In this document: positions 1-64,000 of the stretch, in pieces | Layout of the letters: each line of letters opens with the position of its first letter | Position numbering within the stretch: position 1 is the first letter of the stretch | Notes under the pieces: generated by a model | What the model saw: the letters and a program-made list of their open reading frames with translations, nothing else | The model's database searches: none | Told to the model about the DNA's origin: nothing | Translations under genes and position numbers: made by a program | Source of the DNA: a virus | IMG/VR virus record: IMGVR_UViG_3300046499_000502 | Coordinates: 6,335 to 70,334 of that record | Strand: one strand, 5' to 3' | Length of the DNA: 64,000 bases

Positions 1-244
1 AGGCGGCGGCCGGGTAGTCGAAGCCGTCGAACTCGTCGACCAGCTGCGGGTCGAACGCGGCAGCGTGGTCACGGATCAGCGCCATCTGGCCGACGTCGCC
101 GCCGGAGCGGGCCGCGAGGTAGTCGTCGATCAGGGTGGCCGCGTACTCGTCGTGCGCATCGGCGACCGTGATACGGGCCCGGCGCAGCGCAGCGAGATCC
201 GTCTTGGTGGCCAGATCGGCGTCGGAAAGGATGAACGGAGACAT
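1..244 (-). CDS. Hypothetical protein (stop just beyond window), MSPFILSDADL...DYPAAA
   Basis: Manual translation; ATG at 244 with GAAAGGT RBS; GC-rich codon use. Confidence 0.65.
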   Translation of the reverse strand, partial: MSPFILSDADLATKTDLAALRRARITVADAHDEYAATLIDDYLAARSGGDVGQMALIRDHAAAFDPQLVDEFDGFDYPAAA

Positions 245-357
245 GGGGGATCACGGGACCTTTCAGGTCATGGGGTTGCGTGGGGGTGATGCGGGGGTGG
301 GGCACCGCGGGCGGAGACGGGGGGGGTTGTCGACCCGCCCGCGGCGGTCTTGGGGGT

Positions 358-444
358 CTAGCGGGGCCGGTTCTCGCTGCGCTTGTTGGCGTCGGCGACC
401 TTCTTCGACAGCTCGGCGCGCTCGGCGTCGGTCAGGCGGGTCAC
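358..444 (-). CDS. Small hypothetical protein (28 aa)
   Basis: GTG overlaps the upstream TGA (GTGA), GGAGG RBS upstream. Confidence 0.45.
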   Translation of the reverse strand: MTRLTDAERAELSKKVADANKRSENRPR

Positions 445-611
445 GACGCCACCTCCTCGTCCGAAGCGATGACGAGGAACCGGTCGTTACGGATGTCCTG
501 CACGACGGTCACCGGGATGCCCTGGTCGCGGAACGTCTGCGCCTGCTCCTCCGCCGGGAACTGGCCGCGGGGGTGGCCGGCCGGGGACTCGGCGAGAACC
601 TTGCGGGCCAT
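441..611 (-). CDS. Hypothetical protein (56 aa, MARKVLAES...)
   Basis: Manual translation; translationally coupled at both ends. Confidence 0.6.
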   Translation of the reverse strand: MARKVLAESPAGHPRGQFPAEEQAQTFRDQGIPVTVVQDIRNDRFLVIASDEEVAS

Positions 612-790
612 CACACGCCCCCGGCCTCGTCGAGCATCTCCAGCAGCTGCTGCAGCACAACCTCCAGGCGGCCGATCATGCGAGCCATCGCCCGGTCGTC
701 CGCCATGTCCAGCTGCTCAACAGCGGCCAGTTCCCGGCGGGCGGCCTCGATCCGGTAGCGGTCGTGGTCCGTCAGGTCGATGCGGCCCAT
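611..790 (-). CDS. Hypothetical protein (MGRIDLTDH...)
   Basis: C-terminal part of ORF 611..1066; coupled start. Confidence 0.65.
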   Translation of the reverse strand: MGRIDLTDHDRYRIEAARRELAAVEQLDMADDRAMARMIGRLEVVLQQLLEMLDEAGGV

Positions 791-1251
791 CACGCCGCCT
801 CGACCAGGTGCAGCATTCCGGCGGCGGCGAGGCGGCTGCGGGCGCCGGCCATCAGGTCTTCGGCGACGGCGAGACTGTCCGCGTCCAGGTCCGTCATCCG
901 GCCCGACTCGGCAACCGCGGCGAGGTCGGCGACGTGAGTGGCGGCCGTCTCGTACACGGCCACGGCGCGAACCACGGACGGGCCGGCGAGACGCGCCTCC
1001 AGGGACGCCATCGCAGCAGCGGCGAGCGACGGAAGCGGGGCGGTGGGGTCCGTCCACGTGAGCCATCCGGACGTGCCGAACGGGGCGCCGTGCGGGTCAT
1101 CCACGGCGTGGCCGCCCGCGCAGGTCATGTAGTCGCCGGTCGGGGTGCGCATGCCTCGATCGGTACGCGCCGGGCAGGTAGAGCGGACGTAGGACGCGAG
1201 GTCGTGGGTCAGGTGATCGGCCGGCGACATCGGCTGGGTCGTGGTGCTCAT
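790..1251 (-). CDS. Hypothetical protein
   Basis: ORF 790..1272 with coupled ATG at 1251. Confidence 0.7.
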   Translation of the reverse strand: MSTTTQPMSPADHLTHDLASYVRSTCPARTDRGMRTPTGDYMTCAGGHAVDDPHGAPFGTSGWLTWTDPTAPLPSLAAAAMASLEARLAGPSVVRAVAVYETAATHVADLAAVAESGRMTDLDADSLAVAEDLMAGARSRLAAAGMLHLVEAA

Positions 1252-1511
1252 GCCGTCACCGCCTTGGACCACCAGCGGCGCTTCGCCGGCTTCACCGGCT
1301 CACGCAGCGCAAGCGCCTCGTAGTAGAAGGACTCGTGCAGGCGGCCCACGAACATCCAGAGCTCCTCGGACGGCACCTTCGCCGCCAGCTCCATCAGCTC
1401 ATCGGCCATCTCGCCAAACGTGCGGGCGAGCACCTCACGGTCGCCGGACTCCAGGGCGGAGGCGAGGGAAGCGAAGTGGGCGGTGGGGGTGGTGGGGGTC
1501 GCGGTGGTCAT
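1248..1511 (-). CDS. Hypothetical protein
   Basis: ATGA overlaps with both neighbours. Confidence 0.7.
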   Translation of the reverse strand: MTTATPTTPTAHFASLASALESGDREVLARTFGEMADELMELAAKVPSEELWMFVGRLHESFYYEALALREPVKPAKRRWWSKAVTA

Positions 1512-1750
1512 GCCGCCTCCTCGGTAGCGGGCTGAGTGGTGGTGCGGACGGCGGCGCTGTCGAGGAACGCGGCGAGCGCGGCCTCGGAGACGCGGAACCG
1601 GGGGCGGCCGTGGCCCTTGGCGATGTCGATCGCCTCGATGCGGCCGGACTTGATCAGTTCACGCACGTGCTGCGGGGTGCCGCCGATGCGTATGGCGACC
1701 TCTCCGGTGGTCAGGTAGCCGCCCGTGGGGGCGACGGAGACAGGCGTCAC
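1508..1750 (-). CDS. Excisionase-like (HTH_17) DNA-binding protein
   Basis: YLTTGEVAIRIG...HVRELIKSGRIEA...RFRVSEAAL motif. Confidence 0.8.
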   Translation of the reverse strand: MTPVSVAPTGGYLTTGEVAIRIGGTPQHVRELIKSGRIEAIDIAKGHGRPRFRVSEAALAAFLDSAAVRTTTQPATEEAA

Positions 1751-1800
1751 TAGGTGCTCCCCTGCGGTCGACTGGGGTGGACGACTCCATGGAAGCAGTC

Positions 1801-1829
1801 GCTCTAGAGCAAAGCAAGTGCCCTAGAGC
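1801..1829. promoter_or_regulatory. Tandem palindromic operators GCTCTAGAGC / GCCCTAGAGC (probable GntR/KorSA-like binding sites)
   Basis: Perfect 10-bp palindrome 1801-1810 and variant 1820-1829 upstream of the xis-like operon; motif recurs at 2673-2766. Confidence 0.7.
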
Positions 1830-1852
1830 AAGCAGTGGAAATTCAGGCAACG

Positions 1853-1882
1853 AAAAAGCCCCCGCCCATCAAGGGCGGGGGC
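1853..1882 (-). terminator. Intrinsic terminator after the GntR gene
   Basis: GCCCCCGCCC-ATCAA-GGGCGGGGGC stem followed by a T-run on the minus strand. Confidence 0.75.
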
Positions 1883-1895
1883 TCATCTCTGCAGG

Positions 1896-2651
1896 TCAAC
1901 GCTTCACGTCGTACACCAGCAGGAATCGAGAAGCGTCCAGAATCATTCGGTTGAACTCCACGACGCGCCCGTCATCCTGCATCGCCAGTCGATGCTGCTC
2001 GATCACCGGGGCGCCGACAGCCAGACCTAGGTCGTCCGCCTCTACGGGAGTTGCCAGGCGGCTGCGGAACTGCTCGACGAACTCCACGGGGCCGTGGCCA
2101 GCCTCGGACAGTCGCGCATAAATGCCGCCATCCCCAGTGTCGACCTCAGTGATGCGCGTGCCGCGCGCGAACTCGTCCGGGATGTACGAGGTAGCCCGCA
2201 TGACAGGCACCGCGTCGACGGCGTACTTCCGATCACGCCTCCATGCATTGGAGTCGGGCGCCAGGCCAAGCACGCGTGCAACATCGGCGGACACCCGAGG
2301 AAAGTCGACCTGCGGTTCGATCACCGCCCACTCGCGCCCCTCCACGTCGACGTCCCACATCGAGGGAACCCCTTCCCACTGGTCGGGGTACAGCCGCTTC
2401 AGCGCCCTCCGAACGATGGGCTTCCACTCGGCGAGATACCAGCCCGCCCCCTGGCGAGACTCGATGAGCCCCTCGTCGCGCAGCACGCCGAGGGCTTGTC
2501 GCACGGTCATCAACGAAACACCGTAGTGGTCACGCAGACCTCGTTCGCCGGGGAGCTTGCGCGTCACCTCGAAATCACCGGCAGCGATACGCCGGCGCAG
2601 GCCGTCGGCGATCTCCCGATACTTGTGCGTCTCGCCGGGCTTGCGTGGCAC
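1896..2651 (-). CDS. GntR/HutC-family repressor with UTRA domain (KorSA-like)
   Basis: N-terminal YREIADGLRRRI..KLPGER..YGVSLMTVRQAL wHTH and C-terminal UTRA; GTG start with GGAGA RBS (ATG 2675 alternative). Confidence 0.9.
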   Translation of the reverse strand: MPRKPGETHKYREIADGLRRRIAAGDFEVTRKLPGERGLRDHYGVSLMTVRQALGVLRDEGLIESRQGAGWYLAEWKPIVRRALKRLYPDQWEGVPSMWDVDVEGREWAVIEPQVDFPRVSADVARVLGLAPDSNAWRRDRKYAVDAVPVMRATSYIPDEFARGTRITEVDTGDGGIYARLSEAGHGPVEFVEQFRSRLATPVEADDLGLAVGAPVIEQHRLAMQDDGRVVEFNRMILDASRFLLVYDVKR

Positions 2652-2672
2652 GGGCTCTCCTTGGGACGGATT

Positions 2673-2766
2673 CATCTAGAGCAACGCTACCTGCTCTACA
2701 TCTCCGCTGGTCAATGGGTGCCGCGGCCCGACATTGCGGACAGGGTGGCTTTGATTGCTCTAGAGC
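2673..2766. promoter_or_regulatory. Operator copies (CATCTAGAGC 2673, GCTCTACATC 2693, GCTCTAGAGC 2757) in divergent promoter region
   Basis: Same palindrome as 1801-1829, between the divergent GntR and GIY-YIG genes. Confidence 0.65.
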
Positions 2767-2849
2767 GGTACGGTTCTTCGTAGTCGGGGTGTGACAGTGA
2801 GCACACCTCGGGTTGGGGACACCCCTGTCTATCCGCTCGAAGGGAACCC

Positions 2850-3413
2850 ATGGCCGACATTGAGCGCACCGCGCTCTACCGCTACCTCGACGCCGACGGA
2901 CGCCCCTTGTACATCGGGATCACGGGCGACGTGAAGCAGCGCAGGGAGTCGCACGCAAATAGCCGTTGGGACCAGGAGGCCACCGACTACAGAGTCGAGT
3001 GGCACGACACGCTCGCAGACGCGCTAGCTGCCGAATTCAATGCGATCAAGTCCGAGAAGCCGAAGTACAACCGCGCCCACAACTTCGGCGACATCACACT
3101 GGGCGACGTGGACTGGCCGTCTCTCGCGACGGACAACCGCACGAAGGCGATACTGCTCGCCGAGTTCATGCAGAGCGAGATCGACAGCGGGCGCTGGCCT
3201 GTTGGCTATCGAATCCCGGGCCCCCATGAGCTGGCCGCCCGGGCGGATGTAGGGCCCGGCACCGCGATCTCCGCCGTGAAGAAGCTCACCAACCGGCGAT
3301 ACGCCTACCTCCGCCGGGGGTTCGGGCACTTCGTGCGCATGCCGCCCCCACGGCCGAGTTCCCGCCGTTCCGTCCACCGTTTCGACCTTCGGGGCGCTGC
3401 TCGGGACGGGTAG
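2850..3413 (+). CDS. GIY-YIG nuclease domain fused to C-terminal GntR-type winged HTH
   Basis: ALYRY...LYIGIT...R...E..AIKSEKPKYN, then EIDSGRWPVGYRIPG..EL...RRGFGHFV. Confidence 0.8.
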   Translation: MADIERTALYRYLDADGRPLYIGITGDVKQRRESHANSRWDQEATDYRVEWHDTLADALAAEFNAIKSEKPKYNRAHNFGDITLGDVDWPSLATDNRTKAILLAEFMQSEIDSGRWPVGYRIPGPHELAARADVGPGTAISAVKKLTNRRYAYLRRGFGHFVRMPPPRPSSRRSVHRFDLRGAARDG

Positions 3414-3839
3414 CGCATCCTATCGCCTCTGCCAAACCGCGCGTTCCTGCTGGTGGGAGGGCGTTCCCGCGGAGGCTGGTTCGTAATCCGGTGGCCGGGC
3501 CGGCGTCTGGTTTTGATCTAGCGTCGTTTCTGGTCGCGCCATCACCGTCGAGTTTCGGTCTTCGGCTCGACTTCGCCTACCTGCGGTGATCCCGGAGGGG
3601 GTGCAGGGGGTGTACCGCACAATGATCGGATAGACCCCGCGACCTGCAAAGTCGCTGGTCAGCCCCACTCTATGGCAACGACTGTTGCCGATGCTTGATC
3701 CAGTCTGCGGCGTCATCGGCTGCGGCAAGCTGGACCTGAAGACGCGAACGGCCGGGCGCTACCAACGCCCGGCCAGTTCATCAACCAGCGGTGTCCGCCG
3801 CTGATCCGCAATCCGTCTCTCCAGAAAGGGACTACATCC

Positions 3840-4298
3840 GTGACTGTAGCAACCCCCGAGCCTGCCGTCGCCTCGCCCGACGCTCCCCGAACATGGTCGT
3901 TCGTGAACCGTCACACGGGTCGCCCGCAGACCGTCACCTGTATGGCCGGCTGTACCCGCGACCACTCGTCCGACGAGGGCTCGCCGGCGGCGCCGGAGGA
4001 CATCTGGTGCTGGTTTTGGTCGGATCCGCTGACGCTGCCGGTGAATGAGAACGGTGAGCCGGAGGAGTTCAAGGTTCTCGACACGGTGGTCAAGGTGGAG
4101 CCGTGGTCTCCGAAGATCGCCGAGCGGCTGCCCTACGCCGTCATCGAGCTGGTCGACGACCACTTCATCGACGGCCTGGACCCTGACGGTCTGGCCACGG
4201 TGATCCGCACGCTGTCTGACCGCCTGGAGCAGATGCGAGAGACGCACGCGCGCCTGGTCGCGGTCCGCTCCGACTACATGTCACGGACGCGTCCCTAA
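3840..4298 (+). CDS. Conserved actinobacterial mobile-element protein (DUF6907-like)
   Basis: TCMAGCTRDH...EDIWC motif and C-terminal LDPDGLA..I..L coiled coil; GAAAGG RBS. Confidence 0.7.
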   Translation: MTVATPEPAVASPDAPRTWSFVNRHTGRPQTVTCMAGCTRDHSSDEGSPAAPEDIWCWFWSDPLTLPVNENGEPEEFKVLDTVVKVEPWSPKIAERLPYAVIELVDDHFIDGLDPDGLATVIRTLSDRLEQMRETHARLVAVRSDYMSRTRP

Positions 4299-4363
4299 TC
4301 CTGCCGGGGCTCGGCTGTCTCACTAGACTGGCCGGGCCCCACCGTGAGAGGAATTGATCCCAT

Positions 4364-4753
4364 ATGCGCCCTTTGGATTACCGAGATTTTCTGGTTGACC
4401 TGCTGAAGAACACCCCTGGTGTGCAGCGGGTGGAGGTGTTGGAAGGCGGTCCGCAGTCGTTCGCTGTGGCCGTCTCTGTGGGCGGTCGTGACTTGCGCTG
4501 GCAGGTGATCGGTCAGCTGGCGGACGGAGCGAAGCACGACACGCCCACCGCGGCCGTTCAGTCGGGTCCGCCCGCGTTCAAGGCTGCGCCGGTGGATGGC
4601 GCGCCGGACGCGTGGCTGGCCGGGGTGATCGGCGCTGCGGAGCCGGCGGACACGGAGCGCATCGAGGTGTGGTCGACCCGCGACGGCAAGCAGGACGCCG
4701 GGATCACCGTCTTCTTCCACAATGGCGAGAAGGCGTTCGTTCGCCTGTTCTGA
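4364..4753 (+). CDS. Hypothetical protein
   Basis: Clean ORF, GAGAGG RBS, typical codon use. Confidence 0.75.
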   Translation: MRPLDYRDFLVDLLKNTPGVQRVEVLEGGPQSFAVAVSVGGRDLRWQVIGQLADGAKHDTPTAAVQSGPPAFKAAPVDGAPDAWLAGVIGAAEPADTERIEVWSTRDGKQDAGITVFFHNGEKAFVRLF

Positions 4754-5081
4754 GGATTCGCCGCGACCTCCGGCGGAATACCTGACGCATCGGCAACTTC
4801 CCGTCGAATGAGGGAGAACCGCCCATGCGCGATCATGTCGACCCCGCCCAGTGCTCGGCGTGTTGTTCGGTCTGCGGCGCCTACGGTGGTGCGGAGCCCG
4901 GTCAGCCGATGGCGCCGCACCAGCCGCAAGGGAGCCGCGAGATGTGCCCGGGGAGCGGCCAGCCCGCGGTCTGACCGAGCTCTGACGCCTCCGCAGCCTC
5001 GCCCGTTTCGCACGGGCGGGGCTTTGGCGTGTGCGCCCTTGCGGCCGACGCACACCCGTCTGACCGTGGACCGTCAGCAGG

Positions 5082-5351
5082 GTGGCGTACCGACGACAGG
5101 GGGACGACGTGCGACGCAGGTTGGACGACGTGGCTGGCCGGCTGCTGCTGCGGTTGGCGGTGGTGCTGCACCGGACGGTGGCGGGTAGGGCGGCGCGGGA
5201 ACGGCTGCAGGCCCGCCGGAATCGGGCGTTGCGGGCGGCTTACCGCCGGGGCGTGCCGGTGGAGGAACTGGCAGCACGGATGCAGTTGACGCCTAGCTGG
5301 ATCCGGCAGGTGCTCAACGGGAAGAAGCCGGCGGTGGAGGAAGCCGCGTAG
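5082..5351 (+). CDS. Small HTH DNA-binding protein
   Basis: RNRALRAAYRRGVPVEELAARMQLTPSWIRQVL. Confidence 0.65.
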   Translation: MAYRRQGDDVRRRLDDVAGRLLLRLAVVLHRTVAGRAARERLQARRNRALRAAYRRGVPVEELAARMQLTPSWIRQVLNGKKPAVEEAA

Positions 5352-5364
5352 GCGGACAACAGAG

Positions 5365-5394
5365 CGCCCCCGTAGCCGTATGGCTGCGGGGGCG
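5365..5394. terminator. Bidirectional hairpin between convergent genes
   Basis: CGCCCCCGTAGCC-GTAT-GGCTGCGGGGGCG. Confidence 0.65.
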
Positions 5395-5407
5395 TCGTCG
5401 TGGCCGG

Positions 5408-6361
5408 CTACTCCTTGCCGTCGAGGACAGCGCGCCAGGCGCGGAGGTGTTCGGGCTGGACGGCGGTCTCGCCGGGCCCGTCGTAGCTGGCGCGCGCCCA
5501 GTACGCCTCGAACGCGTCGAGGGCTTGCCGGAGGGTGGCGGCCAGCTGGTCCCCACGTTCCTGCCAGACATACCGTTCGGCGGCCAGGTCCTGTCGCTGG
5601 GTGAGTAGGCGATGGCTTGCCTCCTGCTCGTCACGCCAGTGCTTCGCGTGCCGGTAGGCGGTGTCCTCCCACTCCCGGCGCTGAGCCTCTGCCTCTTTGA
5701 CCTGCTCGCGTAGCCGGTCGAGTTCGGGCTGTACGTCGGCGAGCTGGAGGCGCTGCCGGAGTTGGGCGAGGTGCCGGTCCCGGACGTTGAGAACCGTGTC
5801 GGCGATCTCCCGGGCGCGGGCGGCGGCTATGGGCTTGGGCAGGTTGTCCATGAGCAGCGGCTGGACGGCGGCGGCGTACTGCTGGTGGAGCCATTCCGGG
5901 TCGGTGATGGTGGCGGGCTCGGAGTGCTTCTGGGTGCGCGCTTTCTGCTGCCGGTCGTACTCGCGCCAGCGTTCCCCGTGCGAGACGGATGCCGCGCTGC
6001 CGTCATGACGTCGGCAGGGCTCGCCGGGCTGGGCGCCGCAGCCCGGCGGTCGGCAGCGCGCGGACCAGGACGGGTCGGTGATCGTGGCGGGCTCGGTCGC
6101 TTCAGTCGCTGCCGCCTTTCGGAGGTCCGAGAACGGCTTCGGCCACACGTTCGGGTCGGCCATGAATCGGTGCGCCCAGTCCTGTCGGTAGTCGCAGTCG
6201 GGCAGCCAGCAGTGCCAACCGTCCTCGTGAGCGACGAGGTGCAGGGCGCCCGTGGCGTGGTCGTTGCCGCAGGTGAACGGGTGCATGCCGCCCTCCGCCT
6301 GAAAGCGATTCAGGGCGGCCACCTGCTCGGGCGTCCACGGGGCGTGGATCTGGTCGGTCAT
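5408..6361 (-). CDS. Mosaic phage protein with two Cys/His modules and a coiled coil
   Basis: HPFTC...GWHC..C..QDWAH module; internal Zn-finger flanked by EPATITDP repeats. Confidence 0.8.
   Translation of the reverse strand: MTDQIHAPWTPEQVAALNRFQAEGGMHPFTCGNDHATGALHLVAHEDGWHCWLPDCDYRQDWAHRFMADPNVWPKPFSDLRKAAATEATEPATITDPSWSARCRPPGCGAQPGEPCRRHDGSAASVSHGERWREYDRQQKARTQKHSEPATITDPEWLHQQYAAAVQPLLMDNLPKPIAAARAREIADTVLNVRDRHLAQLRQRLQLADVQPELDRLREQVKEAEAQRREWEDTAYRHAKHWRDEQEASHRLLTQRQDLAAERYVWQERGDQLAATLRQALDAFEAYWARASYDGPGETAVQPEHLRAWRAVLDGKE
5897..6096. repeat. 26-bp direct repeat (1 mismatch) at 5897-5922 and 6071-6096
   Basis: CGGGTCGGTGAT(G/C)GTGGCGGGCTCGG, 174 bp apart, in frame. Confidence 0.85.
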
Positions 6362-6756
6362 GCCGCCGCCTCCATCGCCGCCGCGCGGTCGGCGGCAGCC
6401 TCGAAGAGGTGGGCCAGCTGCTCGGCGGTGTGGGTTGCCGCCCAGCCGGACACGGCCTCGTGGGCGCGGCGGACGCGCTGCGAGAAGTACCCGGCCTGCC
6501 AGGTCGCGTCGGGCCAGCCCTGGTCGGTGACCTCTGGGTCGACGAGGCCGCCGATCAGGACGAGCGCGACGCCTTCTGCGATGGCGTGCTCCGGTGTGAT
6601 GACCGTGATGAAGTCCTCGAAGGTCGTGGTGCCGAACAGGGCTCGCCGGAGGGCCATGAACGGGCCGTGGCCGGCGTACTGGGCTGCTTCTCGCAGGCCG
6701 GTGGAGATCGTTGGTGCTGTGGGGAGGGTGGCGAGTTCGGTGACGGACATGCTCAT
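6358..6756 (-). CDS. Hypothetical protein
   Basis: ATG at 6756 with CAGGAG RBS; ATGA coupled to next gene. Confidence 0.7.
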   Translation of the reverse strand: MSMSVTELATLPTAPTISTGLREAAQYAGHGPFMALRRALFGTTTFEDFITVITPEHAIAEGVALVLIGGLVDPEVTDQGWPDATWQAGYFSQRVRRAHEAVSGWAATHTAEQLAHLFEAAADRAAAMEAAA

Positions 6757-6880
6757 GCGGCGGTCTCCTGGGTCATGGGTTGGCCTTCCTGCGGGCTCTG
6801 TGCGGGTTCTGACGGCCTTTCGGGGCCGGGTTGGGGTCCTGGTGCTCCGGCCGGCTCCTGGGCGCTCTGACGGCCGCCTG

Positions 6881-7255
6881 TCACGCTGCCGCCCCTCGCG
6901 GCCCTGTGCGCCTGTCTGCGGCTCTCGCGGCCCCCCGGACGTCCCGAGCGGCCCGCGCGGGCTCCTGGGCGCTCCTGCCGTCGCTGAGCGGCCCTCGCGG
7001 GGGTTCACCGCCCAGCGACGGCAGTTCGAGTTCGTCGGGCCGCAGCAGCCCGCAAGCGACCGCGACAACCGCCGCGTGCGTCCGGGACTTGGCACCCAGC
7101 CGGACCGCGGCCTCCTTCAGCCGCAGATGCACGCCCTGCTCCGTCGTGCCCAGCCGCACGGCTATCTGGCGGCTCGTGTAGCCGGACGCGGCCAGCCGCA
7201 ACGCCGCCAACTGGCCAGGGCTCAACGGCTTGCCCTCGAAGCCGGGGCTTCTCAC
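6881..7255 (-). CDS. LuxR-type HTH regulator
   Basis: PLSPGQLAALRLAASGYTSRQIAVRLGTTEQGV..RLGAKSRTHAAVVA. Confidence 0.8.
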   Translation of the reverse strand: MRSPGFEGKPLSPGQLAALRLAASGYTSRQIAVRLGTTEQGVHLRLKEAAVRLGAKSRTHAAVVAVACGLLRPDELELPSLGGEPPRGPLSDGRSAQEPARAARDVRGAARAADRRTGPRGAAA

Positions 7256-7452
7256 GCCTGCCTCCGCACTTCGTGCCGCCCGCCAACACCGCGCTTGATC
7301 CGCCCGCGGGTATCGAGGTGGCCGTCGGCGTCGGCGAGCATCCGCACCGCGCGGGCCAGCACGTCGCCCGGGATCTCGCCGCGGTAGCAGCGGGACAGGA
7401 TCTCCGCCGTCTGCGGGTCGACCATGACCAGCGGGGCACGGGCCGGGCTCAC
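7252..7452 (-). CDS. Hypothetical protein
   Basis: Coupled GTG start. Confidence 0.55.
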   Translation of the reverse strand: MSPARAPLVMVDPQTAEILSRCYRGEIPGDVLARAVRMLADADGHLDTRGRIKRGVGGRHEVRRQA

Positions 7453-8069
7453 GACCGGGCCTCCTTGCCGGGCTGGGACACGGCGGCGGGGTCGAGGCTG
7501 TGCCCGGGGCACTGGACGTAGACCATTCCGGGCTGCGGCCACCACACGTGCGGAATGTGCGGCTGATGAAGTACCGCTCGGCTGCACGGCACCACCTCCA
7601 CGCCGGAGGTGACGACGTGGTCCCCGGCGTGCCCGGCGGGCTTGATGCAGCCGGAGCCGTCACCCGGGCCCTCGCCGTAGGGGCAGTCGGCGGCGGGCTG
7701 CGTCTCGGGCTGGGGCGCCTCGTCGGCCATGCGGCGCAGCTCGGTGGCACGGCGCCGCAGCCTGCTTTCCGCGTCGCTGAGCGCGATGCGCTGCCGGAAG
7801 TCGTAGCGGTGGTACTCGGCGACGTTCACGTCCGTGGTGTCGCGCATCTCGGCTACGACGTCGGCCGCGGCGCTCCACTCGGCGGCACGACCGGCAGGCG
7901 CGGCCTGCACGAGCGCGATCACCTCACGGGCCGCAGCCAGATAGTGCGAGCAGGACGCGCCGTTCGGATCACTCGCCCAGGGGACGCCGCCATCGCCCCA
8001 GTCCTTCGCGGCGAGGTGACGGGCGACGCGCTCCTCGACGTCGGCCTGCGGGTTGGTGGTCTCGGGCAT
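7449..8069 (-). CDS. Mosaic hypothetical protein with Cys/His knuckles
   Basis: CIKPAGHAGDH and H.PH.W...CPG modules; ATG 8069 (8147 alternative). Confidence 0.7.
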   Translation of the reverse strand: MPETTNPQADVEERVARHLAAKDWGDGGVPWASDPNGASCSHYLAAAREVIALVQAAPAGRAAEWSAAADVVAEMRDTTDVNVAEYHRYDFRQRIALSDAESRLRRRATELRRMADEAPQPETQPAADCPYGEGPGDGSGCIKPAGHAGDHVVTSGVEVVPCSRAVLHQPHIPHVWWPQPGMVYVQCPGHSLDPAAVSQPGKEARS

Positions 8070-8143
8070 CGTGCGCTCCAGGTCGTGGGAGGGTTCGGGG
8101 TGCGGGCCGACGCCGATACCAGCGGCGTCGGCCCGTCCTGCGG

Positions 8144-8983
8144 TCATGCGGCGGGGTCGAGGTGCTGCTGGACGATGCGCTGATGCCAGCGGATCGCCCA
8201 GTCCGGGCAGTTGGCGCAGTTCTTGTGCGTGTGGCCGGGCATCGGGTCGGAGCGGCGGGCGTCCATCGACCAGGCCATCGAGTCAGCCGAGACGAGATCG
8301 TCCGCGTAGGCGCCGAGGCCTTGGGTCTTCACGCCGAAGCCGTGCAGGCGCAGACCTTGGCCCGCGAAGTGCTGCACGATCTCCCGGATTTCGTCGGTGG
8401 CCTGGCGGCGGCAGACGGATCCGAGGCCGACGACGGGCTGCGCGGCAAGGTCGACCCCGGCGTCGGCGTACATCTGGGCGCAATGCTGGTAGTCCTCGAG
8501 GCTCTGGCCCTGGAGGACCGGGATGAACGGGAGCTCTGGCGCGAGGCGCTTCAGCTCGAGGTAGTTGTCGACCGTGAACCGCTGGTGGATGCGCACGGCG
8601 GTCGTCAGGTCCTGCTCCGGGTCGAACGGGCCGAGCCCGCGGGCTTCACGGGTGCCGTGGAACGTCATGCCGTTGAGCACGCCGCCGCGGATGACGGCCT
8701 CTTCGCACATCCAGTCCTGCGGGGCGGCCCATTCGAGCTTGCCGATCGCCTCGGCGTACCTGCGGACCTCGGCGACGTAAGCCTCCGGCGTGAGGGTCCA
8801 CCGGCCGTGACGCTGCAGCTCGGTGAACCCACCGGAGTCCAGCGCCCACGGCGACTTGGCGCGGGGGAAGGTTTTGCGGTCCTTGAGACGATTACGGGAG
8901 ATGAACAGCGGTATGTCCGAGGTGGCCAGCCAGTTCGGCATGTGGGTGCCCAGGTAGAACCTGGTGCCCTCCTCGGCGGTCAC
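8144..8983 (-). CDS. Queuine tRNA-ribosyltransferase-like / DpdA-like guanine transglycosylase (DUF7221-like)
   Basis: WALDSGGF, PQDWMCE, PVLQG, VGLGSVC, LHGFG, SADSMAW and HKNCANC motifs of the TGT fold. Confidence 0.8.
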   Translation of the reverse strand: MTAEEGTRFYLGTHMPNWLATSDIPLFISRNRLKDRKTFPRAKSPWALDSGGFTELQRHGRWTLTPEAYVAEVRRYAEAIGKLEWAAPQDWMCEEAVIRGGVLNGMTFHGTREARGLGPFDPEQDLTTAVRIHQRFTVDNYLELKRLAPELPFIPVLQGQSLEDYQHCAQMYADAGVDLAAQPVVGLGSVCRRQATDEIREIVQHFAGQGLRLHGFGVKTQGLGAYADDLVSADSMAWSMDARRSDPMPGHTHKNCANCPDWAIRWHQRIVQQHLDPAA

Positions 8984-9498
8984 GCCGCCACCGCCTGACG
9001 GCGACGGCCGATGACCGCGATCACCGCGACCGCGGCCAGCGTCATCCACGCCTTGCCGAGCAGTTGGCCAGGCAGGAACTCCAGCGAGTGGAACGCCAGC
9101 CACAGGAAGATCAGGCTGTCGGCGGCCAGGCCCACCGCGTTCGAGGCGAGCATCGCCGTCAGCAGGCCCCGGCGGCGCAGCGGCTCGTACACGGCGAAGT
9201 CCATCGCCTCCGACACCGCGAACGCCGCAGCCGAAGCAGCAGCCAGAGCCGGATCGGCCAGCCACCACGACAGGGCAGCGCCCACAACGATCGCCGCCAG
9301 CACCGCGGCACGGCCCGCAGCCTCCCGGGCCAGATCGCGCAGGACCAGAGCGAGACCGACGGTGTACACACCAGCCGGGGCGAGGTAGCCGAAGCCGACC
9401 GGCTGAACGCCGAAGCGGGTCACGAGCCAATTCGCGGCGGGGATGGTGGCGATGTAGGCGGCCAGCAGGGTAGCGGCGGCGAATCGGCGAGTGGTCAT
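8980..9498 (-). CDS. VUT/YhhQ-family queuosine-precursor (preQ0/preQ1) transporter
   Basis: Multi-pass membrane protein: ANW...PAGVY..GLALVLRDL...AS..AF.VSE.MDFAVY...SN.VG...DS.IFL.LAF...GQ..GK. Confidence 0.85.
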   Translation of the reverse strand: MTTRRFAAATLLAAYIATIPAANWLVTRFGVQPVGFGYLAPAGVYTVGLALVLRDLAREAAGRAAVLAAIVVGAALSWWLADPALAAASAAAFAVSEAMDFAVYEPLRRRGLLTAMLASNAVGLAADSLIFLWLAFHSLEFLPGQLLGKAWMTLAAVAVIAVIGRRRQAVAA

Positions 9499-9599
9499 GC
9501 GGTTCCTCCGTGGGCATCTCGGGTGGTGGGGTGGGGTGCGCCGCCGGTTTCGGGCCGGTCGGCGACGTCGGGCGGGGAACAACGCGCGACGGGGGTTAG

Positions 9600-10079
9600 C
9601 TAGGCGGCTACGGCAGCGGGGCAGGGCTCGAGGTCGTAGTCGCCGCCAGGGAGGCGCCGGCAGCTGCACGAGGTCTCCTCGCGGATGTGGGAGCAGACCT
9701 CGACGGTCGGGTCGTCGTCGCCGGCCTCGGTGAAGTACTCGTCGCATTCGCGCTCGAGGCAGTCGATGCCGCCGACCCAGACCTGCACGGGCTGGTGTTC
9801 GGCATCCGGGCTAGGGGCGATGCCGCGGACAGAGCGGGCGTGGTCGCGGCCTTCGCAGCGGTCCCACGGCACCATGTCGCCGGACTCGGCGGAGCATGCC
9901 GGGCAGGCGATCCCGGCGGGTGCGGCAAGGCAGATGACGCCGTCGTCGTAGGGGCGGTGGTTGCACATCCACTCGTCCCACGCGTCGGTGTAGCGCTCCG
10001 GCTCGGGCTCGTGAGGGCAGTGCTCGCTGTCGGCGGACCAGTAGAACTGGGCGGGCTCGTGATCGTGCAGGGCGGTCAT
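9600..10079 (-). CDS. Cys/His-rich acidic hypothetical protein
   Basis: ATG at 10079 with AGGAG RBS; multiple Cys/His clusters. Confidence 0.7.
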   Translation of the reverse strand: MTALHDHEPAQFYWSADSEHCPHEPEPERYTDAWDEWMCNHRPYDDGVICLAAPAGIACPACSAESGDMVPWDRCEGRDHARSVRGIAPSPDAEHQPVQVWVGGIDCLERECDEYFTEAGDDDPTVEVCSHIREETSCSCRRLPGGDYDLEPCPAAVAA

Positions 10080-10114
10080 CGGTGCTCCTTCTCGGGGTTG
10101 GTGGTGCGGGCGGG

Positions 10115-10867
10115 TTAGGCGGCCTCGGTGTCGCCGTCGGGCTGCACGGAGGCGGCTGAAAGCCAGGGGAGGCGGACGAACTCGAAGTGGTTCTCGAAGT
10201 CGCGGTAGAGCGTGGATTCGTTGGCGCCGCCGCAGGCTGGGCAGCGACGCAGGCCCGCTCCCTCGACCCAGGTCGCGCGGGCGCAGCCGGAGCAGCGCGT
10301 CAGCCACGAGTTGTGGCGCCGGGTCGACGTCCAGCGGATGAAGCCGCCGTGGCGCCGTGCGAGCTTGGCTTTGGAGCGGCCGGGCCAGTGGCGGTAGTCG
10401 TCGTGGGTCCACGGGTCGATCGGTGTCGGCGGGTGGCCGACGATGACCATCTCGCCGCCGGGCCAGTCGCACGTGCAGGCGAGGGGGTCGCAGTCGCAGG
10501 CGAGCATCTTGCCGAGCTCGAAGGCCTTCTCGATGCGGGGAATGCCGGGGCCTTTGACCTCGAGCCAGACGCCTATCTCGGTGAGGTGGAAGTCGGGGAG
10601 GTACTTCACGCCGGAGTCGAGCTGGAAGGTCTGGGGCTCGTACTCCCAGGTGATGTGGAGGGAGTCGAGGGTTGCTGCCCAGCAGGCTTCGAGCAGGGAG
10701 CGGAACTGAGTGCCGCGGTAGATCGTCGGGAGGGCTGTGATGCCGGGCTGGCCGTCGGCGTCTTCGTCCGATGTCCGGGCTCCGCGCAGGTTCGCGGTCG
10801 CCTCGCGGTCCTCGCACTCCTGGATGAGGCGCTCGAGGTACGCCTCCCAGTTGTTGTACTCGTTCAC
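10115..10867 (-). CDS. PD-(D/E)XK nuclease with C-terminal Zn ribbon
   Basis: FRSLLEA.WA...WEYEP...YLPDF...WLEVKG; CSGC...CPAC. Confidence 0.8.
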   Translation of the reverse strand: MNEYNNWEAYLERLIQECEDREATANLRGARTSDEDADGQPGITALPTIYRGTQFRSLLEACWAATLDSLHITWEYEPQTFQLDSGVKYLPDFHLTEIGVWLEVKGPGIPRIEKAFELGKMLACDCDPLACTCDWPGGEMVIVGHPPTPIDPWTHDDYRHWPGRSKAKLARRHGGFIRWTSTRRHNSWLTRCSGCARATWVEGAGLRRCPACGGANESTLYRDFENHFEFVRLPWLSAASVQPDGDTEAA

Positions 10868-12186
10868 CAGATCGCTCCTGTCTCGCTGTAGCCGCTGAAC
10901 TGGTCGGCGTCGATGGGCTTGTAGGAGATCCAGGGCCAGCGCTCGCCCTGCTTGATGAAGTTCGGCCAGTCGCGTTCATCGCGGCTGCCGCGCCAGGGGA
11001 CGACGCGACGGCCGCGGGCGCCTTCGACGTTCTGTGCCGACTTCTCGTCCTCGACGGGGCGCAGGCCGAAGCCGAACTCGGGCCAGCGCATCCAGAGGCT
11101 GGAGCCGAGCGGGCGAAGTGAGCGCGGGCCCATGTTGTTGCCATGGGGGGCGTGGGCTTCCATCAGGACGGTGCAGCCAGCGGTGGCGCGGGCTTCGTCG
11201 ATGACGACGGAGACTTTGCGGGCGAGCTCTTCGTCGTTGGGGTTGCCGGCGTGGAGCCGATAGACGGGCCCGATGATCAGCACGTCGGGCTTGATCTTCT
11301 CGACGCGGCGCATGGTCCACGCCCGGTCGGACGGCCTGGTCAGGTCAAGGCCGGAGGGGCGGCATTCGATGTGGAACTGGCCGCGTCGCACCGGTTGCTC
11401 GAGGCTGTCCGCGGCGGCGAGCAGGGGCCGGAACTTGCGGCGGGAGGCCGCCTCGCCGTTCTCGCAGTCGAGGGTGAGCACTCGGACGGGGTCGATCGTC
11501 TTCCAGGTGTCGAACGGATGGATGCCGGCGGCGAGAGTCACGGACAGCTGCCGTAGCAGAGTCGACTTGCCGCCGCCTTCGGATGCGGTGAGGATCAGCC
11601 GGTCTTGCCGCTCGAGCAGGCCGGGCACGACCCAGTCGTAGACGTCCTCCTTCTTGACGAAGTCGAGGATGTCCTCGACGGGAAGATCTTCGGAGGCCAT
11701 GCCGCGGTCGCGGAGTTCACGGGATTCGGCGACGACCCGCTCGATGAGGTTGCTGGTTTCGCCGGTGGTGCTGTAGCCGGCCTGCACGGTGCGGGTGCCG
11801 AGCTCGATGAGCGACCTGCGTAGGCCGCGGTCTTGGACGATCTCGGCGTAGTACTCGCCGTTGGCGGCGGTGGGCACGGCGCGAACGAGCTCGTACAGGT
11901 ATGCGGCGCCTCCGACGCGGAGGAGATCGCCGGTGTCGGCAAGGTATTTGCCGAGGGTGATCTGGTCGACGGACAGGCCTCGCGAGTCCATGTGGAGAAT
12001 CGCGGCGAAGATCACCTGGTGGCGGGCCTGGTAGAAGGCCGCGACTTCGACGGCGTCTCGGATTTCGGCGAGCGCCTTCTTGGAGAGCAGGCAGGCGCCG
12101 AGGGCGCCCTGCTCGGCTTCGAAGTCCTGCGGCGGGACACGCTCGAGCGGGATGTCCGCGAAGTCGGGCTCGAGATCGGTGGTCAC
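10864..12186 (-). CDS. DnaB-like replicative helicase (DnaB N-terminal domain + AAA_25/RecA-type ATPase)
   Basis: PPQDFEAEQGALGA..FYQARHQ.IF N-domain; ASEGGGKST Walker A; GSS motif. Confidence 0.9.
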   Translation of the reverse strand: MTTDLEPDFADIPLERVPPQDFEAEQGALGACLLSKKALAEIRDAVEVAAFYQARHQVIFAAILHMDSRGLSVDQITLGKYLADTGDLLRVGGAAYLYELVRAVPTAANGEYYAEIVQDRGLRRSLIELGTRTVQAGYSTTGETSNLIERVVAESRELRDRGMASEDLPVEDILDFVKKEDVYDWVVPGLLERQDRLILTASEGGGKSTLLRQLSVTLAAGIHPFDTWKTIDPVRVLTLDCENGEAASRRKFRPLLAAADSLEQPVRRGQFHIECRPSGLDLTRPSDRAWTMRRVEKIKPDVLIIGPVYRLHAGNPNDEELARKVSVVIDEARATAGCTVLMEAHAPHGNNMGPRSLRPLGSSLWMRWPEFGFGLRPVEDEKSAQNVEGARGRRVVPWRGSRDERDWPNFIKQGERWPWISYKPIDADQFSGYSETGAIW

Positions 12187-12972
12187 TTAGAAGATCCCCC
12201 TGTCTTCGGGGCTTTGTCCGGCGACGGGCCGGAGGTGGCGAACGGGCTTGGCTGGCTGGCGGGGCGCGCCTTCGGGGACCTCTGGAATGCCGCGCCATCC
12301 GGCGAGGAAGTAGCGGGCAAGTCGCGGCGTGCTGCGGGCGCGGTGCCAGGCCTCGACTGCATCGGCGACGAGAACGTCGACCGGGATGCGCTTGATGATC
12401 GATTCGATCTGCAGCCATTCGTTGGCGGACAGCTCCCAGGAGACGTGGATCCCTGCTTGCTGCATGGCGGAGACGAGCGGCTGACAGTTGACGGCGATGC
12501 GGGGGCCGTCGAGTTTCGGGGCGTCCTGCTTGCTAGCTGAAGAGGTAAAGGAACTCTTGTGGTCAGCTGCTGACCCAACTTGGTTCATCTGCTGACCTAG
12601 CTCTGGGTCAGCTGCTGACCCAGTGTCCGGATTGTCTAGGTCATCGGGTGACCCAGTAGCTAGGTCAGCTGCTGACCCAGCCGGAACGTGCAATTTGTAG
12701 ACATTCCGGGCCTTCTTCCGGACCTGATCTTCCTGGCTGGGCGACGTGAACGTCACCCACTTCTCCTCGTCGAGCGTCTTTCGGTGCGCAAGGAGCGACC
12801 CCTTCGACATGCCCGTCGCGGCCATGAGCGTCGAGAGGGAGGGCTGATAGCGCGCCGGGATAACACCCGTCTCCGAGTTGGCGAACGTAGCGATCGTCAG
12901 CGCCAGCAAGCGCGACAGCGGCGGCAGGCTGCTCGCCTTCACTGCTCGCTCGAACTCGAACCTGCTGGGCAT
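12187..12972 (-). CDS. Phage replication initiator (N-terminal wHTH, internal iterons)
   Basis: PSLSTL...TGMSKGSL...L..L wHTH; GSAAD repeats; directly upstream of the helicase as in lambda O/P layout. Confidence 0.75.
   Translation of the reverse strand: MPSRFEFERAVKASSLPPLSRLLALTIATFANSETGVIPARYQPSLSTLMAATGMSKGSLLAHRKTLDEEKWVTFTSPSQEDQVRKKARNVYKLHVPAGSAADLATGSPDDLDNPDTGSAADPELGQQMNQVGSAADHKSSFTSSASKQDAPKLDGPRIAVNCQPLVSAMQQAGIHVSWELSANEWLQIESIIKRIPVDVLVADAVEAWHRARSTPRLARYFLAGWRGIPEVPEGAPRQPAKPVRHLRPVAGQSPEDRGIF
12561..12677. repeat. Five palindromic iterons GGTCAGC-T-GCTGACC, probable replication origin
   Basis: Perfect copies at 12561, 12606 and 12663; degenerate copies at 12583 and 12639. 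Confidence 0.8.
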
Positions 12973-13060
12973 GGGGACTCTCTTTCGGCGGGGACGCTGA
13001 GGGGTTTTGGGCGCGTGGAACCAGGGCGCTTAGGGCGGTGTGTTCAACCCCTCCCCGCTG

Positions 13061-13075
13061 TAGCTATCATAGCTA
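13061..13075. promoter_or_regulatory. TAGCTA-TCA-TAGCTA probable autoregulatory operator of the antitoxin-like gene
   Basis: Repeat of palindromic hexamer; further AGCTA copies up to about 13128. Confidence 0.5.
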
Positions 13076-13137
13076 AGAAAGGCGTCTGAGCTAAGGAGAC
13101 TAAGATGACCATTGCGGCTATCAGCTACGATCTGCTC

Positions 13138-13422
13138 ATGAGCGAGCGGCCGACCGTCCACCGGAACCAGATCGCCGAGGCACGCAACGTCCTCGGCAAG
13201 GTCATCGCCCGTGCGCGCTTCGCCGGCGAACCGACCGTGCTGGTCAATCGCGGCGAGGAAGCGGCCGTGATCGTGAGCTACGAGGACTACGCCACGCTCC
13301 GCGAACTCCGCGCCTACGTGGAGGAGCTGCAAGACGCCGACGACGTGCACGCAAAGCACAAGGCTCGTGTCCTCACCGAGGCCCTGGCCCTCGCCAAGTT
13401 CCGCGCTCTCGACTCGACCTGA
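13138..13422 (+). CDS. Phd/YefM-family antitoxin-like protein (no cognate toxin adjacent)
   Basis: IAEARNVLGKVI.RA...EPTVLVNRGEEAAVIVSYEDY. Confidence 0.8.
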   Translation: MSERPTVHRNQIAEARNVLGKVIARARFAGEPTVLVNRGEEAAVIVSYEDYATLRELRAYVEELQDADDVHAKHKARVLTEALALAKFRALDST

Positions 13423-13445
13423 CGTCACGTCCCCTCCTTCCTCCC

Positions 13446-13470
13446 GGCCCCGCCATCGGCGGGGCCTTTG
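13446..13470 (+). terminator. Intrinsic terminator
   Basis: GGCCCCGCC-ATC-GGCGGGGCC followed by TTTG. Confidence 0.65.
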
Positions 13471-13481
13471 TCGTGTCCGGG

Positions 13482-14216
13482 CTAGGCGGCGGGCAGTAGT
13501 CCGCCGCGGGCGATCGCCTTCAGGCGCTTGTCGGGGTCTGGTTCGCTGCGGGCGCCCCATTCGCCGGCTGTGATGAACTCGCGGCCGATGTACTTCGTGT
13601 AGGCGGGCGGGATGGCCTCGGTGAGTTCCTCGTGGACGTCGGTCCATGTGATGTCCATGGCGGCCTGCATCTCGGCGACGTTGCCCTTGCCGCCGCCTTT
13701 GCCGTAGGCGGCGATGTACGGTCCGTCGCGGTACACGCCGTGTCGCCAGCCGCGGACCGGACCCCGGTGCCGCTTGTGCTCGGGCTGCCGGGCTGGCGTG
13801 GCTCCGATCCATCCGAGTTCGAACTTGCGGTGCCGGATCACGCCGAGCCCGAACATTTCGCCGCACAGGTTGAGGTCGGCTCGCATGGGGGCGCCGGCCA
13901 CGTTCTCGATGACCCAGTCGACGCCGAACCACAGGCACAGTTCGCGCATCTCGGCGAGGAAGTCGGCGTACTCGCGGCCCCGGTTGGTGCCCTTGGTGAG
14001 GGCGGTGTGGGGCTGGCAGGGCGGGGAGGCGTGGACGAGGTGAAATTCCTGGCACCGTTCCCGCATGACGTCGAGTGCGTTGCCCTGGATGAACGTGAAC
14101 GGGTAGCGGGGGCGGTCCACGATGTCGACGCCGACGACGTCGAAACCAGCCCGCCAGTAGCCCATGCCTGCACCGCCGGCGCAGCAGAACAGGTCGAGGA
14201 CGCGGGGGCGCTTCAT
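13482..14216 (-). CDS. Compact C5-cytosine DNA methyltransferase-like protein
   Basis: LDLFCCAGG (motif I), SPPCQ (IV), IENV (VI), RHR (VIII), EAIPP (X). Confidence 0.85.
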   Translation of the reverse strand: MKRPRVLDLFCCAGGAGMGYWRAGFDVVGVDIVDRPRYPFTFIQGNALDVMRERCQEFHLVHASPPCQPHTALTKGTNRGREYADFLAEMRELCLWFGVDWVIENVAGAPMRADLNLCGEMFGLGVIRHRKFELGWIGATPARQPEHKRHRGPVRGWRHGVYRDGPYIAAYGKGGGKGNVAEMQAAMDITWTDVHEELTEAIPPAYTKYIGREFITAGEWGARSEPDPDKRLKAIARGGLLPAA

Positions 14217-14728
14217 GCCGCGACTCCCTTGGCTCGGGCCCGGTGGACGGTGCGCGGGGTGCAGCGGACGCGCTCGGCGATGACAGCGGCCGAGTAGTCG
14301 CGGCGGTCGAGCTGGGCAATGGCGGCGGCCCGTTCGCGGGGAGTCAGCCGGTCGGGCGGGTCACCGGCTACGGCGCGCTCGATGGCGATTTCGTCCGGCT
14401 GTACGGGCTGGTAGGTGCTGACCCTTTTCCGCGGCTGGCGGGTGCTGGCCTTCCGCGGCCGGTAGGTACTGGCCCTGTTGCGCCCGCGGATCCGAGAGCA
14501 GGCCAGGCAGTAGAGCCAGCCGTTGGGGTAGTGGGCGACGTTGTCGGGGAACGGGTGCCCGTGGCGGCATGCGGGACTGTCGGCGGTGACCCGGTAGCCA
14601 GGCAGGCCGAGGCGCTTCCGGTACCGGCGGACGGTGCCGCGATCGACACCGGTTTCCCGGTGGATGGCGAGGTCGCTGTGTCCGGCGTGCAGGAGCGTTT
14701 CGACCTGCTCGCGCTTCTCCGGGGTCAT
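14213..14728 (-). CDS. HTH - Zn finger - HTH protein
   Basis: HSDLAIHRETGVDRGTVRRYR; CRHGH...CLAC; SAAVIAERVRCTPRTVHR. Confidence 0.75.
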   Translation of the reverse strand: MTPEKREQVETLLHAGHSDLAIHRETGVDRGTVRRYRKRLGLPGYRVTADSPACRHGHPFPDNVAHYPNGWLYCLACSRIRGRNRASTYRPRKASTRQPRKRVSTYQPVQPDEIAIERAVAGDPPDRLTPRERAAAIAQLDRRDYSAAVIAERVRCTPRTVHRARAKGVAA

Positions 14729-15576
14729 GCCGCCACCTCGATCGCGTACTCGGGGTGGTCGCGGAACGCGTGGTCGATGTAGGACTTGTCGACGCCGAGG
14801 CGCTCGGCGGCGGCGGCACGGTCGAGCCCGGCGGTGGACATGACCCAGTGCGCGTCTTGCGCTATGAGTTCCCGGCGGGTGACGCGGTACATCGACTCGA
14901 AGTGGGGGTCGTCGATGGCGCCGGGGTGCTGGTCCCAGTACTTCGGCGGCGCCCACCGGTGTTGCTGGGAGTTGCGGAGGGCTCGGGCGACTCCGAGCTT
15001 GCTGACGCCGTGTTTGCGGGGCTTGTCGTTGCGGAGCCGTTCGTAGGCGTCGATGGTGGCCTGGGCGGTGGTGCCGTAGACCTTCTGGCCGCGGACGAGG
15101 ATGCGGCGCACGTTGTCGGGCTTGATGCCGACGTGCTGGCCGAGTTCCTTGAGCGGCCAGCCGATTGCGGACAGGGCTTGGATGCGGCGACGGGTGCCGG
15201 TGGGGTCGACTCGACCGGGCAGGACCGGCTCGACGGGGATGGCGAGGATCTTCGCCTGGACCTCAGCCGTGGTCTGCCGGATCATCCCGCGGCCCTGCTT
15301 CACGGCCGGCTGCGTGTAGAGGCGGACCGTGTTCCAGTCGATGCCGGTGAGGTCGGAGATCCGCTGGATGGTGGAGCCGGCGGCGTACAGCTTGAGAAGG
15401 TGTTCGCGAACGGGCGTGGCGTCGATGAACGGCTGCCATGTTCCGGCTGCGACAGCGCGGAGCCGGTTCCGCTGCCAGTCGTTGAACCGTTCCCGGCAGT
15501 CGGGGAGACGGCAGCCGTAGTCGGTGTAGCAGGTGAGGTTGCGGTGGTGGGGGGCTTCGCGGACGGCGGTGGTCAT
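14725..15576 (-). CDS. Multi-HTH regulatory protein with N-terminal Cys motif
   Basis: CYTDYGCRLPDC; GTRRRIQAL.AIGW; AAAERLGVDKSYI. Confidence 0.75.
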   Translation of the reverse strand: MTTAVREAPHHRNLTCYTDYGCRLPDCRERFNDWQRNRLRAVAAGTWQPFIDATPVREHLLKLYAAGSTIQRISDLTGIDWNTVRLYTQPAVKQGRGMIRQTTAEVQAKILAIPVEPVLPGRVDPTGTRRRIQALSAIGWPLKELGQHVGIKPDNVRRILVRGQKVYGTTAQATIDAYERLRNDKPRKHGVSKLGVARALRNSQQHRWAPPKYWDQHPGAIDDPHFESMYRVTRRELIAQDAHWVMSTAGLDRAAAAERLGVDKSYIDHAFRDHPEYAIEVAA

Positions 15577-15722
15577 GAGGCTTCCTCCTCTCGGATGTCG
15601 TTGATGGCGTCGGCGACGATCTGGTCGGCGCCGCGCAGGGCCTGGATGCTGCGGCGGATGACCCAGGCGGCGAAGAGGAGGAGGCTGGCGGCGATCGCGG
15701 CGTTGATGGCGTCGGTGTTCAC
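15573..15722 (-). CDS. Small membrane protein
   Basis: One hydrophobic helix; coupled. Confidence 0.55.
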   Translation of the reverse strand: MNTDAINAAIAASLLLFAAWVIRRSIQALRGADQIVADAINDIREEEAS

Positions 15723-15802
15723 GTCCGCCTCCTGATGGCCTGGTAGGCGAGGGCGGCGATGCCCGTCATGAGCGCGAGGCGGGCGAGGAAGAGGGGGATC
15801 AC
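15719..15802 (-). CDS. Very small membrane peptide (27 aa)
   Basis: VIPLFLARLALMTGIAALAYQAIRRRT; coupled on both sides. Confidence 0.45.
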   Translation of the reverse strand: MIPLFLARLALMTGIAALAYQAIRRRT

Positions 15803-16146
15803 GCGGCACCTCCGGCCGTGCCGCAGGCGTTGCAGGTGAACCCGGCAGGCGGGGCATCCATGCAGGCGTGGCACTTGGGCTCGTCGAGAAGCTGCTCGGG
15901 GCGGACGCCGAAGGCGGCAGCCAGGGCGACGAGGTCGTCGACACAGACGGCGACCGGGCTGGTGCCGGGCTCGCGCGTCTTCTCGATGCGGCAGATCGTG
16001 CTGAATCCGACCGGCTTTCCCTCCCCGCCCTTGGTGCGGTCGGCGAGGGTGCGCTGCGACCATCCGCGGGCGGCGCGCATCACTGCGATGTTGCCGCCGA
16101 CGATGCGGGAGACGGGCAGGTCGTCGTAGTTGCGGGGGCGACTCAT
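15799..16146 (-). CDS. XRE-family HTH protein with C-terminal Zn finger
   Basis: RAARGWSQRTLA...STICRIE; CHAC...CNAC. Confidence 0.8.
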   Translation of the reverse strand: MSRPRNYDDLPVSRIVGGNIAVMRAARGWSQRTLADRTKGGEGKPVGFSTICRIEKTREPGTSPVAVCVDDLVALAAAFGVRPEQLLDEPKCHACMDAPPAGFTCNACGTAGGAA

Positions 16147-16556
16147 CAGGCGGCCGCCTTCCGCTGCTCGGCGCGGGCGGCTCGTCGTGCGGCGCGTTCT
16201 TCGCGGCGCCGGGCGGCGACCATCTCCCGCATGGCGGCGGGGACGCCGATCCACACGTGGACGAGGGACTGGTGGGCGCGCTGGCTGCCGCCGAAGCCGT
16301 GGTGGCAGATCAGCCCGGCGTCCTGCAGCCGGGCCGGGAGGCTCCCCCACTGGCTAGCCGGGCGGGGCGGGTCCGGGAGCTGCTTGCGGGCGGCGACGTC
16401 GGCGATCGTGAACGGCTCGCGGGAGTCCGCGGCCTCGACGAACGCGTCCCAGACCTCGGTGACCCAGGCCTCGAAGTCGTCGACTATCCGGCGGGTAGCG
16501 GCGGGGGCCGCGGCGGCGAGCTGGGTGCCGTCGAAGGCGGGGGCGATGTGGGTCAT
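16146..16556 (-). CDS. Hypothetical protein
   Basis: Coupled ORF with typical codon use. Confidence 0.75.
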   Translation of the reverse strand: MTHIAPAFDGTQLAAAAPAATRRIVDDFEAWVTEVWDAFVEAADSREPFTIADVAARKQLPDPPRPASQWGSLPARLQDAGLICHHGFGGSQRAHQSLVHVWIGVPAAMREMVAARRREERAARRAARAEQRKAAA

Positions 16557-16972
16557 GACGCGGTCTCCTCGTCGGCGATCTCGGCGTCCTGGACGGGGAT
16601 GGCGGCCTCGAGCTCGGCGTCCGTCATCAACCAGTGCGGGATGCGGCCGGTGGTGAGTACCGTGCGGATGTCGCGGGCGGCCTGGCTGATCTGCCGGGCG
16701 CGTGCTTTGGCGACGTCACTGACGGCCTTGGCGGCGGTCTCCTCGTACCGCTCGGCGAGCGTGTTGAGCGCCGACAGGGTGGCGGCGGGGTCGTCTCCGC
16801 CGCCGTCCCACTGGTTGGCGACGTGCCGCAGGACGTAGGCGGCGGCGGGCTGGCCCATCCCGTTCGCGACGGCCTCGATCTCGACGCCGCCTTCGGTCTT
16901 GCCGGGTCGGATGATTACGAAGGCGAGGGCGTCGGTGCCGTCGACGGCGGTGATGGTGGTCTTGGATGTCAT
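16553..16972 (-). CDS. Hypothetical protein
   Basis: AAGGAG RBS; coupled. Confidence 0.75.
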   Translation of the reverse strand: MTSKTTITAVDGTDALAFVIIRPGKTEGGVEIEAVANGMGQPAAAYVLRHVANQWDGGGDDPAATLSALNTLAERYEETAAKAVSDVAKARARQISQAARDIRTVLTTGRIPHWLMTDAELEAAIPVQDAEIADEETAS

Positions 16973-17041
16973 GGCGTGGTCTCCTTGGTGTTGCCGGGCC
17001 CCCGCCTGATTTCGGCGGGCGGGAGCCCGGACTCGGGTGGG

Positions 17042-17650
17042 CTAGAACGGGGGCTGGTCGCTGTAGCGGAGGGGGCTGTCGTAGCTGAAGGGCTTGCCGC
17101 CGTTGAGGTCTTCGGCGCGCTGCTCGACGCGGCCTCGGAGGTCGAGCCCGATTCGCTTCAACTCGTCGGCGACGCTGCGGGCCCACGCGCGGACCGCGTC
17201 GCTCTCGCCGTCGGTGAGGGCTTCCGCGATGTGCCCGGCGATGACGGGGATAGCCGCGTTGAGGGTGTCGCCGGGCGTGACGTGGCCTGCGAGGTTGAGA
17301 TTCCGCAGGGCCGTCTCGACGGGCGGCGAGTACGGCTGGCCCTTGATGTAGGGGCCGAACTCGGCCGCATGCCGAACCGCCCCCGGGTCGTCGGCTGGGA
17401 CTGACTTGTTGCCGGTCGCGGCGCGCCACTCGCTGATGTGGTCGCCGTCGCCGACGTACCGGTCGGCGAGCTTGTCGACATCCAGGGCGATCTTGGCTGC
17501 GTCGAAGTGGGCTTGCGCTTCGGCGAGGTAGGCGTCGGCGTGGGCGTGCGATTCGGCATCGTCCTGAAGATCGCCGTCGTGGAAGCGGCGCTTCGCTTCG
17601 GCGATCACGAGGAGCTCCATGCCTCGCTGGTAGTGCTGCGGCCCGTTCAC
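17042..17650 (-). CDS. Hypothetical protein
   Basis: Coupled to the RecT-like gene. Confidence 0.75.
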   Translation of the reverse strand: MNGPQHYQRGMELLVIAEAKRRFHDGDLQDDAESHAHADAYLAEAQAHFDAAKIALDVDKLADRYVGDGDHISEWRAATGNKSVPADDPGAVRHAAEFGPYIKGQPYSPPVETALRNLNLAGHVTPGDTLNAAIPVIAGHIAEALTDGESDAVRAWARSVADELKRIGLDLRGRVEQRAEDLNGGKPFSYDSPLRYSDQPPF

Positions 17651-18414
17651 GCGGCACCGCCGGTGGTGGCCGCCTCGGGCCAGTCGGTGGAGCCTTCGGC
17701 CGCTTCGGCGTCCCAGACCCCGTCGCTGGACTCGTCGTCGCGGGCGACGGTGTACGCGGGCTCGGCGGCGGGCTGCTCGGGCGCCGCGGCGGGGGCCGGG
17801 GCCGTCAGGGCGGCAACGCTCAGCGGCGCCTTGGCGGGTGCGATCTCGCCGTGGACGTAGCCGTCGACTTCTTCAGCCGCATACGGCAGGCCGTGCAGGG
17901 CGTCGGAGGCGATGAGCCTGCAAAGTTCGCCGGTTGCGCGGGCGACGAGCATCGTCTTGGGCTGCTTCTTCCACTGGTCCTTGCCGAGGAGGCCCATTCG
18001 CTGGGCTCGCGGGATGTCCCAGACGACCTGCTGCCAGGTCTCGGCGCCCTTGCGGCGGCCTCGCATGATGCAGTGGACGTCGTCGGACTCGACGAGTTCG
18101 ATCTCGTGGCCCTGGTGCTGGACGATGGCCCGCATGGCGTGCGCGCGGAGGGCGGGCTGTCCCTGGATGACGTCGATCGACTTGAGGGCCGTCATCGGCT
18201 GGAGGCCGAGTTCCTGGCCGGTGAGGATCGCGGCGGTGATCTCGTCGGGCTTGCCGCGGTAGGCGCCGGCGAAGCTGGTGTTGGCGAGGGACTGGGCGAC
18301 GAGGTTGGCCTGCCTCGCGGATTCGACCCACTGCATGAGCTCGTTGGTCGGCTGCTGCGGCGCTGCGGTGGCGACGGTCTTCTCGTCGCGCTGGGCGATG
18401 TCTGTGCTGGTCAC
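17647..18414 (-). CDS. Single-strand annealing protein (RecT-like)
   Basis: AAILTGQELGLQPM.AL.SI.VIQG.P...W.K.P.TML.ARA; downstream of RecE-like gene; acidic tail. Confidence 0.75.
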   Translation of the reverse strand: MTSTDIAQRDEKTVATAAPQQPTNELMQWVESARQANLVAQSLANTSFAGAYRGKPDEITAAILTGQELGLQPMTALKSIDVIQGQPALRAHAMRAIVQHQGHEIELVESDDVHCIMRGRRKGAETWQQVVWDIPRAQRMGLLGKDQWKKQPKTMLVARATGELCRLIASDALHGLPYAAEEVDGYVHGEIAPAKAPLSVAALTAPAPAAAPEQPAAEPAYTVARDDESSDGVWDAEAAEGSTDWPEAATTGGAA

Positions 18415-19265
18415 TTCAGGTATTCCTCTGCCTGTCGGATGGTGTCCCAGGTCGGCATTCCGATCTGGGGGATTTCGGTGACGGCGCCGGTCCAGTCGGG
18501 CCAGCTGCCGGTGGCTTCGCATTCGGCGTAGATGCGCAGGGCGCGTTCGTTGCGGGCGCGGCCGATGTCCCGGTCCTGGTCGGTGAGTTCGCGGACCGTG
18601 ATCAGGTAGGGCGCGATCTTCGACTGAAAGACGAAGACGAAGCGGGCGCCTTCGGGGGCGAGCCCTGCGGCCTCGATGCCGTCGATGTAGAAGGCGTCCT
18701 GCTGGTGGTAGCTGCGGTCCTTGATGGCGCGGGAGATGGTGTCCGGCGCCGCGTCCTTGATCGTCTTGTAGTCGACGGCGATCGACCCGCGCCGCCAGTC
18801 CGGCCGGACCCGGCAGCGGACCCCGGTTGCCGGATCCGTCCAGAAGATCGACTGCTCGGCGACACCCGCACCAGGGGCGAACAGCGGGCTGGCGATCGGG
18901 TGCTGGCGGATCGCCTCCGCCATCGCCTGGACCATGTCGTGGTCCTTGGTGAGCAGCGGCACCTTGCCCGCCAGGTAGGCCTCGTCCCGCTGGATCTGCG
19001 CGTCCTTCTTGCGCCAGTCCGGGAAGTCGATGACCTCCAGCTCCGGGCCCTCCCCCAGCACCAGCAGGTGCGCGGCGTGCCCGAGGTCGAACTCCTTCTT
19101 GTGCGGCTGCGGGTGCTCCCGGTCGTACTTGAACTGGGCGGGGCAACCCGGGTTGAGCAGGGCGCGCAGGCCGGACGAGGAGATCGACGTCGTGTCCGCG
19201 TGGTAGGCCTCGGCGGACAGGCCGTCGACGATCTGCGGGGCCTCGACCTCCACCGCGGCGGTCAC
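18411..19265 (-). CDS. RecE/exonuclease VIII-like PD-(D/E)XK exonuclease
   Basis: YHAD...SSSG; G.A.H; RCRVRPDW; VDYKT; YHQQ.AFY. Confidence 0.85.
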   Translation of the reverse strand: MTAAVEVEAPQIVDGLSAEAYHADTTSISSSGLRALLNPGCPAQFKYDREHPQPHKKEFDLGHAAHLLVLGEGPELEVIDFPDWRKKDAQIQRDEAYLAGKVPLLTKDHDMVQAMAEAIRQHPIASPLFAPGAGVAEQSIFWTDPATGVRCRVRPDWRRGSIAVDYKTIKDAAPDTISRAIKDRSYHQQDAFYIDGIEAAGLAPEGARFVFVFQSKIAPYLITVRELTDQDRDIGRARNERALRIYAECEATGSWPDWTGAVTEIPQIGMPTWDTIRQAEEYLK

Positions 19266-19849
19266 TTCGCACCGCCGGTGACCGCGTCGTAGACGTCGCG
19301 GGCCCACCTGGCGTCGCCGAGCGCGGTGTGGGCGACGTCCTTGGTGGGCGGCTCGACGCCGACCTCGCGCGACACCCAATAGGAAGAGAACGGGCGGTCG
19401 TTCCGCAGCATGAAGTCGCGGTCGTTGCCGTAGATGTAGCCGGCCGCGAGGGTGGCGACGTCGACGGCGCGGTAGTGCCAAGGCCTCGGCTGCCAGTAGT
19501 AGCGGCCGAAGACGACGGCGATCATCTCGGCGTCGAATGCCGGGTTGGAGCCGATCACGATGGCGCTGTCGAGGAGCCGGTACAGGGAGCGTGCGACGTC
19601 CTGCGGTTCGTTCCAGGTCCAGTCGGTGGCGCTGGTCCGCTCGTGGAAGCGGTTGATCTCCAGCGCCTTCGGGTCCGCGCTGGCGAGGTCGGGGGCGATG
19701 CGGAAGACGTGCTCCTGGTCGTCCTCTTTCGGCTTGCGAAGGATGACCGCGATCTCCCACGGGTCGTGCTGGAACGGGTCGAGGCCTGTCGTCTCGCAGT
19801 CCACGAATGCCAGTGGCGGCGGTTGCTTTGTGGTGCTTTCGGTGCTCAT
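19262..19849 (-). CDS. DEDDh 3'-5' exonuclease (DnaQ-like)
   Basis: FVDCETTGL, GSNPAFD, HTALGDA. Confidence 0.9.
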   Translation of the reverse strand: MSTESTTKQPPPLAFVDCETTGLDPFQHDPWEIAVILRKPKEDDQEHVFRIAPDLASADPKALEINRFHERTSATDWTWNEPQDVARSLYRLLDSAIVIGSNPAFDAEMIAVVFGRYYWQPRPWHYRAVDVATLAAGYIYGNDRDFMLRNDRPFSSYWVSREVGVEPPTKDVAHTALGDARWARDVYDAVTGGAK

Positions 19850-19976
19850 GGGACTCGCTTTCAGGTGTCGTGAAGGGCGGGAGGCTCGCCCCGACCGGGG
19901 GGTGGGTGCGGGGCGAGCCGCCCTGGGTGCCGCGGGAGCGAGGGGGCGCCCGCCGCGGCGGTATGGGGAGTTGTGG

Positions 19977-20519
19977 CTACTCGGCGCCAGCAGCGCGGGC
20001 GATGCGGTCGTGGGCCTCGTTGAAGTCGCCGGTGTCGAGGCCCATCCACGGGACCGTGGCGCTCATCGCGACGAGGATGTCCGCGGCATTGAAGCCGTCC
20101 GCCTTTGCTGCGGCTGCCGCTTCCTCGATGTCCGCGTCGGTGTAGGTGCCGTTGCTGCTGACGTCGCCGGGCATGTAGTTGCTGCCGGGCTCGTCGCACC
20201 ACGCGTAGCTGAGCTTCGCGTACAGGCTGCGGGCCACCTTGTCGGTGATCGCTTCCTTGAGGTCCTCGGCGTCCTGCGTCCAGTCGACGCCGGACTCGGC
20301 GAGGATTTCGACGCCCTTGAAGGCGTTCTCGCGGGTCATCGACTCAGCGACGGCGAGGCCCTCGTGGTGGCCGATCCGCCAGCGGGCCGGGTTGTTCAGC
20401 GACTGGCTGGCGGGCATCCGGAAGACGACCAGTCCGGGCGCTGCTTGTACGGCGCCGGAGAAGGTGTGCTTCTGCTGGCCGTGGACGATCATCGTGTAGT
20501 CGGTGGTCTCACCGATCAT
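19977..20519 (-). CDS. Hypothetical protein
   Basis: GGAGG RBS; clean ORF. Confidence 0.75.
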   Translation of the reverse strand: MIGETTDYTMIVHGQQKHTFSGAVQAAPGLVVFRMPASQSLNNPARWRIGHHEGLAVAESMTRENAFKGVEILAESGVDWTQDAEDLKEAITDKVARSLYAKLSYAWCDEPGSNYMPGDVSSNGTYTDADIEEAAAAAKADGFNAADILVAMSATVPWMGLDTGDFNEAHDRIARAAGAE

Positions 20520-20633
20520 GGCGTTCCCCTCCATGGGAAGCTGGTGGTGGACTCCCGCCCGTTAGCCCCGGGCGGGGGTTCTTGCGTTGGGCGCCGGGCC
20601 TGCCAGCCGTTGGCCATCTGGCGGCCCGGCGAG

Positions 20634-21143
20634 TCAGGTGTGCAGTGCCGACGCGGGCACGTGCGTGGGGTCGACGGACGCCATCGGCGACAGGTGCAGC
20701 GGCAGCACCGGCGTGATGACGGGGATCGGCTGCGTGATGGTGACGGCGGTCTCCGCGAGCTTCCGCACGTCTAGGCGCCGTTCGAGATCGGCGACCTTGC
20801 CTTCCAGGTCGGCCACCCATCGGCCGCGGGTCTCAGCGTCCTTGTCGGCGACGGCGCGGGCGCCCTGCTCTTCGGCGAGTTCAGCGCGCAGGCGGCGGAC
20901 GTCGTCTTCGAGGTCGTCGATGAGCTGGACCTGAATGACGAACGTGTCGTCGGCGGCGGCCTTCAGGTTGCGCAGGGCCCCGTTTTCCTCACGCAGGTCC
21001 GCGAGCTCGGCCAACGCCTGGTCCAGGGCCGCGGTCAGCGACGTCGCCTTGTCCTCGGCCTGCGTCAACTCGCGCTGCAGCTGCAGTCCGGTCTTGCCGC
21101 GATGGCGGTTCCGGTAGCGGGCGGGGATCAGGTTCAAGCTCAC
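20634..21143 (-). CDS. Coiled-coil hypothetical protein
   Basis: Heptad-rich sequence; coupled GTG. Confidence 0.7.
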   Translation of the reverse strand: MSLNLIPARYRNRHRGKTGLQLQRELTQAEDKATSLTAALDQALAELADLREENGALRNLKAAADDTFVIQVQLIDDLEDDVRRLRAELAEEQGARAVADKDAETRGRWVADLEGKVADLERRLDVRKLAETAVTITQPIPVITPVLPLHLSPMASVDPTHVPASALHT

Positions 21144-21604
21144 GACGTCTCCTCGGCGGCCCACGCCTCGATGGCGGTCTCGACGGGCGCGATGAGGTGG
21201 GGGTGCCACAGGCTTCCCATCGGGGTGGGCTTGCCGGTGTGGGCGAGGGTGGCGACGGTCGCGGCGAGCATCGCGGGAGCCACCCAGCCCGGGACGGGGA
21301 GGGGCTCGGGGAGGACGCTCTGCCCGTGGGAGTCGACCAGCTTCGCCCACTGCCAGGACGGGCCGCGGTCGTAGTCCTCGTCACGGCCGGTGTGCCAGTC
21401 CCAGATGAGGATGAGGCCGTACCTGAAGCGGGTGTCGGGAATGCCGGACGTTTCGGTGGTCAGGGTGATGGCGCCACGCAGGTAGGGCACGTCGTAGGAG
21501 TCCTCGACGAACGCGTCGGGTTGCTCGGGCTCCAGGCCGGCTTCGGTGAGCGCGTCGACGACGGCGGTGATGTACGGGTCGTGCGGCAGGATGCGGTCGG
21601 TCAC
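21140..21604 (-). CDS. Hypothetical protein (DUF6292-like)
   Basis: PYITAVVDAL...LIWDW...WQW pattern. Confidence 0.65.
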   Translation of the reverse strand: MTDRILPHDPYITAVVDALTEAGLEPEQPDAFVEDSYDVPYLRGAITLTTETSGIPDTRFRYGLILIWDWHTGRDEDYDRGPSWQWAKLVDSHGQSVLPEPLPVPGWVAPAMLAATVATLAHTGKPTPMGSLWHPHLIAPVETAIEAWAAEETS

Positions 21605-21780
21605 TGGGATTCCCCCTGGGTGCGGTTGGCGGTCAGCTGCTGGTTTTCGGCGATAGCCACGGCGACTTCGGCTTCGAGCAGGAGCGCGTGCGCGGCCAGC
21701 CGGTCGTTGAGCCAGGCCACGAAGGCGTTGAACGCGCCCGCGATCGGCGACAGGCGCGGGACGGGGACGGGAGCGGTCAC
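21601..21780 (-). CDS. Hypothetical protein
   Basis: Coupled on both sides. Confidence 0.5.
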   Translation of the reverse strand: MTAPVPVPRLSPIAGAFNAFVAWLNDRLAAHALLLEAEVAVAIAENQQLTANRTQGESQ

Positions 21781-22148
21781 GAGGCCACCGCCGCGTCCAG
21801 CGCGACCGGCTCCCAGATGGCGCGCATGGTCTGCGCGCACTCCTCCAGGAACCAGCGGACGCGCGGCTCGTCAGCCTCAGTGATCGGCATCTCGACGGAG
21901 CAGCAGATGGCCTTGCGCTGGAGGATGAAGAACAGCTTCAGCTGCTCGTCGCCCTCCCAGTCGTTGAAGCCGGGCTTCTCCCAGTCCCACCGGTAGAGCA
22001 GGTTGAGGTCCCGGTCGCCGTCGTAGAAGGTCGTCTCGACGAACTCGTCCCAGGAGCTGAAGAGGTTGTGCAGCCCGACCTTGTAGAAGTTGCCTTCGCT
22101 GGCGTAGTACGGGTGGTCGATCTCCCAGAGGTGCTGCTCGGTGCTCAC
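21777..22148 (-). CDS. Hypothetical phage protein (HPYY...DLNLLYRWDW)
   Basis: Aromatic-rich ORF, coupled GTG. Confidence 0.75.
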   Translation of the reverse strand: MSTEQHLWEIDHPYYASEGNFYKVGLHNLFSSWDEFVETTFYDGDRDLNLLYRWDWEKPGFNDWEGDEQLKLFFILQRKAICCSVEMPITEADEPRVRWFLEECAQTMRAIWEPVALDAAVAS

Positions 22149-22387
22149 GCCGCCTCCAGGACTTGCCGGTACATGGCGGCGGTGGTCGGCTGGGTTTCGG
22201 CCAGGAGCGGCCCGTGGCCCGCGTACACGACCGGCAGGGGCAGGGCTCCGGCGCCGGTCTGGTCGAGGCGCAGCATCAGCGGCTCGCCGGACTCGGTGTG
22301 GTCGCAGGTCCACAGCCAGCGGCTGCCGTCGAGGGCGACCTGCACCCGGTCGAGGTCGATCTCGGTGCCGTCGAGGAAGCCAGTCAT
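22145..22387 (-). CDS. Small Streptomyces phage protein (phiSA1p31-like)
   Basis: IDLDR...DGSRW.W...GEPLM...L..VY..HGPL. Confidence 0.6.
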   Translation of the reverse strand: MTGFLDGTEIDLDRVQVALDGSRWLWTCDHTESGEPLMLRLDQTGAGALPLPVVYAGHGPLLAETQPTTAAMYRQVLEAA

Positions 22388-22635
22388 CAGGCCACCTCCG
22401 GGAGGGCTTTGAGGCTCTCCATGCGGACGGCCCAGGCGGCGAGTTCGGCCACGGCCTCTTGCAGCTGGGCGAGCGTCTCGGCCGGCGAGCTGGTGACGGC
22501 GATCCCGATGCTGTCGCTGCCGTCGCCGATGACGAGGCGTGCGGTCGGCTTGCCGTCGAAGCCGCGGGAGTACTCGGTGCGGATCGGGCCGTCGGACAAG
22601 TCGACGGTGATACCGCCGATGATGCGCGTGGTCAC
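22387..22635 (-). CDS. Hypothetical protein
   Basis: Coupled. Confidence 0.65.
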   Translation of the reverse strand: MTTRIIGGITVDLSDGPIRTEYSRGFDGKPTARLVIGDGSDSIGIAVTSSPAETLAQLQEAVAELAAWAVRMESLKALPEVA

Positions 22636-22886
22636 GGCTTCTCCTGGGGGCGCTTGATGAGGTTCACGCGGAAAGCGGGGCTGGTGGAGTCGGGGTCGGC
22701 GTCGTGCAGCCAGTGCCGCTGTTCCTTGAGCTCGCCGCGGGTGGCGGGACGGCTGGGTGCCGGGTGGGCGAGGAGCCAGCGGAGTTTTGCCGCCGACTCC
22801 TCGGCGCGGGCCGCAGCCCGCTGCCGGGCGACGAGGGCCTGCACGGTGGCCAGCGGCACGTCCAGGTCGCGGATCGGGCGGGTCAC
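22632..22886 (-). CDS. Hypothetical protein
   Basis: Coupled. Confidence 0.6.
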   Translation of the reverse strand: MTRPIRDLDVPLATVQALVARQRAAARAEESAAKLRWLLAHPAPSRPATRGELKEQRHWLHDADPDSTSPAFRVNLIKRPQEKP

Positions 22887-23254
22887 CGGGGCTCACCGCC
22901 GCCCACTGCCTTACGAACGGCGTCGACCGTGAACCAGCCGCCGGACGTGACGCCCGCGTGGTCCGCTGCGTCGCACACGGCGCGCACGGTCTCCAGGCGT
23001 TCCTGGAGGGCGTCGCGCTCCGCCTTCAGGCGCCGGATCTCGGCGGTGCCTTTCAGCAGCGCCTCGGCGATCACCTCGTCGAGCTTGTCGACTGCCTTGG
23101 TCGCGGCCGTCTCCGGCATGTAGTCGCGGAACGTGCGGATCAGGTCCGTGCGGAGCTGCTGCCAGCGGGGGGTGGGCTGCGGCGCGTAGTCCGCCGACAG
23201 CGGGACACCCAGCTCGGCGATCCGGGCGGCCAGGGTAGGGTCGGTGGCGGTCAT
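22883..23254 (-). CDS. Hypothetical protein
   Basis: Coupled ATG at 23254. Confidence 0.7.
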   Translation of the reverse strand: MTATDPTLAARIAELGVPLSADYAPQPTPRWQQLRTDLIRTFRDYMPETAATKAVDKLDEVIAEALLKGTAEIRRLKAERDALQERLETVRAVCDAADHAGVTSGGWFTVDAVRKAVGGGEPR

Positions 23255-23664
23255 GACGCTGCCTCCCGCTGTTCGCCGGGGTGGGTCTGGTTGCGGACGG
23301 GCTTCCACGGGGGCTTGCCGGTGCCGGGGCACGGCTTGGACCAGCGCTGGCTCTTGCTGCTGTACGCCGAGTAGCTGCGGCCGCTCCAGTGGTGGCGGCC
23401 CATCACTCCATCTGCGGTCATGGCCCGGTCCTTCATGCAGTGCTTGCACCAGCCGCGCGGCCGGGCAGGTTCGGGGATGGCCGGGTAGACGATGCGGTAG
23501 GTCGGGTGGTCGGCCGCGATTCGCTTCTCGCCGTCGACCCGAAAGGCGAGGTACGGGCCGCGAGTCCCGACGATCGTGGCGGGCTTGCCGTCGTACTCGA
23601 TACGCATGCCGTGCCGGGCGGGCACGTCGTAGGTGCGGCGAATCCACTCCATTGAGCTGGTCAT
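23251..23664 (-). CDS. Hypothetical protein (YDVPA..G.RI..HPT domain + Cys module)
   Basis: Coupled ATG at 23664. Confidence 0.7.
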   Translation of the reverse strand: MTSSMEWIRRTYDVPARHGMRIEYDGKPATIVGTRGPYLAFRVDGEKRIAADHPTYRIVYPAIPEPARPRGWCKHCMKDRAMTADGVMGRHHWSGRSYSAYSSKSQRWSKPCPGTGKPPWKPVRNQTHPGEQREAAS

Positions 23665-24158
23665 GCCGTCACCGCCTGGGCGTGCTTGCAGGGCCAGCGG
23701 TTGCCGCACGCGCACCAGTGGCATCCGTCCGCCGGGTCCGGCACCTTGTCGAAGTGCTGCGACTCGGGGGCCTCTGCCGTTTCGGTGACGTCGGTCCAGT
23801 CGCAGCAGGACCAATCGCTGGCGCCCAGCGCGGCGAGCCGGTGCTTCCGGACGCCTTCGTCGGGCGGACCGAACCGCCAACCGATGGCCTGCGTTTCACG
23901 GGTGGCCGGGTCGGTGCTGATCGCGAGGCACTCGAACCGGAGGTCGGCGTGCAGGCTGCTCTGGTACGTGCGCCCGGACTCGAAGAAGCCGGGGTCGGGC
24001 AGCATCAGCAGGTTGTTCGGACGGACAGCGCCACGGCTGATCTTCGAGGCGATCACCGCCACCGTGTCGGCCTGCGCTCGGCCCTCGCGCGTACCGTCGG
24101 CACGGAACTCGCGGGCCTTCTTCACCAGCCAAGCGGTGACCTCGGGGTAGTCGGTCAT
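23661..24158 (-). CDS. Hypothetical protein with C-terminal CHWCACG..WPC
   Basis: Coupled. Confidence 0.7.
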   Translation of the reverse strand: MTDYPEVTAWLVKKAREFRADGTREGRAQADTVAVIASKISRGAVRPNNLLMLPDPGFFESGRTYQSSLHADLRFECLAISTDPATRETQAIGWRFGPPDEGVRKHRLAALGASDWSCCDWTDVTETAEAPESQHFDKVPDPADGCHWCACGNRWPCKHAQAVTA

Positions 24159-24757
24159 GCCGCCACCGCCTTCGAGAGCGCGTCATACTTGGCGATGCCG
24201 AACAGGACGGCGTGGCAGGCGAAGAGGAACTCCCACGAGAAGTCCTCGAAGTCCTTCTCCCAGTCGTTCGGGATGCGGAGCCGGAAGTCGCCGTGGCTGA
24301 ACGCCGCAACCGCGTACTCAGCAGTGCCCTGGTACTCGGTGCTGTGCTCGTCCGAGTTGAGGATCTGCCTGCCGACGGCCTCGACGGCGCCCGGATGCTG
24401 GGCCTCCGCCTTCGTGGCCTCGTCGAGCACCCAGGCGCGGAACAGATCCTCCGACCAGTCCCGAACCTTCCCGGCGGTGACCTTCTCCTGCCAGTAGCCC
24501 GGATTGATGCCACCGCTGCTCGACCCGCGGAACACGTCGAACATGTCCTCGGTCGGCCACACGGAGAAGCCGAAGGAGAAACCGTCACCGCGCAGGAACA
24601 CGTTGTGCGGCCAGGTGATCAGGTCGAAGCGGTAGAAGCCGCCGTTCGGGTTCGCGCACTTCAGATGCCGGTACAGGCCGTCCTCGTGCAGGACCGTCAT
24701 TTCGTGGCCGCGCGTCTCCCGGGCGAACCGGGCAGCGGAAGCGGAGTAGTCGGTCAT
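24155..24757 (-). CDS. Conserved phage protein (H.MTVLHEDGLYRHL...INPGYW.EK)
   Basis: Recognisable phage family motif; coupled. Confidence 0.75.
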   Translation of the reverse strand: MTDYSASAARFARETRGHEMTVLHEDGLYRHLKCANPNGGFYRFDLITWPHNVFLRGDGFSFGFSVWPTEDMFDVFRGSSSGGINPGYWQEKVTAGKVRDWSEDLFRAWVLDEATKAEAQHPGAVEAVGRQILNSDEHSTEYQGTAEYAVAAFSHGDFRLRIPNDWEKDFEDFSWEFLFACHAVLFGIAKYDALSKAVAA

Positions 24758-25257
24758 CGCTGGCTGCCTGTCTCGCCGAAGCGGATCAGCTCGGACGGGA
24801 ACGGGCCGCCGCCCTTCAGCGGGTCGATCCCGTCAGCCGCGTTCCGCATGGTCGAAGCGGTCTCGGTCTGGGTCCCGAGCGTGGCGTCCAACTTGGCGGC
24901 CGTCATGCGGATGTCCTTCGCGGCCTCCGTGGCAGCCCGGCCGCCGACGGCCTGCTGGTAGCGCAAGTGCACGTCCTCGGCGAGGCGGGTGGACAGGAAG
25001 CGGTGGACCTCGGCCGGGGTGACGGAGAAGCGCGACAGGTACTCGGAGTCGCCGATCACCTGCCCGTCGATCTCCAGCTTCGCGAGGAGCCGGGACACCT
25101 CGTAGTGGGCGCCCAGCGCCTCGGTGCCCGGGTCTGTGGAGTCGTTGATGAACGACTGGAGGGACTCGGCCACGCGCTTTGCGGCGGCGGCGAGTTCGTC
25201 CCGCTCGATGCGGAGGCGTTCGATCTCGCGCTCCGGCGTAGTGGATGATGTAGGCAC
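24754..25257 (-). CDS. Hypothetical protein
   Basis: GTG at 25257 with AGAGG RBS. Confidence 0.65.
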   Translation of the reverse strand: MPTSSTTPEREIERLRIERDELAAAAKRVAESLQSFINDSTDPGTEALGAHYEVSRLLAKLEIDGQVIGDSEYLSRFSVTPAEVHRFLSTRLAEDVHLRYQQAVGGRAATEAAKDIRMTAAKLDATLGTQTETASTMRNAADGIDPLKGGGPFPSELIRFGETGSQR

Positions 25258-25364
25258 CGATCTGCCTCTTCTCTTCGGAGTGGTGAGTGGTGGATCGCGC
25301 GGCTCTCGGGCCGCGAGGCCCCTGCTGCCGGTGTGTGGAAGCCCGGTAGTGGGGGCTTGCCGCG

Positions 25365-25646
25365 TTAAGCGGCGGAGTGGGCCGGCTTGCGGCGAGGGCG
25401 GCCGTGGGCGCGGGTGACGCGCGTGGGCCCGATCCGGCTGGCCTGGTAGTAGTCGGCGATGTCCTGGGCGCTGACGCGGATGACCGCGTATGGCTTCTCC
25501 TGGCTGTAGCCGAGCCGGCCGTCGGCGAGGTATCGCCGGACGGTGCGGACGCTGCACTTGAGGATGCTGGCGACCTCGGGCAGGTCGTAGAACTGCGGGG
25601 CGCCGGTGTCCGCCGTGAGGGGGGTCGGGGACTGGATGCTGTTCAC
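25365..25646 (-). CDS. Excisionase-like HTH protein
   Basis: YDLPEVASILKCSVRTVRRYLADGRL; second gene of the early operon. Confidence 0.8.
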   Translation of the reverse strand: MNSIQSPTPLTADTGAPQFYDLPEVASILKCSVRTVRRYLADGRLGYSQEKPYAVIRVSAQDIADYYQASRIGPTRVTRAHGRPRRKPAHSAA

Positions 25647-25647
25647 T

Positions 25648-25893
25648 TCACTTCCTTTCTGGGGGGTCCGGGTGGGGGGCGAGGAGTTCGGTCTGGTGTG
25701 CGTCCAGGGCGGCTCTGAGGGCCTGGTAGTGGCCAGGTCTCATGCGGGTGCGGGCTCCGCGCTCCAGCTTTCGGAGGTAGTTCGCGGTGATGCCGACGAG
25801 GTCGGCGAGCTGCTGGACTTCCATCCCCGCTTGCATGCGCTTGGTGCAGATAGCCGTCCCGTCCACTGAGTAAGTGGTTGGGGTTTGTGCCAT
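25648..25893 (-). CDS. Cro-like XRE HTH protein
   Basis: RMQAGMEVQQLADLVGITANYLRKLERG; divergent from the repressor. Confidence 0.85.
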   Translation of the reverse strand: MAQTPTTYSVDGTAICTKRMQAGMEVQQLADLVGITANYLRKLERGARTRMRPGHYQALRAALDAHQTELLAPHPDPPERK

Positions 25894-26069
25894 GCGTAGA
25901 AGTTACCCCTAGATGACCCCAACGTCTAGCCATAGATGGCCTTGGGTTGCCACTAGTTGTCACCTGTAGGCCTCAGATAGCCTGTGAGCTGGGCAAACGT
26001 AGGGTCTCTTTTGGGCCTAAGTAGCCCCTGGTCCTGGCTGGTCCCCGCTAGTCCTGCCAAGATGACCCC
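25894..26069. promoter_or_regulatory. Divergent immunity (lysis/lysogeny) control region
   Basis: Lower-GC intergenic stretch between divergent HTH genes with several CTAG-centred motifs. Confidence 0.6.
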
Positions 26070-26504
26070 ATGCCATCCCCTACCGAGCACGACCTTGAGA
26101 GGCTGGCGCGGGCAGTCCGACGTCGCCGCGCCGACCTCGGCATCGCCATGAACGACGCCAACGCCAAGAAGGCCGGCGTCTCCAAAGGCACGTGGCAGCG
26201 AGTCGAGAAGGGCCTCCCGATCCGGGAGACGAACTACGTCAAGATCGACGGTCTGCTGCGGTGGGCCCCTGGCAGCTGCCTCAAGGTGGCCGAGGGCGGT
26301 GAGCCCATCCCCGTGAGCGACATGAAGGAAGATGGCGCTCCGGATGTCCAGAAGTCGCCGCTTCCTCGCGAGGTGCTGGACAGGGAGGCTCTGAAAACGG
26401 TGCAACTGGCGCTGATCGCCACAGCGAAGGGGACTTCGGCGGAGGAGATCCGGGAGATGAGCGAGCAGGTAGTACGCGACCTGCGCGAACAGGGCCTGAT
26501 CTAG
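26070..26504 (+). CDS. Immunity repressor (XRE HTH)
   Basis: VRRRRADLG...AKKAGVSKGTWQRVEKG...KIDGLL.W.PGS; co-oriented with integrase. Confidence 0.85.
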   Translation: MPSPTEHDLERLARAVRRRRADLGIAMNDANAKKAGVSKGTWQRVEKGLPIRETNYVKIDGLLRWAPGSCLKVAEGGEPIPVSDMKEDGAPDVQKSPLPREVLDREALKTVQLALIATAKGTSAEEIREMSEQVVRDLREQGLI

Positions 26505-26664
26505 TCGAAGTTCACCCGTTTGACGTACAACCTTTTTGCTTCTACTTAGCTGTTACGTCACTCCTCGTATCACTTCAGTCCCAGCCAGTCCCAACAGGGC
26601 TCGAATGTGGCAGAGTCGTTTCACGTCCTTCGGGGCTTCCCTACAGGCGACGTAAGGGGGAGCC

Positions 26665-26868
26665 ATGCAGCAAAGCGACGCGCTCATAGTCGACTACGGG
26701 CCAAGGTTCGATGGAACGGCGGTCCGCACCGATGACGGGATCGTTTGTGTCGTGCCGGTCCAGATCCAGGAGAGGCCGCAAGCCCGGGCCTCGATGCGGG
26801 AGTTGGTGAGGGACCTCGGTGGCGAATGTGGTCACTGCCCGCGCTGTCCTTTGGGGCAGGCGGGCTGA
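26665..26868 (+). CDS. Small Cys-motif protein (CGHCPRCP)
   Basis: AAGGGGGAG RBS; between repressor and integrase. Confidence 0.65.
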   Translation: MQQSDALIVDYGPRFDGTAVRTDDGIVCVVPVQIQERPQARASMRELVRDLGGECGHCPRCPLGQAG

Positions 26869-26945
26869 GATCATGGCGACGCGGAGGCGAGGCGGTAGTA
26901 GGGGTACACGCCGAGCCTCCGCGCCACCGGCAGCGAAGGGGCGAC

Positions 26946-28217
26946 ATGGCCAGACGCGCGCAGGACGTCTACACGGAGTGGCGGGGCGGCACCTGCCGCG
27001 TGAAGTGGTGGTCGGGCGAGTATCACGACGACGGCCGCAAGCGGTTCGAGTCCAAGGGCGGCTTCACCGACGAAGAATCGGCGTTCCAGCACGGCCAGGA
27101 CAAGATCTACGAGATCCGTCACGGCATGCATGTGAAGAACGCCGACGGCGCCACCCTCATGTCCGACTGGCTCGACAGCTGGCTCGCGGGCCTCGACCAC
27201 GCGCATCTGACGGAGCGGAACTACCGGTCCATCGTTGAGACCCACATCCGCCCCTACTTCAAGAAGCGCAACGCTGCCGTTGCCGACATCGACGTGATGG
27301 CCTTCCGAGCCTTCCGCAAGCACATCAACGGCGTACTGAAGCCGAACACGGCGAAGAAGGTCATGACGATCTTCGGGATGATTCTCGACGATGCTGTGCC
27401 GCGACTCATCAAGACCTCCCCGGTGGAGCGCACCAGGCGCCGGGGTCGGTATACGCGCAAGCCGAAGGAGCGCAAGCCCGACATGACGGCCGCGGCCGTG
27501 GAGCAGCTCGCGGTCAACGCCCGGACGCTGCTGGGCGATTCGGGCTACGTCTTCATCTGGACGATGGCCTGCACCGGGATGCGGCCGGCGGAGCTGTACG
27601 GGCTCACCCGCGAGTACTGCTACCCCAACTGGCCCGGCATGGACCTGCGATCGAACCCCGACGACCACGACCGCTACAACGACGACCTCGCGCGGTACGG
27701 CAAGGGCGACAACCTCATGCCCGCGATCCGTGTTGAGCGGCAGGTGCAGTACAAGGACGGCGGGCTCGCGTTCATGCCGCCGAAGTATGAGTCGTACAGG
27801 ACGCTGGTGATTCCGCCGTTCCTGGCGGAGATGCTGGAGCAACTGCTCTCCTCGCACGACAGGCCGTGGGTCTTCCCGGCGCTCGAGGGCGGGAGTCTGG
27901 GCGTGGTGAACTTCGACTACCGGTGGTGGCGTCCGATGGCTGACGGCGCCGAGAAGCGCGAGGCGAAGCAGGCCCGGTGGAATCGCCCGGCCATCCCCGC
28001 AGTGCCGTCGTTCGCGGGCCGGCGCCTGTATCTGGTCCGCCATGGCGCGAAGGCGTGGCTGGACGAGGACGGCCACAGCCGGTTCGCGGTGGAGTCGCGG
28101 ATGGGCCACGAGGTGCCGGGCGTCGAGGGCGTCTACTCGTCCGTGACAGTGCCGATGGAAGAGGGCATCATGAAGACGTTGCAGGAGCGTTGGGACGGGC
28201 TCCAGGAGCGGAAGTAG
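26946..28217 (+). CDS. int: Tyrosine integrase
   Basis: Arm-binding N-terminus (ESKGGF); catalytic TGMRPAEL, YLVRH, RMGH, EGVYS. Confidence 0.92.
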   Translation: MARRAQDVYTEWRGGTCRVKWWSGEYHDDGRKRFESKGGFTDEESAFQHGQDKIYEIRHGMHVKNADGATLMSDWLDSWLAGLDHAHLTERNYRSIVETHIRPYFKKRNAAVADIDVMAFRAFRKHINGVLKPNTAKKVMTIFGMILDDAVPRLIKTSPVERTRRRGRYTRKPKERKPDMTAAAVEQLAVNARTLLGDSGYVFIWTMACTGMRPAELYGLTREYCYPNWPGMDLRSNPDDHDRYNDDLARYGKGDNLMPAIRVERQVQYKDGGLAFMPPKYESYRTLVIPPFLAEMLEQLLSSHDRPWVFPALEGGSLGVVNFDYRWWRPMADGAEKREAKQARWNRPAIPAVPSFAGRRLYLVRHGAKAWLDEDGHSRFAVESRMGHEVPGVEGVYSSVTVPMEEGIMKTLQERWDGLQERK

Positions 28218-28236
28218 CCCTACGGGGCGATGCTTC

Positions 28237-28476
28237 TTTCCCAGTTGTTTCCCACTTGAGGGATTCAGATCAAGGACTCTGCAGGTCGGGGCGATTCACG
28301 GCCCCGATCCATCAAGTACTACGACTTCTTCAAGCCGGATGACTGCGCGATTCTCTGAGCGTGCGGTTTGAAGTAACCCGGGTCCTCTAGCTGGCGTTAC
28401 GCCGCGAAACAGTGGCCACGTGTTGCCACCTGACGCCAGGAAAGGACACGATCGTTTCCCACTTGTTTCCCAGTGG
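28237..28476. other. Putative attP: paired arm-type repeats on both sides of a core
   Basis: TTTCCCA(G/C)T(T/G)G 11-mers at 28237, 28248, 28455 and 28466; between them a gene-end-like frame IKYYDFFKPDDCAIL* (28311-28358). Confidence 0.75.
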
Positions 28477-28507
28477 CAGACTGTCCCCGGGACGAGTGCT
28501 TTAAAGC

Positions 28508-28575
28508 GCCGGGCCCGGCTCCCCCCGGGAGCGCCCTTCGGGGCGATGGTGGGAGCCGGGCCCGGCTTTTTCTTT
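28508..28575 (+). terminator. Strong hairpin with T-run
   Basis: GCCGGGCCCGGCTCCC...GGGAGCCGGGCCCGGC followed by TTTTTCTTT. Confidence 0.7.
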
Positions 28576-28740
28576 CAACGAGTGCCCCGTACACCGATAA
28601 CGGCCCACGGCTCACTCGTTCGCACGGGTGCCCGGCAACTACTCCCCGGCACCCGCACTGGTCCACCTCCCAGCCGGGGGTACACGGCCAGGCGGCGGTC
28701 CACTCGGCGCCGCGGAGACCTGAACGCCGCGGCGCCGAAG
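28508..28740 (-). ncRNA. Candidate structured ncRNA (five consecutive stem-loops)
   Basis: Stems at 28508-28566, 28577-28620, 28625-28655, 28669-28692 and 28704-28738; no credible ORF; upstream SOS box. Confidence 0.4.
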
Positions 28741-28750
28741 TATTTATGAA

Positions 28751-28766
28751 TGGAACATCTGTTCGA
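28751..28766. promoter_or_regulatory. LexA (SOS) box
   Basis: TGGAAC-ATCT-GTTCGA, one mismatch to actinobacterial TCGAAC-N4-GTTCGA. Confidence 0.7.
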
Positions 28767-28962
28767 CAGCCGACCCTACCCCTGATCCCACGGCATATGC
28801 CAGGCCGCAGGGCCGCAAGCGGGAGGTTGCGGCGGCCACCCGAAGGCGGCACCCACCTGTTCTACGGCGGGGGAAGGGGCGTCCGTCGCGCGACTTTCAT
28901 GATCAGAGAATGCCGCAAAACTGCTGCTGACTTATGATCATGGTCCGTAAGACGTTGAGCGG

Positions 28963-29193
28963 GTGCCAGCCGAACAGCCCCAGTGGGTCCTCGATGCCCG
29001 CCGGGCCGCGGGCGACCGCATCCGCGTGCGCCGGCTGCACCAGAACATGACGCAGGAGAGCCTCGCTTACACCAGCGGCGTCGACCGGTCGACGATCCAG
29101 CGTATGGAGGGCGGGAGCGAGATGAAACTCAGCCACCTGCTGCTTGTCGCTCACGCGCTGCGAATCCATGTCACCGACCTCCTGCACGGGTAG
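28963..29193 (+). CDS. XRE-family HTH protein
   Basis: RRLHQNMTQESLAYTSGVDRSTIQRMEGG. Confidence 0.85.
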   Translation: MPAEQPQWVLDARRAAGDRIRVRRLHQNMTQESLAYTSGVDRSTIQRMEGGSEMKLSHLLLVAHALRIHVTDLLHG

Positions 29194-29391
29194 ACCACTG
29201 CCCGCAATGTCCGAGCTGCACGACTGAATCAGAGTCAACATCACGTCGGACGATAAGGGAAGGTTGAACGCTCCACTAATCTGTGCGCATCTAGTGCGCC
29301 CCGCACGTTTCCGTAACCGCAGGTCAGGCGATGGCCAGCACTTACCGTCACGGTAAGACCATGCGCCCGATCCTGTGCCTCTGAGGCAAGG

Positions 29392-29541
29392 TCAGCCGCG
29401 GGTGTCCTTGTGGGCCTCGACGAGCCGCTGCCCGGTCTCGCATGGCCCGCTCGTCCGGCACGTCTCACACGCCTGCAGATGGACGACGAGCGCGGTCCAC
29501 TCCGGGGTCGGCGGCGCTACCGGCCGCGGCGCCGGCTTCAC
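29392..29541 (-). CDS. Small Cys-rich protein (H..ACETC....C..G)
   Basis: Coupled GTG. Confidence 0.5.
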   Translation of the reverse strand: MKPAPRPVAPPTPEWTALVVHLQACETCRTSGPCETGQRLVEAHKDTRG

Positions 29542-29747
29542 AGCACACCCTCGAGCCCGGTGGCGGATACGGCGGGGCACACGTAGACGGCGCGAACGGC
29601 GGACCCGCTCGGTGACAACTGGTCGCCGATGCGGATGGCCTCATGCTCGGTGCTGCCGCAGCGGCACGGGGTCGGCCCGGCCGGTTCGAGCGCATCGATC
29701 GTGTCGGCGGTCTGGACCGCGGGCTGTGGCTCCGTAGGGTGGGTCAT
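29538..29747 (-). CDS. Small hypothetical protein
   Basis: GGAG RBS; CRC...VYVCP. Confidence 0.55.
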   Translation of the reverse strand: MTHPTEPQPAVQTADTIDALEPAGPTPCRCGSTEHEAIRIGDQLSPSGSAVRAVYVCPAVSATGLEGVL

Positions 29748-29850
29748 TGTCGACGCTCCGTTCGTCGGCTGCCTCCGGGGCTGCGTGGCCCGCTGCCCCG
29801 GAGGCTCTTGCAATTGCAGGCTAGTCCCACTTGTATCGGCCTGTCTCGCG

Positions 29851-29864
29851 ACGTATCGATACGT
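29851..29864. promoter_or_regulatory. 14-bp palindrome ACGTATCGATACGT, probable operator of the adjacent GntR
   Basis: Perfect palindrome between divergent genes. Confidence 0.55.
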
Positions 29865-29907
29865 AGCCCGAGATGCCGCTCTGTACTGGCCTGTCTAGCT
29901 TCGGATC

Positions 29908-30171
29908 ATGGCCGTAGATCCCGATGCGCAGATTGACCACGAGGGTCCTGTCACCCCGTACCGGCAGCTCGCCGAGATCCTGAAGGCCCGGATCGCGCGC
30001 GGCGACTGGGCCGACGGCAGGCCGATCGCGTCGGAGACGCGGCTGTTGCAGGAGTACGGGCTCGCCCGGTCCACGGTGCGGCGGGCGATCGCCGTGCTCG
30101 CCGAGGAGCAAGCCGTGTGGACGGTCCAGGGGCGCGGCACCTATGTGGGACAACCGCCCGCCGAGGGCTGA
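29908..30171 (+). CDS. GntR-family wHTH-only regulator
   Basis: PYRQLAEILKARI..G...IASE..L.QEYGLARSTVRRAI...QGRGTYV. Confidence 0.88.
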   Translation: MAVDPDAQIDHEGPVTPYRQLAEILKARIARGDWADGRPIASETRLLQEYGLARSTVRRAIAVLAEEQAVWTVQGRGTYVGQPPAEG

Positions 30172-30204
30172 CCGCTGTCGTACCCGGCGGCTAGGCTTTG
30201 ATCT

Positions 30205-30393
30205 ATGCCTCCCACTCCCCCGTCCCGCAGCCAAGCACGCCCGGCTGCCGTGGTGAACGAGGAGATCCGCGCCCTGATCGTGAGGGCAGGCGGCTGGCTG
30301 TACGGGGAGACCCGGCAGCGGTACGAAGTGCTCGTCGCCGAGTGGACGGTCGCGGTCGCGGCGGAGCGGTGCGACGTTGTCGAGGCGGCTTAG
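30205..30393 (+). CDS. Small hypothetical protein (VVNEEIRAL...YEVLVAEW)
   Basis: Typical small Streptomyces prophage ORF. Confidence 0.65.
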   Translation: MPPTPPSRSQARPAAVVNEEIRALIVRAGGWLYGETRQRYEVLVAEWTVAVAAERCDVVEAA

Positions 30394-30412
30394 AGGTACG
30401 GTGACACGGCGA

Positions 30413-30443
30413 CGCCCCGGCCGCTTTCCTCAGCCGGGGCGTC
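30413..30443. terminator. Bidirectional hairpin
   Basis: CGCCCCGG...CCGGGGCG between convergent genes. Confidence 0.55.
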
Positions 30444-30453
30444 TATCGAGCCC

Positions 30454-31263
30454 CTATTTGCCGCCGGACCCCATGCGCCCTCCGGGGATCGCTCCGATCT
30501 TGACGAGCCTGGCGCGCATGTTTTTCGGGGTGACGTCGTGACGCTTGGCCAACTCCTCCACCACCGCGAGGGTTCCGCCAAGTTCGTTGAACTCTGCGAT
30601 CAGTTCCTCCCTCCTCTTCTGGGCGGCTCGCTTGATGCCCTCTCGGGCGTTGGCTGCGCTCTTTGACATGGCGGTCTTCTCCTGTGGTGTCGCCGCGCGT
30701 CGTGCACGGTTGTCGGCGCCTCCAAGACCGAGTCGAGCGAGCGCGCCCCTGACTCCATCGATCCCGAGCCCTGTCTCGATGGCGATATCCCGCAAGAGGA
30801 CGCCCTCTCGGAAGCGACGCCCGACAAGTTCATCTACCTGGGCCATGTCTCGGCGGACTTGACGCCTGCGTCCTTCGTTGGCGGCTTCGATTCGCTCCGC
30901 CGTCGCAGCTTCATAGCCCTTACGTGACATCGCAGGCCAGGCTGGCCGCTCGATCAGCAGATCGCGGCAGCTCTGCGAATGATCGGGGTCGCAGATGGAA
31001 GCCCTTTTCTTCAGTCCAGCCAGTTCGCGCAATTCGGAGGCGCCGATACCGTGCGAACGGCTCGTGTGGGTGGCCAGAACCTTGTATGGCCCCCGACCAC
31101 ACCAGGGACACTTGCCCGCTCCGATGGCCTCACGCACAGCAGACGGTTCGGGCGCGACGACTTGGCCGTGCTGTCCCTCAGGGGGGCGGGCCAGCTTCTT
31201 CGCGCCAGCTAGAGGGTCTGCGTAGCGCCCCCGCGTCTGACGACGCTCCGAGCGGTGCGCCAT
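30454..31263 (-). CDS. Zn-finger (MucR/Ros-like C2H2) + HTH protein, atypical codon use
   Basis: CPWCG..YKVLATH...SHGI...ELRE..GL; LRDIAIETGLG HTH. Confidence 0.65.
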   Translation of the reverse strand: MAHRSERRQTRGRYADPLAGAKKLARPPEGQHGQVVAPEPSAVREAIGAGKCPWCGRGPYKVLATHTSRSHGIGASELRELAGLKKRASICDPDHSQSCRDLLIERPAWPAMSRKGYEAATAERIEAANEGRRRQVRRDMAQVDELVGRRFREGVLLRDIAIETGLGIDGVRGALARLGLGGADNRARRAATPQEKTAMSKSAANAREGIKRAAQKRREELIAEFNELGGTLAVVEELAKRHDVTPKNMRARLVKIGAIPGGRMGSGGK

Positions 31264-31265
31264 GC

Positions 31266-31568
31266 TCAGCTCCTCTCCTTATGGGGTTTGGCCTCATGGT
31301 TGCGGACGCTGGCCTCGGTGCCGGTGTACGTGCAGCCGTCGACGGAGCAGCGGACCCAGCCTCCGCCGGTGACGGCCGCTTCGGTGACGGACTTGTCGGG
31401 CCCGTAGCCGTGGGCGGCGAGGAGCTTGGGGACCGTGCCGCCGTATTCGGCTGCGACGAGCGCGGCTTCGGCGATCTTGTCGTGGCCTCGGGCGAAGAAG
31501 GAGCCGATGCCGGTTTCGGTTCCGCAGCCGCACCAGCATGAGCCGGTGGGCAGGAGTCGCTCGCTCAT
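31266..31568 (-). CDS. Cys-rich protein (CWCGCG...FARGHD; C-terminal C2H2)
   Basis: Motifs as stated; coupled. Confidence 0.75.
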   Translation of the reverse strand: MSERLLPTGSCWCGCGTETGIGSFFARGHDKIAEAALVAAEYGGTVPKLLAAHGYGPDKSVTEAAVTGGGWVRCSVDGCTYTGTEASVRNHEAKPHKERS

Positions 31569-31735
31569 CGCGTGCCCTCCAGCAGTGCACCGATGGCGGC
31601 CACGACGTCGGACACGGCCTGGTTGTACGCCTCATCCTCGGGCGTGCCCGTGGCGTCCGTGAGGTACTCGCCGCGTGCCGCTTCGATGGCCTCGCGGAGG
31701 ACCTCAGCGCGGGTCTCGCTGTCGATTTTCGTCAT
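31565..31735 (-). CDS. Small hypothetical protein (MTKIDSETRAEVLREAIE...)
   Basis: Manual translation; ATGA coupled to next gene. Confidence 0.6.
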   Translation of the reverse strand: MTKIDSETRAEVLREAIEAARGEYLTDATGTPEDEAYNQAVSDVVAAIGALLEGTR

Positions 31736-31747
31736 GTAACCAAGGTA

Positions 31748-31763
31748 GCCAATCTAGATTGGC
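31748..31763. promoter_or_regulatory. 16-bp perfect palindrome GCCAATCTAGATTGGC
   Basis: In the promoter of the 31735-30454 operon. Confidence 0.6.
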
Positions 31764-31846
31764 AATCAAGGTGAACTAGAAAAGATACGCACGCCGCAGT
31801 CACGGCGGAGCGGGTGCGAGGGGACGTCGTGAAGGCGGCGTGAGGC

Positions 31847-32350
31847 TCAGAAGTCCATGACGATGCCGAGCGCCATCAGCCGGTAGCCCATCGCTGCTCG
31901 GCTCATCCCGAACCGGTTGGCGAGCAGGTCGACCAGCTCGGCGGCCGTCCCGAACTCCGCCTCGGCTGCCGCCTTGCGCACCTCTTTCTCCGGGGCCAGG
32001 AGTGCGGCGGCGAAGCGGTTCGCTTCGGCTTCCTCGCGGTCCGTCGGCATGCTCGGCAGCTTGCTGTAGCGGTGCCGGTCGATCGTGTCGAGGATCAGGT
32101 CCCGCCTACGGTGCAGTTGGAAGTGTCCGATCAGGTGGGCCAGCGTGAACCGCTGAGCGACTGGCGGTCGACCCGAGTTGAGACCGAGGATGATCTGGCC
32201 GTCGCGGCGTAGCAGCATTCCGGAGAGGCCGACGTCGTTTCCCTGTCGGGCGACCACGACCCCTAGATCGCATGCGGTCTTCTCCGGGTCGACGGGAAAG
32301 TCGGCGAGACCATCCGTGATGGCGCGGGCGGCTACGTCTGCTCTGGACAC
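31847..32350 (-). CDS. ImmA/IrrE-family (peptidase M78) homologue with HLIGH instead of HExxH
   Basis: PVDP...LSGML...LN......QRFTLAHLIGH...EAEANRFAAALL.P...F.MS..AM.YRL. Confidence 0.85.
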   Translation of the reverse strand: MSRADVAARAITDGLADFPVDPEKTACDLGVVVARQGNDVGLSGMLLRRDGQIILGLNSGRPPVAQRFTLAHLIGHFQLHRRRDLILDTIDRHRYSKLPSMPTDREEAEANRFAAALLAPEKEVRKAAAEAEFGTAAELVDLLANRFGMSRAAMGYRLMALGIVMDF

Positions 32351-32398
32351 GCCACTCCTAGGGGCAGGCGATCGGTCGTCCCATCGTAGGATCTCCCG

Positions 32399-32596
32399 GT
32401 GGCAATCGAACTACCTGAAGATCTGATCGCGCTCGAGCGCACCGCCTGGGCTGAGATCCAGGCCGGGCGGCTGACCGTGGAGACCGCCCGCGCCGTACAC
32501 GAGGGCATCGTCGCCTTCGCCGAACAGTCCAAGACCGGGCGGTACGACGTCGAGATGGGGCTGAAGAAGGCCGTCCGGCACGCGGCCGAGGCCTAG
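32399..32596 (+). CDS. Small hypothetical protein (..RYDVEMGLKKAVRH)
   Basis: Typical Streptomyces prophage small ORF. Confidence 0.65.
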   Translation: MAIELPEDLIALERTAWAEIQAGRLTVETARAVHEGIVAFAEQSKTGRYDVEMGLKKAVRHAAEA

Positions 32597-32746
32597 ACAG
32601 CAGCGAGCCCCGCACCGGGCGCTGTTCCGGGCGGGGCATCAGCAACAACCCGACTAGATCGTTGGGATGTTGGCCACCACTTTACGGGCGGCCACTGACA
32701 ACGGGGATGCCCATCGTCGACGGGGGACGGCGAACGAGGGGCAGGA

Positions 32747-32959
32747 TCAGTCTCGCAGGCCGTCCGCCTCGTCGGGCCAGGACGCGAGGACCAGCTGCTC
32801 CTGCTCGTCGACGAGGGTGACCCGGGCGCCGGTGACGGTCCCGTGCTCGCCAATCCAGCGGCGGAACTTCCGCTCGGCGGTCGCCCGGTCCGACCACCAG
32901 CCCTGCATGACAGGCTGGGCGCCGACCGACAGGGTGAGGTGATAACGCTCGTCGTCCAT
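32747..32959 (-). CDS. Small conserved protein (RYHLTL..G.PVMQGWW...A..KF..W)
   Basis: Coupled to the mini-LexA gene. Confidence 0.7.
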   Translation of the reverse strand: MDDERYHLTLSVGAQPVMQGWWSDRATAERKFRRWIGEHGTVTGARVTLVDEQEQLVLASWPDEADGLRD

Positions 32960-33183
32960 CACGCCAGCCTGATCCCGCGGCGCCGGCCCGGCTCCCGGAC
33001 GATCGCACCCTTCGTCTCCAGCTCGCCCAGCTGGTAGTGGACGGAGGCGCGGCTGCGCATGCCGACCCGCTCCCCGATCTCCTGCACGGTCGGTGCCTCC
33101 CCGCGGTCAGCGATCATCTCGCGGATGCAGCGGAGGATGCGTTCCTGGGTGTCGGTGAGGTGCTCGACCTTGTAGTGGCCCAT
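32959..33183 (-). CDS. LexA-type DNA-binding domain only (no peptidase domain)
   Basis: LTDTQERIL..IRE.I..RG..PTVQEIG..VG..S.ASVHYQL..LE.KG.I.R.P...RGI. Confidence 0.85.
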   Translation of the reverse strand: MGHYKVEHLTDTQERILRCIREMIADRGEAPTVQEIGERVGMRSRASVHYQLGELETKGAIVREPGRRRGIRLA

Positions 33184-33191
33184 GGATCGAT

Positions 33192-33207
33192 TAGAGCGCG
33201 TGTTCGA
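33192..33207. promoter_or_regulatory. Degenerate SOS box upstream of mini-LexA
   Basis: TAGAGC-GCGT-GTTCGA; right half perfect. Confidence 0.5.
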
Positions 33208-33234
33208 ATATTGGGGCAAGTCGACGCACGAGGG

Positions 33235-33263
33235 CTGACAGCCTGGCTGGCGGCACGTAGCGT
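33235..33263 (+). promoter_or_regulatory. sigma70/HrdB-like promoter
   Basis: CTGACA-N17-TAGCGT upstream of the 15-aa peptide ORF. Confidence 0.5.
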
Positions 33264-33293
33264 GGCCGGGCCGCACCAACGTGAGGAGGGGCC

Positions 33294-33341
33294 ATGAGCG
33301 ACGACACGACCTGGGGCATGAGCGACACCGCCTGGGGATGA
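33294..33341 (+). CDS. 15-aa peptide MSDDTTWGMSDTAWG
   Basis: GAGGAGG Shine-Dalgarno, ATG, internal tandem repeat, TGA, downstream hairpin. Confidence 0.55.
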   Translation: MSDDTTWGMSDTAWG

Positions 33342-33353
33342 ACCCGGACAGCG

Positions 33354-33391
33354 CGACGCCCCCGCAGCCGATGAGGCCGCGGGGGCGTTCG
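33354..33391. terminator. Hairpin between peptide ORF and convergent recombinase
   Basis: CGCCCCCGC...GCGGGGGCG. Confidence 0.6.
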
Positions 33392-33396
33392 CCCGT

Positions 33397-34413
33397 TCAG
33401 AGCCCGATGTCTTCGCTGGCGGCGTCGGTCCACTTGTCGGCTTCGCGGATGTAGCCCCAGAAGGCGGGGCTGTTCTCGGCGTGGCCGGACTGGGCGCGGA
33501 TCTTCTCCTCGCGCTTGCCTGCGATCCTCGAGGTCGTGATGAACCCGGCCCGCATGGAGTGGCCCGTCAGCCGGACGGCGATCCCGGCGCGCTCCGCGTT
33601 CCGGGCGATGATCTCGCGGCAGGCTTCGGGCGAGAGGCTCCTCGAGCCGACGTTGCCCCATACGTCGATGGGCAGGAAGGCGGGTCCGCTCGTGATGACG
33701 CTCGAGGACTTCCAGGTGGACCAGGCGCGGACGGGGCAGGTGTCGGGGTTCTTGCCGTAGGCGACGACGACGTCTCGAGCGGGGCGGCCTTTGACGGAGG
33801 GGACGTGTACCTCGAGGCCCATGCTCGAGAGGACGATGCCTTCGACGGTGAGCGCGGCGACTTCGGCGGATCGGCCTGCGATGCCGAAGGCCATGAGCCA
33901 TAGGGCGCGGTCGCGGAGGCCGGTCAGGCTCGAGGGTGCGGCGGCGCTCATCTTCCGCAGTTGCTCGGCGGTGGCTGCTGGGGCTTGCCCGCGTCCTCGA
34001 GCTTGGCGTTCGGGGTCGAGCTTGAGCGGCTTGAGGGCTTGGCGGGCGGCGACAGTGGCGGCCTTGGGGACTTCGACGCCTTGGCCTCGAGCGGTGACGG
34101 TGACGCCGGTGATGCGGCGGTCGATGCTGTTGGGTGCGGCGAGTTTGATGGTGTCGAGCCAGACGACGAATCCGACGAGCGTGCCCTTGGTTACGGCGGT
34201 CAGCGGCAGCGGCTGTCCGGTGCGTTCGGCGAGCCAGTCGTGGAACTCTTCCCAGAGTGCCCAGTCGTTGGCGTAGCCGCGCTTCGTGTTGTGGGGGCGG
34301 ATGGCGTCGAGGTGTTTCTCGGCTGCCTCTTCCATGGCGGCCAGAACAGCGAGCGTCGCAGCGTCGTAGGCGGCGGGGGTGGCGTCCGGCTGGCGCGGGG
34401 CGAGGTCGGTCAT
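33397..34413 (-). CDS. Second tyrosine recombinase (Cre-like, no arm-binding domain)
   Basis: NTKRGY..DW..W; RDRAL; GRSAEV; SVKG; TCPVRA; GHSMRAG; QSGH; GYIR. Confidence 0.88.
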   Translation of the reverse strand: MTDLAPRQPDATPAAYDAATLAVLAAMEEAAEKHLDAIRPHNTKRGYANDWALWEEFHDWLAERTGQPLPLTAVTKGTLVGFVVWLDTIKLAAPNSIDRRITGVTVTARGQGVEVPKAATVAARQALKPLKLDPERQARGRGQAPAATAEQLRKMSAAAPSSLTGLRDRALWLMAFGIAGRSAEVAALTVEGIVLSSMGLEVHVPSVKGRPARDVVVAYGKNPDTCPVRAWSTWKSSSVITSGPAFLPIDVWGNVGSRSLSPEACREIIARNAERAGIAVRLTGHSMRAGFITTSRIAGKREEKIRAQSGHAENSPAFWGYIREADKWTDAASEDIGL

Positions 34414-34559
34414 CCCTTTCCCTCGCGCCGTGCGTGCATGCGGTCTTTGATCTGTTGCTGGGTGGGTGGCTGCCAGGTGTGGCTACCGTCGGATCCGGCC
34501 TGGATTGCGTGGCCGCGCTGCCCGATACCGCAGAGACGGCAGCCGTTCGGGATGGTCAT
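34410..34559 (-). CDS. Small Cys/His protein (PNGCRLCGI..RGH...H.W..PT..QIK.RM.ARR)
   Basis: Coupled to the recombinase. Confidence 0.65.
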   Translation of the reverse strand: MTIPNGCRLCGIGQRGHAIQAGSDGSHTWQPPTQQQIKDRMHARREGKG

Positions 34560-34918
34560 GCGTGTGCCTTTCGGGTTGCGGGCCAGGACCAGCCGTGCCG
34601 CGTCCGGTGCTTGCCGTCGTGTTCGGGGGCCCGGTTGCACTTGCGGGGCTTGTACTGGGAGGGCACCAGGTGGGCAGGGCCGCCTATGTCGTCGCACTCG
34701 GGTTCGCCGGGGTTGGCGAAGTGCCTGAACCAGTCCAGGTGCAGGAGTGTTGACGCGTCGTCGCGGTAGCACATGTGGGTGATACAGCTGCCGCAGAACT
34801 CGCACTCGACGCACTCGGCCAACAGCCACGGGTCGACTTGAAGCCCGAAGTAGGCGAGGTAGCTTTTGTTGGCGCACGGGGTGCCGTAGCGGTCCCACGT
34901 CTTCTGATCGTTGGTCAC
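34556..34918 (-). CDS. Cys-rich hypothetical protein
   Basis: Coupled GTG; CNRAPEHDGKH module. Confidence 0.6.
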   Translation of the reverse strand: MTNDQKTWDRYGTPCANKSYLAYFGLQVDPWLLAECVECEFCGSCITHMCYRDDASTLLHLDWFRHFANPGEPECDDIGGPAHLVPSQYKPRKCNRAPEHDGKHRTRHGWSWPATRKAHA

Positions 34919-35394
34919 GGCCGCCACTCCTCGTGGTAGCCGGGCCGGTCCGCGTAGGGCAGGGCGAGCAAGCGCAGTGTGGCGCAGGGCCACGACAGCT
35001 CGGGAAACTGGAGGTCTGGCTCGCAGGAGCGGCACACGGTCGCCGTGGCGTAGTGCTGCGCACCACCTCCAGCACGAAGGGTCGCTCGCCCGTGTAGCTT
35101 CACGAGCTGCCGCTTGGCGTCGATCTCGTGCAGCACCCGCGCTGGGTCATGGCGGGCGATGTGCTCGCCGAGCTTCTGCTCGCTGTCGCGCTTGACACTG
35201 ATCCTCTCCCAGCCGAGCGCCCCATCCCCGCCCACGTTGATCGCCGTCACCTGCTCTTGGGCCGGGGATGCCGCATAGGTGACGTAGCGGGCCCCACGCA
35301 CTTCCCAGTTGCGCTGATCTTCCGGCCAGGGCAGGGCCGCTGCCTCGTCCTCGTTCAGCCGGTCGCACAGAAATTGGATCAGTTCGTCACTCAA
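34915..35394 (-). CDS. DUF6221-like protein
   Basis: HIARHDPARVL.EIDAKR...PC.TLRLLALPYADRPGY.EEWRP. Confidence 0.8.
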   Translation of the reverse strand: MSDELIQFLCDRLNEDEAAALPWPEDQRNWEVRGARYVTYAASPAQEQVTAINVGGDGALGWERISVKRDSEQKLGEHIARHDPARVLHEIDAKRQLVKLHGRATLRAGGGAQHYATATVCRSCEPDLQFPELSWPCATLRLLALPYADRPGYHEEWRP

Positions 35395-35660
35395 CGGGGG
35401 TCCCTTCGGCGGAGGTTGCGAACGGGCACCACGTCGCTGGTGCCATCGGAGCGAACTATCTGGACGTTGCGAGGTCCGAGGCGACCGGTACGGACGAGAG
35501 GGAACGGAGACTCAGGGACTCCGCCGCACTTCCCGTATCGGGTGGTCACCGTGACTGGCTGCCAGTCACGAGGGCCGCGGTTCTCGTAGTAGGTGGAGGG
35601 CTGTGGCTTCGGAGGCCGCTCGGGCTCCGGTATTAGAGCGAGTTGCTCGGCTTCAGGCAT
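35391..35660 (-). CDS. Hypothetical protein
   Basis: First gene of the recombinase operon; GPRNV motif. Confidence 0.65.
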   Translation of the reverse strand: MPEAEQLALIPEPERPPKPQPSTYYENRGPRDWQPVTVTTRYGKCGGVPESPFPLVRTGRLGPRNVQIVRSDGTSDVVPVRNLRRRDPR

Positions 35661-35725
35661 ACCCGATTGTACCGGTTTTTCGCCCGTGATATGGCATGTT
35701 ATCGAGAGTGGTCCATGGTCAACTC

Positions 35726-35754
35726 CTAGCGCATAAGGAAACGTTATGCGCTAG
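35726..35754. other. lox/dif-like site: perfect 11-bp inverted repeat with 7-bp spacer
   Basis: CTAGCGCATAA-GGAAACG-TTATGCGCTAG; degenerate sibling GCCCGTGATAT-GGCATG-TTATCGAGAGT at 35682-35709. Confidence 0.6.
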
Positions 35755-35929
35755 TGCCACGACACCGAGCCCCGCCGTACCGCCACTCCCCGCCCAAGCC
35801 GAGGGCGGGGCGTGTCCGTTGAACGTTCATGTTCCGTTACGGTTTCATCACCGAATCTCCATGGCGCTTACAGTTTCCTCACCTGCCCCGTTACGGTCAT
35901 CCCTCCACGAACCATCCCTGGGGGGACAT

Positions 35930-36553
35930 ATGTCGCAGAATCAGCAGCCGCCAGTCGGGCCTCCGAGCTGGATCCAGGCACCGCCGCCGCCTCCGCTCCC
36001 GCCGCAGCCCACCGGCCGCCCGAAGTGGGCGCGTAAGCGGATCGTCATCCCTGCCGCCGTACTGCTCCTGGGCATTGGCGCCGGCATCGGCGGCTCCGGT
36101 GACGACCAGAAGACGGCCGCCGACGCGAAGCCTGCGCCGCGCGTCACCGTCACCGAAACCGCGAAGAGCAACGCGAAGCCTGCACCCGCCCCGACGGTGA
36201 CCGTGACGAAGACCGCGAAGCCGGCCGCCGTGAAGGCGAAGCCGAAGAAGGCGGCACCGGCCGCCCCCAAGGACAAGGTCGTGTTCAAGGTGTGGGGCAG
36301 CGCCCCGGCCGGCGCGGACATCACCTACGGCAGCGACTCCGACAACCTGCAAGGCCGCGGCCTGCCGATGACGAAGACGCTCCCGTTGAAGGACGACTCG
36401 CTGTACTACAGCGTCACCGCTCAGCTGCAGGGCGGCGGTGACGTCCACTGCTCGGTGACGGTGGACGGCAAGACGAAGACGGGGCACGCGTCGGGCGGAT
36501 ACAACATCTGCTCGGCGCAGCTCAACGGCGGCCTGTTCGGCGACTGGAGCTAA
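35930..36553 (+). CDS. Membrane-anchored surface protein (MmpS-like C-terminal domain)
   Basis: Pro-rich N-terminus, TM helix, PAPTVTVT linker, ITYG...AQLQGGG.V.CSV.VDG...C; opposite strand to late genes. Confidence 0.75.
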   Translation: MSQNQQPPVGPPSWIQAPPPPPLPPQPTGRPKWARKRIVIPAAVLLLGIGAGIGGSGDDQKTAADAKPAPRVTVTETAKSNAKPAPAPTVTVTKTAKPAAVKAKPKKAAPAAPKDKVVFKVWGSAPAGADITYGSDSDNLQGRGLPMTKTLPLKDDSLYYSVTAQLQGGGDVHCSVTVDGKTKTGHASGGYNICSAQLNGGLFGDWS

Positions 36554-36570
36554 GACCCCGGTCACGACGA

Positions 36571-36613
36571 ACCGCCCCCGCCCGCTGCCGGTTGGCAGCA
36601 GTACGGGGGCGGT
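36571..36613. terminator. Bidirectional hairpin ending the late operon
   Basis: ACCGCCCCCG...CGGGGGCGGT. Confidence 0.6.
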
Positions 36614-36622
36614 CTCGCGCCG

Positions 36623-36718
36623 TCACTCGGTCTCGTCGTCGTCGGCCACGGGCCAGGGCGGCGGTTCGAGGAACGGCCGCGGCGACAGCCAGAACGGCGG
36701 CGGGGGTTCGTCTTCCAT
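36623..36718 (-). CDS. Small Pro-rich peptide (MEDEPPPPFWLSPRPFLEP...)
   Basis: GGAG RBS; manual translation. Confidence 0.45.
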   Translation of the reverse strand: MEDEPPPPFWLSPRPFLEPPPWPVADDDETE

Positions 36719-36735
36719 CGGCCGCACTCCAGTTC

Positions 36736-37068
36736 TCACAGCTCGATGGAGTCGAGGTATGGGCGGGCCCGTTCGGGGATGGGGCGAGGTATGGGGGTCT
36801 TCAGTCCGCCGTTGCGGATCGTACTGACGAGGCTCCGCCGATCCACGACGAGCCAGGCGATTGCCGCCCCCTGCCCGGCAATCTGATCCTGCTGCTCTCC
36901 CTGCCGCTTCTCCAGCCGCTCGATGTCCTTGTCCATCCGGGCGGTCACGGTGGTGAAGTCATCACGGCGTTCCTGCGGCCGTGTTCGCTTCGCTGAGCGT
37001 GCGGCCCATGCCGCCAGGCCTCCGGTCGCGACGGTCCCGATCACCGAAGCGATGCTATTGAAGTCCAT
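36736..37068 (-). CDS. Lysis-cassette membrane/coiled-coil protein
   Basis: N-terminal TM then coiled coil. Confidence 0.7.
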   Translation of the reverse strand: MDFNSIASVIGTVATGGLAAWAARSAKRTRPQERRDDFTTVTARMDKDIERLEKRQGEQQDQIAGQGAAIAWLVVDRRSLVSTIRNGGLKTPIPRPIPERARPYLDSIEL

Positions 37069-37492
37069 ACGGAGGCTCTTCTCTCTTGGGCCTCGGGGGT
37101 TCCGCCCATCCGGCCACCACCATGATCCCGACCGCGAGCCCGCCATACAGCGCGCTCGCGATCCACCCTCTAGGGAAGCCGCCCTGCCACCAGGCGACGA
37201 GGTAGGAGAAGATCCACGGCGTCACGATCAGCGACAGGGCGAGGAACCCGAAACGGTCGCTGCCCTGCGGCAGGAACGCGGACACGATCGCCACCGCCCC
37301 GGCTGTGATCCACAGCCAGCCCCACACCACCAGCGGCACCCGGTCCAGCAGCAGATGCAGGCCGCGCTGGTCCGGCTGCGGGGAGGAGATTTGGCCGTAG
37401 CCGATCAGCCCCCACACCGTGCCAAATGCCAGCAGGAACGCGCCGCGACGGCCGAGCAGCACGCTCAGCCGCCGGCAGATGCGGCGCGGCAC
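37055..37492 (-). CDS. Lysis-cassette four-TM membrane protein
   Basis: GRRGAFLL...WGWLW...GW; multiple TM helices. Confidence 0.75.
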   Translation of the reverse strand: MPRRICRRLSVLLGRRGAFLLAFGTVWGLIGYGQISSPQPDQRGLHLLLDRVPLVVWGWLWITAGAVAIVSAFLPQGSDRFGFLALSLIVTPWIFSYLVAWWQGGFPRGWIASALYGGLAVGIMVVAGWAEPPRPKREEPPYGLQ

Positions 37493-37873
37493 CTACACGC
37501 CTCGGGGTGCGGACTTGACCGGGCTGGACAGCTCCAGCGGCACCGACAGAACCGGGGCGGTGACCGCGGGGCGTTCGATCACGGCCAGCACCGCGGCAAC
37601 CAGAGACATCCATCCCGCCTGCTGCTGCGCCGACATGTCCAGGCCGAAGCCCGCGAAGAGGGCGAGGGCTGCCTGGGAGAACTGGAGGATGGCGGCGTAG
37701 ACGGCGCCGTTCTTCAGGATGATCGCGGAGGCGACGGCGACAGCGCAGGCGAGTGCGGTGTTGATGAGGGTCTGCTGGTCGTCGCTGACGTTGAGCCCGT
37801 AGGCGGCGCCGAGCTTGAGGATGATGGCGACCGCCGCGAGGATCGCGACCGGTTCTCTGCCGAATATCTTCAT
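37493..37873 (-). CDS. Holin
   Basis: MKIFGREP start, about 4 TM helices, directly after the endolysin. Confidence 0.8.
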   Translation of the reverse strand: MKIFGREPVAILAAVAIILKLGAAYGLNVSDDQQTLINTALACAVAVASAIILKNGAVYAAILQFSQAALALFAGFGLDMSAQQQAGWMSLVAAVLAVIERPAVTAPVLSVPLELSSPVKSAPRGV

Positions 37874-37894
37874 GAGGTTCTCGTTTCTTCCAGG

Positions 37895-38782
37895 TCAGTC
37901 GGTGACGGTGAAGCCGTGCCGTGCGGCGAGCTTCGAGAGGGAGGTCTTGCCGGGGATGCCGTCGGCGGCGCTGCCGGTGTAGCCGAGGCGCTTCTGCCAG
38001 GCCTTGTAGGCGGCGGCAGTGAGCGTGCCGAAGGAGCCGTCGACGTATCCGGCCGCGATGAGCCCCTCCGCCTGCAACGCCTTTTCGACGAGCAGGACTT
38101 CGGCCTTGTGGCTGGTGTGGCCCTGCGCGGCGGCGGGGTCGTGCTTCGCCGCGTACACGACGTGCGCGAGGGAGACCTTCGGTTTCGCCGGGGCTGGCGG
38201 CTTCGGCGGAGTGACTGGGGTGGTCCCGAACAGGTTCGGCATCGGCCCGGGGTCGACGTGGCTGTTGCCGGGGATCTGGTTGTGGCCGTAGTGCCCGCCG
38301 AGCTTCAGCCAGCTGTCCAAGCTCACGGTGTCGCGGACGAACCCGGTCGGCGAGCCGCCCGGCCAGGTGTCGGCGATGCCGAGGCTGCGCAGCCACGTCG
38401 TGATCTGGTCGAGGCTCTTGCAGGGCGTGTCCCGGACGGAGTTGTACTTCTTGCCGCCGACGGTCTCGCCCTCGGTGAAGACGATCTCGATCTGCACGCA
38501 GTAGGCGCCAGTCCGGTTCGTGCGAACGTCGCCCGCGTTCTGCAGCGAGAGGCTGCGACTGTCCGCGGGAAAGAACTGCGCGATCTCCCCAGTGAACGGG
38601 TCCCACAGCAGGTGGGGTGCGACGTCGGCGCCGCCACCGGTGAACCAGCCCAGCTCTCGGGTGAACGTCCAGTCGGTGGCGTTGCTGGTGATGTGCCAGA
38701 CGGCCCGCGCGGGGCCACCGTTCATCGCGCCGGTGTTTCCGACAGCATGCCGGGCCGCACCGGGTATCCACAGGTCGACCAT
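37895..38782 (-). CDS. Endolysin (amidase_2-type + peptidoglycan-binding domain)
   Basis: AVWHIT, QIEI, GHNQIPGNSHVDPG; DGSFG..T..AYKAWQK.LG...ADGIPG. Confidence 0.9.
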   Translation of the reverse strand: MVDLWIPGAARHAVGNTGAMNGGPARAVWHITSNATDWTFTRELGWFTGGGADVAPHLLWDPFTGEIAQFFPADSRSLSLQNAGDVRTNRTGAYCVQIEIVFTEGETVGGKKYNSVRDTPCKSLDQITTWLRSLGIADTWPGGSPTGFVRDTVSLDSWLKLGGHYGHNQIPGNSHVDPGPMPNLFGTTPVTPPKPPAPAKPKVSLAHVVYAAKHDPAAAQGHTSHKAEVLLVEKALQAEGLIAAGYVDGSFGTLTAAAYKAWQKRLGYTGSAADGIPGKTSLSKLAARHGFTVTD

Positions 38783-38784
38783 GG

Positions 38785-39678
38785 TCAGGCTCCCGTCACG
38801 TGGTTGTCGTGCGCCCACGCCGTCATCAGATCCAGCGCCTGAACCAGGCGAGGATCAACTGGAGCAGGGGTGGGCGACGGAGGAGGGGTCGGCACCGGTG
38901 TTGGCTGCGGGGCCGGGATGGGGTTCTTCTGGCCTGTCAGTGCCGCGAACTGATCCCCGAGGGCGTAGAAGGACGGGGCGCCGGTGAAGTAGGCGGCGGC
39001 CTTGTTCAGGCCGTCCTGGTCGAGGACGACCCACGCCTCGTCGACGTACTTCTTCCAGAACGCTTCAGTCATCGACGTCTCGGCGCCCCAGGTGATGAGG
39101 CCGAGCTTGCCGCCGCCGTAGGCGCCGACGATGACGCAGTGGCCGCCTTCGACCTTGGCGCCGCGGACGACGTCCCAGGGCTTGCCCTCGTCGAACTGGT
39201 CCATCGCCGTGCTGGGGAAGTTGAGGCCGACGTAGACGGTGCCGAACAGGGCGATGGCCTGCTTGATCTCGGTGAGGTTCGAGACGTCGAGCGACGCATA
39301 GGCCGTGATCTTGTGGCCTTCGAGTCCGGTCTTCCGCCAGTAGGCGAGGACGTCCTGGCAGTAGGCGCCGGTGTCCGAGTCGGGCCGCGCCGGGTCGTAG
39401 CCGGTGATCGCCGAGTACATGCCGAGCACCGACGGCTCTGCGGGCTCCACCTCGGCGCCCGTGCCGTAGTAGGTGAGCTGGTTGACGAGGTGGCCGACGC
39501 CCGCGCACGTGCAGTCTCCGACCTCGTCGTTCGCGTACATCGGCCAGACGATCCGGTCGTCTTGCCAGTCGACGGCCGCGGGCGGTGCGGCAAGCCGCTC
39601 GCCGAGGACCGCGGACAGCTTCAGCTGCGGCCTGGCGGGCTGGGCGGGTAGCTTCCCGCCGCGAAACCTGATGGTCAA
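38785..39678 (-). CDS. Papain-like (C1-type) cysteine hydrolase
   Basis: VDW...ND.VGDCTCAG (Cys), GGHCVIVGAY (His), ITWG, DEAW. Confidence 0.7.
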   Translation of the reverse strand: MTIRFRGGKLPAQPARPQLKLSAVLGERLAAPPAAVDWQDDRIVWPMYANDEVGDCTCAGVGHLVNQLTYYGTGAEVEPAEPSVLGMYSAITGYDPARPDSDTGAYCQDVLAYWRKTGLEGHKITAYASLDVSNLTEIKQAIALFGTVYVGLNFPSTAMDQFDEGKPWDVVRGAKVEGGHCVIVGAYGGGKLGLITWGAETSMTEAFWKKYVDEAWVVLDQDGLNKAAAYFTGAPSFYALGDQFAALTGQKNPIPAPQPTPVPTPPPSPTPAPVDPRLVQALDLMTAWAHDNHVTGA

Positions 39679-39739
39679 CGTGCCCTCCAGGGCATGAAAA
39701 AAGGCCCGGACGGGCCTCGGGGTCAGGATGCTGCTGGCG

Positions 39740-40210
39740 TCACCAGGGGTGGATGCAGAGCTTGAACTGCGCGTACAGGATCTTGCGGGCGACCTTGTCG
39801 TTGTGCCGGACTGTCACCCCGAGCGGCACCCCCGGGTGCACGCCGATCTCGTGGTGCTTGGTGAAGAACTGGTAGCCGCCTGACGGGACGCGGTCGTCTC
39901 GCGCGGTGTCGTTCATGGGGTCGGCGGTGAAACCGAGCGGGTCCCGCATGAACTGGTCCCGCAGCTCCGTGTAGCCGCCCGCCTCCCACTGGAATTCGGC
40001 GGTCAAGTGTCCCCAGCCCTCGCACGACGGCCAGATCAGGCCCGTCCTGGGGTCACTGCTGGTGGCGACGACCCCGTCGGGCTGGGACGGCTCATGCATG
40101 CCCCACTTGTCGATCTGGTCCTGGTCGAACGGGAATGTAAGCAGGGTGTCGACGTTGGGCTGGATCACCTGATCCGGCGTCGCGGACAGGGAGCACACGT
40201 AGACGGTCAC
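39740..40210 (-). CDS. Hypothetical (tail-associated) protein
   Basis: GTG with GGAGG RBS; end of tail operon. Confidence 0.7.
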   Translation of the reverse strand: MTVYVCSLSATPDQVIQPNVDTLLTFPFDQDQIDKWGMHEPSQPDGVVATSSDPRTGLIWPSCEGWGHLTAEFQWEAGGYTELRDQFMRDPLGFTADPMNDTARDDRVPSGGYQFFTKHHEIGVHPGVPLGVTVRHNDKVARKILYAQFKLCIHPW

Positions 40211-40211
40211 G

Positions 40212-40613
40212 TCAGCCTCCGGTGGTCTCGTCGAGTAGGGAGCCGCCGACGGTGAGGCGGATGAATCCGAGCGCCTGCCGGGTGAGTTCGGCGACTTGGG
40301 CAATCGCGTCATCGGTGGTGGCGGTGCCTGCCGTGACGGTGTCGAGGTAGGTCTGGTTGGTGGCGAGGTCTGCGCAGGCCTGTTCCAGCAGCGCAGCCTG
40401 GGTGACGCGGCGCGCTTTGTCGGCGATGGCCTGGTCGGCGGACGTGTTCTCCGCGTCGGTGAACGGCCGTTCTTCGGCGAGGGTGCCGGATTCGTAGCGG
40501 CGGTAGGTGCGGGATGGCACGTCCCACTGCGCAACGACCGACGAGTCCCGTACTTCGGTCGTGTACGGCGGTGCGGGCCCGGGATCCTGGCTGTCAGGAG
40601 GCGGCGTAGTCAC
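40212..40613 (-). CDS. Tail-associated hypothetical protein
   Basis: ERPFTDAEN motif; follows the Gly-rich fibre gene. Confidence 0.7.
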   Translation of the reverse strand: MTTPPPDSQDPGPAPPYTTEVRDSSVVAQWDVPSRTYRRYESGTLAEERPFTDAENTSADQAIADKARRVTQAALLEQACADLATNQTYLDTVTAGTATTDDAIAQVAELTRQALGFIRLTVGGSLLDETTGG

Positions 40614-40624
40614 GTCTGCTGCGC

Positions 40625-41395
40625 TCAGAAGTGGCAGGTGACGATGACAATTCCGGCGCCCCCGTTGCCGCCCGCCTGGGCTGCTGCGGTAGATCCGCTC
40701 GTGCCCCCCAGGGCTCCACCGCCGCCTCCGCCGAAACGGTTGCCGGTGTCGGCGGCGGTGCCCGCGCCGGCCACGGTGGTCCCGGACGGGCCACGGCGCT
40801 GGTTGCCCATGAATCCGATGCCGCCGTAGGCCTGTGCGGTCGGTGTGCCGGTGATGACGATGCCGTTTCCGCCGTCGCCGCCAGCGACCTGAATGTCTCC
40901 GGCCGAGCCCACCCCGGCGGCGCCGCCTGTGGCGCTGTTGCTGCCGCTCGTGGCGGTCCCGGGCGAGCCGCCCGATCCGCCACCTGCGACCACGAGGGAG
41001 CCGAACGAGGAAGCGCTACCCGTCGAACCGGTATTGGCGCCTGCCGTTGCTCCGGCTCCTCCGGCGCCGACGGTGACCGAGACGGTTGCGCCGAGGCTGG
41101 ACGCCGCAATGATGGATTCGGCGTAGCCGCCGCCTCCGCCACCGCCCGCCACGGACGCCTGGCCGGAGGGCGTGGACGGGGTTCCGCCCCCGCCGCCGCC
41201 GCCGCCCTGCACCTGGACGCGCACCCACTTCGCGCTGGCCGGCTTGGTCCACGACCCGCTGGATGTGAACACCTGCCGGGCTGGCATGTTCAGTTGCGGG
41301 TCCACGTTCTGGGCCAGCGTCTGCATGTGCTCCCAGATCCGCGCGTGGTCCGAACTTTCGGGATACGTGATCCCGTTCGGGGTCTGCTGGGTCAT
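40625..41395 (-). CDS. Glycine-rich minor tail/fibre protein
   Basis: TPNGITYP; FTSSGSWTKP...VQGGGGGGG...GGAGIVIV. Confidence 0.85.
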   Translation of the reverse strand: MTQQTPNGITYPESSDHARIWEHMQTLAQNVDPQLNMPARQVFTSSGSWTKPASAKWVRVQVQGGGGGGGGTPSTPSGQASVAGGGGGGGYAESIIAASSLGATVSVTVGAGGAGATAGANTGSTGSASSFGSLVVAGGGSGGSPGTATSGSNSATGGAAGVGSAGDIQVAGGDGGNGIVITGTPTAQAYGGIGFMGNQRRGPSGTTVAGAGTAADTGNRFGGGGGGALGGTSGSTAAAQAGGNGGAGIVIVTCHF

Positions 41396-42213
41396 GAACT
41401 CCGCCTCCAATAAAGCGTCAAACTCCAGGCGGCGGACCAGGAGCCGCGTCCTGCGAGACGGATGTAGGGGTCGTCGGCGCTGACCGTGATGCAGAGTCCG
41501 CCGCGGGTGCCGTCGACCATGGCCTGCCCCCACGATGTGGGCAGGGCGAAGGTCGCCTCGGAGGGGCTGACGTGGCCCTGCACGCCGAGCGCGGGACCGC
41601 TCGTCGATTCGTTGAGTGTCGGGAAACTGCCCGGTCGGGTGGACTCCGACACCAGTCGCAGTGTCGCCGAGCGTCTCCCGTAGTCGCCCGAGGTCAGACG
41701 CCTCAGCTTTACGGTGGCCTTTGTGACGGTGGCACCCGAGATGGAGCGAGGCTTGGAGCCGTAGAACGCGAACCCGGAGTTCCTGCCGAACCCGGAGCCG
41801 CCGTAGCGGCCCTGGTAGGTGTCCGCGTTGGTGGAGCTCCCCGTGTCGGTGCGCCAGTGTCCGTCACGCCACGTCGATGTCGCGGCTGGCGAGCACACGA
41901 GGCTGCCGGTGGTGATGGTCGGCTTGGGCGCGGGCGCCGGATCGTTGGTGTCGATGGTGTTGTCGGGCGGCGGCGGTGCCGGTGGCACGGCGGGCGCCGA
42001 GGTCAGGGTCTGGATGGCCCAGTAGGTGGAACCTTTCCGGAGAATCAGCAGAGCCTGCTTGGCTGTGACTGTGAGGCCCGGTGGCACGCGGACGGTGACC
42101 TGGATACCGCCCACGTTCGCGAGGCAGGCCCCGCTTGCGGAGGCGGTCAGCGCCGTCCCGTATACGGTTCCCTCTCCAGCGAGCGAAACCCGGGTGTCTG
42201 CGAAGTCGGCCAT
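41392..42213 (-). CDS. Minor tail protein
   Basis: Position; YQG...G.AFYG domain. Confidence 0.75.
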   Translation of the reverse strand: MADFADTRVSLAGEGTVYGTALTASASGACLANVGGIQVTVRVPPGLTVTAKQALLILRKGSTYWAIQTLTSAPAVPPAPPPPDNTIDTNDPAPAPKPTITTGSLVCSPAATSTWRDGHWRTDTGSSTNADTYQGRYGGSGFGRNSGFAFYGSKPRSISGATVTKATVKLRRLTSGDYGRRSATLRLVSESTRPGSFPTLNESTSGPALGVQGHVSPSEATFALPTSWGQAMVDGTRGGLCITVSADDPYIRLAGRGSWSAAWSLTLYWRRSS

Positions 42214-43293
42214 CTACAGCACCCTCACCGTGAGATTCATTTCGCTTGGCGAGTACGGCAGTGTCAGCGTCTCTATGGCGCAGGGCGCGTTCGTCAGGCC
42301 GGCGCCGGTGGCGGAGATGATGTCGCCTGCCATCAGGCCAGGGTGCGGGACCATGGTCACGGCCAGGCGTCGAGACGTGGTCCGCCGCAGTTGTAGGAGT
42401 TTGGCTGCGGCACCCTTGCGGCATTGGTCGACGGTCGTCATCAGTGGGGAGCTGTACGTGTACGGGACCGCGAGCGGGTTGAAGGGGCCTCCGAACATGA
42501 ACGGTGAGGCGCTGTTCCTGTCGTAGGCGACGCCCTGGAGCTGGTTGCCAGACGCGTCCTCGCCTTGCGCGACGACGCAGTTGAAGGCGCCGTCGCGGCT
42601 GCTGGAGCCCTGCCAGTGCATGACGGTGCCGCCGTGGCCGTCGGTCAGGGACAGCACTGGTGTGCCGTCGTCGCTGACCGGCTCGACGAGTAGAACGCCG
42701 TCCTCGGTGACGTAGGCGTCGGCGGCCCACGCGTCGAGTACCTCGGTGAGGCCGCCGAGCCGATCGCTGTCCCACTGCATGCCGACCGGCACCGACCGGT
42801 CGACGAGCGTGCCGTCGAAATTCACGGTCAGCGCGGGCTCGACCAGCGAGCGGATTGTCGATGCGAGCGTGCCCGACGGCTGGAAGGGCGCCACGAATTT
42901 AGCCTCGTCGACCCAGGTGAGCAGGCCCTGCGCTGTGACGGTGACGGTGGTGTCGTCGGAGCTGGTCTCGGTGATCAGGAACCATCCGCGGTCGATCCAC
43001 TCGAAGTCGCCTCCGCCGATGTCGACGCCATAGGAGATGTGGAGTTGCTGTCCGTAGGCGGCGAGCGGGTGGTCGGGGTCGGCGCCGGGATCCCACGTGT
43101 AGCCGCGATCGCGTCGGGGCACGGTCAGGCTGATGCGCTCCGGGACGGCGAGGGACCGGTCGCGGTCCTCGCTGCCGTCGGCGACGGGGATGTCCGCGGC
43201 GAGGAGGTCGCCGTCGCGCCAGGATTCGGCGCGCACGGACATGGTGAAGCTGCGCTGGACGACGCTCAGCGCCACGTCGGACATGTCCAGCAT
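42214..43293 (-). CDS. Minor tail / baseplate hub-like protein (DUF5047-like)
   Basis: V.DGS...DRS...PLAAYG...FNCVVAQGE...FG. Confidence 0.8.
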   Translation of the reverse strand: MLDMSDVALSVVQRSFTMSVRAESWRDGDLLAADIPVADGSEDRDRSLAVPERISLTVPRRDRGYTWDPGADPDHPLAAYGQQLHISYGVDIGGGDFEWIDRGWFLITETSSDDTTVTVTAQGLLTWVDEAKFVAPFQPSGTLASTIRSLVEPALTVNFDGTLVDRSVPVGMQWDSDRLGGLTEVLDAWAADAYVTEDGVLLVEPVSDDGTPVLSLTDGHGGTVMHWQGSSSRDGAFNCVVAQGEDASGNQLQGVAYDRNSASPFMFGGPFNPLAVPYTYSSPLMTTVDQCRKGAAAKLLQLRRTTSRRLAVTMVPHPGLMAGDIISATGAGLTNAPCAIETLTLPYSPSEMNLTVRVL

Positions 43294-43296
43294 GGG

Positions 43297-44760
43297 TCAC
43301 CCGAAGTCGTAGAGGGCGATCGCCAGCAGTGTGGAGAATGCGGCGGCGAGGTCGGCGAGGGTCGAGTAGTTGTCGGCGATGTCCTGGAGTGTGAATCCTG
43401 CGGCCTCCATGACGTCGGGCCAGTCGTCGGCTTTGACGACGTCGAGGGTGAACCAGCGGAATTCGTCGTACCAGGTGGGTGCCTCGTTGTCGGAGAGCAG
43501 GGCGTAGGTGCCGTCGAGGCGGCTCATTGACGTCTGCTTGCGGACGAGGATGACGCCTTCGGTGGCGTTGTCGAGGATCCCGTTGAGGGCGTCGCCGTCC
43601 TCATCGGTCTCGGTGCGCACGCTGATGGATGAGGACGGCGCGGACCGCGGGCGTCCCACGACGACAATCCGGCCGCCGACGTTGAACTGGGTAGCGTCGC
43701 GGTCCCTTTTTTTCTCCAGAGGCGATTCGATTTTCACGGCGGCGCCGACACCGCGGATGGCGTCCGAGACGACGTCGCTGGTCACCGTGGACGTAATCGG
43801 CCCGGAGTACGCGGTCCACTGCTGGCCGTAGACGTCGGTGAGGATGGCCGCATAGTTCAGCGAGATCCCGAACGGCTGCTCTGCGTCCACGCGCAGGAAC
43901 GAGGACTGCCCTGTGACGTCGATGCCGCTGGCCGCGCGCACAGGGATGAGGTCGGTGCCGACCTGCCGGTAGAGGGTGATGGTGGTGATGTCGTCGGCGG
44001 TCAGGCCGGTCGCCGCTACGAGGTTGCGGGGCGGGAACACGGACTGCGGGGTGGCGTTGACGTCGCTGGACGCCTCCCGGACGCGCAACACGCTGGCAAC
44101 CCCTGTCGTGGCGGTTGAGAGGGTCGCTGTGATGGTAGGCGCCATCGTGGCCGGGCCTGCGGTTACTGACGCGCTGGCCGCTCCGGTGCGCGCTCCGTTG
44201 CCCGTCGCCGCCGCGGCGGAGAACCGGCCGACCGCCGTATCGAAGGTGACACCTGCCGCGGAGATGCCCACCGTCGGAAACCCGTCGGTCGACACCGGCA
44301 GGCCATACCCCCACCATGCAAAGTCGCCGGGAGCCCAAGTCAGGGCGGTAGTGCAAGGTGCCGAGAACGCGGTGCCGGAGGTGGTGTCCTCGGCTGCCGC
44401 AAAGGCCCACCGCCAGCCGGTGCCCGCCGAGCGGGACAGTAGGGCGATCGTGCCTGCGATGACGGAGCCCGTGCCCCCGGAGGGGATGGAGGTGGTGGGC
44501 CCGGCGTCCCCGCCGATCATCTCGCGCACAAATATGGTGATCCTGCGCGGCCCCGTCCCGACCCCGAGTGTTCCGCCGCCCCCGGAGAACGATCCGGCGA
44601 GCGTCCAGCCCGACGGCGTGGACGGGATGCTGAGGTTGGGGTGCGAGGAGATAACCTGCAGAATTCCGAGCTGGCCGGCCGATGGGGTCGCGGAGTAGGA
44701 CGGCGTGACGGTGTTCGCGTCGACCGCCGTTCCACCCTGACTGAGGTACGAGATCGTCAC
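43297..44760 (-). CDS. Distal-tail-like protein with N-terminal accessory domain
   Basis: Directly after TMP; D.EQPFG and C-terminal TLQDIA..YSTLADL repeats. Confidence 0.75.
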   Translation of the reverse strand: MTISYLSQGGTAVDANTVTPSYSATPSAGQLGILQVISSHPNLSIPSTPSGWTLAGSFSGGGGTLGVGTGPRRITIFVREMIGGDAGPTTSIPSGGTGSVIAGTIALLSRSAGTGWRWAFAAAEDTTSGTAFSAPCTTALTWAPGDFAWWGYGLPVSTDGFPTVGISAAGVTFDTAVGRFSAAAATGNGARTGAASASVTAGPATMAPTITATLSTATTGVASVLRVREASSDVNATPQSVFPPRNLVAATGLTADDITTITLYRQVGTDLIPVRAASGIDVTGQSSFLRVDAEQPFGISLNYAAILTDVYGQQWTAYSGPITSTVTSDVVSDAIRGVGAAVKIESPLEKKRDRDATQFNVGGRIVVVGRPRSAPSSSISVRTETDEDGDALNGILDNATEGVILVRKQTSMSRLDGTYALLSDNEAPTWYDEFRWFTLDVVKADDWPDVMEAAGFTLQDIADNYSTLADLAAAFSTLLAIALYDFG

Positions 44761-47700
44761 CGCCGCCCCACCTTCGCCCGGTACGCCTGCCAGCCCTCGG
44801 ACGCCTTGATCTTCGGTTTGACCTGGACGTCGATGAGGTCGCGCAGCCGGTCGTCGTTGAAGTGGACGTGAACGTCAGTGCCATCACGGTTTTCCAGTGC
44901 GAGGGCAACCCGCTCCCACAGCGCGTTGTCGCGGGAGTTCGCGGAGGTCGCCGCGGTCGGGACGTAGCGGCGGCGCACGGAGACGCCAGACGCCGTGTCG
45001 GCGAGGCGTTGGGCTGCTCCTCCGGCGAGGTGGCTGTGCAGGTCCATGCCGTGGACCATGCCGAGGACGACCTGCTTGCCGACCTCGTCACGGAACACCC
45101 CGGACGGGCTCTTGATCTTCAGAGCCTTCTTGATGGCCTTCACGAGATCGGTGGCGAGCTTGTCGATCTGCTTCGTGAGAGCCTTCTCCTGCGACTTCAG
45201 GCCTGCGAGGAATCCCTCGCCAGCATGCTTGCCACTGTCGTACATCATGTCGGCCATGTCCTGGCCGAAGGATGTCGCCAGCTTCCCGCCGGACGCCACC
45301 AGGCCGTTCAGCTTGGTGATGTCCTGGGTGGTGACGTTCTTGTCGCCGAGAATGTTCGCGAGCTGACTGCCCGGTCCGGCGTCCGACAGTTGCTGAAGCA
45401 GTGCCTTGCTGGCACCGCGCGCCTTCAGCGACTTCGTCAGCGACACGAAGTTGCTCGCGGTCTTCTGCTGGCCGCTCATCTGCGAAATGAGGCCGCCAAT
45501 GTCGGTGGCCGATGTTCCGGAGATGGACAGGAAGTCGCTGATGTTCGACGCCTGATCCGATGCGTACTGCATGGCCGCGGCGATGGTCTTCTCAATCGAG
45601 GCCCGCTTGTCGACGAGCTTCTCCAGCTTGTCGCCCGACTTCATGACCGTCTTGGACAGCTTGTCGAATCCGGCGTTCAGGAGCTTCGCGTTGAGGCTCT
45701 TGAGCGCCGAGGCGATTGCCGACGAGGTGCCCGCCGTCAGCGTCTTCAGCAGGCCGTTCTTGATGGTCGTGGCGATCGACGTCTTCGCGCTGCGCCTCGC
45801 GTTCTTCAGTGATATCTCCGCAGCCTGCAGCTCCTTCTCGGCAGCCTTCAGTCGCTTCTCCGCCGCCTGTACGCCTTTGTGTCGCCGCTTGGCGCGAGCG
45901 AGATCGCCCTTGGCGTCCCCCACTTTCCGCTTGTCGCGCCGCACCCGGTCCGCGGCGTTGGTGATGGTGCCGGACGCGTACCCGGGCAGTTTGATCCCGT
46001 TGGCCTTGGCGAACGCCATCGACTGCGGGTTGGACATCACGTCCTCGCCGCCCTTGAAGTTGACCAGCTCCGGGCCCTTTTCGCCGACCCAGGCCAGGCC
46101 CTTCGCGGCGCCGCCCGTGCCCTTGGCGTACCAGTGCGGCGAGCGGGCGAGCCACTGGCTGTAGGCGTTCAGCGGGCTGCCGTAGCGTTCGGCAATGTAC
46201 GACAGACCCCACTTGATCTGCGTGGAGGCGTTCGTCTTCCAGTCCGAGCCCGCCGAGCCCATCTTGCTCGCCGGCAGCGACTGCGGGATGCCATACGCGC
46301 CGCTGCTCTTGTTCAGTGCGCGCTCGTTCCAGCCCGACTCGCCGTTCCACAGGTTCTTCAGGGCAGCCCACTGTGGGCCGGACCAGCCGCGGGCAGCCGC
46401 GAGCGCCTCACCGATCTTCTGGTTGGCCGACGACCCTCCGCCGCTTCCACCCAGACCGAGCAGGCCGAGCAGGTCACCCCCGAGGCCCCCAAGCGCCTTG
46501 AGGGCCTTGCCGGGTAGCTTGGTGATGCTGACCAGGCCCTTCTTGACGATCGACCCGAGCGCCTTCGGAAGGGAGCCGAAGACCTTCTTCGCGATGGCCG
46601 TGCCCGACGTCTTGGCCATGCCCTTCATGAGGCCGGTAACCAGGTGACCGCCGATACCCATGAACACGCGGCTGGGTGACCGGATGCCGAAGAAGTGCTT
46701 CACCGCGTTGACGACGGGATCGACGATGGTCTTCTTGATCCAGGAGCCGATTCCCTTCATCGTCCCGACGATCCCGGTCTTAAAGCCGGAGATCAGCGAG
46801 CCGCCCTTGCTCACGAGCCAGCCGCCCGCCTTCGAGAACCGGCTCAGGACCGGGCTGGCGATATGGGAGTACGCCCACGACCCGATCGCCTTGGCGCCGA
46901 CGCTGACGCCCGACTTGAAGCCGCCGACGAGAGCACTACCCTTGCCGATCAGCCACCTTCCCGATCGAGCCATCCAGTTGGCAATGGGCGCCAGGATGTG
47001 GTCGAACACCCAGCCGCCGATCGCTTTCGCGCCGGTACTGACGCCGCTCCTGAAGCCGGAGACGAGAGCGCTACCCTTGGACAGCAGCCACGACCCGGCA
47101 CGCTTGAAGGCTCCGACGACCGGGTCGATAACCCACTTCTTGCCGAAGCCCCCAATGGCCCGGCCGCCCCGGGCCACGCCGCTACCGAAGCCCCGTGCGA
47201 GGTCGGCGCCCTTGCCGAGTAGCCAGCTGCCAGCCTTGACGAAAGGCTTCACGACGAGGCCGACGATCTCGCCGACTTTCGCGATGACCCAGCCGGCTCC
47301 ATCACGGATGCCGTTGCCCAGGAAGTGGATGGCGGCCTTGCCTTTGTCCAGCAGTTTGAGGCCCCACACGCCGATACGCGTGGTGAGCAGCCCGGTCTCG
47401 CGCTCGATGATTTTTGCGCCCTCAGGGAAGACCCGGGCGAGCCCCTTCCACAGGCTCGTGCCGAAGAACTTTACGACCTTGCTGAAGGCGCGCGAGATCG
47501 GCCCGGTCAGACGATCGATGCCGCGGAGCATCGGTGCGAAAATCTTGAGGATCGGGATCCTCGAAATGATCCTTTCAAGCGGTCCGGCGATCTTCCCGAC
47601 ACCCACGAAGGACAGCGCGGCGACGACCGTGTCCCACCAGTGCTTCTTCCAAAAATCGGCACTGAACAAGTCCGCGCCGAAGCTGCTGACGAAACCGATC

Positions 47701-49400
47701 GCGAAGCCGAGAGCGTTGCCGCCGACCTCCTTGCCGATGTTCACCCAGTCGAGACCACCGAGGGCGCTCGCGAGCTGCTTGGTGAGCTTCCCGGCGTTCT
47801 TGGCTAGCCACTGGAAACTCTTGCCGAGAGCGTCTCCGAGCTGCGCGCCCATCTTCGAGAAGTCCGCGTTGCCGATGCCGATGGAGACGGCCTTGCGGAT
47901 CGTCTCGCCGATCTTCTGGGCAGCGCTCTTGGGAGGCGCCGCCTTCGGCGATACGAGCGAGGCCACCAGACCCGACCCGCCATGCGGCAAGGGCGCCAGC
48001 GCAGGCCCCCGCACACCGGTGGTGGGTGCGACCTGGCCGACGCCGTAGTGCGGCATCGGCGCCAGAGCAGGGCCCTTCACCTTCGCGGCTGCACTGCCGG
48101 AGCCCAGATGCGGAGACGTGTCGAACAGGCCGCTGACCAGATCCGATGCAGCGCTCTTCGTGCCGGAGAAGCCCTTCAGGAAGTCGGACACGAGGCCCTT
48201 GGCGGTCGAGATGCTGGTCTTGATGGCGTCGACCGGTATCAGGTTGCCCATGGTCCGCCCGAACCGCGCCGCGGCTGGCATGGCGTCCGAGGCGAGGAAC
48301 TTCACGAACGCGGTGACGGGCGGCAACACCTTCGTGCCAACCCGGATGCCCATCACCTCGAGGTTCGAGACGAGCAGGTGCCATTGGGCCTCGGCCGTCT
48401 TGCGCTGCATTTTGACCGCGTCGTCGAACCGGCCGGTGCTGCGGTTGATCTGCTCCTGCTTCTTCTCGAGCACGTCGAGGTTGTTGAGCATCAGCAGGAT
48501 GCCGCTCGAGGAACGGCCGCCACCAAACGCCCTGCTGAGCAGCTGGGACTGCTTCGAGGCGGACAGCCCCGACTTGTCGAGGTGCTCCTTCAGAAGTCCG
48601 ATGGCGCCGATCAGTCCCTTTGGACCACGCATCGCGTCGGCGAGGTTCAGCCCGGTGAGTCCGATCTTCTTCAGCTGCTTCTCCGCCGCACCAGACGGGG
48701 CGCCCAGCAGCGAGAAGCTCATCCGCAGCCGGGTCGCGGCTGACGCGGAGTCGATGCCCTCGTCCGTCATCAGCGCGAGCGCGGCGCCGACCTGCTTCAT
48801 CGACAGGCCGAAGGTCTTCGCCGACGGCAGGATGCCGGTGCCGATCGCCGCGTTGAACTGATCCATCGACATGTTGCCCGCGCCGATGATCGCGTTCACC
48901 GTAGAGACGGCCTCGTGGAACGAGGTGGCGCCCTTGATGCCGGTCCGCCACGCGCCCGCCAGGGCGTTCGTGGTCTCTTCGAGGTTCGCGTGGCCGACCG
49001 CCGCGAGGTCCGACGCCTCCTTGAGGGCCTTCATCGCAGACACGTTGTCCATACCGACGCTCTTCAGGTGGTACAGCGACTCGGCGAGATGCTGCGGACC
49101 CTGCTGGGTGGACGTCCCCAGCTTCAACACTGCATCGGAGAGAACCTTGACGTCCTTCGCAGTGCCGCCGGCCTGCGTCGAGATCCGAGTCATCTCGGAC
49201 TGGAACTCGGCCGCCTTCTTCGCCGACTCGCCCAGTCCCACCGCGAGCCCGGCAGCCATGGCGGCGCCCGCCTTGACGGCGGTCTGGCCGAGCTTCGCGA
49301 GCGTGCGCTCCGTGCTACTCGCGGACCGGCCCACCGTGTTGAACGTGCGGGACGCCGAGTCGTGGGCGATGAGCCGGTAGATGATGCTGGAGCTGGCCAT
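44757..49400 (-). CDS. Tape measure protein with lytic transglycosylase (SLT-like) domain
   Basis: TP901-type TMP N-region; about 40-aa W-repeats; I.SPS motifs; ESGWN..A.N.SSGAYGIPQ.LP..YG; VGEKGPEL. Confidence 0.93.
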   Translation of the reverse strand: MASSSIIYRLIAHDSASRTFNTVGRSASSTERTLAKLGQTAVKAGAAMAAGLAVGLGESAKKAAEFQSEMTRISTQAGGTAKDVKVLSDAVLKLGTSTQQGPQHLAESLYHLKSVGMDNVSAMKALKEASDLAAVGHANLEETTNALAGAWRTGIKGATSFHEAVSTVNAIIGAGNMSMDQFNAAIGTGILPSAKTFGLSMKQVGAALALMTDEGIDSASAATRLRMSFSLLGAPSGAAEKQLKKIGLTGLNLADAMRGPKGLIGAIGLLKEHLDKSGLSASKQSQLLSRAFGGGRSSSGILLMLNNLDVLEKKQEQINRSTGRFDDAVKMQRKTAEAQWHLLVSNLEVMGIRVGTKVLPPVTAFVKFLASDAMPAAARFGRTMGNLIPVDAIKTSISTAKGLVSDFLKGFSGTKSAASDLVSGLFDTSPHLGSGSAAAKVKGPALAPMPHYGVGQVAPTTGVRGPALAPLPHGGSGLVASLVSPKAAPPKSAAQKIGETIRKAVSIGIGNADFSKMGAQLGDALGKSFQWLAKNAGKLTKQLASALGGLDWVNIGKEVGGNALGFAIGFVSSFGADLFSADFWKKHWWDTVVAALSFVGVGKIAGPLERIISRIPILKIFAPMLRGIDRLTGPISRAFSKVVKFFGTSLWKGLARVFPEGAKIIERETGLLTTRIGVWGLKLLDKGKAAIHFLGNGIRDGAGWVIAKVGEIVGLVVKPFVKAGSWLLGKGADLARGFGSGVARGGRAIGGFGKKWVIDPVVGAFKRAGSWLLSKGSALVSGFRSGVSTGAKAIGGWVFDHILAPIANWMARSGRWLIGKGSALVGGFKSGVSVGAKAIGSWAYSHIASPVLSRFSKAGGWLVSKGGSLISGFKTGIVGTMKGIGSWIKKTIVDPVVNAVKHFFGIRSPSRVFMGIGGHLVTGLMKGMAKTSGTAIAKKVFGSLPKALGSIVKKGLVSITKLPGKALKALGGLGGDLLGLLGLGGSGGGSSANQKIGEALAAARGWSGPQWAALKNLWNGESGWNERALNKSSGAYGIPQSLPASKMGSAGSDWKTNASTQIKWGLSYIAERYGSPLNAYSQWLARSPHWYAKGTGGAAKGLAWVGEKGPELVNFKGGEDVMSNPQSMAFAKANGIKLPGYASGTITNAADRVRRDKRKVGDAKGDLARAKRRHKGVQAAEKRLKAAEKELQAAEISLKNARRSAKTSIATTIKNGLLKTLTAGTSSAIASALKSLNAKLLNAGFDKLSKTVMKSGDKLEKLVDKRASIEKTIAAAMQYASDQASNISDFLSISGTSATDIGGLISQMSGQQKTASNFVSLTKSLKARGASKALLQQLSDAGPGSQLANILGDKNVTTQDITKLNGLVASGGKLATSFGQDMADMMYDSGKHAGEGFLAGLKSQEKALTKQIDKLATDLVKAIKKALKIKSPSGVFRDEVGKQVVLGMVHGMDLHSHLAGGAAQRLADTASGVSVRRRYVPTAATSANSRDNALWERVALALENRDGTDVHVHFNDDRLRDLIDVQVKPKIKASEGWQAYRAKVGRR

Positions 49401-49425
49401 GGCGCCTCCCCTTACTCACGGGTGG

Positions 49426-49626
49426 TCAGGGCCAGTTGCGGCCACGGGGCTCAGCGGCCTCGTTTTCGGCGGCCTCGCGGTCCTCGTCTTCGAGGCGGAA
49501 GAAGATTTCCCACTCGGTGAGCTCCCGGGCGGACACCCGGCGGAGCATCTCGCCTACGGAGCAGTGGAAGACGCGTCGGGCGAGGAAGAAGTAGAACCGG
49601 CGCTCTCCGCCGGATCGGAGTTTCCC
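49426..49626 (-). CDS. Tail assembly chaperone frameshift extension (gpT-like)
   Basis: -1 frame ORF (..ERRFYFFLA...SVGEML.RVSA.ELTEW) opening at the slippery site. Confidence 0.75.
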   Translation of the reverse strand, partial: GKLRSGGERRFYFFLARRVFHCSVGEMLRRVSARELTEWEIFFRLEDEDREAAENEAAEPRGRNWP

Positions 49627-49991
49627 TCCAACTCCGCCTTCTCCTCTTCGGACAGACCCGAGAGGCGGGAGGCGACGTCGTACAGCTTGTCGAGAACAGC
49701 CCCGTTCTTCGCGCCGAGCGCGGGGGCGTCCTGGTCGGTGAACAGACGCTCCCCGGCCTCGTCGATGAGGCACTTCACCAGCAGCTTTGCCCGCATGCCT
49801 TCCTGGACGAGGACGGCCTCCATGCCCTTGCCGTCGAAGGTCGGCCGGAACTGGCGGACCGAACCCTGGAAGGCGTCGAGCTCGTCTCCGGTGAGGCCAC
49901 GAACAATGACCTCGTCACCCCACTCGGGGACGGGGACCTTCTCGGTCTGAACGTCTACGGCTCCGAGGATGCCGTCTCGGGACAGGGCCAT
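49554..49991 (-). CDS. Tail assembly chaperone (gpG-like)
   Basis: LSRD.IL...V.VPEWG..V.VRGLTG...LSGL......EGN. Confidence 0.85.
   Translation of the reverse strand: MALSRDGILGAVDVQTEKVPVPEWGDEVIVRGLTGDELDAFQGSVRQFRPTFDGKGMEAVLVQEGMRAKLLVKCLIDEAGERLFTDQDAPALGAKNGAVLDKLYDVASRLSGLSEEEKAELEGNSDPAESAGSTSSSPDASSTAP
49620..49626 (-). promoter_or_regulatory. Programmed -1 frameshift heptamer G GGA AAC
   Basis: XXXYYYZ at E-G-N codons near the chaperone C-terminus, upstream of TMP. Confidence 0.8.
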
Positions 49992-49998
49992 GGTTCTC

Positions 49999-50478
49999 CT
50001 AGCGAATGTCTCGTGAGATCCCGTCGAGGACGCGGTTGACGGCCTTGCGCGAGGCAAGTCCGAGCGGTCGCACGACGTGGAAGAAGTAGGGCTGCGGCTT
50101 CTGGTTGACCCACACCTCGCGGTTGCCGAAGACCGGATGCCGAAAGCGTTTCTTACCCTCGACCATCGACGGCAGGCTCTTCATGTGGGTGGGCATTTTG
50201 CGGCCGTCGACGCGGATCGCGACGCCCGCCTGCTTACCGGCGGTGCGCACTTCGAGCTTCGTGGCCCGCGACAGATTCCCGCGCAGGCCCGACGCACTGT
50301 AAGCGCGCTTCGACGGGATGGAGCGGATCGAGTTGCGGACCACCGGAACGAGCGGCTTGGCCGCCGCGCGGAGTTCCTTCGTGAACCGCTTCTTGATCTC
50401 CTTGTTGTCGATGCCGCGCAGTTCGCGGGAGATGCGCCGCAGGTCATTCCCGTGACGCAGCCCCCACTCGCCAGGCAC
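49999..50478 (-). CDS. Basic tail-completion protein (HK97 gp10-like)
   Basis: RHPVFGNREVWV.Q...PYF. Confidence 0.7.
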   Translation of the reverse strand: MPGEWGLRHGNDLRRISRELRGIDNKEIKKRFTKELRAAAKPLVPVVRNSIRSIPSKRAYSASGLRGNLSRATKLEVRTAGKQAGVAIRVDGRKMPTHMKSLPSMVEGKKRFRHPVFGNREVWVNQKPQPYFFHVVRPLGLASRKAVNRVLDGISRDIR

Positions 50479-50957
50479 TACGGCACCACGATATTTTCCA
50501 CGGGAATGCTGGTCACCGAGAACTGGATGGTGATCTGCGCCGGGTTCTCGACGTCACGGGACTTCGGCTGCCCCGTCACTTTCACCGGGAACACGTCGTA
50601 CTTCAGGCCCGCCGTGTCGCCCTCGGGGAAGATGCAGACGAACCCGGCCGTGTCGCGCGGCAGCAGCGTTCGCACGTCGCTCGAGGTCGACGACATGTAC
50701 AGCGTGATGCTGGAGTCGTCGGCGGTGATCCGCCCCGGGATCTTCCCCACGAAACGGGAGCCGAGATCCGGGGTGTCCTGCTGGTCCGAGGACGTCGCGA
50801 ACCCAGACACTGCGGCGACCTCCGCCGTCAGGTCCGAGCCCGCGTTCAACTCGGACCTGGTCGGCGAGTTCTTGTTCGCGATGGTCGCGACCCAGTAGTA
50901 GCGGGTCGTACCCGGGGGAATGTAGCGAGACGTCGCGGTGATCGGCGTGGCGACCAT
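50478..50957 (-). CDS. Major tail protein
   Basis: PTRSEL.AG.DL...TPDLGSRF..KIPGR...DVFPV.V. Confidence 0.85.
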   Translation of the reverse strand: MVATPITATSRYIPPGTTRYYWVATIANKNSPTRSELNAGSDLTAEVAAVSGFATSSDQQDTPDLGSRFVGKIPGRITADDSSITLYMSSTSSDVRTLLPRDTAGFVCIFPEGDTAGLKYDVFPVKVTGQPKSRDVENPAQITIQFSVTSIPVENIVVP

Positions 50958-50959
50958 GG

Positions 50960-51253
50960 TCAGCTCTCCTCGGTCTTCTTCTCGGGCGCCTTGACGCGCG
51001 ATCGCGCCGGCTTCTCGGTGGGAACTTCCGCCGGCTCCGACTGCTCCGGCTCGTCTGCGGTCTCGGCAACCTCGCCCGCGGCAACTGCGGCGGCCTCAGC
51101 CTCGGCTCGCGCCTTCAGGGCGGCCCGCCGTTCCAGCTCCTCCTGCGGCACCCGCTGCCAGCCGGCCCCCGTGTAGTGCGGCAGGGCGTCGGCGGCGACC
51201 TCGATTTCCTGCTCAGGCGGCAGAGTGGGATGGCGCAACACGACGGTGCTCAC
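50960..51253 (-). CDS. Hypothetical virion-region protein
   Basis: HPTLP...GW; coupled GTG. Confidence 0.65.
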   Translation of the reverse strand: MSTVVLRHPTLPPEQEIEVAADALPHYTGAGWQRVPQEELERRAALKARAEAEAAAVAAGEVAETADEPEQSEPAEVPTEKPARSRVKAPEKKTEES

Positions 51254-51591
51254 GGGACCCTCACCACCGCGACGGTCACCGAACCGGTGGCCGAGTAGTT
51301 GATGGTGGCCAGTCCCGTCGTCGGATCCGCATACAGCGACGCGAAGAGCGGGATGACGCCCAGCCCGGTCGTCAGCGCGATGCTCGGTGAAACGCTGTCC
51401 GCGATGGCGAGCCTGCCGTCGACCTGGCCGGGCGTGGTCAGCGTGACGGTGATGCCCGCACCGCTGGCGTTCTTGACCAGCAGGAACGTGCTGGGCCCGC
51501 ATGCCGCGGTGTCGCCATTGCTGGCAGCGACGAGCGAGGTGGAAATGTCGACGCCCACATTCGGGACGACTTGGGTGACGAGCGCGGTCAT
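51250..51591 (-). CDS. Virion structural protein
   Basis: Beta-rich, L.VKN.S....VT motif; AGGAG RBS. Confidence 0.7.
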   Translation of the reverse strand: MTALVTQVVPNVGVDISTSLVAASNGDTAACGPSTFLLVKNASGAGITVTLTTPGQVDGRLAIADSVSPSIALTTGLGVIPLFASLYADPTTGLATINYSATGSVTVAVVRVP

Positions 51592-51682
51592 CCGCGTACT
51601 CCTGTTCTGATTGACGTGTCATCAGCACGCGAGGACGATCCGCGCATGACTGCCCTGAAGTGGTGGCCGGGGACGGAAAGCT

Positions 51683-52144
51683 CTAGCGGCCGCTGTACGC
51701 GTCGCAGGACACCTCGAACACGACGACTGCCTGCGCGCCCTTGGTCGTCTGGTCCATGGTCAGACTGTGCGACGAGATCATCGCTCGCATCACGCTGCCG
51801 CCGAGCTGTCGGTTCGCCGCGATAGCCTCCCCGGCCTCGCGGAGCAGCTCATAGGCGCGCCGCCGGGCGACGGCAACACCGTCCCCGCCGATCAGGACCG
51901 CCGTTGCGCAGCGGATGGTGAACTGCTCACGGTCGATCGAGCCCCCCATGCCCTCTGTCAGCAGGGTGGACTCGGCGTCCGTGCCATCGTCGCCGCCGGT
52001 GTAACCGACCGACACGATCTCCTGCACGGTCGCCTGAGACGTCGACGGCCCGTCCCGCACCGTCACGCCGGCCAGTCCGGGCCACGCAGTGAACGCGGCA
52101 ACGAGAGCATCCATCGCGGCCGGAAGCCGGGACGTCCACACCAT
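51683..52144 (-). CDS. Tail terminator-like protein
   Basis: V.DGP...VGY...E...I.C...RAYEL......LGG.V. Confidence 0.7.
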   Translation of the reverse strand: MVWTSRLPAAMDALVAAFTAWPGLAGVTVRDGPSTSQATVQEIVSVGYTGGDDGTDAESTLLTEGMGGSIDREQFTIRCATAVLIGGDGVAVARRRAYELLREAGEAIAANRQLGGSVMRAMISSHSLTMDQTTKGAQAVVVFEVSCDAYSGR

Positions 52145-52947
52145 CAGGCCACCCCCGGCAGTTGCGGATCGAGGAGCTCCAGGGCCCGCCGCGGGATCGC
52201 GAATCCGCGCCCTGCGACGTAGGGCTCGCTGTCGCCGCCGAGCTGCACGCCCATCGTGCCGCGCTGCGTCTCCCACAGATGCTGAACGATGATCAGCCCA
52301 GCAAGCCGGTAGTCGTCCGGAATGACGGCCTCACCCGCCTGGTACGTGAAATCCACGTCGCCCGCAAGCGACTCGCCAGACGTGACCGTCAGAAGGCCCG
52401 TCTCGCCGTCGACCCGCAGGTTCGCCGTGTTCCAGGTTGTCGACCCGTCCGCCGCAACCACCGAGGTCAGGGACAGCACCGGCACCTGCCGGAGAAGCAC
52501 CTCTCTGGCCCGGCCGACTTGCTGACGCTCGACGACGGTACGCCGCACCACAACCCGCCCTAGCGCCCGCTCCACCGCGCCCGTCGCCGCCCCGACGAAG
52601 CCGCGCAGCTCGTCGTCGTCGGCGGTCTCCGACGGCCCCATGTTCAGCTGAGCGCGCGCATCCGCCAACGACACGATGCCGACTGGGATCGCGGGCTGCA
52701 CGTCGAAAACATCCGCATACGCCGTGGTCGGCCCGCTGGTGACGAGCCGCCACACGTGCCGACCCGCCTGAGCGGTCACGTAGTCGACGCGCACCTGCCC
52801 CGTCGTCGTCGGCGTCGGCACCGCGGGGCTGACCGTAGTCCCGTCCGGCAGGATGATCGTGAGGTCCGCCGAGCCCGGATTGACGGGCGCGCCGGACGCG
52901 TCGACGACGTCCACGGCCACCTGATAGACGCTGCCCAGGTCAAGCAT
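52144..52947 (-). CDS. Head-tail adaptor (HK97 gp6-like) with N-terminal Ig-like extension
   Basis: IVSLADARAQLN...DDDEL..F..AAT..VE; Y.AG...P...L.IVQHLWETQRG. Confidence 0.85.
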   Translation of the reverse strand: MLDLGSVYQVAVDVVDASGAPVNPGSADLTIILPDGTTVSPAVPTPTTTGQVRVDYVTAQAGRHVWRLVTSGPTTAYADVFDVQPAIPVGIVSLADARAQLNMGPSETADDDELRGFVGAATGAVERALGRVVVRRTVVERQQVGRAREVLLRQVPVLSLTSVVAADGSTTWNTANLRVDGETGLLTVTSGESLAGDVDFTYQAGEAVIPDDYRLAGLIIVQHLWETQRGTMGVQLGGDSEPYVAGRGFAIPRRALELLDPQLPGVA

Positions 52948-53515
52948 GTCCGGCCTCCTGGCGAGTGGGGCGCCGAGCCAGATAGGCATTGAGGGGCGGC
53001 CATGTCCTCTGCACCTCTGGCAGTCCCTCGTAGCCAGCCACGAGAGCGCGGTTGCAGAGGCTGCAGAGCAGGCCTCGGATGCATCGACCGCACGAGTTGC
53101 GCCCGGGACAGCACCCGTGATCGTGATCGATATCAGTTGCCGAGGCTGTACGACATATCGCACACAAGCCGCCCTGCTCAAGCAGCAGTTCCGCGTACTG
53201 CTCGACAGTGATGCCGTGCCTGGTGATATCAGGCCGCTTCGCCTTCTGGTGGGCCGCATTTCGCAACCTCACGCACTCCCGGCAATATGTGGCGAGCCCA
53301 TCCTTGCTCCACGTGCGCCGGTTGAAGTCCGCGGCTTCCTTGACCACGCCACAGGTCGTGCAGCGCTTCTTTTCCGGAATCGCCTTCGGGACGCTACGCA
53401 TGCAATCGCGGCAGGCGTACTTCCGACCGTCAGACGACCGTCGTTCCCGATGGAACTCGCCCAACGGCTTGACGACACGGCAACGGCAGCACTCCTTCGT
53501 CGCGAGGTCGATCAC
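52940..53515 (-). CDS. Endonuclease VII-family (HNH-like) endonuclease with tandem Zn-finger repeats, probably mobile
   Basis: K.C..C...K...EF repeats; HGIT..QY..L...QGG.CAIC...IDHDH.CC...CGRCIRGLLC..CN; atypical codon use. Confidence 0.85.
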   Translation of the reverse strand: MIDLATKECCRCRVVKPLGEFHRERRSSDGRKYACRDCMRSVPKAIPEKKRCTTCGVVKEAADFNRRTWSKDGLATYCRECVRLRNAAHQKAKRPDITRHGITVEQYAELLLEQGGLCAICRTASATDIDHDHGCCPGRNSCGRCIRGLLCSLCNRALVAGYEGLPEVQRTWPPLNAYLARRPTRQEAGHA

Positions 53516-54651
53516 TGGGCGCCTCCCCTCGCTGTCGGTACGGCTGCCTTTCCGCGCTGCGCCCGGGGCGCGGCCGGCTGGCCGCTCCGGGCCAGAGGTC
53601 CGGTTCCTGCTGCCCTACGAGCCGTGCCGCGCGCCACTACGCCGGCGACCTGCCCTGCCGCCTGAAGCCCCACAGTGATGACCGCGCTGCCCCCAGATGT
53701 GGATCCGGTCGCCCCGGCCGCCGTGAGGGCGGCTGTCCCGGCGAGTGCCGCGTCGAGTCGGCGGCTGGTCGCACCCGCCGCGGCAAAGGCTGCGGTAGCG
53801 GTGAGCGCCGCATTGCCGGTGCTACTGCTGGCCACGGCGCCGTCGGCGGTCAAGGGTGCCGACACCGTGAGGCTCGCCGCCCCGGACGCCCCTCGAACGC
53901 CGTCCGCGGACAGCCCGGCCGTGGGTGTCAGCGATACGGCTCCAGCGGTTGCCCGCAATCCCGATGCGGACAAGGTTGCCGTCGTCGCCAGAGCAGAGGA
54001 GCCTGCAGCGGCACGTAGACCATTCGCTGTCAAACCCGCAGTCGCGGCGAGAGTAGCCGAACCCGCCGTGGCACGCAGGCCGGCAGCGGTCAGGGTGGCG
54101 GCGCCCGGGAATGCCGCGTCGCCCGTGGCTCCGCTAGAGACATCCGCCGCGGTGAAGTCGTCGAAGCGGAGTGCGCTGACGGATTCGGCTCGGAGGCCGA
54201 CGCTGGTGCCGGTGGTGACGTTGGTGTCGGTGACGGAGACGCGTTGGATCCCGTTGACGAAGCCCTTGATCGTGGAGCCGACGGCCTGAACTTTCGCTAC
54301 ATCACCTGCAATGGCAGCCCCGGCGAAGCTGCCGATCGACGTGAACGAGCCGCCCACGACGGAGAAGAGATTCCAGGACGTGCCGTCGTTGCGCCACAGG
54401 TAGCCGGAGGTGATGTTGCTGTTGCCGCGGCACCATATGCCGTGGCTGACGGCTGCGGTGGCTGCGATCGTTACCTGCACGCTGTTGTCGTTGCTGGCCA
54501 TCGCCCCGGCGGCCCGAAGGATGATCGTGCCGCCCGCCGAGCCGGAGCTGAGCTGGTTGGAGATGATCGACCAGTCGCCGGACACCTCAACCCATCCGGC
54601 ACCGAGGCTCGTACTGTCGGAGCGGTTGAAGTCGTCGGTGAAGGTGGTCAC
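53512..54651 (-). CDS. Virion appendage protein: lectin-like N-domain + about 8 x 20-aa Ala/Thr/Gly repeats
   Basis: FTDDFNR...LG.GW...RFDDF domain, then G.A.L...A.L.A.G.RA repeats. Confidence 0.7.
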   Translation of the reverse strand: MTTFTDDFNRSDSTSLGAGWVEVSGDWSIISNQLSSGSAGGTIILRAAGAMASNDNSVQVTIAATAAVSHGIWCRGNSNITSGYLWRNDGTSWNLFSVVGGSFTSIGSFAGAAIAGDVAKVQAVGSTIKGFVNGIQRVSVTDTNVTTGTSVGLRAESVSALRFDDFTAADVSSGATGDAAFPGAATLTAAGLRATAGSATLAATAGLTANGLRAAAGSSALATTATLSASGLRATAGAVSLTPTAGLSADGVRGASGAASLTVSAPLTADGAVASSSTGNAALTATAAFAAAGATSRRLDAALAGTAALTAAGATGSTSGGSAVITVGLQAAGQVAGVVARGTARRAAGTGPLARSGQPAAPRAQRGKAAVPTARGGAQ

Positions 54652-54672
54652 GGCGACCTCCCTGTCAGGGCG

Positions 54673-55080
54673 TTACGCCGCCTGCGCCCCGAGCGACACC
54701 CCGAGCGTAAGCAGGCTGAACTGATCACCCGACGCCCACGCCTTACTAGCCGTCAGCGCCACGGAGAACAGGAACGTGCCAGCCGACGACGCCGTCCACA
54801 CCGAGATGTGCGTCAACGTCTCCGAAGTGCCGCCGTTCGTCCACGCTGACGGCGGCGTGCCCAGCGACAGGGCCGAACCTGACGAAGAGCTAGACATCAC
54901 ACAGCTGTTGCGGGTTGCAGAGCCGACGGACACGTTGGTGGTGCCTGCCGCGCCGGGGTCGCCGGTGTGCAGCTGCACGAATGTACCGACGACGGCTGAG
55001 TATGCGGCGCCGCCGTTGCCGGTGGTGCGGAGGGTGTTGAGCCAGCCGGAGACCAGGCTGGGGGCGAGTCCTGCGGTCAC
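54673..55080 (-). CDS. Virion protein (head-fibre connector-like)
   Basis: VQLHTGDPG.AGT...THISVW.A..AG.FL. Confidence 0.7.
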   Translation of the reverse strand: MTAGLAPSLVSGWLNTLRTTGNGGAAYSAVVGTFVQLHTGDPGAAGTTNVSVGSATRNSCVMSSSSSGSALSLGTPPSAWTNGGTSETLTHISVWTASSAGTFLFSVALTASKAWASGDQFSLLTLGVSLGAQAA

Positions 55081-55178
55081 TACTCCACCTCCTCAGGCTC
55101 GGTCTCGGCAGGGGCCGGCTGGGCGGTGGCGACCTCGCCGGAAGCCTCCACCGCGAGGACGAACACGAACTCGTCCAT
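55080..55178 (-). CDS. Small acidic peptide (32 aa)
   Basis: MDEFVFVLAVEASGEV...; fills the gap between coupled genes. Confidence 0.5.
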   Translation of the reverse strand: MDEFVFVLAVEASGEVATAQPAPAETEPEEVE

Positions 55179-55180
55179 GG

Positions 55181-55522
55181 CTACTTATCCCCGGCAGGCT
55201 TGGCTGGGGCGCGCTTTACTGCGGCCTTCTTCGCCGGTGCAGGCTTCCGCTCCGGTTCGACCGCGCCCGGCATGACGGCCTCAGCGTTCTCGGTCGTGAG
55301 GTTCCGCGTCTCTACTCCACCAGCTGGGGCCGGCCGCTTCTCGACGTCACCAGAGGGTGCTGTTCGGGTTTCGACGTCGTCAGTGACGGCGATCGGCTGC
55401 GCGAGGCCGGACGCGCACAGACCGGCGCCCTCGATGTCGGAAACTTCGATGGTCTCGCCACGCTTGGGCCACGGCTGCCCGTCCCGCGAACCCGACACTT
55501 CGATCCTCATACGTACACGCAT
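55181..55522 (-). CDS. Hypothetical head-region protein
   Basis: MR.RM...VSG.RDG..WP..G motif. Confidence 0.7.
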   Translation of the reverse strand: MRVRMRIEVSGSRDGQPWPKRGETIEVSDIEGAGLCASGLAQPIAVTDDVETRTAPSGDVEKRPAPAGGVETRNLTTENAEAVMPGAVEPERKPAPAKKAAVKRAPAKPAGDK

Positions 55523-55539
55523 CGAACCGTCCCTCGCTT

Positions 55540-55758
55540 TCAGTTGGCGATGATCCCGGCGTCACGCAGGGCCTGAGCGAGCACGTTGATGCGCTGCACC
55601 AGCGTCGCGAAGTTGTTGTTGATCGTGGACTGAGTGGGAGTCGCGGTCACATCGACCGTGCCGCCAGCCGGCGTTCCCACAGCGGTCGTCAGGTCGGTCA
55701 GCGCCGAGCGGACCGCGAGGGCTCCGTCGCTGCTCAGTACGTGCTGGCCCTTGGCCAT
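55540..55758 (-). CDS. Head fibre/decoration-like small protein
   Basis: C-terminal IN.L...LRDAGIIA motif; GGAGG RBS. Confidence 0.65.
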   Translation of the reverse strand: MAKGQHVLSSDGALAVRSALTDLTTAVGTPAGGTVDVTATPTQSTINNNFATLVQRINVLAQALRDAGIIAN

Positions 55759-55779
55759 GAGTTCCTCCGAGGTGTGACA

Positions 55780-55818
55780 GGCCACCGGAGAGCGACCCGC
55801 TGCCGCTCTCCGGTGGCC
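55780..55818. terminator. 15-bp stem hairpin after the capsid gene
   Basis: GGCCACCGGAGAGCG...CGCTCTCCGGTGGCC. Confidence 0.6.
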
Positions 55819-55828
55819 ATGTGGTGAA

Positions 55829-57130
55829 TCAGGCTGCGTTCCCAGCGAAATACTTGACGGCGCCGGTGAGGTCCACGAGCGAGCAGTCCGCGCGCATCAG
55901 CGCCCGGAACGTCACGAGGTCGCTGCTGAACGCGAAGTCGTCGGAGCGCTCGAAGCGGACACCGCCGGCGAAGCGGACGAAGAACTGGCTGAAGTCGCCG
56001 AACAGGACGGACTTCGCGGCCAGCGCGACGCTCGCCACGTTCGGGTCGGTGAGGACGGGCTTGCCGAGCAGCATGTCCGGGGCGCCGGCCTGGAGGGACG
56101 GCTGCCAGATGTACTGGCCGGTGGTGTCCTTGAGCTTGCGGGCCGCTCCGACAGTGGCATCCTTCATGATCCACTTGCAGGACGCGGAAGCACGGTACGG
56201 GGCGATCACCGAGTAGAACAGGTCGATGATGTTGTCGCCCGAGAAGGCGCCCGTCACGCCGGACTGGCCGGTGACGCCCAGGGTGGCGTCGGTAACGACG
56301 CCGCGGGGCTGGCTGGTGCCGGTACCCGTGATGGCGTGGGCGCCGAAGGCGTTGCCGAGCGCGCGCCCGGCCTGCATGGCGAGATAGCCCTCCAGGTCGA
56401 CACCCGTGTCGTCCAGAAGCTCGCGGGAGACCTGGATCATCGTGCCGTACTTGTAGGCGGCAAGCGGGATCTGCCCGAATGCCGGGTCAGAGGTGCCGAT
56501 CGTGTTGCCTTCGGTGACGATCGACGCCGAGCTGTGCGCGGTCGTCTTCGGGACCTGGATGACCTCACCCGAATTGGTGTTGAGGATCGTCGCGCCCGCC
56601 TGCATGACCGCCGACACCTCGATCAGGTGCGCGATCAGCCGGTCGTAGAAGCCGGTCGGCACCGTGTTGCCGCCAGCCGTCGCCGTCCCCTTGACCAGCG
56701 ACCGGTAGTCCACCGGCCCGTCCGGGGCGACATCGTAGAAGCGGCCACGCTCGCCGCGGAGGAACGAGCGCAGCTCATCACCACGGTCGCCTTCACTCCC
56801 AGCCGCCGGGCCCTGCGCGGCGCGCTGCGAGGTCGCGGTGCCGCCGCCCTGGCTGCTGCGCTGAGAGCCTCCCCCGCGCTGCCCCGAACCGGAGCCCTGA
56901 TTGTGCAGCCGGTCGAAGGCCTCGTCCGCCTCCTTGGCGCGGGCCTCGGTGTCGAGTGCGGACTTGATGCGGGCGTCGAGCTTGTCCAGCTCGTCGTTCA
57001 TCGCATCCCACGAGCCCTGCTCGTCGGGGCTGAAGTTGCGGTTGTCCTCCGCGGCCTTGTCGGCGATCGCCTTCATCTGCTCCCAGACGTTGGCGCGGCG
57101 CTCACGCAGCCTCTGAACCATTTCAGACAT
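55829..57130 (-). CDS. Major capsid protein (HK97 fold with N-terminal delta domain)
   Basis: Coiled-coil N-terminus; GG.TVP; VSRELL.D; G.GT.QP.G; LKD..GQYIWQ; LLG.PV; FGDFS; GAGGAG RBS at ATG 57130. Confidence 0.95.
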   Translation of the reverse strand: MSEMVQRLRERRANVWEQMKAIADKAAEDNRNFSPDEQGSWDAMNDELDKLDARIKSALDTEARAKEADEAFDRLHNQGSGSGQRGGGSQRSSQGGGTATSQRAAQGPAAGSEGDRGDELRSFLRGERGRFYDVAPDGPVDYRSLVKGTATAGGNTVPTGFYDRLIAHLIEVSAVMQAGATILNTNSGEVIQVPKTTAHSSASIVTEGNTIGTSDPAFGQIPLAAYKYGTMIQVSRELLDDTGVDLEGYLAMQAGRALGNAFGAHAITGTGTSQPRGVVTDATLGVTGQSGVTGAFSGDNIIDLFYSVIAPYRASASCKWIMKDATVGAARKLKDTTGQYIWQPSLQAGAPDMLLGKPVLTDPNVASVALAAKSVLFGDFSQFFVRFAGGVRFERSDDFAFSSDLVTFRALMRADCSLVDLTGAVKYFAGNAA

Positions 57131-57404
57131 GGGTGTGGACTCCTCGTCCGGTCGAAATCGATTTCGAACGGGGAGCCCTCGCGGTCCCGCACCCCGTGGG
57201 GTGCCGGCGGCCGGCGCCTTTTCGCAACCGGCGGTCCGCTGATCCCTTCCTCGTGTCGCATCCATCCCGTTGTGTGCTTCACCGCGCCCAGAGTGGACAC
57301 CGACCGGGAGATCCCAAGTCGGCGCCGTGGCGGCGCGACTACGCGGTCCAAGGATGAAATGCCGCCCTCGCGTAACGAGGGGCTTCAGGGGCGAGGCAAA
57401 TGCC

Positions 57405-58127
57405 TCAGACGTAGGGGTCTTCCTTGCGACCCAGAAGGACCGCGGCCGCGGCCGGACCGAACATCCCCTTGCGACCGACCTTCTTGGGCTGCGGGCCATC
57501 CGTCCGGACGAAGAACTTTCGGAGCTCGTCCGCGTCGGCCAGCGAGCGGACCTCTTCCAGGTCGGCGCTGAACTTGTCCGCCAGTGACCGCAGACCTGCG
57601 GTGCTGTCCGGGTAGGCCGGCGTGTTGACCGGGGCGACGTCGACGAGCTGGACGCCCGTCAGCCGGCGCAGCGGGTAGCCCTGCTCGGTCGTCGCCCAGT
57701 CATCGGCCACCGTCCGGAACGCGAAGCTCGACTTGCGGACGTCGCCGCGCTCGACGAGCTCCACCACGTGCCCCATCGCGGCGGGCGGCAGCACGTCGTA
57801 GGACAGCCCGTAGGCGTCCAGGCTCATCCGCAGCGTGCCGGCCGCAGTCGTGCCGAGCAGCTGGTTATCGTCGTGGTTGTAGCGGGCGATCACCTCCGGC
57901 CAGCCGTCACCGCGGGACTGGTTGAAGGCGATCGGGTCCACGACCTCGACGAAGCCGCCGAGGTTGCGGGACTGCCGGTTGAAGACCGCGGCATAGCCGC
58001 CGATCCTCTTGGCTCCGTTGTCGGCGCGAAGTTCGGCCTTGCCTGTGTCGCCGGAGGTGTACCGGCGTTCGATATCCACGGTGCTGCCTCCTACGGCGGT
58101 CGGCGTGGTGGTGTCCTGCTTAGCCAT
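57405..58127 (-). CDS. HK97-family prohead protease
   Basis: GYAAVFN, YNHD, SSFAF, DVAPVN.PAY. Confidence 0.92.
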   Translation of the reverse strand: MAKQDTTTPTAVGGSTVDIERRYTSGDTGKAELRADNGAKRIGGYAAVFNRQSRNLGGFVEVVDPIAFNQSRGDGWPEVIARYNHDDNQLLGTTAAGTLRMSLDAYGLSYDVLPPAAMGHVVELVERGDVRKSSFAFRTVADDWATTEQGYPLRRLTGVQLVDVAPVNTPAYPDSTAGLRSLADKFSADLEEVRSLADADELRKFFVRTDGPQPKKVGRKGMFGPAAAAVLLGRKEDPYV

Positions 58128-59541
58128 GCTTCTGTTCACTCCCCTGGATCAGGCGAAGCCGAGGGTCCTCGGCACTGCCGCGGATCGCCGGCGGAGTGAT
58201 CGACATGCCTGATGCGATCGGCAGCGGCGTGTAGTCCTGGCCTAGGCCGTTTGGCAGCGGCGGCATGTTTTCCTTGTTGCGGATCTCGTCGATGCTTGCG
58301 CCGCCGATGAGCCGCTGCTTCTCGTAGATCGACCAGCGGGTCAGCGGATCCAGGCGGATCAGAGCATCTGCGTCGAACCGCACGCACTGCCCGCGCGGAG
58401 TGAGCATCGACAGGTGCGAGTCGAGCTTGCTCATCCACGGGAGCAGCGTCAGCTGGATCAGCTCGATCTCGCGCTGCTCCGGGCTGGAGTACGACATCGA
58501 TCCGCCGGTCTCTCCGCCCATCAGCTCCGGCGGCACCCCGTAGATCGCCGCCAGCTGCGTCGCCCCGAGCTTCAGCGTCGCGATGAACTGCGCCTCATAG
58601 GCAGGCACGGTGATCGGGTTGTAGTCCCAGTCCTTGCCGTACACGATCGGCTGACGGGTACGGATCGCATCCATCAAGCGGGTCTTCACCACGGCGGCGT
58701 CCGCCTGGTCCACCGTCTGAGTGGTGTTCTTGAACGTTCCCGGAGGGACGCCGCCCGTGGCGTGCCACGCCTCCATGTACTCCTGCGCGGCCAGGTTCGT
58801 GTTCGCCATCGAGGCAAACGCACCGATCGGGCTAAGCCCAAGCACCCTGCCCGGCAGCGTGAACCATGGGATGTGGACGATGTCCGTCGCGTCGACCTGC
58901 TTGCCGAGAACGTGCCAGATCGGGTTGACGAACGAGCCGGGTCCGGACGGCATCGAATCGATGACCTGCACCCAGTCCATAGGCAGCCACTCGACCATCG
59001 TCGGATAGCCCAGATAGTCCCGCGCGGTGACGTAACCAACCGCGTTGCCCCGGTACACCATCGACAGGACGGCCCGCCAGATCCAGTCGTTGAGGTTTCC
59101 CTGCACCGACGGGCTCGCGAAAAGACTGGACAGCGGCAACTGCTGGACCGTTCCGCCCGATTCCCGGAACTGCCGCAACGGGGCAGCAGCAATGTTCGAC
59201 GCCAGGATCCGGCCGGCCGCGTAGACCGGAGCCAACCGCAAGGCCCGGTCCACACTGACCGAACCGCCGCCAACACCGCCCCCCTGCCCCCACGGCACGG
59301 AATCGATGGAGCGCTTCTCCTCGCCCGACCTCGACTCGACTCCTACGAGCCAAGCGCCCGCGTTCCTGAAGCCGCGCATCGCCAGCCCAAGCCGGCGCCC
59401 CCAGGTGGCGCGCGCGGTAGAACGCCAGCCACTCGACGAGCGACCCCGTGCATCCATCCACACGTCGCCAACGAGGACCGGCCCCGCATCTTCCGGCGTC
59501 TGACGCTCAGAAGCGCGGCGGAACCACCGCCTGAATGCCAT
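58120..59541 (-). CDS. HK97-family portal protein
   Basis: AL....VYA..RI; GNA; GLSPI; QF......A..YGVPP; DEIR..EN.PP. Confidence 0.93.
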   Translation of the reverse strand: MAFRRWFRRASERQTPEDAGPVLVGDVWMDARGRSSSGWRSTARATWGRRLGLAMRGFRNAGAWLVGVESRSGEEKRSIDSVPWGQGGGVGGGSVSVDRALRLAPVYAAGRILASNIAAAPLRQFRESGGTVQQLPLSSLFASPSVQGNLNDWIWRAVLSMVYRGNAVGYVTARDYLGYPTMVEWLPMDWVQVIDSMPSGPGSFVNPIWHVLGKQVDATDIVHIPWFTLPGRVLGLSPIGAFASMANTNLAAQEYMEAWHATGGVPPGTFKNTTQTVDQADAAVVKTRLMDAIRTRQPIVYGKDWDYNPITVPAYEAQFIATLKLGATQLAAIYGVPPELMGGETGGSMSYSSPEQREIELIQLTLLPWMSKLDSHLSMLTPRGQCVRFDADALIRLDPLTRWSIYEKQRLIGGASIDEIRNKENMPPLPNGLGQDYTPLPIASGMSITPPAIRGSAEDPRLRLIQGSEQKHG

Positions 59542-59549
59542 GACGCTCC

Positions 59550-61088
59550 CTAAAAGATCGACTGCAAGACGTCGTACTGGCTACCCTCGAGCAGATGCGA
59601 CCGGGTCACGTAGGACCAGCGGGCCAGCGTCATCGCCACCAGCGGGCTGATGTCGCCGTCCACGCCCTTCACCGTCCAGGCGATCGTTTCGCCCGTCTGT
59701 TTCGTCTTCGCGCTGGCGACCGCCACGTCGAGGTGCCGGTTCGGCACGACGCGGAAGTTCTCCTCCCGCACCGCCTCCAGCAGCTGGCCGGCCGCCGCCG
59801 CCATGTCGACCGCATTCGTCACCGCCAGATCGCCAGGCTGCGGAGCGTCCGGATCCTCCGGACGCTGGAAGTCTGCAGCGTCCAGCGCGGTCTCCAGGAA
59901 CGCGAATGTGCCGCGCCCCATCGCGATGGAGATGGGGCCGAGCGCTTCCCGCAGTTCCTTCAGCCGCGGGATCAACCACTTCGTACCCGGCCGATAGTCC
60001 GCGAGCTGCGTATGGCCGAGGCCGTCCGAGCGCAGCCCGTACACCTGCACCGCCGCGTAGTCCCGCAGCGGACTGATGTCCAGGCCGATCGCCACCCCGG
60101 AATCGCGATCCCGCTCCGACGACTGATCCGCCAGCCCCGCCCACGCCGCCGGGTCGATTACCGTGTTGCCCTGGGTGATCTTCGGCCAGATGCAAAGGCG
60201 CTCTCGCGCGAAGCCAGCGTTGCCCATCGAGCGGCGCTCCCGGAGGATCGTCTCCTCCGTCAGCCGCTTCCCCAGCGCCGGATTCGAAGCCGCCCACAAA
60301 CGCCGGTCGTCCAAGTCGATGTCGTCGAGGTGGTCGAGGTCGCCCGCGACACCCCAGTCCCGCCACCCCAGACTGTCGTCCCCGCCCTCGTCCGCCCGGC
60401 GCTTCAGATTGAACATGACCTCGCCGGACTCGCCGTTCAGCGGCGGCGACGACGTGTAGATGATCTGCGCGTTCGGCCGTGCCGCCATCGCGGGCATCAG
60501 CGCATCCTGCTGCTCCGCCGTGAACGCGAACGACTCGTCGATGATGACGAGGTCGCCGGAGAAGCCGCGCCCTGATCCCTTGCTGCGGGCCACGAACTTG
60601 ATGCGGGCCTCGGTGTCGAGACGCTCGAACCCTTCCTCGCCGTTCGTGTTGACGAACTTGACGAGGACGCCGTCGATATCCCAGAGGTTCTCGTTATTCG
60701 GATTCACCTGCTTGCCCAGACGGCGCAACAGCGTCCGGCAGCGGCGAAACGCCTCCATCGACGTCTTGTATTCGTGGGCGCTCCACATGATCAACTGCTC
60801 GCCCAGCAGGAGAAACCCAGCGAGAGCCCGAATCTCCAGGATCGAGCCCTTGCCGTTCTGTCGCGCCACGATCTCGGCGTACTCGTAGCAGGCCCACTTG
60901 CCGTCATCGCGGCACGCCAACATCAGGTTCACCGCGTCCGCCTGCCACGGATCCGCGACCAGACCCGCCCGCTTCGCCAGCTCGCAAGCCTCCGGACCCA
61001 GCGTGTACTCGTAGGGCGGCGCCAGCTCAACCCTTGGCCTGTCGCTTCCGTTCAGCGATACGCGCCGAGAGGTCCGAGACACCCGCAC
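59550..61088 (-). CDS. terL: Terminase large subunit (start uncertain)
   Basis: VARQNGKG Walker A, VIIDES Walker B, SNPALG, GLDIS, DISPLVA. Confidence 0.93.
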   Translation of the reverse strand: MRVSRTSRRVSLNGSDRPRVELAPPYEYTLGPEACELAKRAGLVADPWQADAVNLMLACRDDGKWACYEYAEIVARQNGKGSILEIRALAGFLLLGEQLIMWSAHEYKTSMEAFRRCRTLLRRLGKQVNPNNENLWDIDGVLVKFVNTNGEEGFERLDTEARIKFVARSKGSGRGFSGDLVIIDESFAFTAEQQDALMPAMAARPNAQIIYTSSPPLNGESGEVMFNLKRRADEGGDDSLGWRDWGVAGDLDHLDDIDLDDRRLWAASNPALGKRLTEETILRERRSMGNAGFARERLCIWPKITQGNTVIDPAAWAGLADQSSERDRDSGVAIGLDISPLRDYAAVQVYGLRSDGLGHTQLADYRPGTKWLIPRLKELREALGPISIAMGRGTFAFLETALDAADFQRPEDPDAPQPGDLAVTNAVDMAAAAGQLLEAVREENFRVVPNRHLDVAVASAKTKQTGETIAWTVKGVDGDISPLVAMTLARWSYVTRSHLLEGSQYDVLQSIF

Positions 61089-61437
61089 CCCCCGAACCGT
61101 CAGCCGACTTGGACGAAGGAGCAGCCGATGCCGCCGAGTTGGACCGGATATCAGCCAGAAGCGCCTTGAGAGTCGCCGATTGCTGCCGGGACTCAGCTAG
61201 CCACCGCTGAAAATCCCCGGCATTCAACTCCTCGGCCTTGACCCCCGCCGCGGCACCTCGGATAATCGAATCCAGCAGGTCAAGCCGGTCCGAGATACGG
61301 CAAGCCTCCTCCAGGATCACCAGATGAGCCGGAGTCAGAGCCGCCTGCACCAGCGAATCCCGCCACAACCGCCGGCCACGGGCGCCAAGCCCCGCGGGTT
61401 CAGTCGGAACCGCCACGGAGACCCCCTCCATGATCAT
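61027..61437 (-). CDS. terS: Terminase small subunit
   Basis: GL...G..LW...LEEACRI.DRLD.L...E.RQQ. Confidence 0.8.
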   Translation of the reverse strand: MIMEGVSVAVPTEPAGLGARGRRLWRDSLVQAALTPAHLVILEEACRISDRLDLLDSIIRGAAAGVKAEELNAGDFQRWLAESRQQSATLKALLADIRSNSAASAAPSSKSADGSGGAGVSDLSARIAERKRQAKG

Positions 61438-61547
61438 CTTCCCTCGTGTTTTTTTACGGGGGGGGAGGGGTTTCAGGTGGGAGTCGGGTCAACGCGAGGT
61501 CACAGGAAAAAACGGACATTCCTCACACACGCGAGCGTTTCCGCAGG
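61438..61547. other. Probable cos/packaging region
   Basis: Non-coding stretch with T-run/G-run between HNH gene(s) and terS, the usual cos position in HK97-like phages. Confidence 0.5.
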
Positions 61548-62528
61548 TCAGGCGGCCTCTGGCGTGATCCATCTACGATCCCTGGGCCACTGCACCCTCA
61601 CCTCGGAGGCTCCGTACTGCCAGGCCAACTGGTACACGGTCCCGGTGTTACTCAACCGCAGGGCCTGACTGATCTCACGCCACTTCAGGCCCTCGGCCCG
61701 CAGCCGAGCCGCGTCACGCCCGAGTTGGGATCGCCGCATCTGGGCTTCGAGGCGCATGGGGCAGTCCGGGCAGGACTGCTTGACCATCGGTCTTCCACAT
61801 CGGCACGTCTTGCTTGCTGTCCTCGCCTCGATGCTCGCCTTGATCCTCGGCTTGATCTCATCGACACACTGGACGTCCCGAGCCCACCGCTCTAGCTGAT
61901 CCTCAGTGACGTCTGAGCCATCCTTGGGGCGAGTCAGATTGCATGTCCTACAGATGATCCGCACGTTCCCCATGGTGTGCGTGCCACCCATGCAGATGGG
62001 GACGATGTGGTCTAGGTTCTTGCTGTTCGGCTGATGGGGTGCATCGGTCAACCGTGTGGCGCATAGCGGGCAGTGACCAGCACGCATCCGAAGGTCCCGC
62101 TCGAACTGTGCTGTGATGTCTGTGATTCGTTGCGCCGTCCGGCGCTTACTGACCTTCCGTGAATCACGTGCACGCCTACGCATTTCAGCGCAGGTTACGC
62201 AGAACCGACCGTAGGCCGTGGCGCCACGTTCGGTCGACTTGTCACAGTCGTAGCACCGGCCTGCTCCCCGAAGGCTTGGGTTGGCAGCCATTCGCTGAAA
62301 CTGCAGGGCCTGCCGCGCCCTAGCGCACGCGGTCGAGCACGTCTTTCGGTGAGGTTGCGTTGGGTGGCCGCAGTTACTGCACGGACCGCCACGCCCATCG
62401 GCTCCGACAGAGTTCGCACCACGGCGGCAGTCCCAGCACTTCCGCTGTCCTGCTGGAAGGGATGTACGTCCACTCCACAGGAGCTTGCCGCATCCGCCTG
62501 CGCATGGGGTGTCTGGCTTCTTCGCCAC
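61548..62528 (-). CDS. HNH endonuclease with multiple Zn fingers and C-terminal HTH (probably homing/mobile)
   Basis: CPLC...LDHIVP...GGTH..GNV.IIC..CN; lower GC. Confidence 0.85.
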   Translation of the reverse strand: MAKKPDTPCAGGCGKLLWSGRTSLPAGQRKCWDCRRGANSVGADGRGGPCSNCGHPTQPHRKTCSTACARARQALQFQRMAANPSLRGAGRCYDCDKSTERGATAYGRFCVTCAEMRRRARDSRKVSKRRTAQRITDITAQFERDLRMRAGHCPLCATRLTDAPHQPNSKNLDHIVPICMGGTHTMGNVRIICRTCNLTRPKDGSDVTEDQLERWARDVQCVDEIKPRIKASIEARTASKTCRCGRPMVKQSCPDCPMRLEAQMRRSQLGRDAARLRAEGLKWREISQALRLSNTGTVYQLAWQYGASEVRVQWPRDRRWITPEAA

Positions 62529-62616
62529 GATCTTCTCCCGGAAATGCGGAAGCCCCGAGCCGGGAGACTCGGGGCTTCCTGCCTGCGGTAGCTAGCCGCA
62601 GGGTGCTGATGTTCGG

Positions 62617-62910
62617 TTAGAGGGCTGCCGTGTTGACCGTGAACGAGGCGCGTGGACGTCCTCTGGCACGGGTCCTGTTGGACTTGCTGGTGTTGCACCG
62701 CCTGTGGCTAAGCCGGCAGTTGGCACGGTCGGTCGGTGCACCCTGCTGCCACAGCTCGATCACGTGGTCCACGGTGCGGCTCATCGGGTGCGTGCGGGGA
62801 AGCTCTTGGTCGACCCACTTACCGCAGATCCAGCAGTGCGTTTCCTCGGAGAAGACTTGGGTGCGCAGCTTGTTCCAGGCGGTCCCGGCGCGGCCCTTGC
62901 TGTACGCCAT
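62617..62910 (-). CDS. Terminase-associated HNH endonuclease (HK97 gp74-like)
   Basis: CWICG...VDH......G...DR.N.R..H..CN..K. Confidence 0.88.
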   Translation of the reverse strand: MAYSKGRAGTAWNKLRTQVFSEETHCWICGKWVDQELPRTHPMSRTVDHVIELWQQGAPTDRANCRLSHRRCNTSKSNRTRARGRPRASFTVNTAAL

Positions 62911-62922
62911 GCCGTCTCCCGC

Positions 62923-63363
62923 TCACTGCTGCACGGTGCCGCCGAGTACCTTGGCCACCGTCGGCGCCAGGCGCTTGCTGTCCGCCCTGGCTGCTGTGCT
63001 GGTGGTGGGGAGGCTGACTGCCCACGTATCACCGGTGACAGCGATACCGCCCATGCCCTGCGAGATACCCGTCCAGGCGTCCAGGGCCTTGGCGTTGGGG
63101 AACAGGTTGATCCCGCTGTCCCCCACCGCAGGCTGGCCGGCCTTGTCGGAGACGGTGAAGTCGTAGGTGCTGCCGCCTACCTCGCTGATGTACGTGTCGT
63201 CCGTGCTCTTGTGCAGCATGGACACGGTCAGGCCGTGGGCCTCAAGCGTGTCGGCGATCTTCTGCGCGCTGCTGTAGTGGTGCACGGCGGGCTTGCTGTC
63301 GCTACATGCGGTTGCTGCGGCCGTGATGAGCAGGGCTGCGCAGGCGACTCTTCGAAACTGCAT
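62923..63363 (-). CDS. Putative lipoprotein
   Basis: Signal peptide with lipobox-like ATA-C. Confidence 0.7.
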   Translation of the reverse strand: MQFRRVACAALLITAAATACSDSKPAVHHYSSAQKIADTLEAHGLTVSMLHKSTDDTYISEVGGSTYDFTVSDKAGQPAVGDSGINLFPNAKALDAWTGISQGMGGIAVTGDTWAVSLPTTSTAARADSKRLAPTVAKVLGGTVQQ

Positions 63364-63573
63364 GAATCCCCCAGGGCTGGTGTGCCGAGGGGCATCATCC
63401 GTCGAATGACGGGTCGCGGTCTAGGGCTGGGTCGGTGCCGTAGCCGCCGGCGGCGAGCCGTTCAGGTTGGCGGCAGATGTCCCAGTCGCAAGGACTGTCG
63501 GGTTCCGTGTGCCAGCACTGCACTGGCGGGTCGTCCAGGTCTTCGTCTGGAGCCTCGTAGCGGGAAGCCACAG

Positions 63574-63720
63574 CTACCTCTGCAGTGCGTGCACTGTGGT
63601 GGGCAGCAGCCAGAGCGCAAGCCCCGCGTAGGCGAGGCGGTCGCGCCGGACGGTGGCGGGAAGCAGGGCGGCCAGCGCGAGGAGTACGAAGCCGACCGTG
63701 TAGCAGAACACTTCCAGCAT
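63574..63720 (-). CDS. Small two-TM membrane protein (48 aa)
   Basis: MLEVFCYTVGFVLLALAALL...; GGAGAGG RBS; manual translation. Confidence 0.6.
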   Translation of the reverse strand: MLEVFCYTVGFVLLALAALLPATVRRDRLAYAGLALWLLPTTVHALQR

Positions 63721-63809
63721 GGGCACCTCTCCAGGCTTTGGGCCCCGCCGTCCGCGACGGGGGCGTTACGGACGGCGGGTTGGGGCGGCATGAGCGGACC
63801 GCCCCGGTC

Positions 63810-64000
63810 TCAGGCGGCCTTGGGTGCGCGCTGCGGCATGGGCCGGTAGCGCTCGGCCTGCTGCTGTATCTCGGGCAGGGCGTACATGGTCTTGAACTCG
63901 TGCCCGTTGCCGGTGAGTCGGCCTTCGCCGGAGAACTTCTGGATCTTTCCGCGCCGCGCCCACTGTCGAATGACGGGGCCAGGTACGCCGGTTGCGGCGG
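63810..64000 (-). CDS. MerR-like HTH protein (5' truncated by window)
   Basis: AATGVPGPVIRQWARRGKI...MYAL.EI. Confidence 0.7.
   Translation of the reverse strand, partial: AATGVPGPVIRQWARRGKIQKFSGEGRLTGNGHEFKTMYALPEIQQQAERYRPMPQRAPKAA

What the first reader, a model, noticed from the sequence alone, without database searches (positions are those of the whole stretch)
8144..9498. Two-gene 7-deazaguanine salvage-and-insert module (VUT transporter + TGT/DpdA-like enzyme)
Seen: a YhhQ/VUT-type membrane protein translationally coupled (GTGA) to a TGT-fold protein with DSGGF, PVLQG, HGFG, DS.AW and Cys motifs. No folE/queD/queE/queC is visible in the window. Established: YhhQ imports preQ0/preQ1, and phage DpdA enzymes swap guanine for 7-deazaguanines in DNA to evade restriction. 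Inference: a temperate phage imports a precursor and modifies its DNA (or tRNA) with no synthesis genes, making anti-restriction dependent on environmental preQ. This divergent TGT family has, to my knowledge, no established substrate.
Basis: partly seen in the sequence, partly recalled or inferred. Interest (0 to 1): 0.75.

Follow-up and report, generated by a model that had tools for sequence, protein, structure and literature searches.

The report
Phage deazaguanine importer plus DNA insertase
A soil phage carries two overlapping genes, a small membrane transporter and a DNA base-swapping enzyme, that most likely let it take up a ready-made modified guanine and put it into its own DNA; the idea is already in print but has never been tested.

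Summary
On the minus strand, a 172-aa VUT/YhhQ-family membrane protein (9498..8980) overlaps by GTGA a 279-aa protein (8983..8144). That protein is a clear member of Pfam DpdA PF23859 (E 5e-87). Its model is a TGT-type barrel, and the best structural match is the solved DNA preQ0 insertase DpdA. The whole 70-kb phage record has no QueC, QueD, FolE, radical-SAM or QueF gene. The pairing is not chance. Of 73 viral loci encoding a relative of this transporter, 72 have a TGT-like gene beside it. The same transporter family sits in phage CAjan's preQ0 cluster and next to queC in bacteria. The likely hosts (Streptomyces) almost never have TGT (1 of 151) and rarely have QueC (18 of 151) or any VUT gene (6 of 151). 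Best reading (about 0.55): it imports a preQ0-type base and inserts it into phage DNA. Two cautions apply. The closest tested relative, mycobacteriophage Orion gp20 (48% identical), gave no deazaguanine in DNA. Most relatives of this DpdA clade have neither a transporter nor a synthesis gene nearby. The salvage idea was published in 2016 and 2019, so this is a new member of a known kind.

The parts
8980..9498 (-). VUT/YhhQ-family membrane protein, 172 aa (P0002), of the short phage subfamily phrog_4899; putative importer of a 7-deazaguanine base
   Evidence: Pfam Vut_1 38.6 bits against a cut-off of 27.2. TIGR00697 'queuosine precursor transporter' 39.1 bits, below its cut-off of 50.95. phrog_4899 E 4.4e-37. 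36% identity, E 9e-21, to CAjan gp41 'putative preQ0 transporter'. About five hydrophobic segments. dN/dS 0.19-0.32 against four orthologues.
8144..8983 (-). DpdA-family guanine transglycosylase, 279 aa (P0001, GTG start), of the 'singleton' clade PF23859 / phrog_1279
   Evidence: Pfam DpdA E 5.4e-87. phrog_1279 E 2.9e-86. AlphaFold model with pLDDT 85.9 and pTM 0.85. Best Foldseek match 7ui4 'DNA preQ0 insertase DpdA' at E 4.9e-8, followed by archaeosine and bacterial TGTs. D49, D90 and D234 are invariant in 23 of 23 aligned relatives. 48% identity to Orion gp20. dN/dS 0.12-0.42.
8980..8983 (-). GTGA overlap: the DpdA start codon GTG overlaps the VUT stop codon TGA (translational coupling)
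   Evidence: Read directly from the sequence. In related loci most pairs overlap by 4 nt, in either gene order.
9504..9509 (-). Shine-Dalgarno-like GGAGGA, 5 nt upstream of the VUT ATG
   Evidence: Read directly from the sequence; inference only.

Best explanation
This is a two-gene, salvage-only DNA hypermodification cassette of a siphovirus with an integrase, recovered from rhizosphere metagenomes and probably infecting Streptomyces or close relatives. The pair lies in the early/replication gene block. The VUT protein is made first and its translation is coupled to that of DpdA. VUT inserts in the host membrane and imports a free 7-deazaguanine base, most likely preQ0, possibly preQ1 or another derivative. 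DpdA, a TGT-fold base-exchange enzyme, then removes guanine from double-stranded phage DNA after replication and puts the imported base in its place. The protein families, the fold, the conserved aspartates, the gene linkage and the absence of synthesis genes are shown here. The cargo, the direction of transport, DNA as the target and any anti-restriction benefit are inferred.
For: (1) Families and fold: Pfam DpdA E 5.4e-87 and Vut_1 above its cut-off. The model is a TIM barrel whose best match is the solved DNA preQ0 insertase DpdA 7ui4, E 4.9e-8.

(2) Catalytic residues: D49 (with F53 four residues later), D90 and D234 are invariant in 23 of 23 relatives. Their order and spacing match D95/F99, D130 and D256 of Salmonella DpdA, the acid/base, base-recognition and nucleophile residues (PMC10164549, passages read). 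This mapping comes from motifs, not from a superposition.

(3) Linkage: 72 of 73 viral loci encoding a relative of the VUT have a TGT-like gene on the same strand, mostly overlapping by 4 nt. The one miss has the VUT at a contig edge. After clustering the VUTs at 90% identity, 49 of 50 clusters keep the partner.

(4) Partner enzymes: the partners fall into three TGT-like families. These are PF23859/phrog_1279 (10 viral loci), phrog_887 (49 loci), which is the family of CAjan and Rosebush DpdA whose phages carry dPreQ0, and phrog_15826 (13 loci). VUTs at least 70% identical to each other occur with all three families, so the transporter is the constant part.

(5) Independent ties to preQ0: CAjan gp41, inside that phage's preQ0 cluster, is in the same phrog_4899. 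In bacterial genomes, 13 of the 30 VUT loci without a DpdA-like neighbour have queC directly upstream. Four of these have queC-queE-queD, and one is next to DpdD.

(6) No internal source: the 70-kb record has no QueC, QueD, FolE, radical-SAM or QueF.

(7) Hosts: the closest relatives are in Streptomyces genomes. In 151 genomes sampled from that genus, TGT was found in 1, QueC in 18 and Vut_1 in 6. In 4 of 5 host genomes carrying such a prophage, the prophage VUT is the only Vut_1 gene.

(8) Both genes are under purifying selection.

(9) Phages with DpdA only (7-11, MED16) do carry low levels of dADG when the host makes preQ0.
Against: (1) The closest tested relative, Orion gp20 (48% identity), gave fewer than 6 deazaguanine modifications per million nucleotides (PMC6884629). 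The authors attribute this to a lack of precursor, but no member of PF23859 has ever been shown to insert anything.

(2) Pfam PF23859 does not recognise the two validated phage DpdAs, Rosebush gp2 and CAjan gp35. P0001 has no significant pairwise similarity to them (E 0.002 over 52 aa and E 0.39).

(3) Most relatives of this DpdA lack any visible precursor source. Of the best 80 (out of 353) viral loci, 49 have neither a VUT nor queC within 5 kb. Of 20 Streptomyces genomes with a PF23859 gene, 15 have neither QueC nor a Vut_1 gene. None of the 399 Mycobacterium phage records matched by P0001 is among the 8 phage records that match the VUT. So the clade may do something that needs no 7-deazaguanine.

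(4) No phage VUT has a demonstrated function: the CAjan yhhQ deletion left modification unchanged.

(5) P0002 scores below both NCBIfam equivalog cut-offs, so its specificity is not established.

(6) The canonical Zn motif of bacterial DpdA is not conserved in the clade, and there is no DpdB-like ParB_N gene.

(7) Whether free preQ0 is available to a soil host is unknown.
Confidence: 0.55

Rival explanations
1. Same architecture, different chemistry. The PF23859 clade inserts a base other than the known 7-deazaguanines, and the short VUT imports that base. Alternatively the enzyme removes or exchanges a base for another purpose.
For: Orion DNA lacked all five deazaguanine nucleosides that were measured. 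Most clade members have no visible preQ0 source. P0002 is below the queuosine-precursor-transporter equivalog cut-offs. P0001 is far from the validated DpdA1 enzymes.
Against: The same VUT family sits in CAjan's preQ0 cluster and beside queC/queE/queD and DpdD in bacteria. It also partners phrog_887 enzymes, the family of the CAjan and Rosebush DpdA whose phages carry dPreQ0. From my own recall, not from a call, all characterised VUT members carry queuosine precursors or queuine. The base-recognition aspartate D90 is invariant.
Confidence: 0.2
2. Lysogenic-conversion function. The pair is expressed from the prophage and marks or services the lysogen's DNA, or simply scavenges the base for the host, rather than protecting virion DNA.
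For: The phage has an integrase. Related pairs sit in prophages of Streptomyces genomes. Bacterial dpd clusters with an embedded yhhQ mark host DNA (PMC5699537).
Against: The pair lies in the same-strand block as the DnaB-like helicase, resolvase-like nuclease, methyltransferase and exonuclease genes. It is not next to the integrase or repressor region. No Dpd restriction partner was found: PADLOC gave no hit for either protein and there is no ParB_N. The hosts lack TGT, so they have no use for the base in tRNA.
Confidence: 0.1
3. The enzyme modifies tRNA (host or phage) with the imported base, as TGT does.
For: The fold is shared with tRNA-guanine transglycosylases. GenBank annotates the mycobacteriophage homologues as 'queuine tRNA-ribosyltransferase'.
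Against: The best structural match is the DNA insertase, not a tRNA enzyme. Pfam TGT PF01702 gives no hit to P0001. The protein is a bare 279-aa barrel. The only tRNA in the window is tRNA-Gly(TCC), which is not a GUN-anticodon tRNA. Later queuosine steps are unlikely in hosts where TGT was found in 1 of 151 genomes.
Confidence: 0.07
4. A hitch-hiking or decaying cassette with no present function in this phage.
For: Six near-identical metagenomic loci carry a frameshifted partner gene. The CAjan yhhQ is dispensable.
Against: Both reading frames are intact and the catalytic residues are kept. dN/dS is 0.12-0.42. The 4-nt coupling is preserved across lineages.
Confidence: 0.03

Closest known systems
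Mycobacteriophage Orion gp20 and the 'singleton DpdA' clade (Pfam PF23859, phrog_1279)
   Same: Same Pfam family and same PHROG. 48% identity over the whole protein, E 8e-85. No preQ0 synthesis genes in the phage.
   Different: Orion and the other Mycobacterium phage records have no VUT gene (neighbourhoods). Orion DNA was unmodified on a host without a preQ0 pathway. Here a transporter is coupled to the enzyme.
Escherichia phage CAjan 7-deazaguanine cluster (DpdA1, FolE, QueD, QueE, QueC, gp41 'putative preQ0 transporter')
   Same: The transporter is the same short VUT family: phrog_4899, 36% identity, E 9e-21. The system inserts dPreQ0 into phage DNA after replication.
   Different: CAjan makes its own preQ0, and its transporter is dispensable. 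Its DpdA is phrog_887, with no significant similarity to P0001. This phage has only the transporter and a different DpdA clade.
Bacterial Dpd system: Salmonella Montevideo DpdA/DpdB (PDB 7UI4) and dpd clusters with an embedded yhhQ
   Same: Best structural match. The same three aspartates, judged by motif. The published suggestion that a yhhQ inside dpd clusters means salvaged preQ0 goes into DNA. A VUT of this clade lies beside queC-queE-queD and DpdD in Kineococcus.
   Different: No sequence-level match to any solved structure. No DpdB-like gene and no restriction genes. The protein is 279 aa against 413, without the large insertion and without the CXCX2CX22H zinc site.
E. coli YhhQ (preQ0/preQ1 transporter; NCBIfam NF008406, TIGR00697)
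   Same: Same Pfam family Vut_1; multi-pass membrane protein.
   Different: About 50 residues shorter. Only residues 83-158 align to the Pfam model. Scores are below both equivalog cut-offs (22 against 252, and 39 against 51). No transport data exist.
DpdA-only phages Salmonella 7-11 and Pantoea MED16
   Same: DpdA without synthesis genes, and DNA carrying dADG from an external source of preQ0.
   Different: Their hosts are gamma-proteobacteria that make preQ0. No transporter gene is reported ('transporter' and 'YhhQ' do not occur in the main text of PMC8306585). They belong to a different DpdA cluster.

Membership tests
Pfam DpdA PF23859 / phrog_1279 ('singleton' phage DpdA) | Profile score above the curated cut-off over most of the protein | tested here: met
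   291.9 bits against a cut-off of 27, E 5.4e-87. phrog_1279 E 2.9e-86.
Pfam DpdA PF23859 / phrog_1279 ('singleton' phage DpdA) | TGT-type (beta/alpha)8 barrel | tested here: met
   Model pLDDT 85.9, pTM 0.85. Foldseek top matches are 7ui4 DpdA at 4.9e-8, then 1iq8 arcTGT at 1.3e-6, then bacterial TGTs.
TGT/DpdA superfamily | Three invariant active-site aspartates: general acid/base, base recognition and nucleophile | tested here: met
   D49, D90 and D234 are invariant in 23 of 23 sequences. Their equivalence to D95, D130 and D256 of bacterial DpdA rests on motif order and spacing, not on a structural superposition.
Bacterial DpdA (Dpd restriction-modification system) | Structural zinc site CXCX2CX22H | tested here: not met
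   P0001 has H-x-H-x2-C-x2-C, and about half of the clade has only one of the two Cys (KNEANC). The C-terminal part of the model has pLDDT 54-62.
Bacterial DpdA (Dpd restriction-modification system) | DpdB ATPase partner and Dpd restriction genes in the cluster | tested here: not met
   No ParB_N match in the 70-kb record. No PADLOC hit for P0001 or P0002.
Phage DpdA1 (9g, CAjan, Rosebush; phrog_887 / phrog_7068) | Sequence similarity to validated members | tested here: not met
   BLASTP E 0.39 to CAjan gp35 and E 0.002 over 52 aa to Rosebush gp2. PF23859 does not match either phage.
Canonical tRNA-guanine transglycosylase (Pfam TGT PF01702) | Profile match | tested here: not met
   With E allowed up to 1, only PF23859 was returned for P0001.
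Any DpdA | Guanine / 7-deazaguanine exchange on DNA, and a modified nucleoside in virion DNA | not testable with these tools
   Needs LC-MS/MS or an enzyme assay. The only tested clade member, in Orion, was negative.
VUT family (Pfam Vut_1 PF02592) | Profile score above the curated cut-off; multi-pass membrane protein | tested here: met
   38.6 bits against 27.2, but only residues 83-158 align. Hydrophobic segments at about 8-26, 34-53, 59-88, 112-139 and 144-165.
Queuosine precursor transporter YhhQ (NCBIfam equivalogs TIGR00697, NF008406) | Score above the equivalog cut-off | tested here: not met
   39.1 against 50.95, and 22.2 against 252.
Queuosine precursor transporter YhhQ | Genomic association with 7-deazaguanine genes | tested here: met
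   72 of 73 viral loci have a TGT-like neighbour. 13 bacterial loci have queC upstream. The CAjan cluster member is in the same PHROG.
Queuosine precursor transporter YhhQ | Uptake of preQ0 or preQ1 | not testable with these tools
The CAjan deletion had no phenotype.

The most novel reading that the evidence does not exclude
The short VUT plus a TGT-like enzyme is a self-contained, mobile, salvage-only DNA hypermodification cassette. It recurs in at least 49 distinct phage lineages, in phages of actinobacteria, alpha-proteobacteria and cyanobacteria. Related VUTs are combined with three different transglycosylase families. In hosts such as Streptomyces, which have no TGT, usually no QueC and no VUT of their own, phage DNA modification would then be conditional on 7-deazaguanines released by neighbouring microbes. 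If so, the base inserted by the never-validated PF23859 clade could even be one not yet seen in DNA. A supplied transporter plus added precursor would also explain why Orion-type 'singleton' DpdAs looked inactive.
Probability: 0.3. Interest if true: 0.65.

Novelty: new member of a known kind. Interest (0 to 1): 0.4.

Why it matters
Phage 7-deazaguanine DNA modification is an established anti-restriction strategy. The largest group of DpdA phages, those with no synthesis genes, has no demonstrated precursor source, and its actinophage clade has no demonstrated activity. This locus and its relatives give a concrete, testable answer for part of that group: a dedicated importer that is almost never found in phages without a transglycosylase beside it. 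It also points to a simple experiment, transporter plus added preQ0, that could show what the roughly 400 mycobacteriophage 'queuine tRNA-ribosyltransferase' genes do. If confirmed, phage resistance to restriction in soil would depend on metabolites made by other organisms.

Tried and rejected
(1) Gene fusion as Rosetta-stone evidence. My ORF script suggested a 398-aa DpdA-like/VUT fusion in L065-L069 and L076. Translation showed an internal stop and a frameshifted C-terminus of the partner gene, so this is not a fusion and I rejected it. A search for longer VUT proteins gave P0003, which is VUT plus the start of DpdA and then out-of-frame sequence, probably an artefact. It also gave P0004, one sequence from a 2-kb contig with VUT and the phrog_15826-type domain in one frame. 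That is too thin to use.

(2) Sequence-profile links between the partner families. hhalign of the PF23859-type alignment against the Pam5-type and Aoka-type alignments gave probabilities of 2.6% and 6.7%. Only the Pam5-type against the Aoka-type reached 73%. Neither short type has a Pfam hit. The link of the Pam5 type to DpdA rests on phrog_887 and on fold. VIA-align gave Cap10 Z 15.6, arcTGT 15.2, TGT 13.6 and DpdA 13.2, with unrelated TIM barrels at 13-14. Foldseek had no match at E <= 0.001.

(3) phmmer of P0001 against PDB sequences found no relevant match.

(4) Conservation of flanking genes: the downstream 206-aa ORF and the upstream nuclease-like ORF are not found beside the pair in other loci, so the unit is two genes.

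(5) Tailoring genes: no QueF. Ten further early-region ORFs gave nothing relevant in Pfam.

(6) Expression: no RNA holder was listed for the stretch, and I laid no reads.

(8) I did not run complex prediction, because I do not claim that the two proteins bind.

(9) Supplementary tables of PMC6884629 and PMC10516641, which list phage YhhQ and DpdA hits, could not be read. They may already contain phages with this two-gene arrangement.
Full report
**What is there.** The window is bases 6335-70334 of a 70,334-base IMG/VR virus record. The record is linear and CheckV rates it 100% complete. The stretch is held almost completely (shares 0.94 and 0.92 of sampled words) in contigs of two runs labelled rhizosphere metagenome. 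The window encodes a terminase large subunit, portal, major head protein, head-tail adaptor, tape measure, tail protein and endolysin. It also encodes a tyrosine-integrase-like protein on the opposite strand at 26745-28217. An early block on the minus strand carries an exonuclease, a DNA methyltransferase, a DnaB-like helicase and a resolvase-like nuclease. The finding lies at the downstream end of that early block.

On the minus strand, a 172-aa ORF (9498..8980) is preceded by GGAGGA and a 5-nt spacer. It ends in a TGA that overlaps the GTG start of a 279-aa ORF (8983..8144), giving GTGA at 8983-8980.

**The enzyme.** P0001 matches Pfam DpdA PF23859 at E 5.4e-87 and phrog_1279 at 2.9e-86. It has no NCBIfam hit and no Pfam TGT hit. 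phmmer finds no relative among solved structures. An AlphaFold model built on 23 relatives (pLDDT 85.9, pTM 0.85) is a TIM barrel. Its best Foldseek match is 7ui4, the DNA preQ0 insertase DpdA (E 4.9e-8), followed by archaeosine and bacterial TGTs.

In the 23-sequence alignment D49, F53, D90, Q158-G159, G186/G188, H214-G217 and D234 are invariant. Their order and spacing match D95/F99, D130, H181-G182, G206-G207 and D256 of Salmonella DpdA, where D95 and D256 are essential (PMC10164549, passages read). This mapping is by motif, not by superposition. The bacterial zinc motif is not kept across the clade. The record has no DpdB-like ParB_N gene.

**Which DpdA.** tblastn finds relatives in 407 phage records, 399 of them Mycobacterium phages, all below 60% identity and mostly annotated 'queuine tRNA-ribosyltransferase'. 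PF23859 matches Orion gp20 (E 1.9e-142) but not Rosebush or CAjan. P0001 is 48% identical to Orion gp20. It has no significant similarity to CAjan DpdA (E 0.39) and only a 52-residue match to Rosebush gp2 (E 0.002).

This is therefore the 'singleton DpdA' clade of Hutinet et al. 2019 (PMC6884629, passages read). In that paper Orion DNA had fewer than 6 of each measured deazaguanine nucleoside per million nucleotides. Rosebush and CAjan, which make preQ0, had about 28% and 32% of G replaced. The authors expected the Orion result, because neither the phage nor M. smegmatis makes preQ0. They also left open whether this subset had diverged functionally.

**The transporter.** P0002 matches Pfam Vut_1 (38.6 bits, cut-off 27.2), but only over residues 83-158. 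It scores below the cut-offs of both NCBIfam queuosine-precursor-transporter equivalogs. It matches phrog_4899 over its full length and has about five hydrophobic segments. It is 36% identical (E 9e-21) to CAjan gp41, the 'putative preQ0 transporter' inside that phage's preQ0 cluster, which is in the same PHROG. Deletion of the CAjan yhhQ did not change modification (PMC7544227, passages read). No phage member has a demonstrated activity.

**Is the pairing meaningful?** A scan of IMG/VR with P0002 gave 73 loci. I ran tblastn with four partner proteins: P0001, phiLM21 p025, Aoka gp40 and Pam5 gp30. It found a partner on the same strand next to the VUT in 72 of the 73 loci. The exception (L055) has the VUT at the contig edge.
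- By partner type there are 8 P0001-type, 2 phiLM21-type, 49 Pam5-type and 13 Aoka-type loci.
- Two of the Aoka-type hits (L079, L080) are weak.
- Six Pam5-type loci (L065-L069, L076) carry a frameshifted partner gene.
- Most pairs overlap by 4 nt, in either gene order. All 20 P0001-type pairs, viral and bacterial, have the VUT first.
- Clustering the VUTs at 90% identity leaves 50 clusters, 49 of them with a partner. One cluster at 70% identity or more contains all of the last three partner types.

The P0001 and phiLM21 types are Pfam DpdA. The other two types have no Pfam hit and no significant profile link to PF23859. The Pam5 type nevertheless falls in phrog_887 (E 2.8e-39), together with CAjan and Rosebush DpdA. 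Its model (pLDDT 87.6) is a TIM barrel whose best matches are Cap10 and archaeosine TGT, though other barrels score close behind. Flanking genes are not conserved, so the unit is the pair. Both genes are under purifying selection (dN/dS 0.12-0.42 and 0.19-0.32).

**Independent link to preQ0.** In bacterial genomes the same scan gave 51 loci, and 21 of them have a DpdA-like neighbour. Of the other 30, 13 have a queC-like gene directly upstream on the same strand. Four actinobacterial loci have queC-queE-queD followed by the VUT (seed proteins confirmed by Pfam). In Kineococcus the next gene is DpdD (E 1.2e-156). The remaining 17 loci have neither. This matches the 2016 statement that yhhQ embedded in dpd clusters suggests that salvaged preQ0 is inserted in DNA (PMC5699537, passages read).

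**Source of the base.** The whole record lacks QueC, QueD, FolE, radical-SAM and QueF genes. The closest relatives of both proteins are in Streptomyces genomes, up to 88% identity for DpdA and 86% for the VUT. In five such genomes, true QueC is present in 2 and TGT in 0. The prophage VUT is the only Vut_1 gene in 4 of them.

I then sampled 151 genomes from the genus of one of them. That genome's record title says Streptomyces.
- TGT was found in 1.
- QueC at E <= 1e-20 was found in 18.
- Vut_1 was found in 6.
- PF23859 above its cut-off was found in 20.

A phage in this host therefore usually finds no preQ0 and no importer, which gives the transporter a clear rationale. It also makes tRNA an unlikely target. 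The only tRNA gene in the window is tRNA-Gly(TCC).

**What argues against.** The reverse linkage is weak. Among the best 80 (out of 353) viral loci with a P0001-type DpdA, 29 have a VUT within 5 kb, 2 have queC and 49 have neither. Of the 20 Streptomyces genomes with PF23859, only four have an adjacent VUT (G003, G027, G045, G083) and only two have QueC (G035, G083). That leaves 15 with no visible source. None of the Mycobacterium phage records has the VUT. Either these enzymes are idle without a precursor, or they use another route, or the clade does something else. I cannot tell these apart.

**Comparison and novelty.** The arrangement works like the CAjan and bacterial dpd systems with synthesis replaced by import. 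It is a member of Pfam DpdA and Pfam Vut_1. It is not a member of DpdA1, of bacterial DpdA/DpdB, or of the YhhQ equivalogs. The hypothesis is already in print. Hutinet et al. 2016 raised salvage for Orion and for dpd clusters containing yhhQ. Hutinet et al. [quoted passage not shown]

My literature searches found no paper that describes the two-gene cassette as a unit or tests it. The term sets were DpdA+YhhQ+phage; DpdA+7-deazaguanine+transporter+phage; phage+preQ0+salvage+DpdA; 'VUT family'+phage; mycobacteriophage+7-deazaguanine; and Streptomyces+phage+deazaguanine+transglycosylase. What this analysis adds is the near-obligate presence of a TGT-like partner beside this VUT subfamily, the swapping of partner families, and the host context.

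**Verdict.** The most likely mechanism is import of a preQ0-type base and its insertion into phage DNA (0.55). This is a new member of a known kind, of moderate interest mainly as a clean experimental handle on the unexplained 'singleton DpdA' clade.

Noticed in passing
L085, L089, L091, L097 (VUT at about 5001-5500 of each locus): Kitasatospora, Streptacidiphilus and Kineococcus chromosomes carry queC-queE-queD followed by a VUT of this clade. In Kineococcus the next gene is DpdD (E 1.2e-156). These look like bacterial dpd or preQ0 clusters. Here a transporter sits beside the synthesis genes, so the direction of transport is unclear.
   Followed up: partly
Genus sample G003-G152: 15 of 20 Streptomyces genomes with a PF23859 DpdA gene have neither QueC nor any Vut_1 gene. 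This is the same puzzle as the mycobacteriophage 'singleton' DpdAs: it is unexplained what these enzymes use.
   Followed up: partly
P0004 (419 aa, one sequence from a 2-kb metagenome contig): A single ORF joins an N-terminal VUT to a C-terminal phrog_15826-type (Aoka gp40-like) domain. It could be a true fusion or a lost stop codon at a 4-nt overlap.
   Followed up: no
P0005 (603 aa, 12 member sequences) and P0006 (414 aa): Proteins that appear by eye to hold two VUT-like membrane domains in tandem; P0005 also has an extra N-terminal domain. Only Vut_1 is annotated.
   Followed up: no
L065-L069 and L076, partner gene upstream of the VUT: Six near-identical metagenomic loci have the Pam5-type transglycosylase-like gene frameshifted before its C-terminal D-S motif, while the VUT stays intact.
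   Followed up: yes
Model m81c4b2bb7cea (Pam5-type partner, from L016:1089-1766): The best structural neighbour is Cap10, the TGT-like protein of a CBASS system in a complex with CdnD carrying an 'NDG modification' (9ntn, Z 15.6). It ranks just ahead of archaeosine TGT.
   Followed up: no
window 13482-14216 (-): A DNA methyltransferase (phrog_363, E 8.9e-39) lies in the same early block, so the phage may carry a second, independent DNA modification.
   Followed up: no
window 9600-10073 (-): A cysteine- and histidine-rich 157-aa ORF sits directly upstream of the VUT gene. It has no Pfam hit and was not examined in related loci.
   Followed up: partly
window 52074-52159 (-): ARAGORN calls an 86-nt tRNA-Gly(TCC) inside the head-tail gene block. 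It is the only tRNA in the window.
   Followed up: no
window 44757-49400 (-), residues about 990-1130 of the product: The 1547-aa tape measure protein contains a transglycosylase-like (cell-wall lytic) domain (phrog_12661, E 8e-31).
   Followed up: no
window 33397-34413 (-): A second, weak integrase-like match (phrog_216, E 2.3e-10, C-terminal 70 residues only), in addition to the integrase at 26745-28217.
   Followed up: no

Follow-up and report, generated by a model that had tools for sequence, protein, structure and literature searches.

The present analysis describes a cassette in Streptomyces prophages that is an undescribed variant of a micro-ORF, minigene or moron. It was recognised in a stretch of viral DNA of 64,000 nucleotides, referred to as the window. 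Judged by its relatives, the micro-ORF is no product of chance and is under coding-type constraint. With somewhat less than even confidence, we favour its interpretation as a moron-type micro-gene of mccA-like build for high-yield synthesis of a short peptide, which would act in trans. It is possible, if doubtful, that a hepta- or octapeptide fM-S-D-(D)-T-x-W-G made from a dedicated mini-transcript serves in the lysogen as an unmodified trans effector, or else as a ribosome-borne sensor gating antisense transcription of the recombinase gene. If one of these roles is true, the cassette would rank among the smallest conserved genes known and stand for a new class of element controlling phage lysogeny or the host.

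Annotation never includes ORFs of 7-8 codons, and the cassette is invisible to gene callers. Very few such ORFs are known to matter, namely mccA precursors and a handful of leader and arrest peptides. Comparative evidence alone defines the family described here, by a conserved peptide ending, a promoter-like site and terminator of its own and an optional structured leader. Its members occur in Streptomyces prophages only, between lysogeny regulators and a recombinase. A search of full-text articles returned no description of this ORF family.

The unit in the window and its setting

The window comprises bases 6335-70334 of a viral record of 70,334 bases whose completeness is rated 100%, and its G+C content is 65-73%. 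The source is a siphovirus-type temperate phage; its genes include those for a large terminase (59550-61088), a major head protein (55829-57499), a tape measure protein (44757-49400) and a RecT-like protein (17647-19272). The cassette is situated between two genes of the minus strand that are 213 bases apart. One of them, divergent from the cassette promoter, is a LexA-type winged-helix repressor-like gene of 74 amino acids (32959-33183; Pfam PF01726, E 5.1e-19; phrog_362 "transcriptional repressor", E 2.2e-08). The other, convergent with the micro-ORF, codes for a tyrosine integrase of 338 amino acids (33397-34413; Pfam PF00589, E 6.6e-05, a match below the curated cut-off). A gene for an M78/ImmA-type peptidase (31847-32350) lies further left of the LexA-type gene. 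Pfam scans of ten neighbours and PHROGs comparisons of six returned the LexA winged helix-turn-helix (wHTH), the M78 peptidase, the integrase, DUF6221 and unknowns. The region of the cassette is the lysogeny-control region of the phage. A tRNA or attP fragment as the identity of the cassette was dropped, as ARAGORN called no tRNA near it in the window; across 32 related loci the same program made only 4 tRNA calls. No direct repeat or tRNA marking prophage ends was found in 100 kb around one of the genomic copies (G200).

A first-pass annotation of the window had described a promoter-like site, the sequence GAGGAGG, an ORF and a hairpin as a discrete unit, and all four components are present at the positions it gave, within 33235-33391. 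Read from the sequence of the plus strand, a -35-like hexamer CTGACA (33235-33240) is followed after 17 nt by a -10-like hexamer TAGCGT (33258-33263). The Shine-Dalgarno sequence (SD) GAGGAGG occupies 33283-33289, and 4 nt separate its GGAGG (33285-33289) from the ATG. The micro-ORF itself, MSDDTTWGMSDTAWG* (33294-33341, plus strand), consists of a first unit at 33294-33317, a second at 33318-33338 and the stop codon TGA at 33339-33341. It is bounded on its 5' side by an in-frame TGA at 33282-33284, 12 nt 5' of the ATG, so a longer reading of the micro-ORF is barred. Next comes a C-rich spacer ACCCGGACAGCGCG (33342-33355, plus strand), for which the alignment gives the family consensus (G)CCCCGGACAGCA.., and then a terminator-like hairpin (33356-33388), a candidate terminator for both convergent transcripts. 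Its arms (33356-33369 and 33375-33388) are 14 nt long, 93% complementary and separated by a 5-nt loop; the integrase stop codon is located 8 nt beyond it.

A unit of 21-24 nt is duplicated in tandem and in frame in the ORF, which thereby reaches 15 residues. On the micro-ORF, TRF reports a period of 21-24 with 2.0-2.4 copies and 84-85% matches, and direct repeats are present at 33302-33316/33323-33337 and 33289-33302/33313-33326. The RNA fold of 33270-33400 has a z score of -2.45, with 0/200 shuffles folding as well, and the predicted unpaired probability in the window transcript is 0.75 for the SD and 0.97 for the start codon. Over 32500-34000, neither a promoter nor a terminator is called by a generic scanner for sigma-70 sites and terminators, because a T-run is missing from the hairpin and the -10 hexamer reads TAGCGT. 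A similar hairpin, 84% identical, is present between convergent genes at window positions 5362-5397; the hairpin type is therefore generic. Given the silent scanner and this second hairpin, the window alone proves little, and the more-than-chance status of the cassette rests on its conservation in relatives.

Conservation of the peptide and of the surrounding unit

At least 43 distinct copies of the cassette were collected from uncultured viral contigs and 14 Streptomyces genomes. Every one of the 43 contains an ORF of 6-15 codons that ends D-[T/S/P]-x-W-(G), with a stop as the very next codon. The last residues are W-G or W in 43/43, the stop falls within one codon of W-G in 43/43, and TGA, TAA and TAG are all used across the family; since the copies are related by descent, such counts overstate the number of independent events. 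The first-pass annotation had staked its proposal on peptide-level conservation among related phages, which is borne out by the D-x-x-W-G-stop ending kept in at least 43 distinct copies.

The copies came from searches of different design. Relatives of the integrase in the viral-contig collection amount to 66 loci of 68-96% identity, 63 of which were kept as the match reaches the gene end (in L064-L066, which were dropped, the locus ends within the match); a homologous tiny ORF lies beyond the integrase in 11/63. A landmark search used non-coding sites only, the leader end GGCCGCAC and the terminator arm ACGCCCCCGC. Among the matches listed (at least 118 stretches), it gave 107 distinct segments, comprising 26 cassettes and 81 unrelated chance matches, and among these listed matches an ORF of 6-15 codons lies at one and the same distance from GGAGG in 26/26 cassettes. 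Variants recovered in this way include a GTG start (L104), MRRDPIWG (L117), MDDDTTWG (L130) and MSDTAW* (L169). A search with promoter and leader start alone returned 23 distinct units, 4 of them chance matches and 19 genuine, and 16 of the 19 genuine units run on into ORF and terminator. Finally, a scan of cellular genomes, one per species, prescribed SD, ATG, TGGGGNTRR and terminator and left open both the frame and the residues in between. Among the 27 stretches found, the Streptomyces matches are in frame and end D-x-x-W-G-stop in 14/14 cases. The non-Streptomyces stretches include 0/13 cassettes: 11 are out of frame, L192 has no stop codon after the match and L209 is an unrelated in-frame ORF. 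Conservation of the ORF is thus independent of the route by which the copies were found.

The common peptide form is MSD(D)TxWG with x = A, T, G, W, Y or D; other forms are MSGDTGWG, MDD(D)T[AT]WG, MRRD[PS]IW(G) and five tandem forms. Variation is concentrated at x (A, T, G, W, Y, D, I), and the divergent group MRRD[PS]IWG retains only M, D, W, G and the stop. Changes of length are in frame (an Asp codon present or absent), changes in the Thr and Gly codons are synonymous, and GTG serves once as start codon. Thr is encoded by ACC 17 times, ACG 11 times and ACA once, Gly by GGC 23 times and GGA 6 times, and the stops are TGA (14), TAA (7) and TAG (5); part of this codon table stems from a search in which several codons had been preset, and the fair test is therefore offered by the landmark and genome sets. 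The duplication in the peptide, which the first-pass annotation took as its characteristic, is real in the window, as the TRF result and the direct repeats attest, but it is a minority form: most copies are single ORFs of 7-8 residues, and there are 5 distinct doubles. In these tandem forms of 14-15 codons, S-D-(D)-T-x-W-G is kept in both units and the joining codon is ATG, CTC or AAC. Mimicry of a larger protein with the same C-terminus was rejected: no larger protein ending in the motif occurs in 1.99 Mb of fetched DNA, where all 64 frames ending D[TSP].WG* are cassettes themselves.

Outside the ORF, 35/41 distinct cassettes have NTGACA as -35 (CTGACA 30, GTGACA 4, ATGACA 1) and 35/41 have TACCGT as -10, the window's TAGCGT occurring in 2/41. 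The spacer between the two hexamers is 18 nt in 37/41 cassettes and 17 nt, as in the window, in 3/41. The spacing GGAGG-N4-start is found in every cassette listed, L168 having GGAAGG. Between -10 and SD, about two thirds of copies hold an optional leader of ~60 nt, which is lacking in 13/41, including the window, L084, L073 and L089. The predicted leader fold is a three-way junction of a closing stem of at least 10 bp and two tetraloop hairpins, with the conserved GTTCGCA unpaired, and its stems covary between subtypes (TGCC/GGCA, ACCG/CGGT, CGCC/GGCG). These compensatory changes suggest that the optional leader is a genuine structured RNA. Rfam gave 0 matches at the gathering score in the window, and at E up to 1 in ten cassette loci only a weak and unrelated scr4677 match off the cassette (18.8 bits vs a 41-bit cut-off).

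The terminator stem ACGCCCCCGC...GCGGGGGCGT is nearly invariant in the family, and in many relatives the post-ORF spacer partly lengthens it by pairing of GACA with UGUC. The distance from stop codon to hairpin varies, about 11-20 nt, and the terminator usually ends about 9 nt from the stop codon of the convergent recombinase gene. Two copies depart further from the common plan. L074 is without the cassette promoter. In L079 the ATG of the micro-ORF overlaps the stop codon of an upstream HTH-like gene (ATGA), an arrangement of translational coupling, and a different terminator is followed by a co-directional small gene, with no recombinase. The whole unit is modular, with -35/-10, optional leader, SD, ORF and terminator as its parts.

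Neighbouring genes and candidate modes of action

Under the interpretation that we favour, the cassette would be a self-contained promoter-SD-ORF-terminator unit at the junction of lysogeny-control genes and a recombinase gene, and its functional part would be the peptide. The key feature of the peptide would be the C-terminal Asp-[Thr/Ser/Pro]-x-Trp-Gly with the stop directly after it; the usual product would be 7-8 residues long and that of the window's tandem version 15. Together, an ORF of very few codons, a strong SD kept at one spacing and a terminator 11-20 nt past the stop, preceded in two thirds of copies by a stable 5' stem-loop, would amount to an mccA-like build, with which the peptide would be made in quantity, probably in the lysogen, and would act in trans on some target. 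The peptide is favoured as the product because constraint falls on the amino acids, because tandem forms keep both units, because the SD-ORF module persists when promoter, leader, terminator and downstream gene change, and because the build matches mccA. If trans action is true, the product would be an unusually small phage effector.

Phage morons are autonomous promoter-gene-terminator inserts in temperate phages. The cassette resembles them in its conserved promoter-like site, its own terminator, its location in the lysogeny region and its presence or absence among close relatives (11/63), and to judge from these conserved -35 and -10 hexamers, the terminator and the patchy occurrence it appears to have the features of a moron. 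It differs in its cargo, an ORF of only 7-15 codons.

The comparison with mccA is a close one in architecture. In the description of PMC4231749, binding of ribosomes induces termination and stabilises the short RNA, and the mRNA is abundant; according to PMC6495379, heptapeptide ORFs of this type are translated reiteratively, and the C-terminal Asn of the mccA peptide MRTGNAN is the site of adenylation. Like mccA, the cassette has a promoter or promoter-like site of its own, an SD, an ORF of ~7 codons and an intrinsic terminator soon after the stop, and a length of 7-8 residues is preferred in both. In contrast to mccA, the cassette peptides end in W-G or W (43/43) and not in Asn, and their C-terminus is conserved, whereas MccA sequences are not. 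There is likewise no MccB (ThiF-type) enzyme, pump or immunity gene with the cassette, its neighbours being recombinases and regulators, and the gene past its terminator is a convergent recombinase, unlike the co-directional biosynthetic operon of mccA. As to a modifying enzyme, no match to PF00899, and hence no ThiF/MccB-type gene, was found in the 70-kb phage record; the same search matched 14/14 reference genomes as a control. A microcin C system proper is excluded by the W-G ending and by the lack of a ThiF/MccB-type gene in the phage genome.

Three points stand against a peptide acting in trans. Unmodified short cytoplasmic peptides are usually degraded fast. Part of the conservation of UGGGG could serve RNA pairing, though this pairing is barely above shuffled controls. 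Finally, such a peptide leaves the convergent recombinases of 38/43 cassettes and three leader-only variants unexplained, save by shared descent of the flanking module.

These genomic neighbours are among the grounds for a second interpretation. In 38/43 cassettes a gene for a site-specific recombinase lies at most 2.6 kb downstream and is always convergent; five cassettes are without one, two of them with 1 kb or less of sequence available. The recombinases belong to the integrase family of the window, to a second tyrosine family of ~28% identity, to a third family of tyrosine integrases and to small serine recombinases. Small genes with an Endonuclease VII domain are sometimes situated between cassette and recombinase. 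Three natural variants (see also L005, L030 and L039) retain promoter and leader and have neither ORF nor terminator; they end 5-13 nt from the stop codon of the convergent gene. With a confidence somewhat below that of the favoured interpretation, the cassette may instead be a translation-gated terminator acting in cis; in this main rival the output of the promoter would be antisense transcription into the recombinase gene, and micro-ORF and hairpin would form the gate. Its efficiency would be set by ribosomes initiating, pausing or terminating on the micro-ORF, either by arrest of the nascent D-T-x-W-G chain at the peptidyl-transferase centre or stop codon, like TnaC and PepNL, or by ribosome-induced termination as in mccA. 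Recombinase expression, and hence integration and excision, would then be linked to the translational state of the host. Both this interpretation and that of a trans-acting peptide are testable in culturable lysogens bearing the cassette.

Several observations are consistent with such a gate: the convergent orientation across three tyrosine-integrase families and small serine recombinases, the end of the terminator about 9 nt from the recombinase stop codon, and the leader-only variants, which are predicted to fire antisense into the convergent gene. Conservation falls on the five residues closest to the stop, the site at which arrest peptides act, and the stop always follows them without a gap. 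Leader peptides, moreover, have the higher base rate among known ORFs of up to 10 codons. TnaC is described as a short arrest ORF with conserved residues next to the stop and a termination signal downstream (PMC8450073), and PepNL, as presented in PMC11890864, is a short nascent peptide arresting at the stop codon, an example of short peptides that block termination. The cassette, known from its sequence, shares with both a very short ORF, conserved residues adjoining the stop and a terminator downstream; similarity of sequence between these peptides and that of the cassette is not established. Of the features of a leader-peptide attenuator, a short predicted ORF before a terminator is present. 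A co-directional regulated gene, which TnaC and PepNL have, is absent, possibly save in L079, as 38/43 cassettes face a convergent gene.

Other evidence argues against a cis-acting gate. By inspection, antiterminator pairing is not evident in folds of 41 cassettes, and the order of the G-rich and C-rich segments stops a ribosome from freeing one while masking the other. In the predicted structures, the Trp-Gly codons are mostly paired (median unpaired probability 0.23) and the stop codon mostly unpaired (0.82). A mini-hairpin with the stop in its loop is predicted in all copies, but it is near the level of composition-preserving shuffles (-7.2 vs -5.5 kcal/mol, with 6/35 at or below 5%) and was set aside as evidence. 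The stem does not begin at a constant distance from the stop (about 11-20 nt). Arrest of TnaC and PepNL takes place at UGA with RF2, whereas TGA, TAA and TAG are all used in the cassette family, which therefore has no release-factor specificity. The internal unit of the tandem forms is conserved though it does not adjoin the stop, and L079 has a co-directional downstream gene and no recombinase.

In the upstream flanks (n=43), a homologue of the window's 71-residue protein occurs in 25, one of its 65-residue protein in 20 and the LexA-type gene in 10. Enrichment of neighbours was counted on those integrase-defined loci whose sequence extends 2 kb or more past the integrase: with kinship ignored, the 65-residue protein is enriched (8/10 cassette-positive vs 11/38 cassette-negative loci), and the 71-residue protein is not clearly so (6/10 vs 15/38, again with kinship ignored). 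Cassettes thus share an upstream module, and the constant convergent orientation may therefore be partly inherited with it, which weakens its value for a gate.

In a third interpretation, which we hold to be improbable, the ORF would be incidental and the conserved entity would be DNA or RNA, either a repeated protein-binding site (an operator, or else an arm-type site close to attP) or a small RNA acting in trans. The unit adjoins the integrase, where attP arm sites are expected, and direct repeats are present within it; the spacers within the promoter and after the ORF are conserved, and the optional leader is structured, with compensatory changes. Each form of this interpretation meets counter-evidence. 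Arm sites would not be shared by the non-homologous recombinases beside which the same cassette is found. A seed of a small RNA in the spacer was rejected, as the rest of the window contains about as many complementary sites as expected by chance (31 found vs 30.5 expected), and no Rfam match was obtained. Neither form accounts for a stop within one codon of W-G in 43/43 copies with all three stops used, for in-frame indels, for synonymous changes in Thr and Gly codons, or for a start codon, once GTG, kept at fixed spacing from the SD.

In phage lambda, barI lies in attP, within the att/int region, and the bar ORFs are only a few codons long and are not known to encode a conserved peptide. The cassette is similar in being a tiny SD-preceded ORF near int in a temperate phage; it differs in its conserved peptide of 7-15 residues, its promoter-like site and its terminator. 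Expression of bar minigenes is reported to affect translation through peptidyl-tRNA (PMC2490762). An effect of the cassette by peptidyl-tRNA drop-off or sequestration of ribosomes or tRNA, and not by its peptide, seems to us very unlikely. The presence of a tRNA-Gly(UCC) gene in the phage, whose micro-ORF ends in GGA, would fit it. Against it, D, T, W and G are conserved with synonymous codons, including Gly codons of different tRNAs, which sequestration of tRNA does not need, and the tandem forms reach 14-15 codons, bar ORFs being far shorter.

The first-pass annotation had also proposed a lysis-lysogeny communication peptide of the arbitrium kind, for which the short conserved peptide encoded in the lysogeny-control region would speak. 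AimP is secreted: it is made with a signal sequence as a longer pro-peptide, from which a short mature peptide is released, and it is encoded beside its receptor AimR; the cassette shares with it the link of a short conserved peptide to the lysogeny module of a temperate phage, but an ORF of 7-15 codons, closed in the window by the TGA 12 nt upstream, is too short for a signal sequence, Pfam and PHROGs show no receptor gene among the neighbours (LexA-type wHTH, M78 peptidase, integrase and unknowns), and full-text literature gave no support, so a secreted signal of this type is highly improbable. The secreted DxxWG peptides beside LuxR regulators to which it had also pointed were not found in full-text literature either, where the motif turned up in a single, unrelated article on plants, and the Pfam scan of the neighbours shows no LuxR-type gene adjoining the cassette. 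A role of the peptide as an intracellular mimic or inhibitor, raised in the same place, is possible.

Occurrence among Streptomyces genomes and phages

All true genome matches are from Streptomyces, among them Streptomyces azureus ATCC 14921, S. rishiriensis NBRC 13407, S. lavendofoliae JCM 4391 and S. swartbergensis HMC13. No cassette was found in the cultured phage records of INPHARED, and the plasmids of PLSDB gave no cassette and only two terminator-like fragments. Matching sequencing runs were mainly DNA metagenomes of rhizosphere and soil. Contigs from the one true RNA run cover relatives of the integrase, none of them over 33224-33385; being contigs only, they are uninformative on transcription. 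An origin of the upstream hairpin-CAGTGTGGCA element as attB, that is, as host sequence, was rejected, the element being present in only 6/151 genomes of the genus. The cassette is rare and carried by a minority of Streptomyces temperate phages. In a sample of 401 Streptomyces genomes, a full copy is present in 2, one of them the query's own; one further genome holds the leader only, and the matches in the other 71 matching genomes are terminator-like or weak and partial.

A structured leader between promoter and Shine-Dalgarno sequence

Many copies of the cassette carry a structured 5' leader of about 60 nt, which follows the promoter and precedes the Shine-Dalgarno (SD) sequence of the micro-ORF. 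It is present at L071:5498-5670 (minus strand) and at 26 other related loci; the window copy has none. In the predicted fold, 10 bp or more of closing stem are combined with two tetraloop hairpins and a conserved, unpaired GTTCGCA, and compensatory changes distinguish the leader subtypes. Searches of ten cassette loci with Rfam covariance models returned no family match for the leader. Stabilisation of the transcript 5' end may be its role; alternatively, it may bind some partner.

In several natural variants, promoter and leader are retained and SD, ORF and terminator are absent (L280, L283 and L284; also L005, L030, L039 and the G028 match L224). The leader end and the convergent gene's stop codon are 5-13 nt apart in these variants, so that their transcription would proceed antisense into that gene.

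Sequence elements around the cassette promoter

The upstream side of the cassette -35 box is adjoined by a recurrent element in which a hairpin, its loop reading GACGGGGG, precedes CAGTGTGGCACG; it is found in many loci (for example L036, L041, L004 and L024) and, as a genome example, at G001:C3:256941-256976. In relatives without the cassette, it is located immediately after the integrase gene. The hairpin-CAGTGTGGCACG element occurs in only 6 of 151 genomes of the genus and is therefore taken to be part of mobile elements. In several loci, a recurrent gene whose product ends in ...C-x-x-C-R-P-D-T-E-L-G-[YL]-L-E lies ahead of the hairpin-CAGTGTGGCA element; this gene is found upstream of the cassette or integrase in L014, L030, L039, L050, L070 and L078.

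Just upstream of the divergent LexA-type gene, the window contains TAGAGCGCGTGTTCGAATATTGGGGCAAG (33193-33221), conserved in L010, L017 and L028. Because its position leaves almost no room for a 5' leader ahead of the ATG, the sequence suggests that the LexA-type gene would produce a leaderless, repressor-type transcript from a promoter placed back to back with that of the cassette.

Accompanying genes and a second hairpin

Two small proteins without Pfam or PHROG match are encoded upstream of the window cassette, one of 65 aa (32399-32596, plus strand) and one of 71 aa (32747-32962, minus strand). Among 43 upstream cassette flanks, they are present in 20 and 25, respectively. The 65-aa protein is enriched beside cassettes, accompanying 8/10 cassette-positive compared to 11/38 cassette-negative integrase-defined loci.

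The final glycine codon of the micro-ORF is GGA in the window, whereas 23 of 29 family units use GGC. The phage also carries a tRNA-Gly with anticodon TCC among its structural genes (52074-52159, minus strand); its co-occurrence with the GGA codon may be coincidental.

A second hairpin, which shares 84% identity with the terminator of the cassette, is located between convergent genes at 5362-5397 of the window. One gene, with its end near position 5350, is similar to the HTH-like gene preceding the micro-ORF in L079, another cassette locus. Matches resembling the cassette terminator were found in many genomes of the genus.
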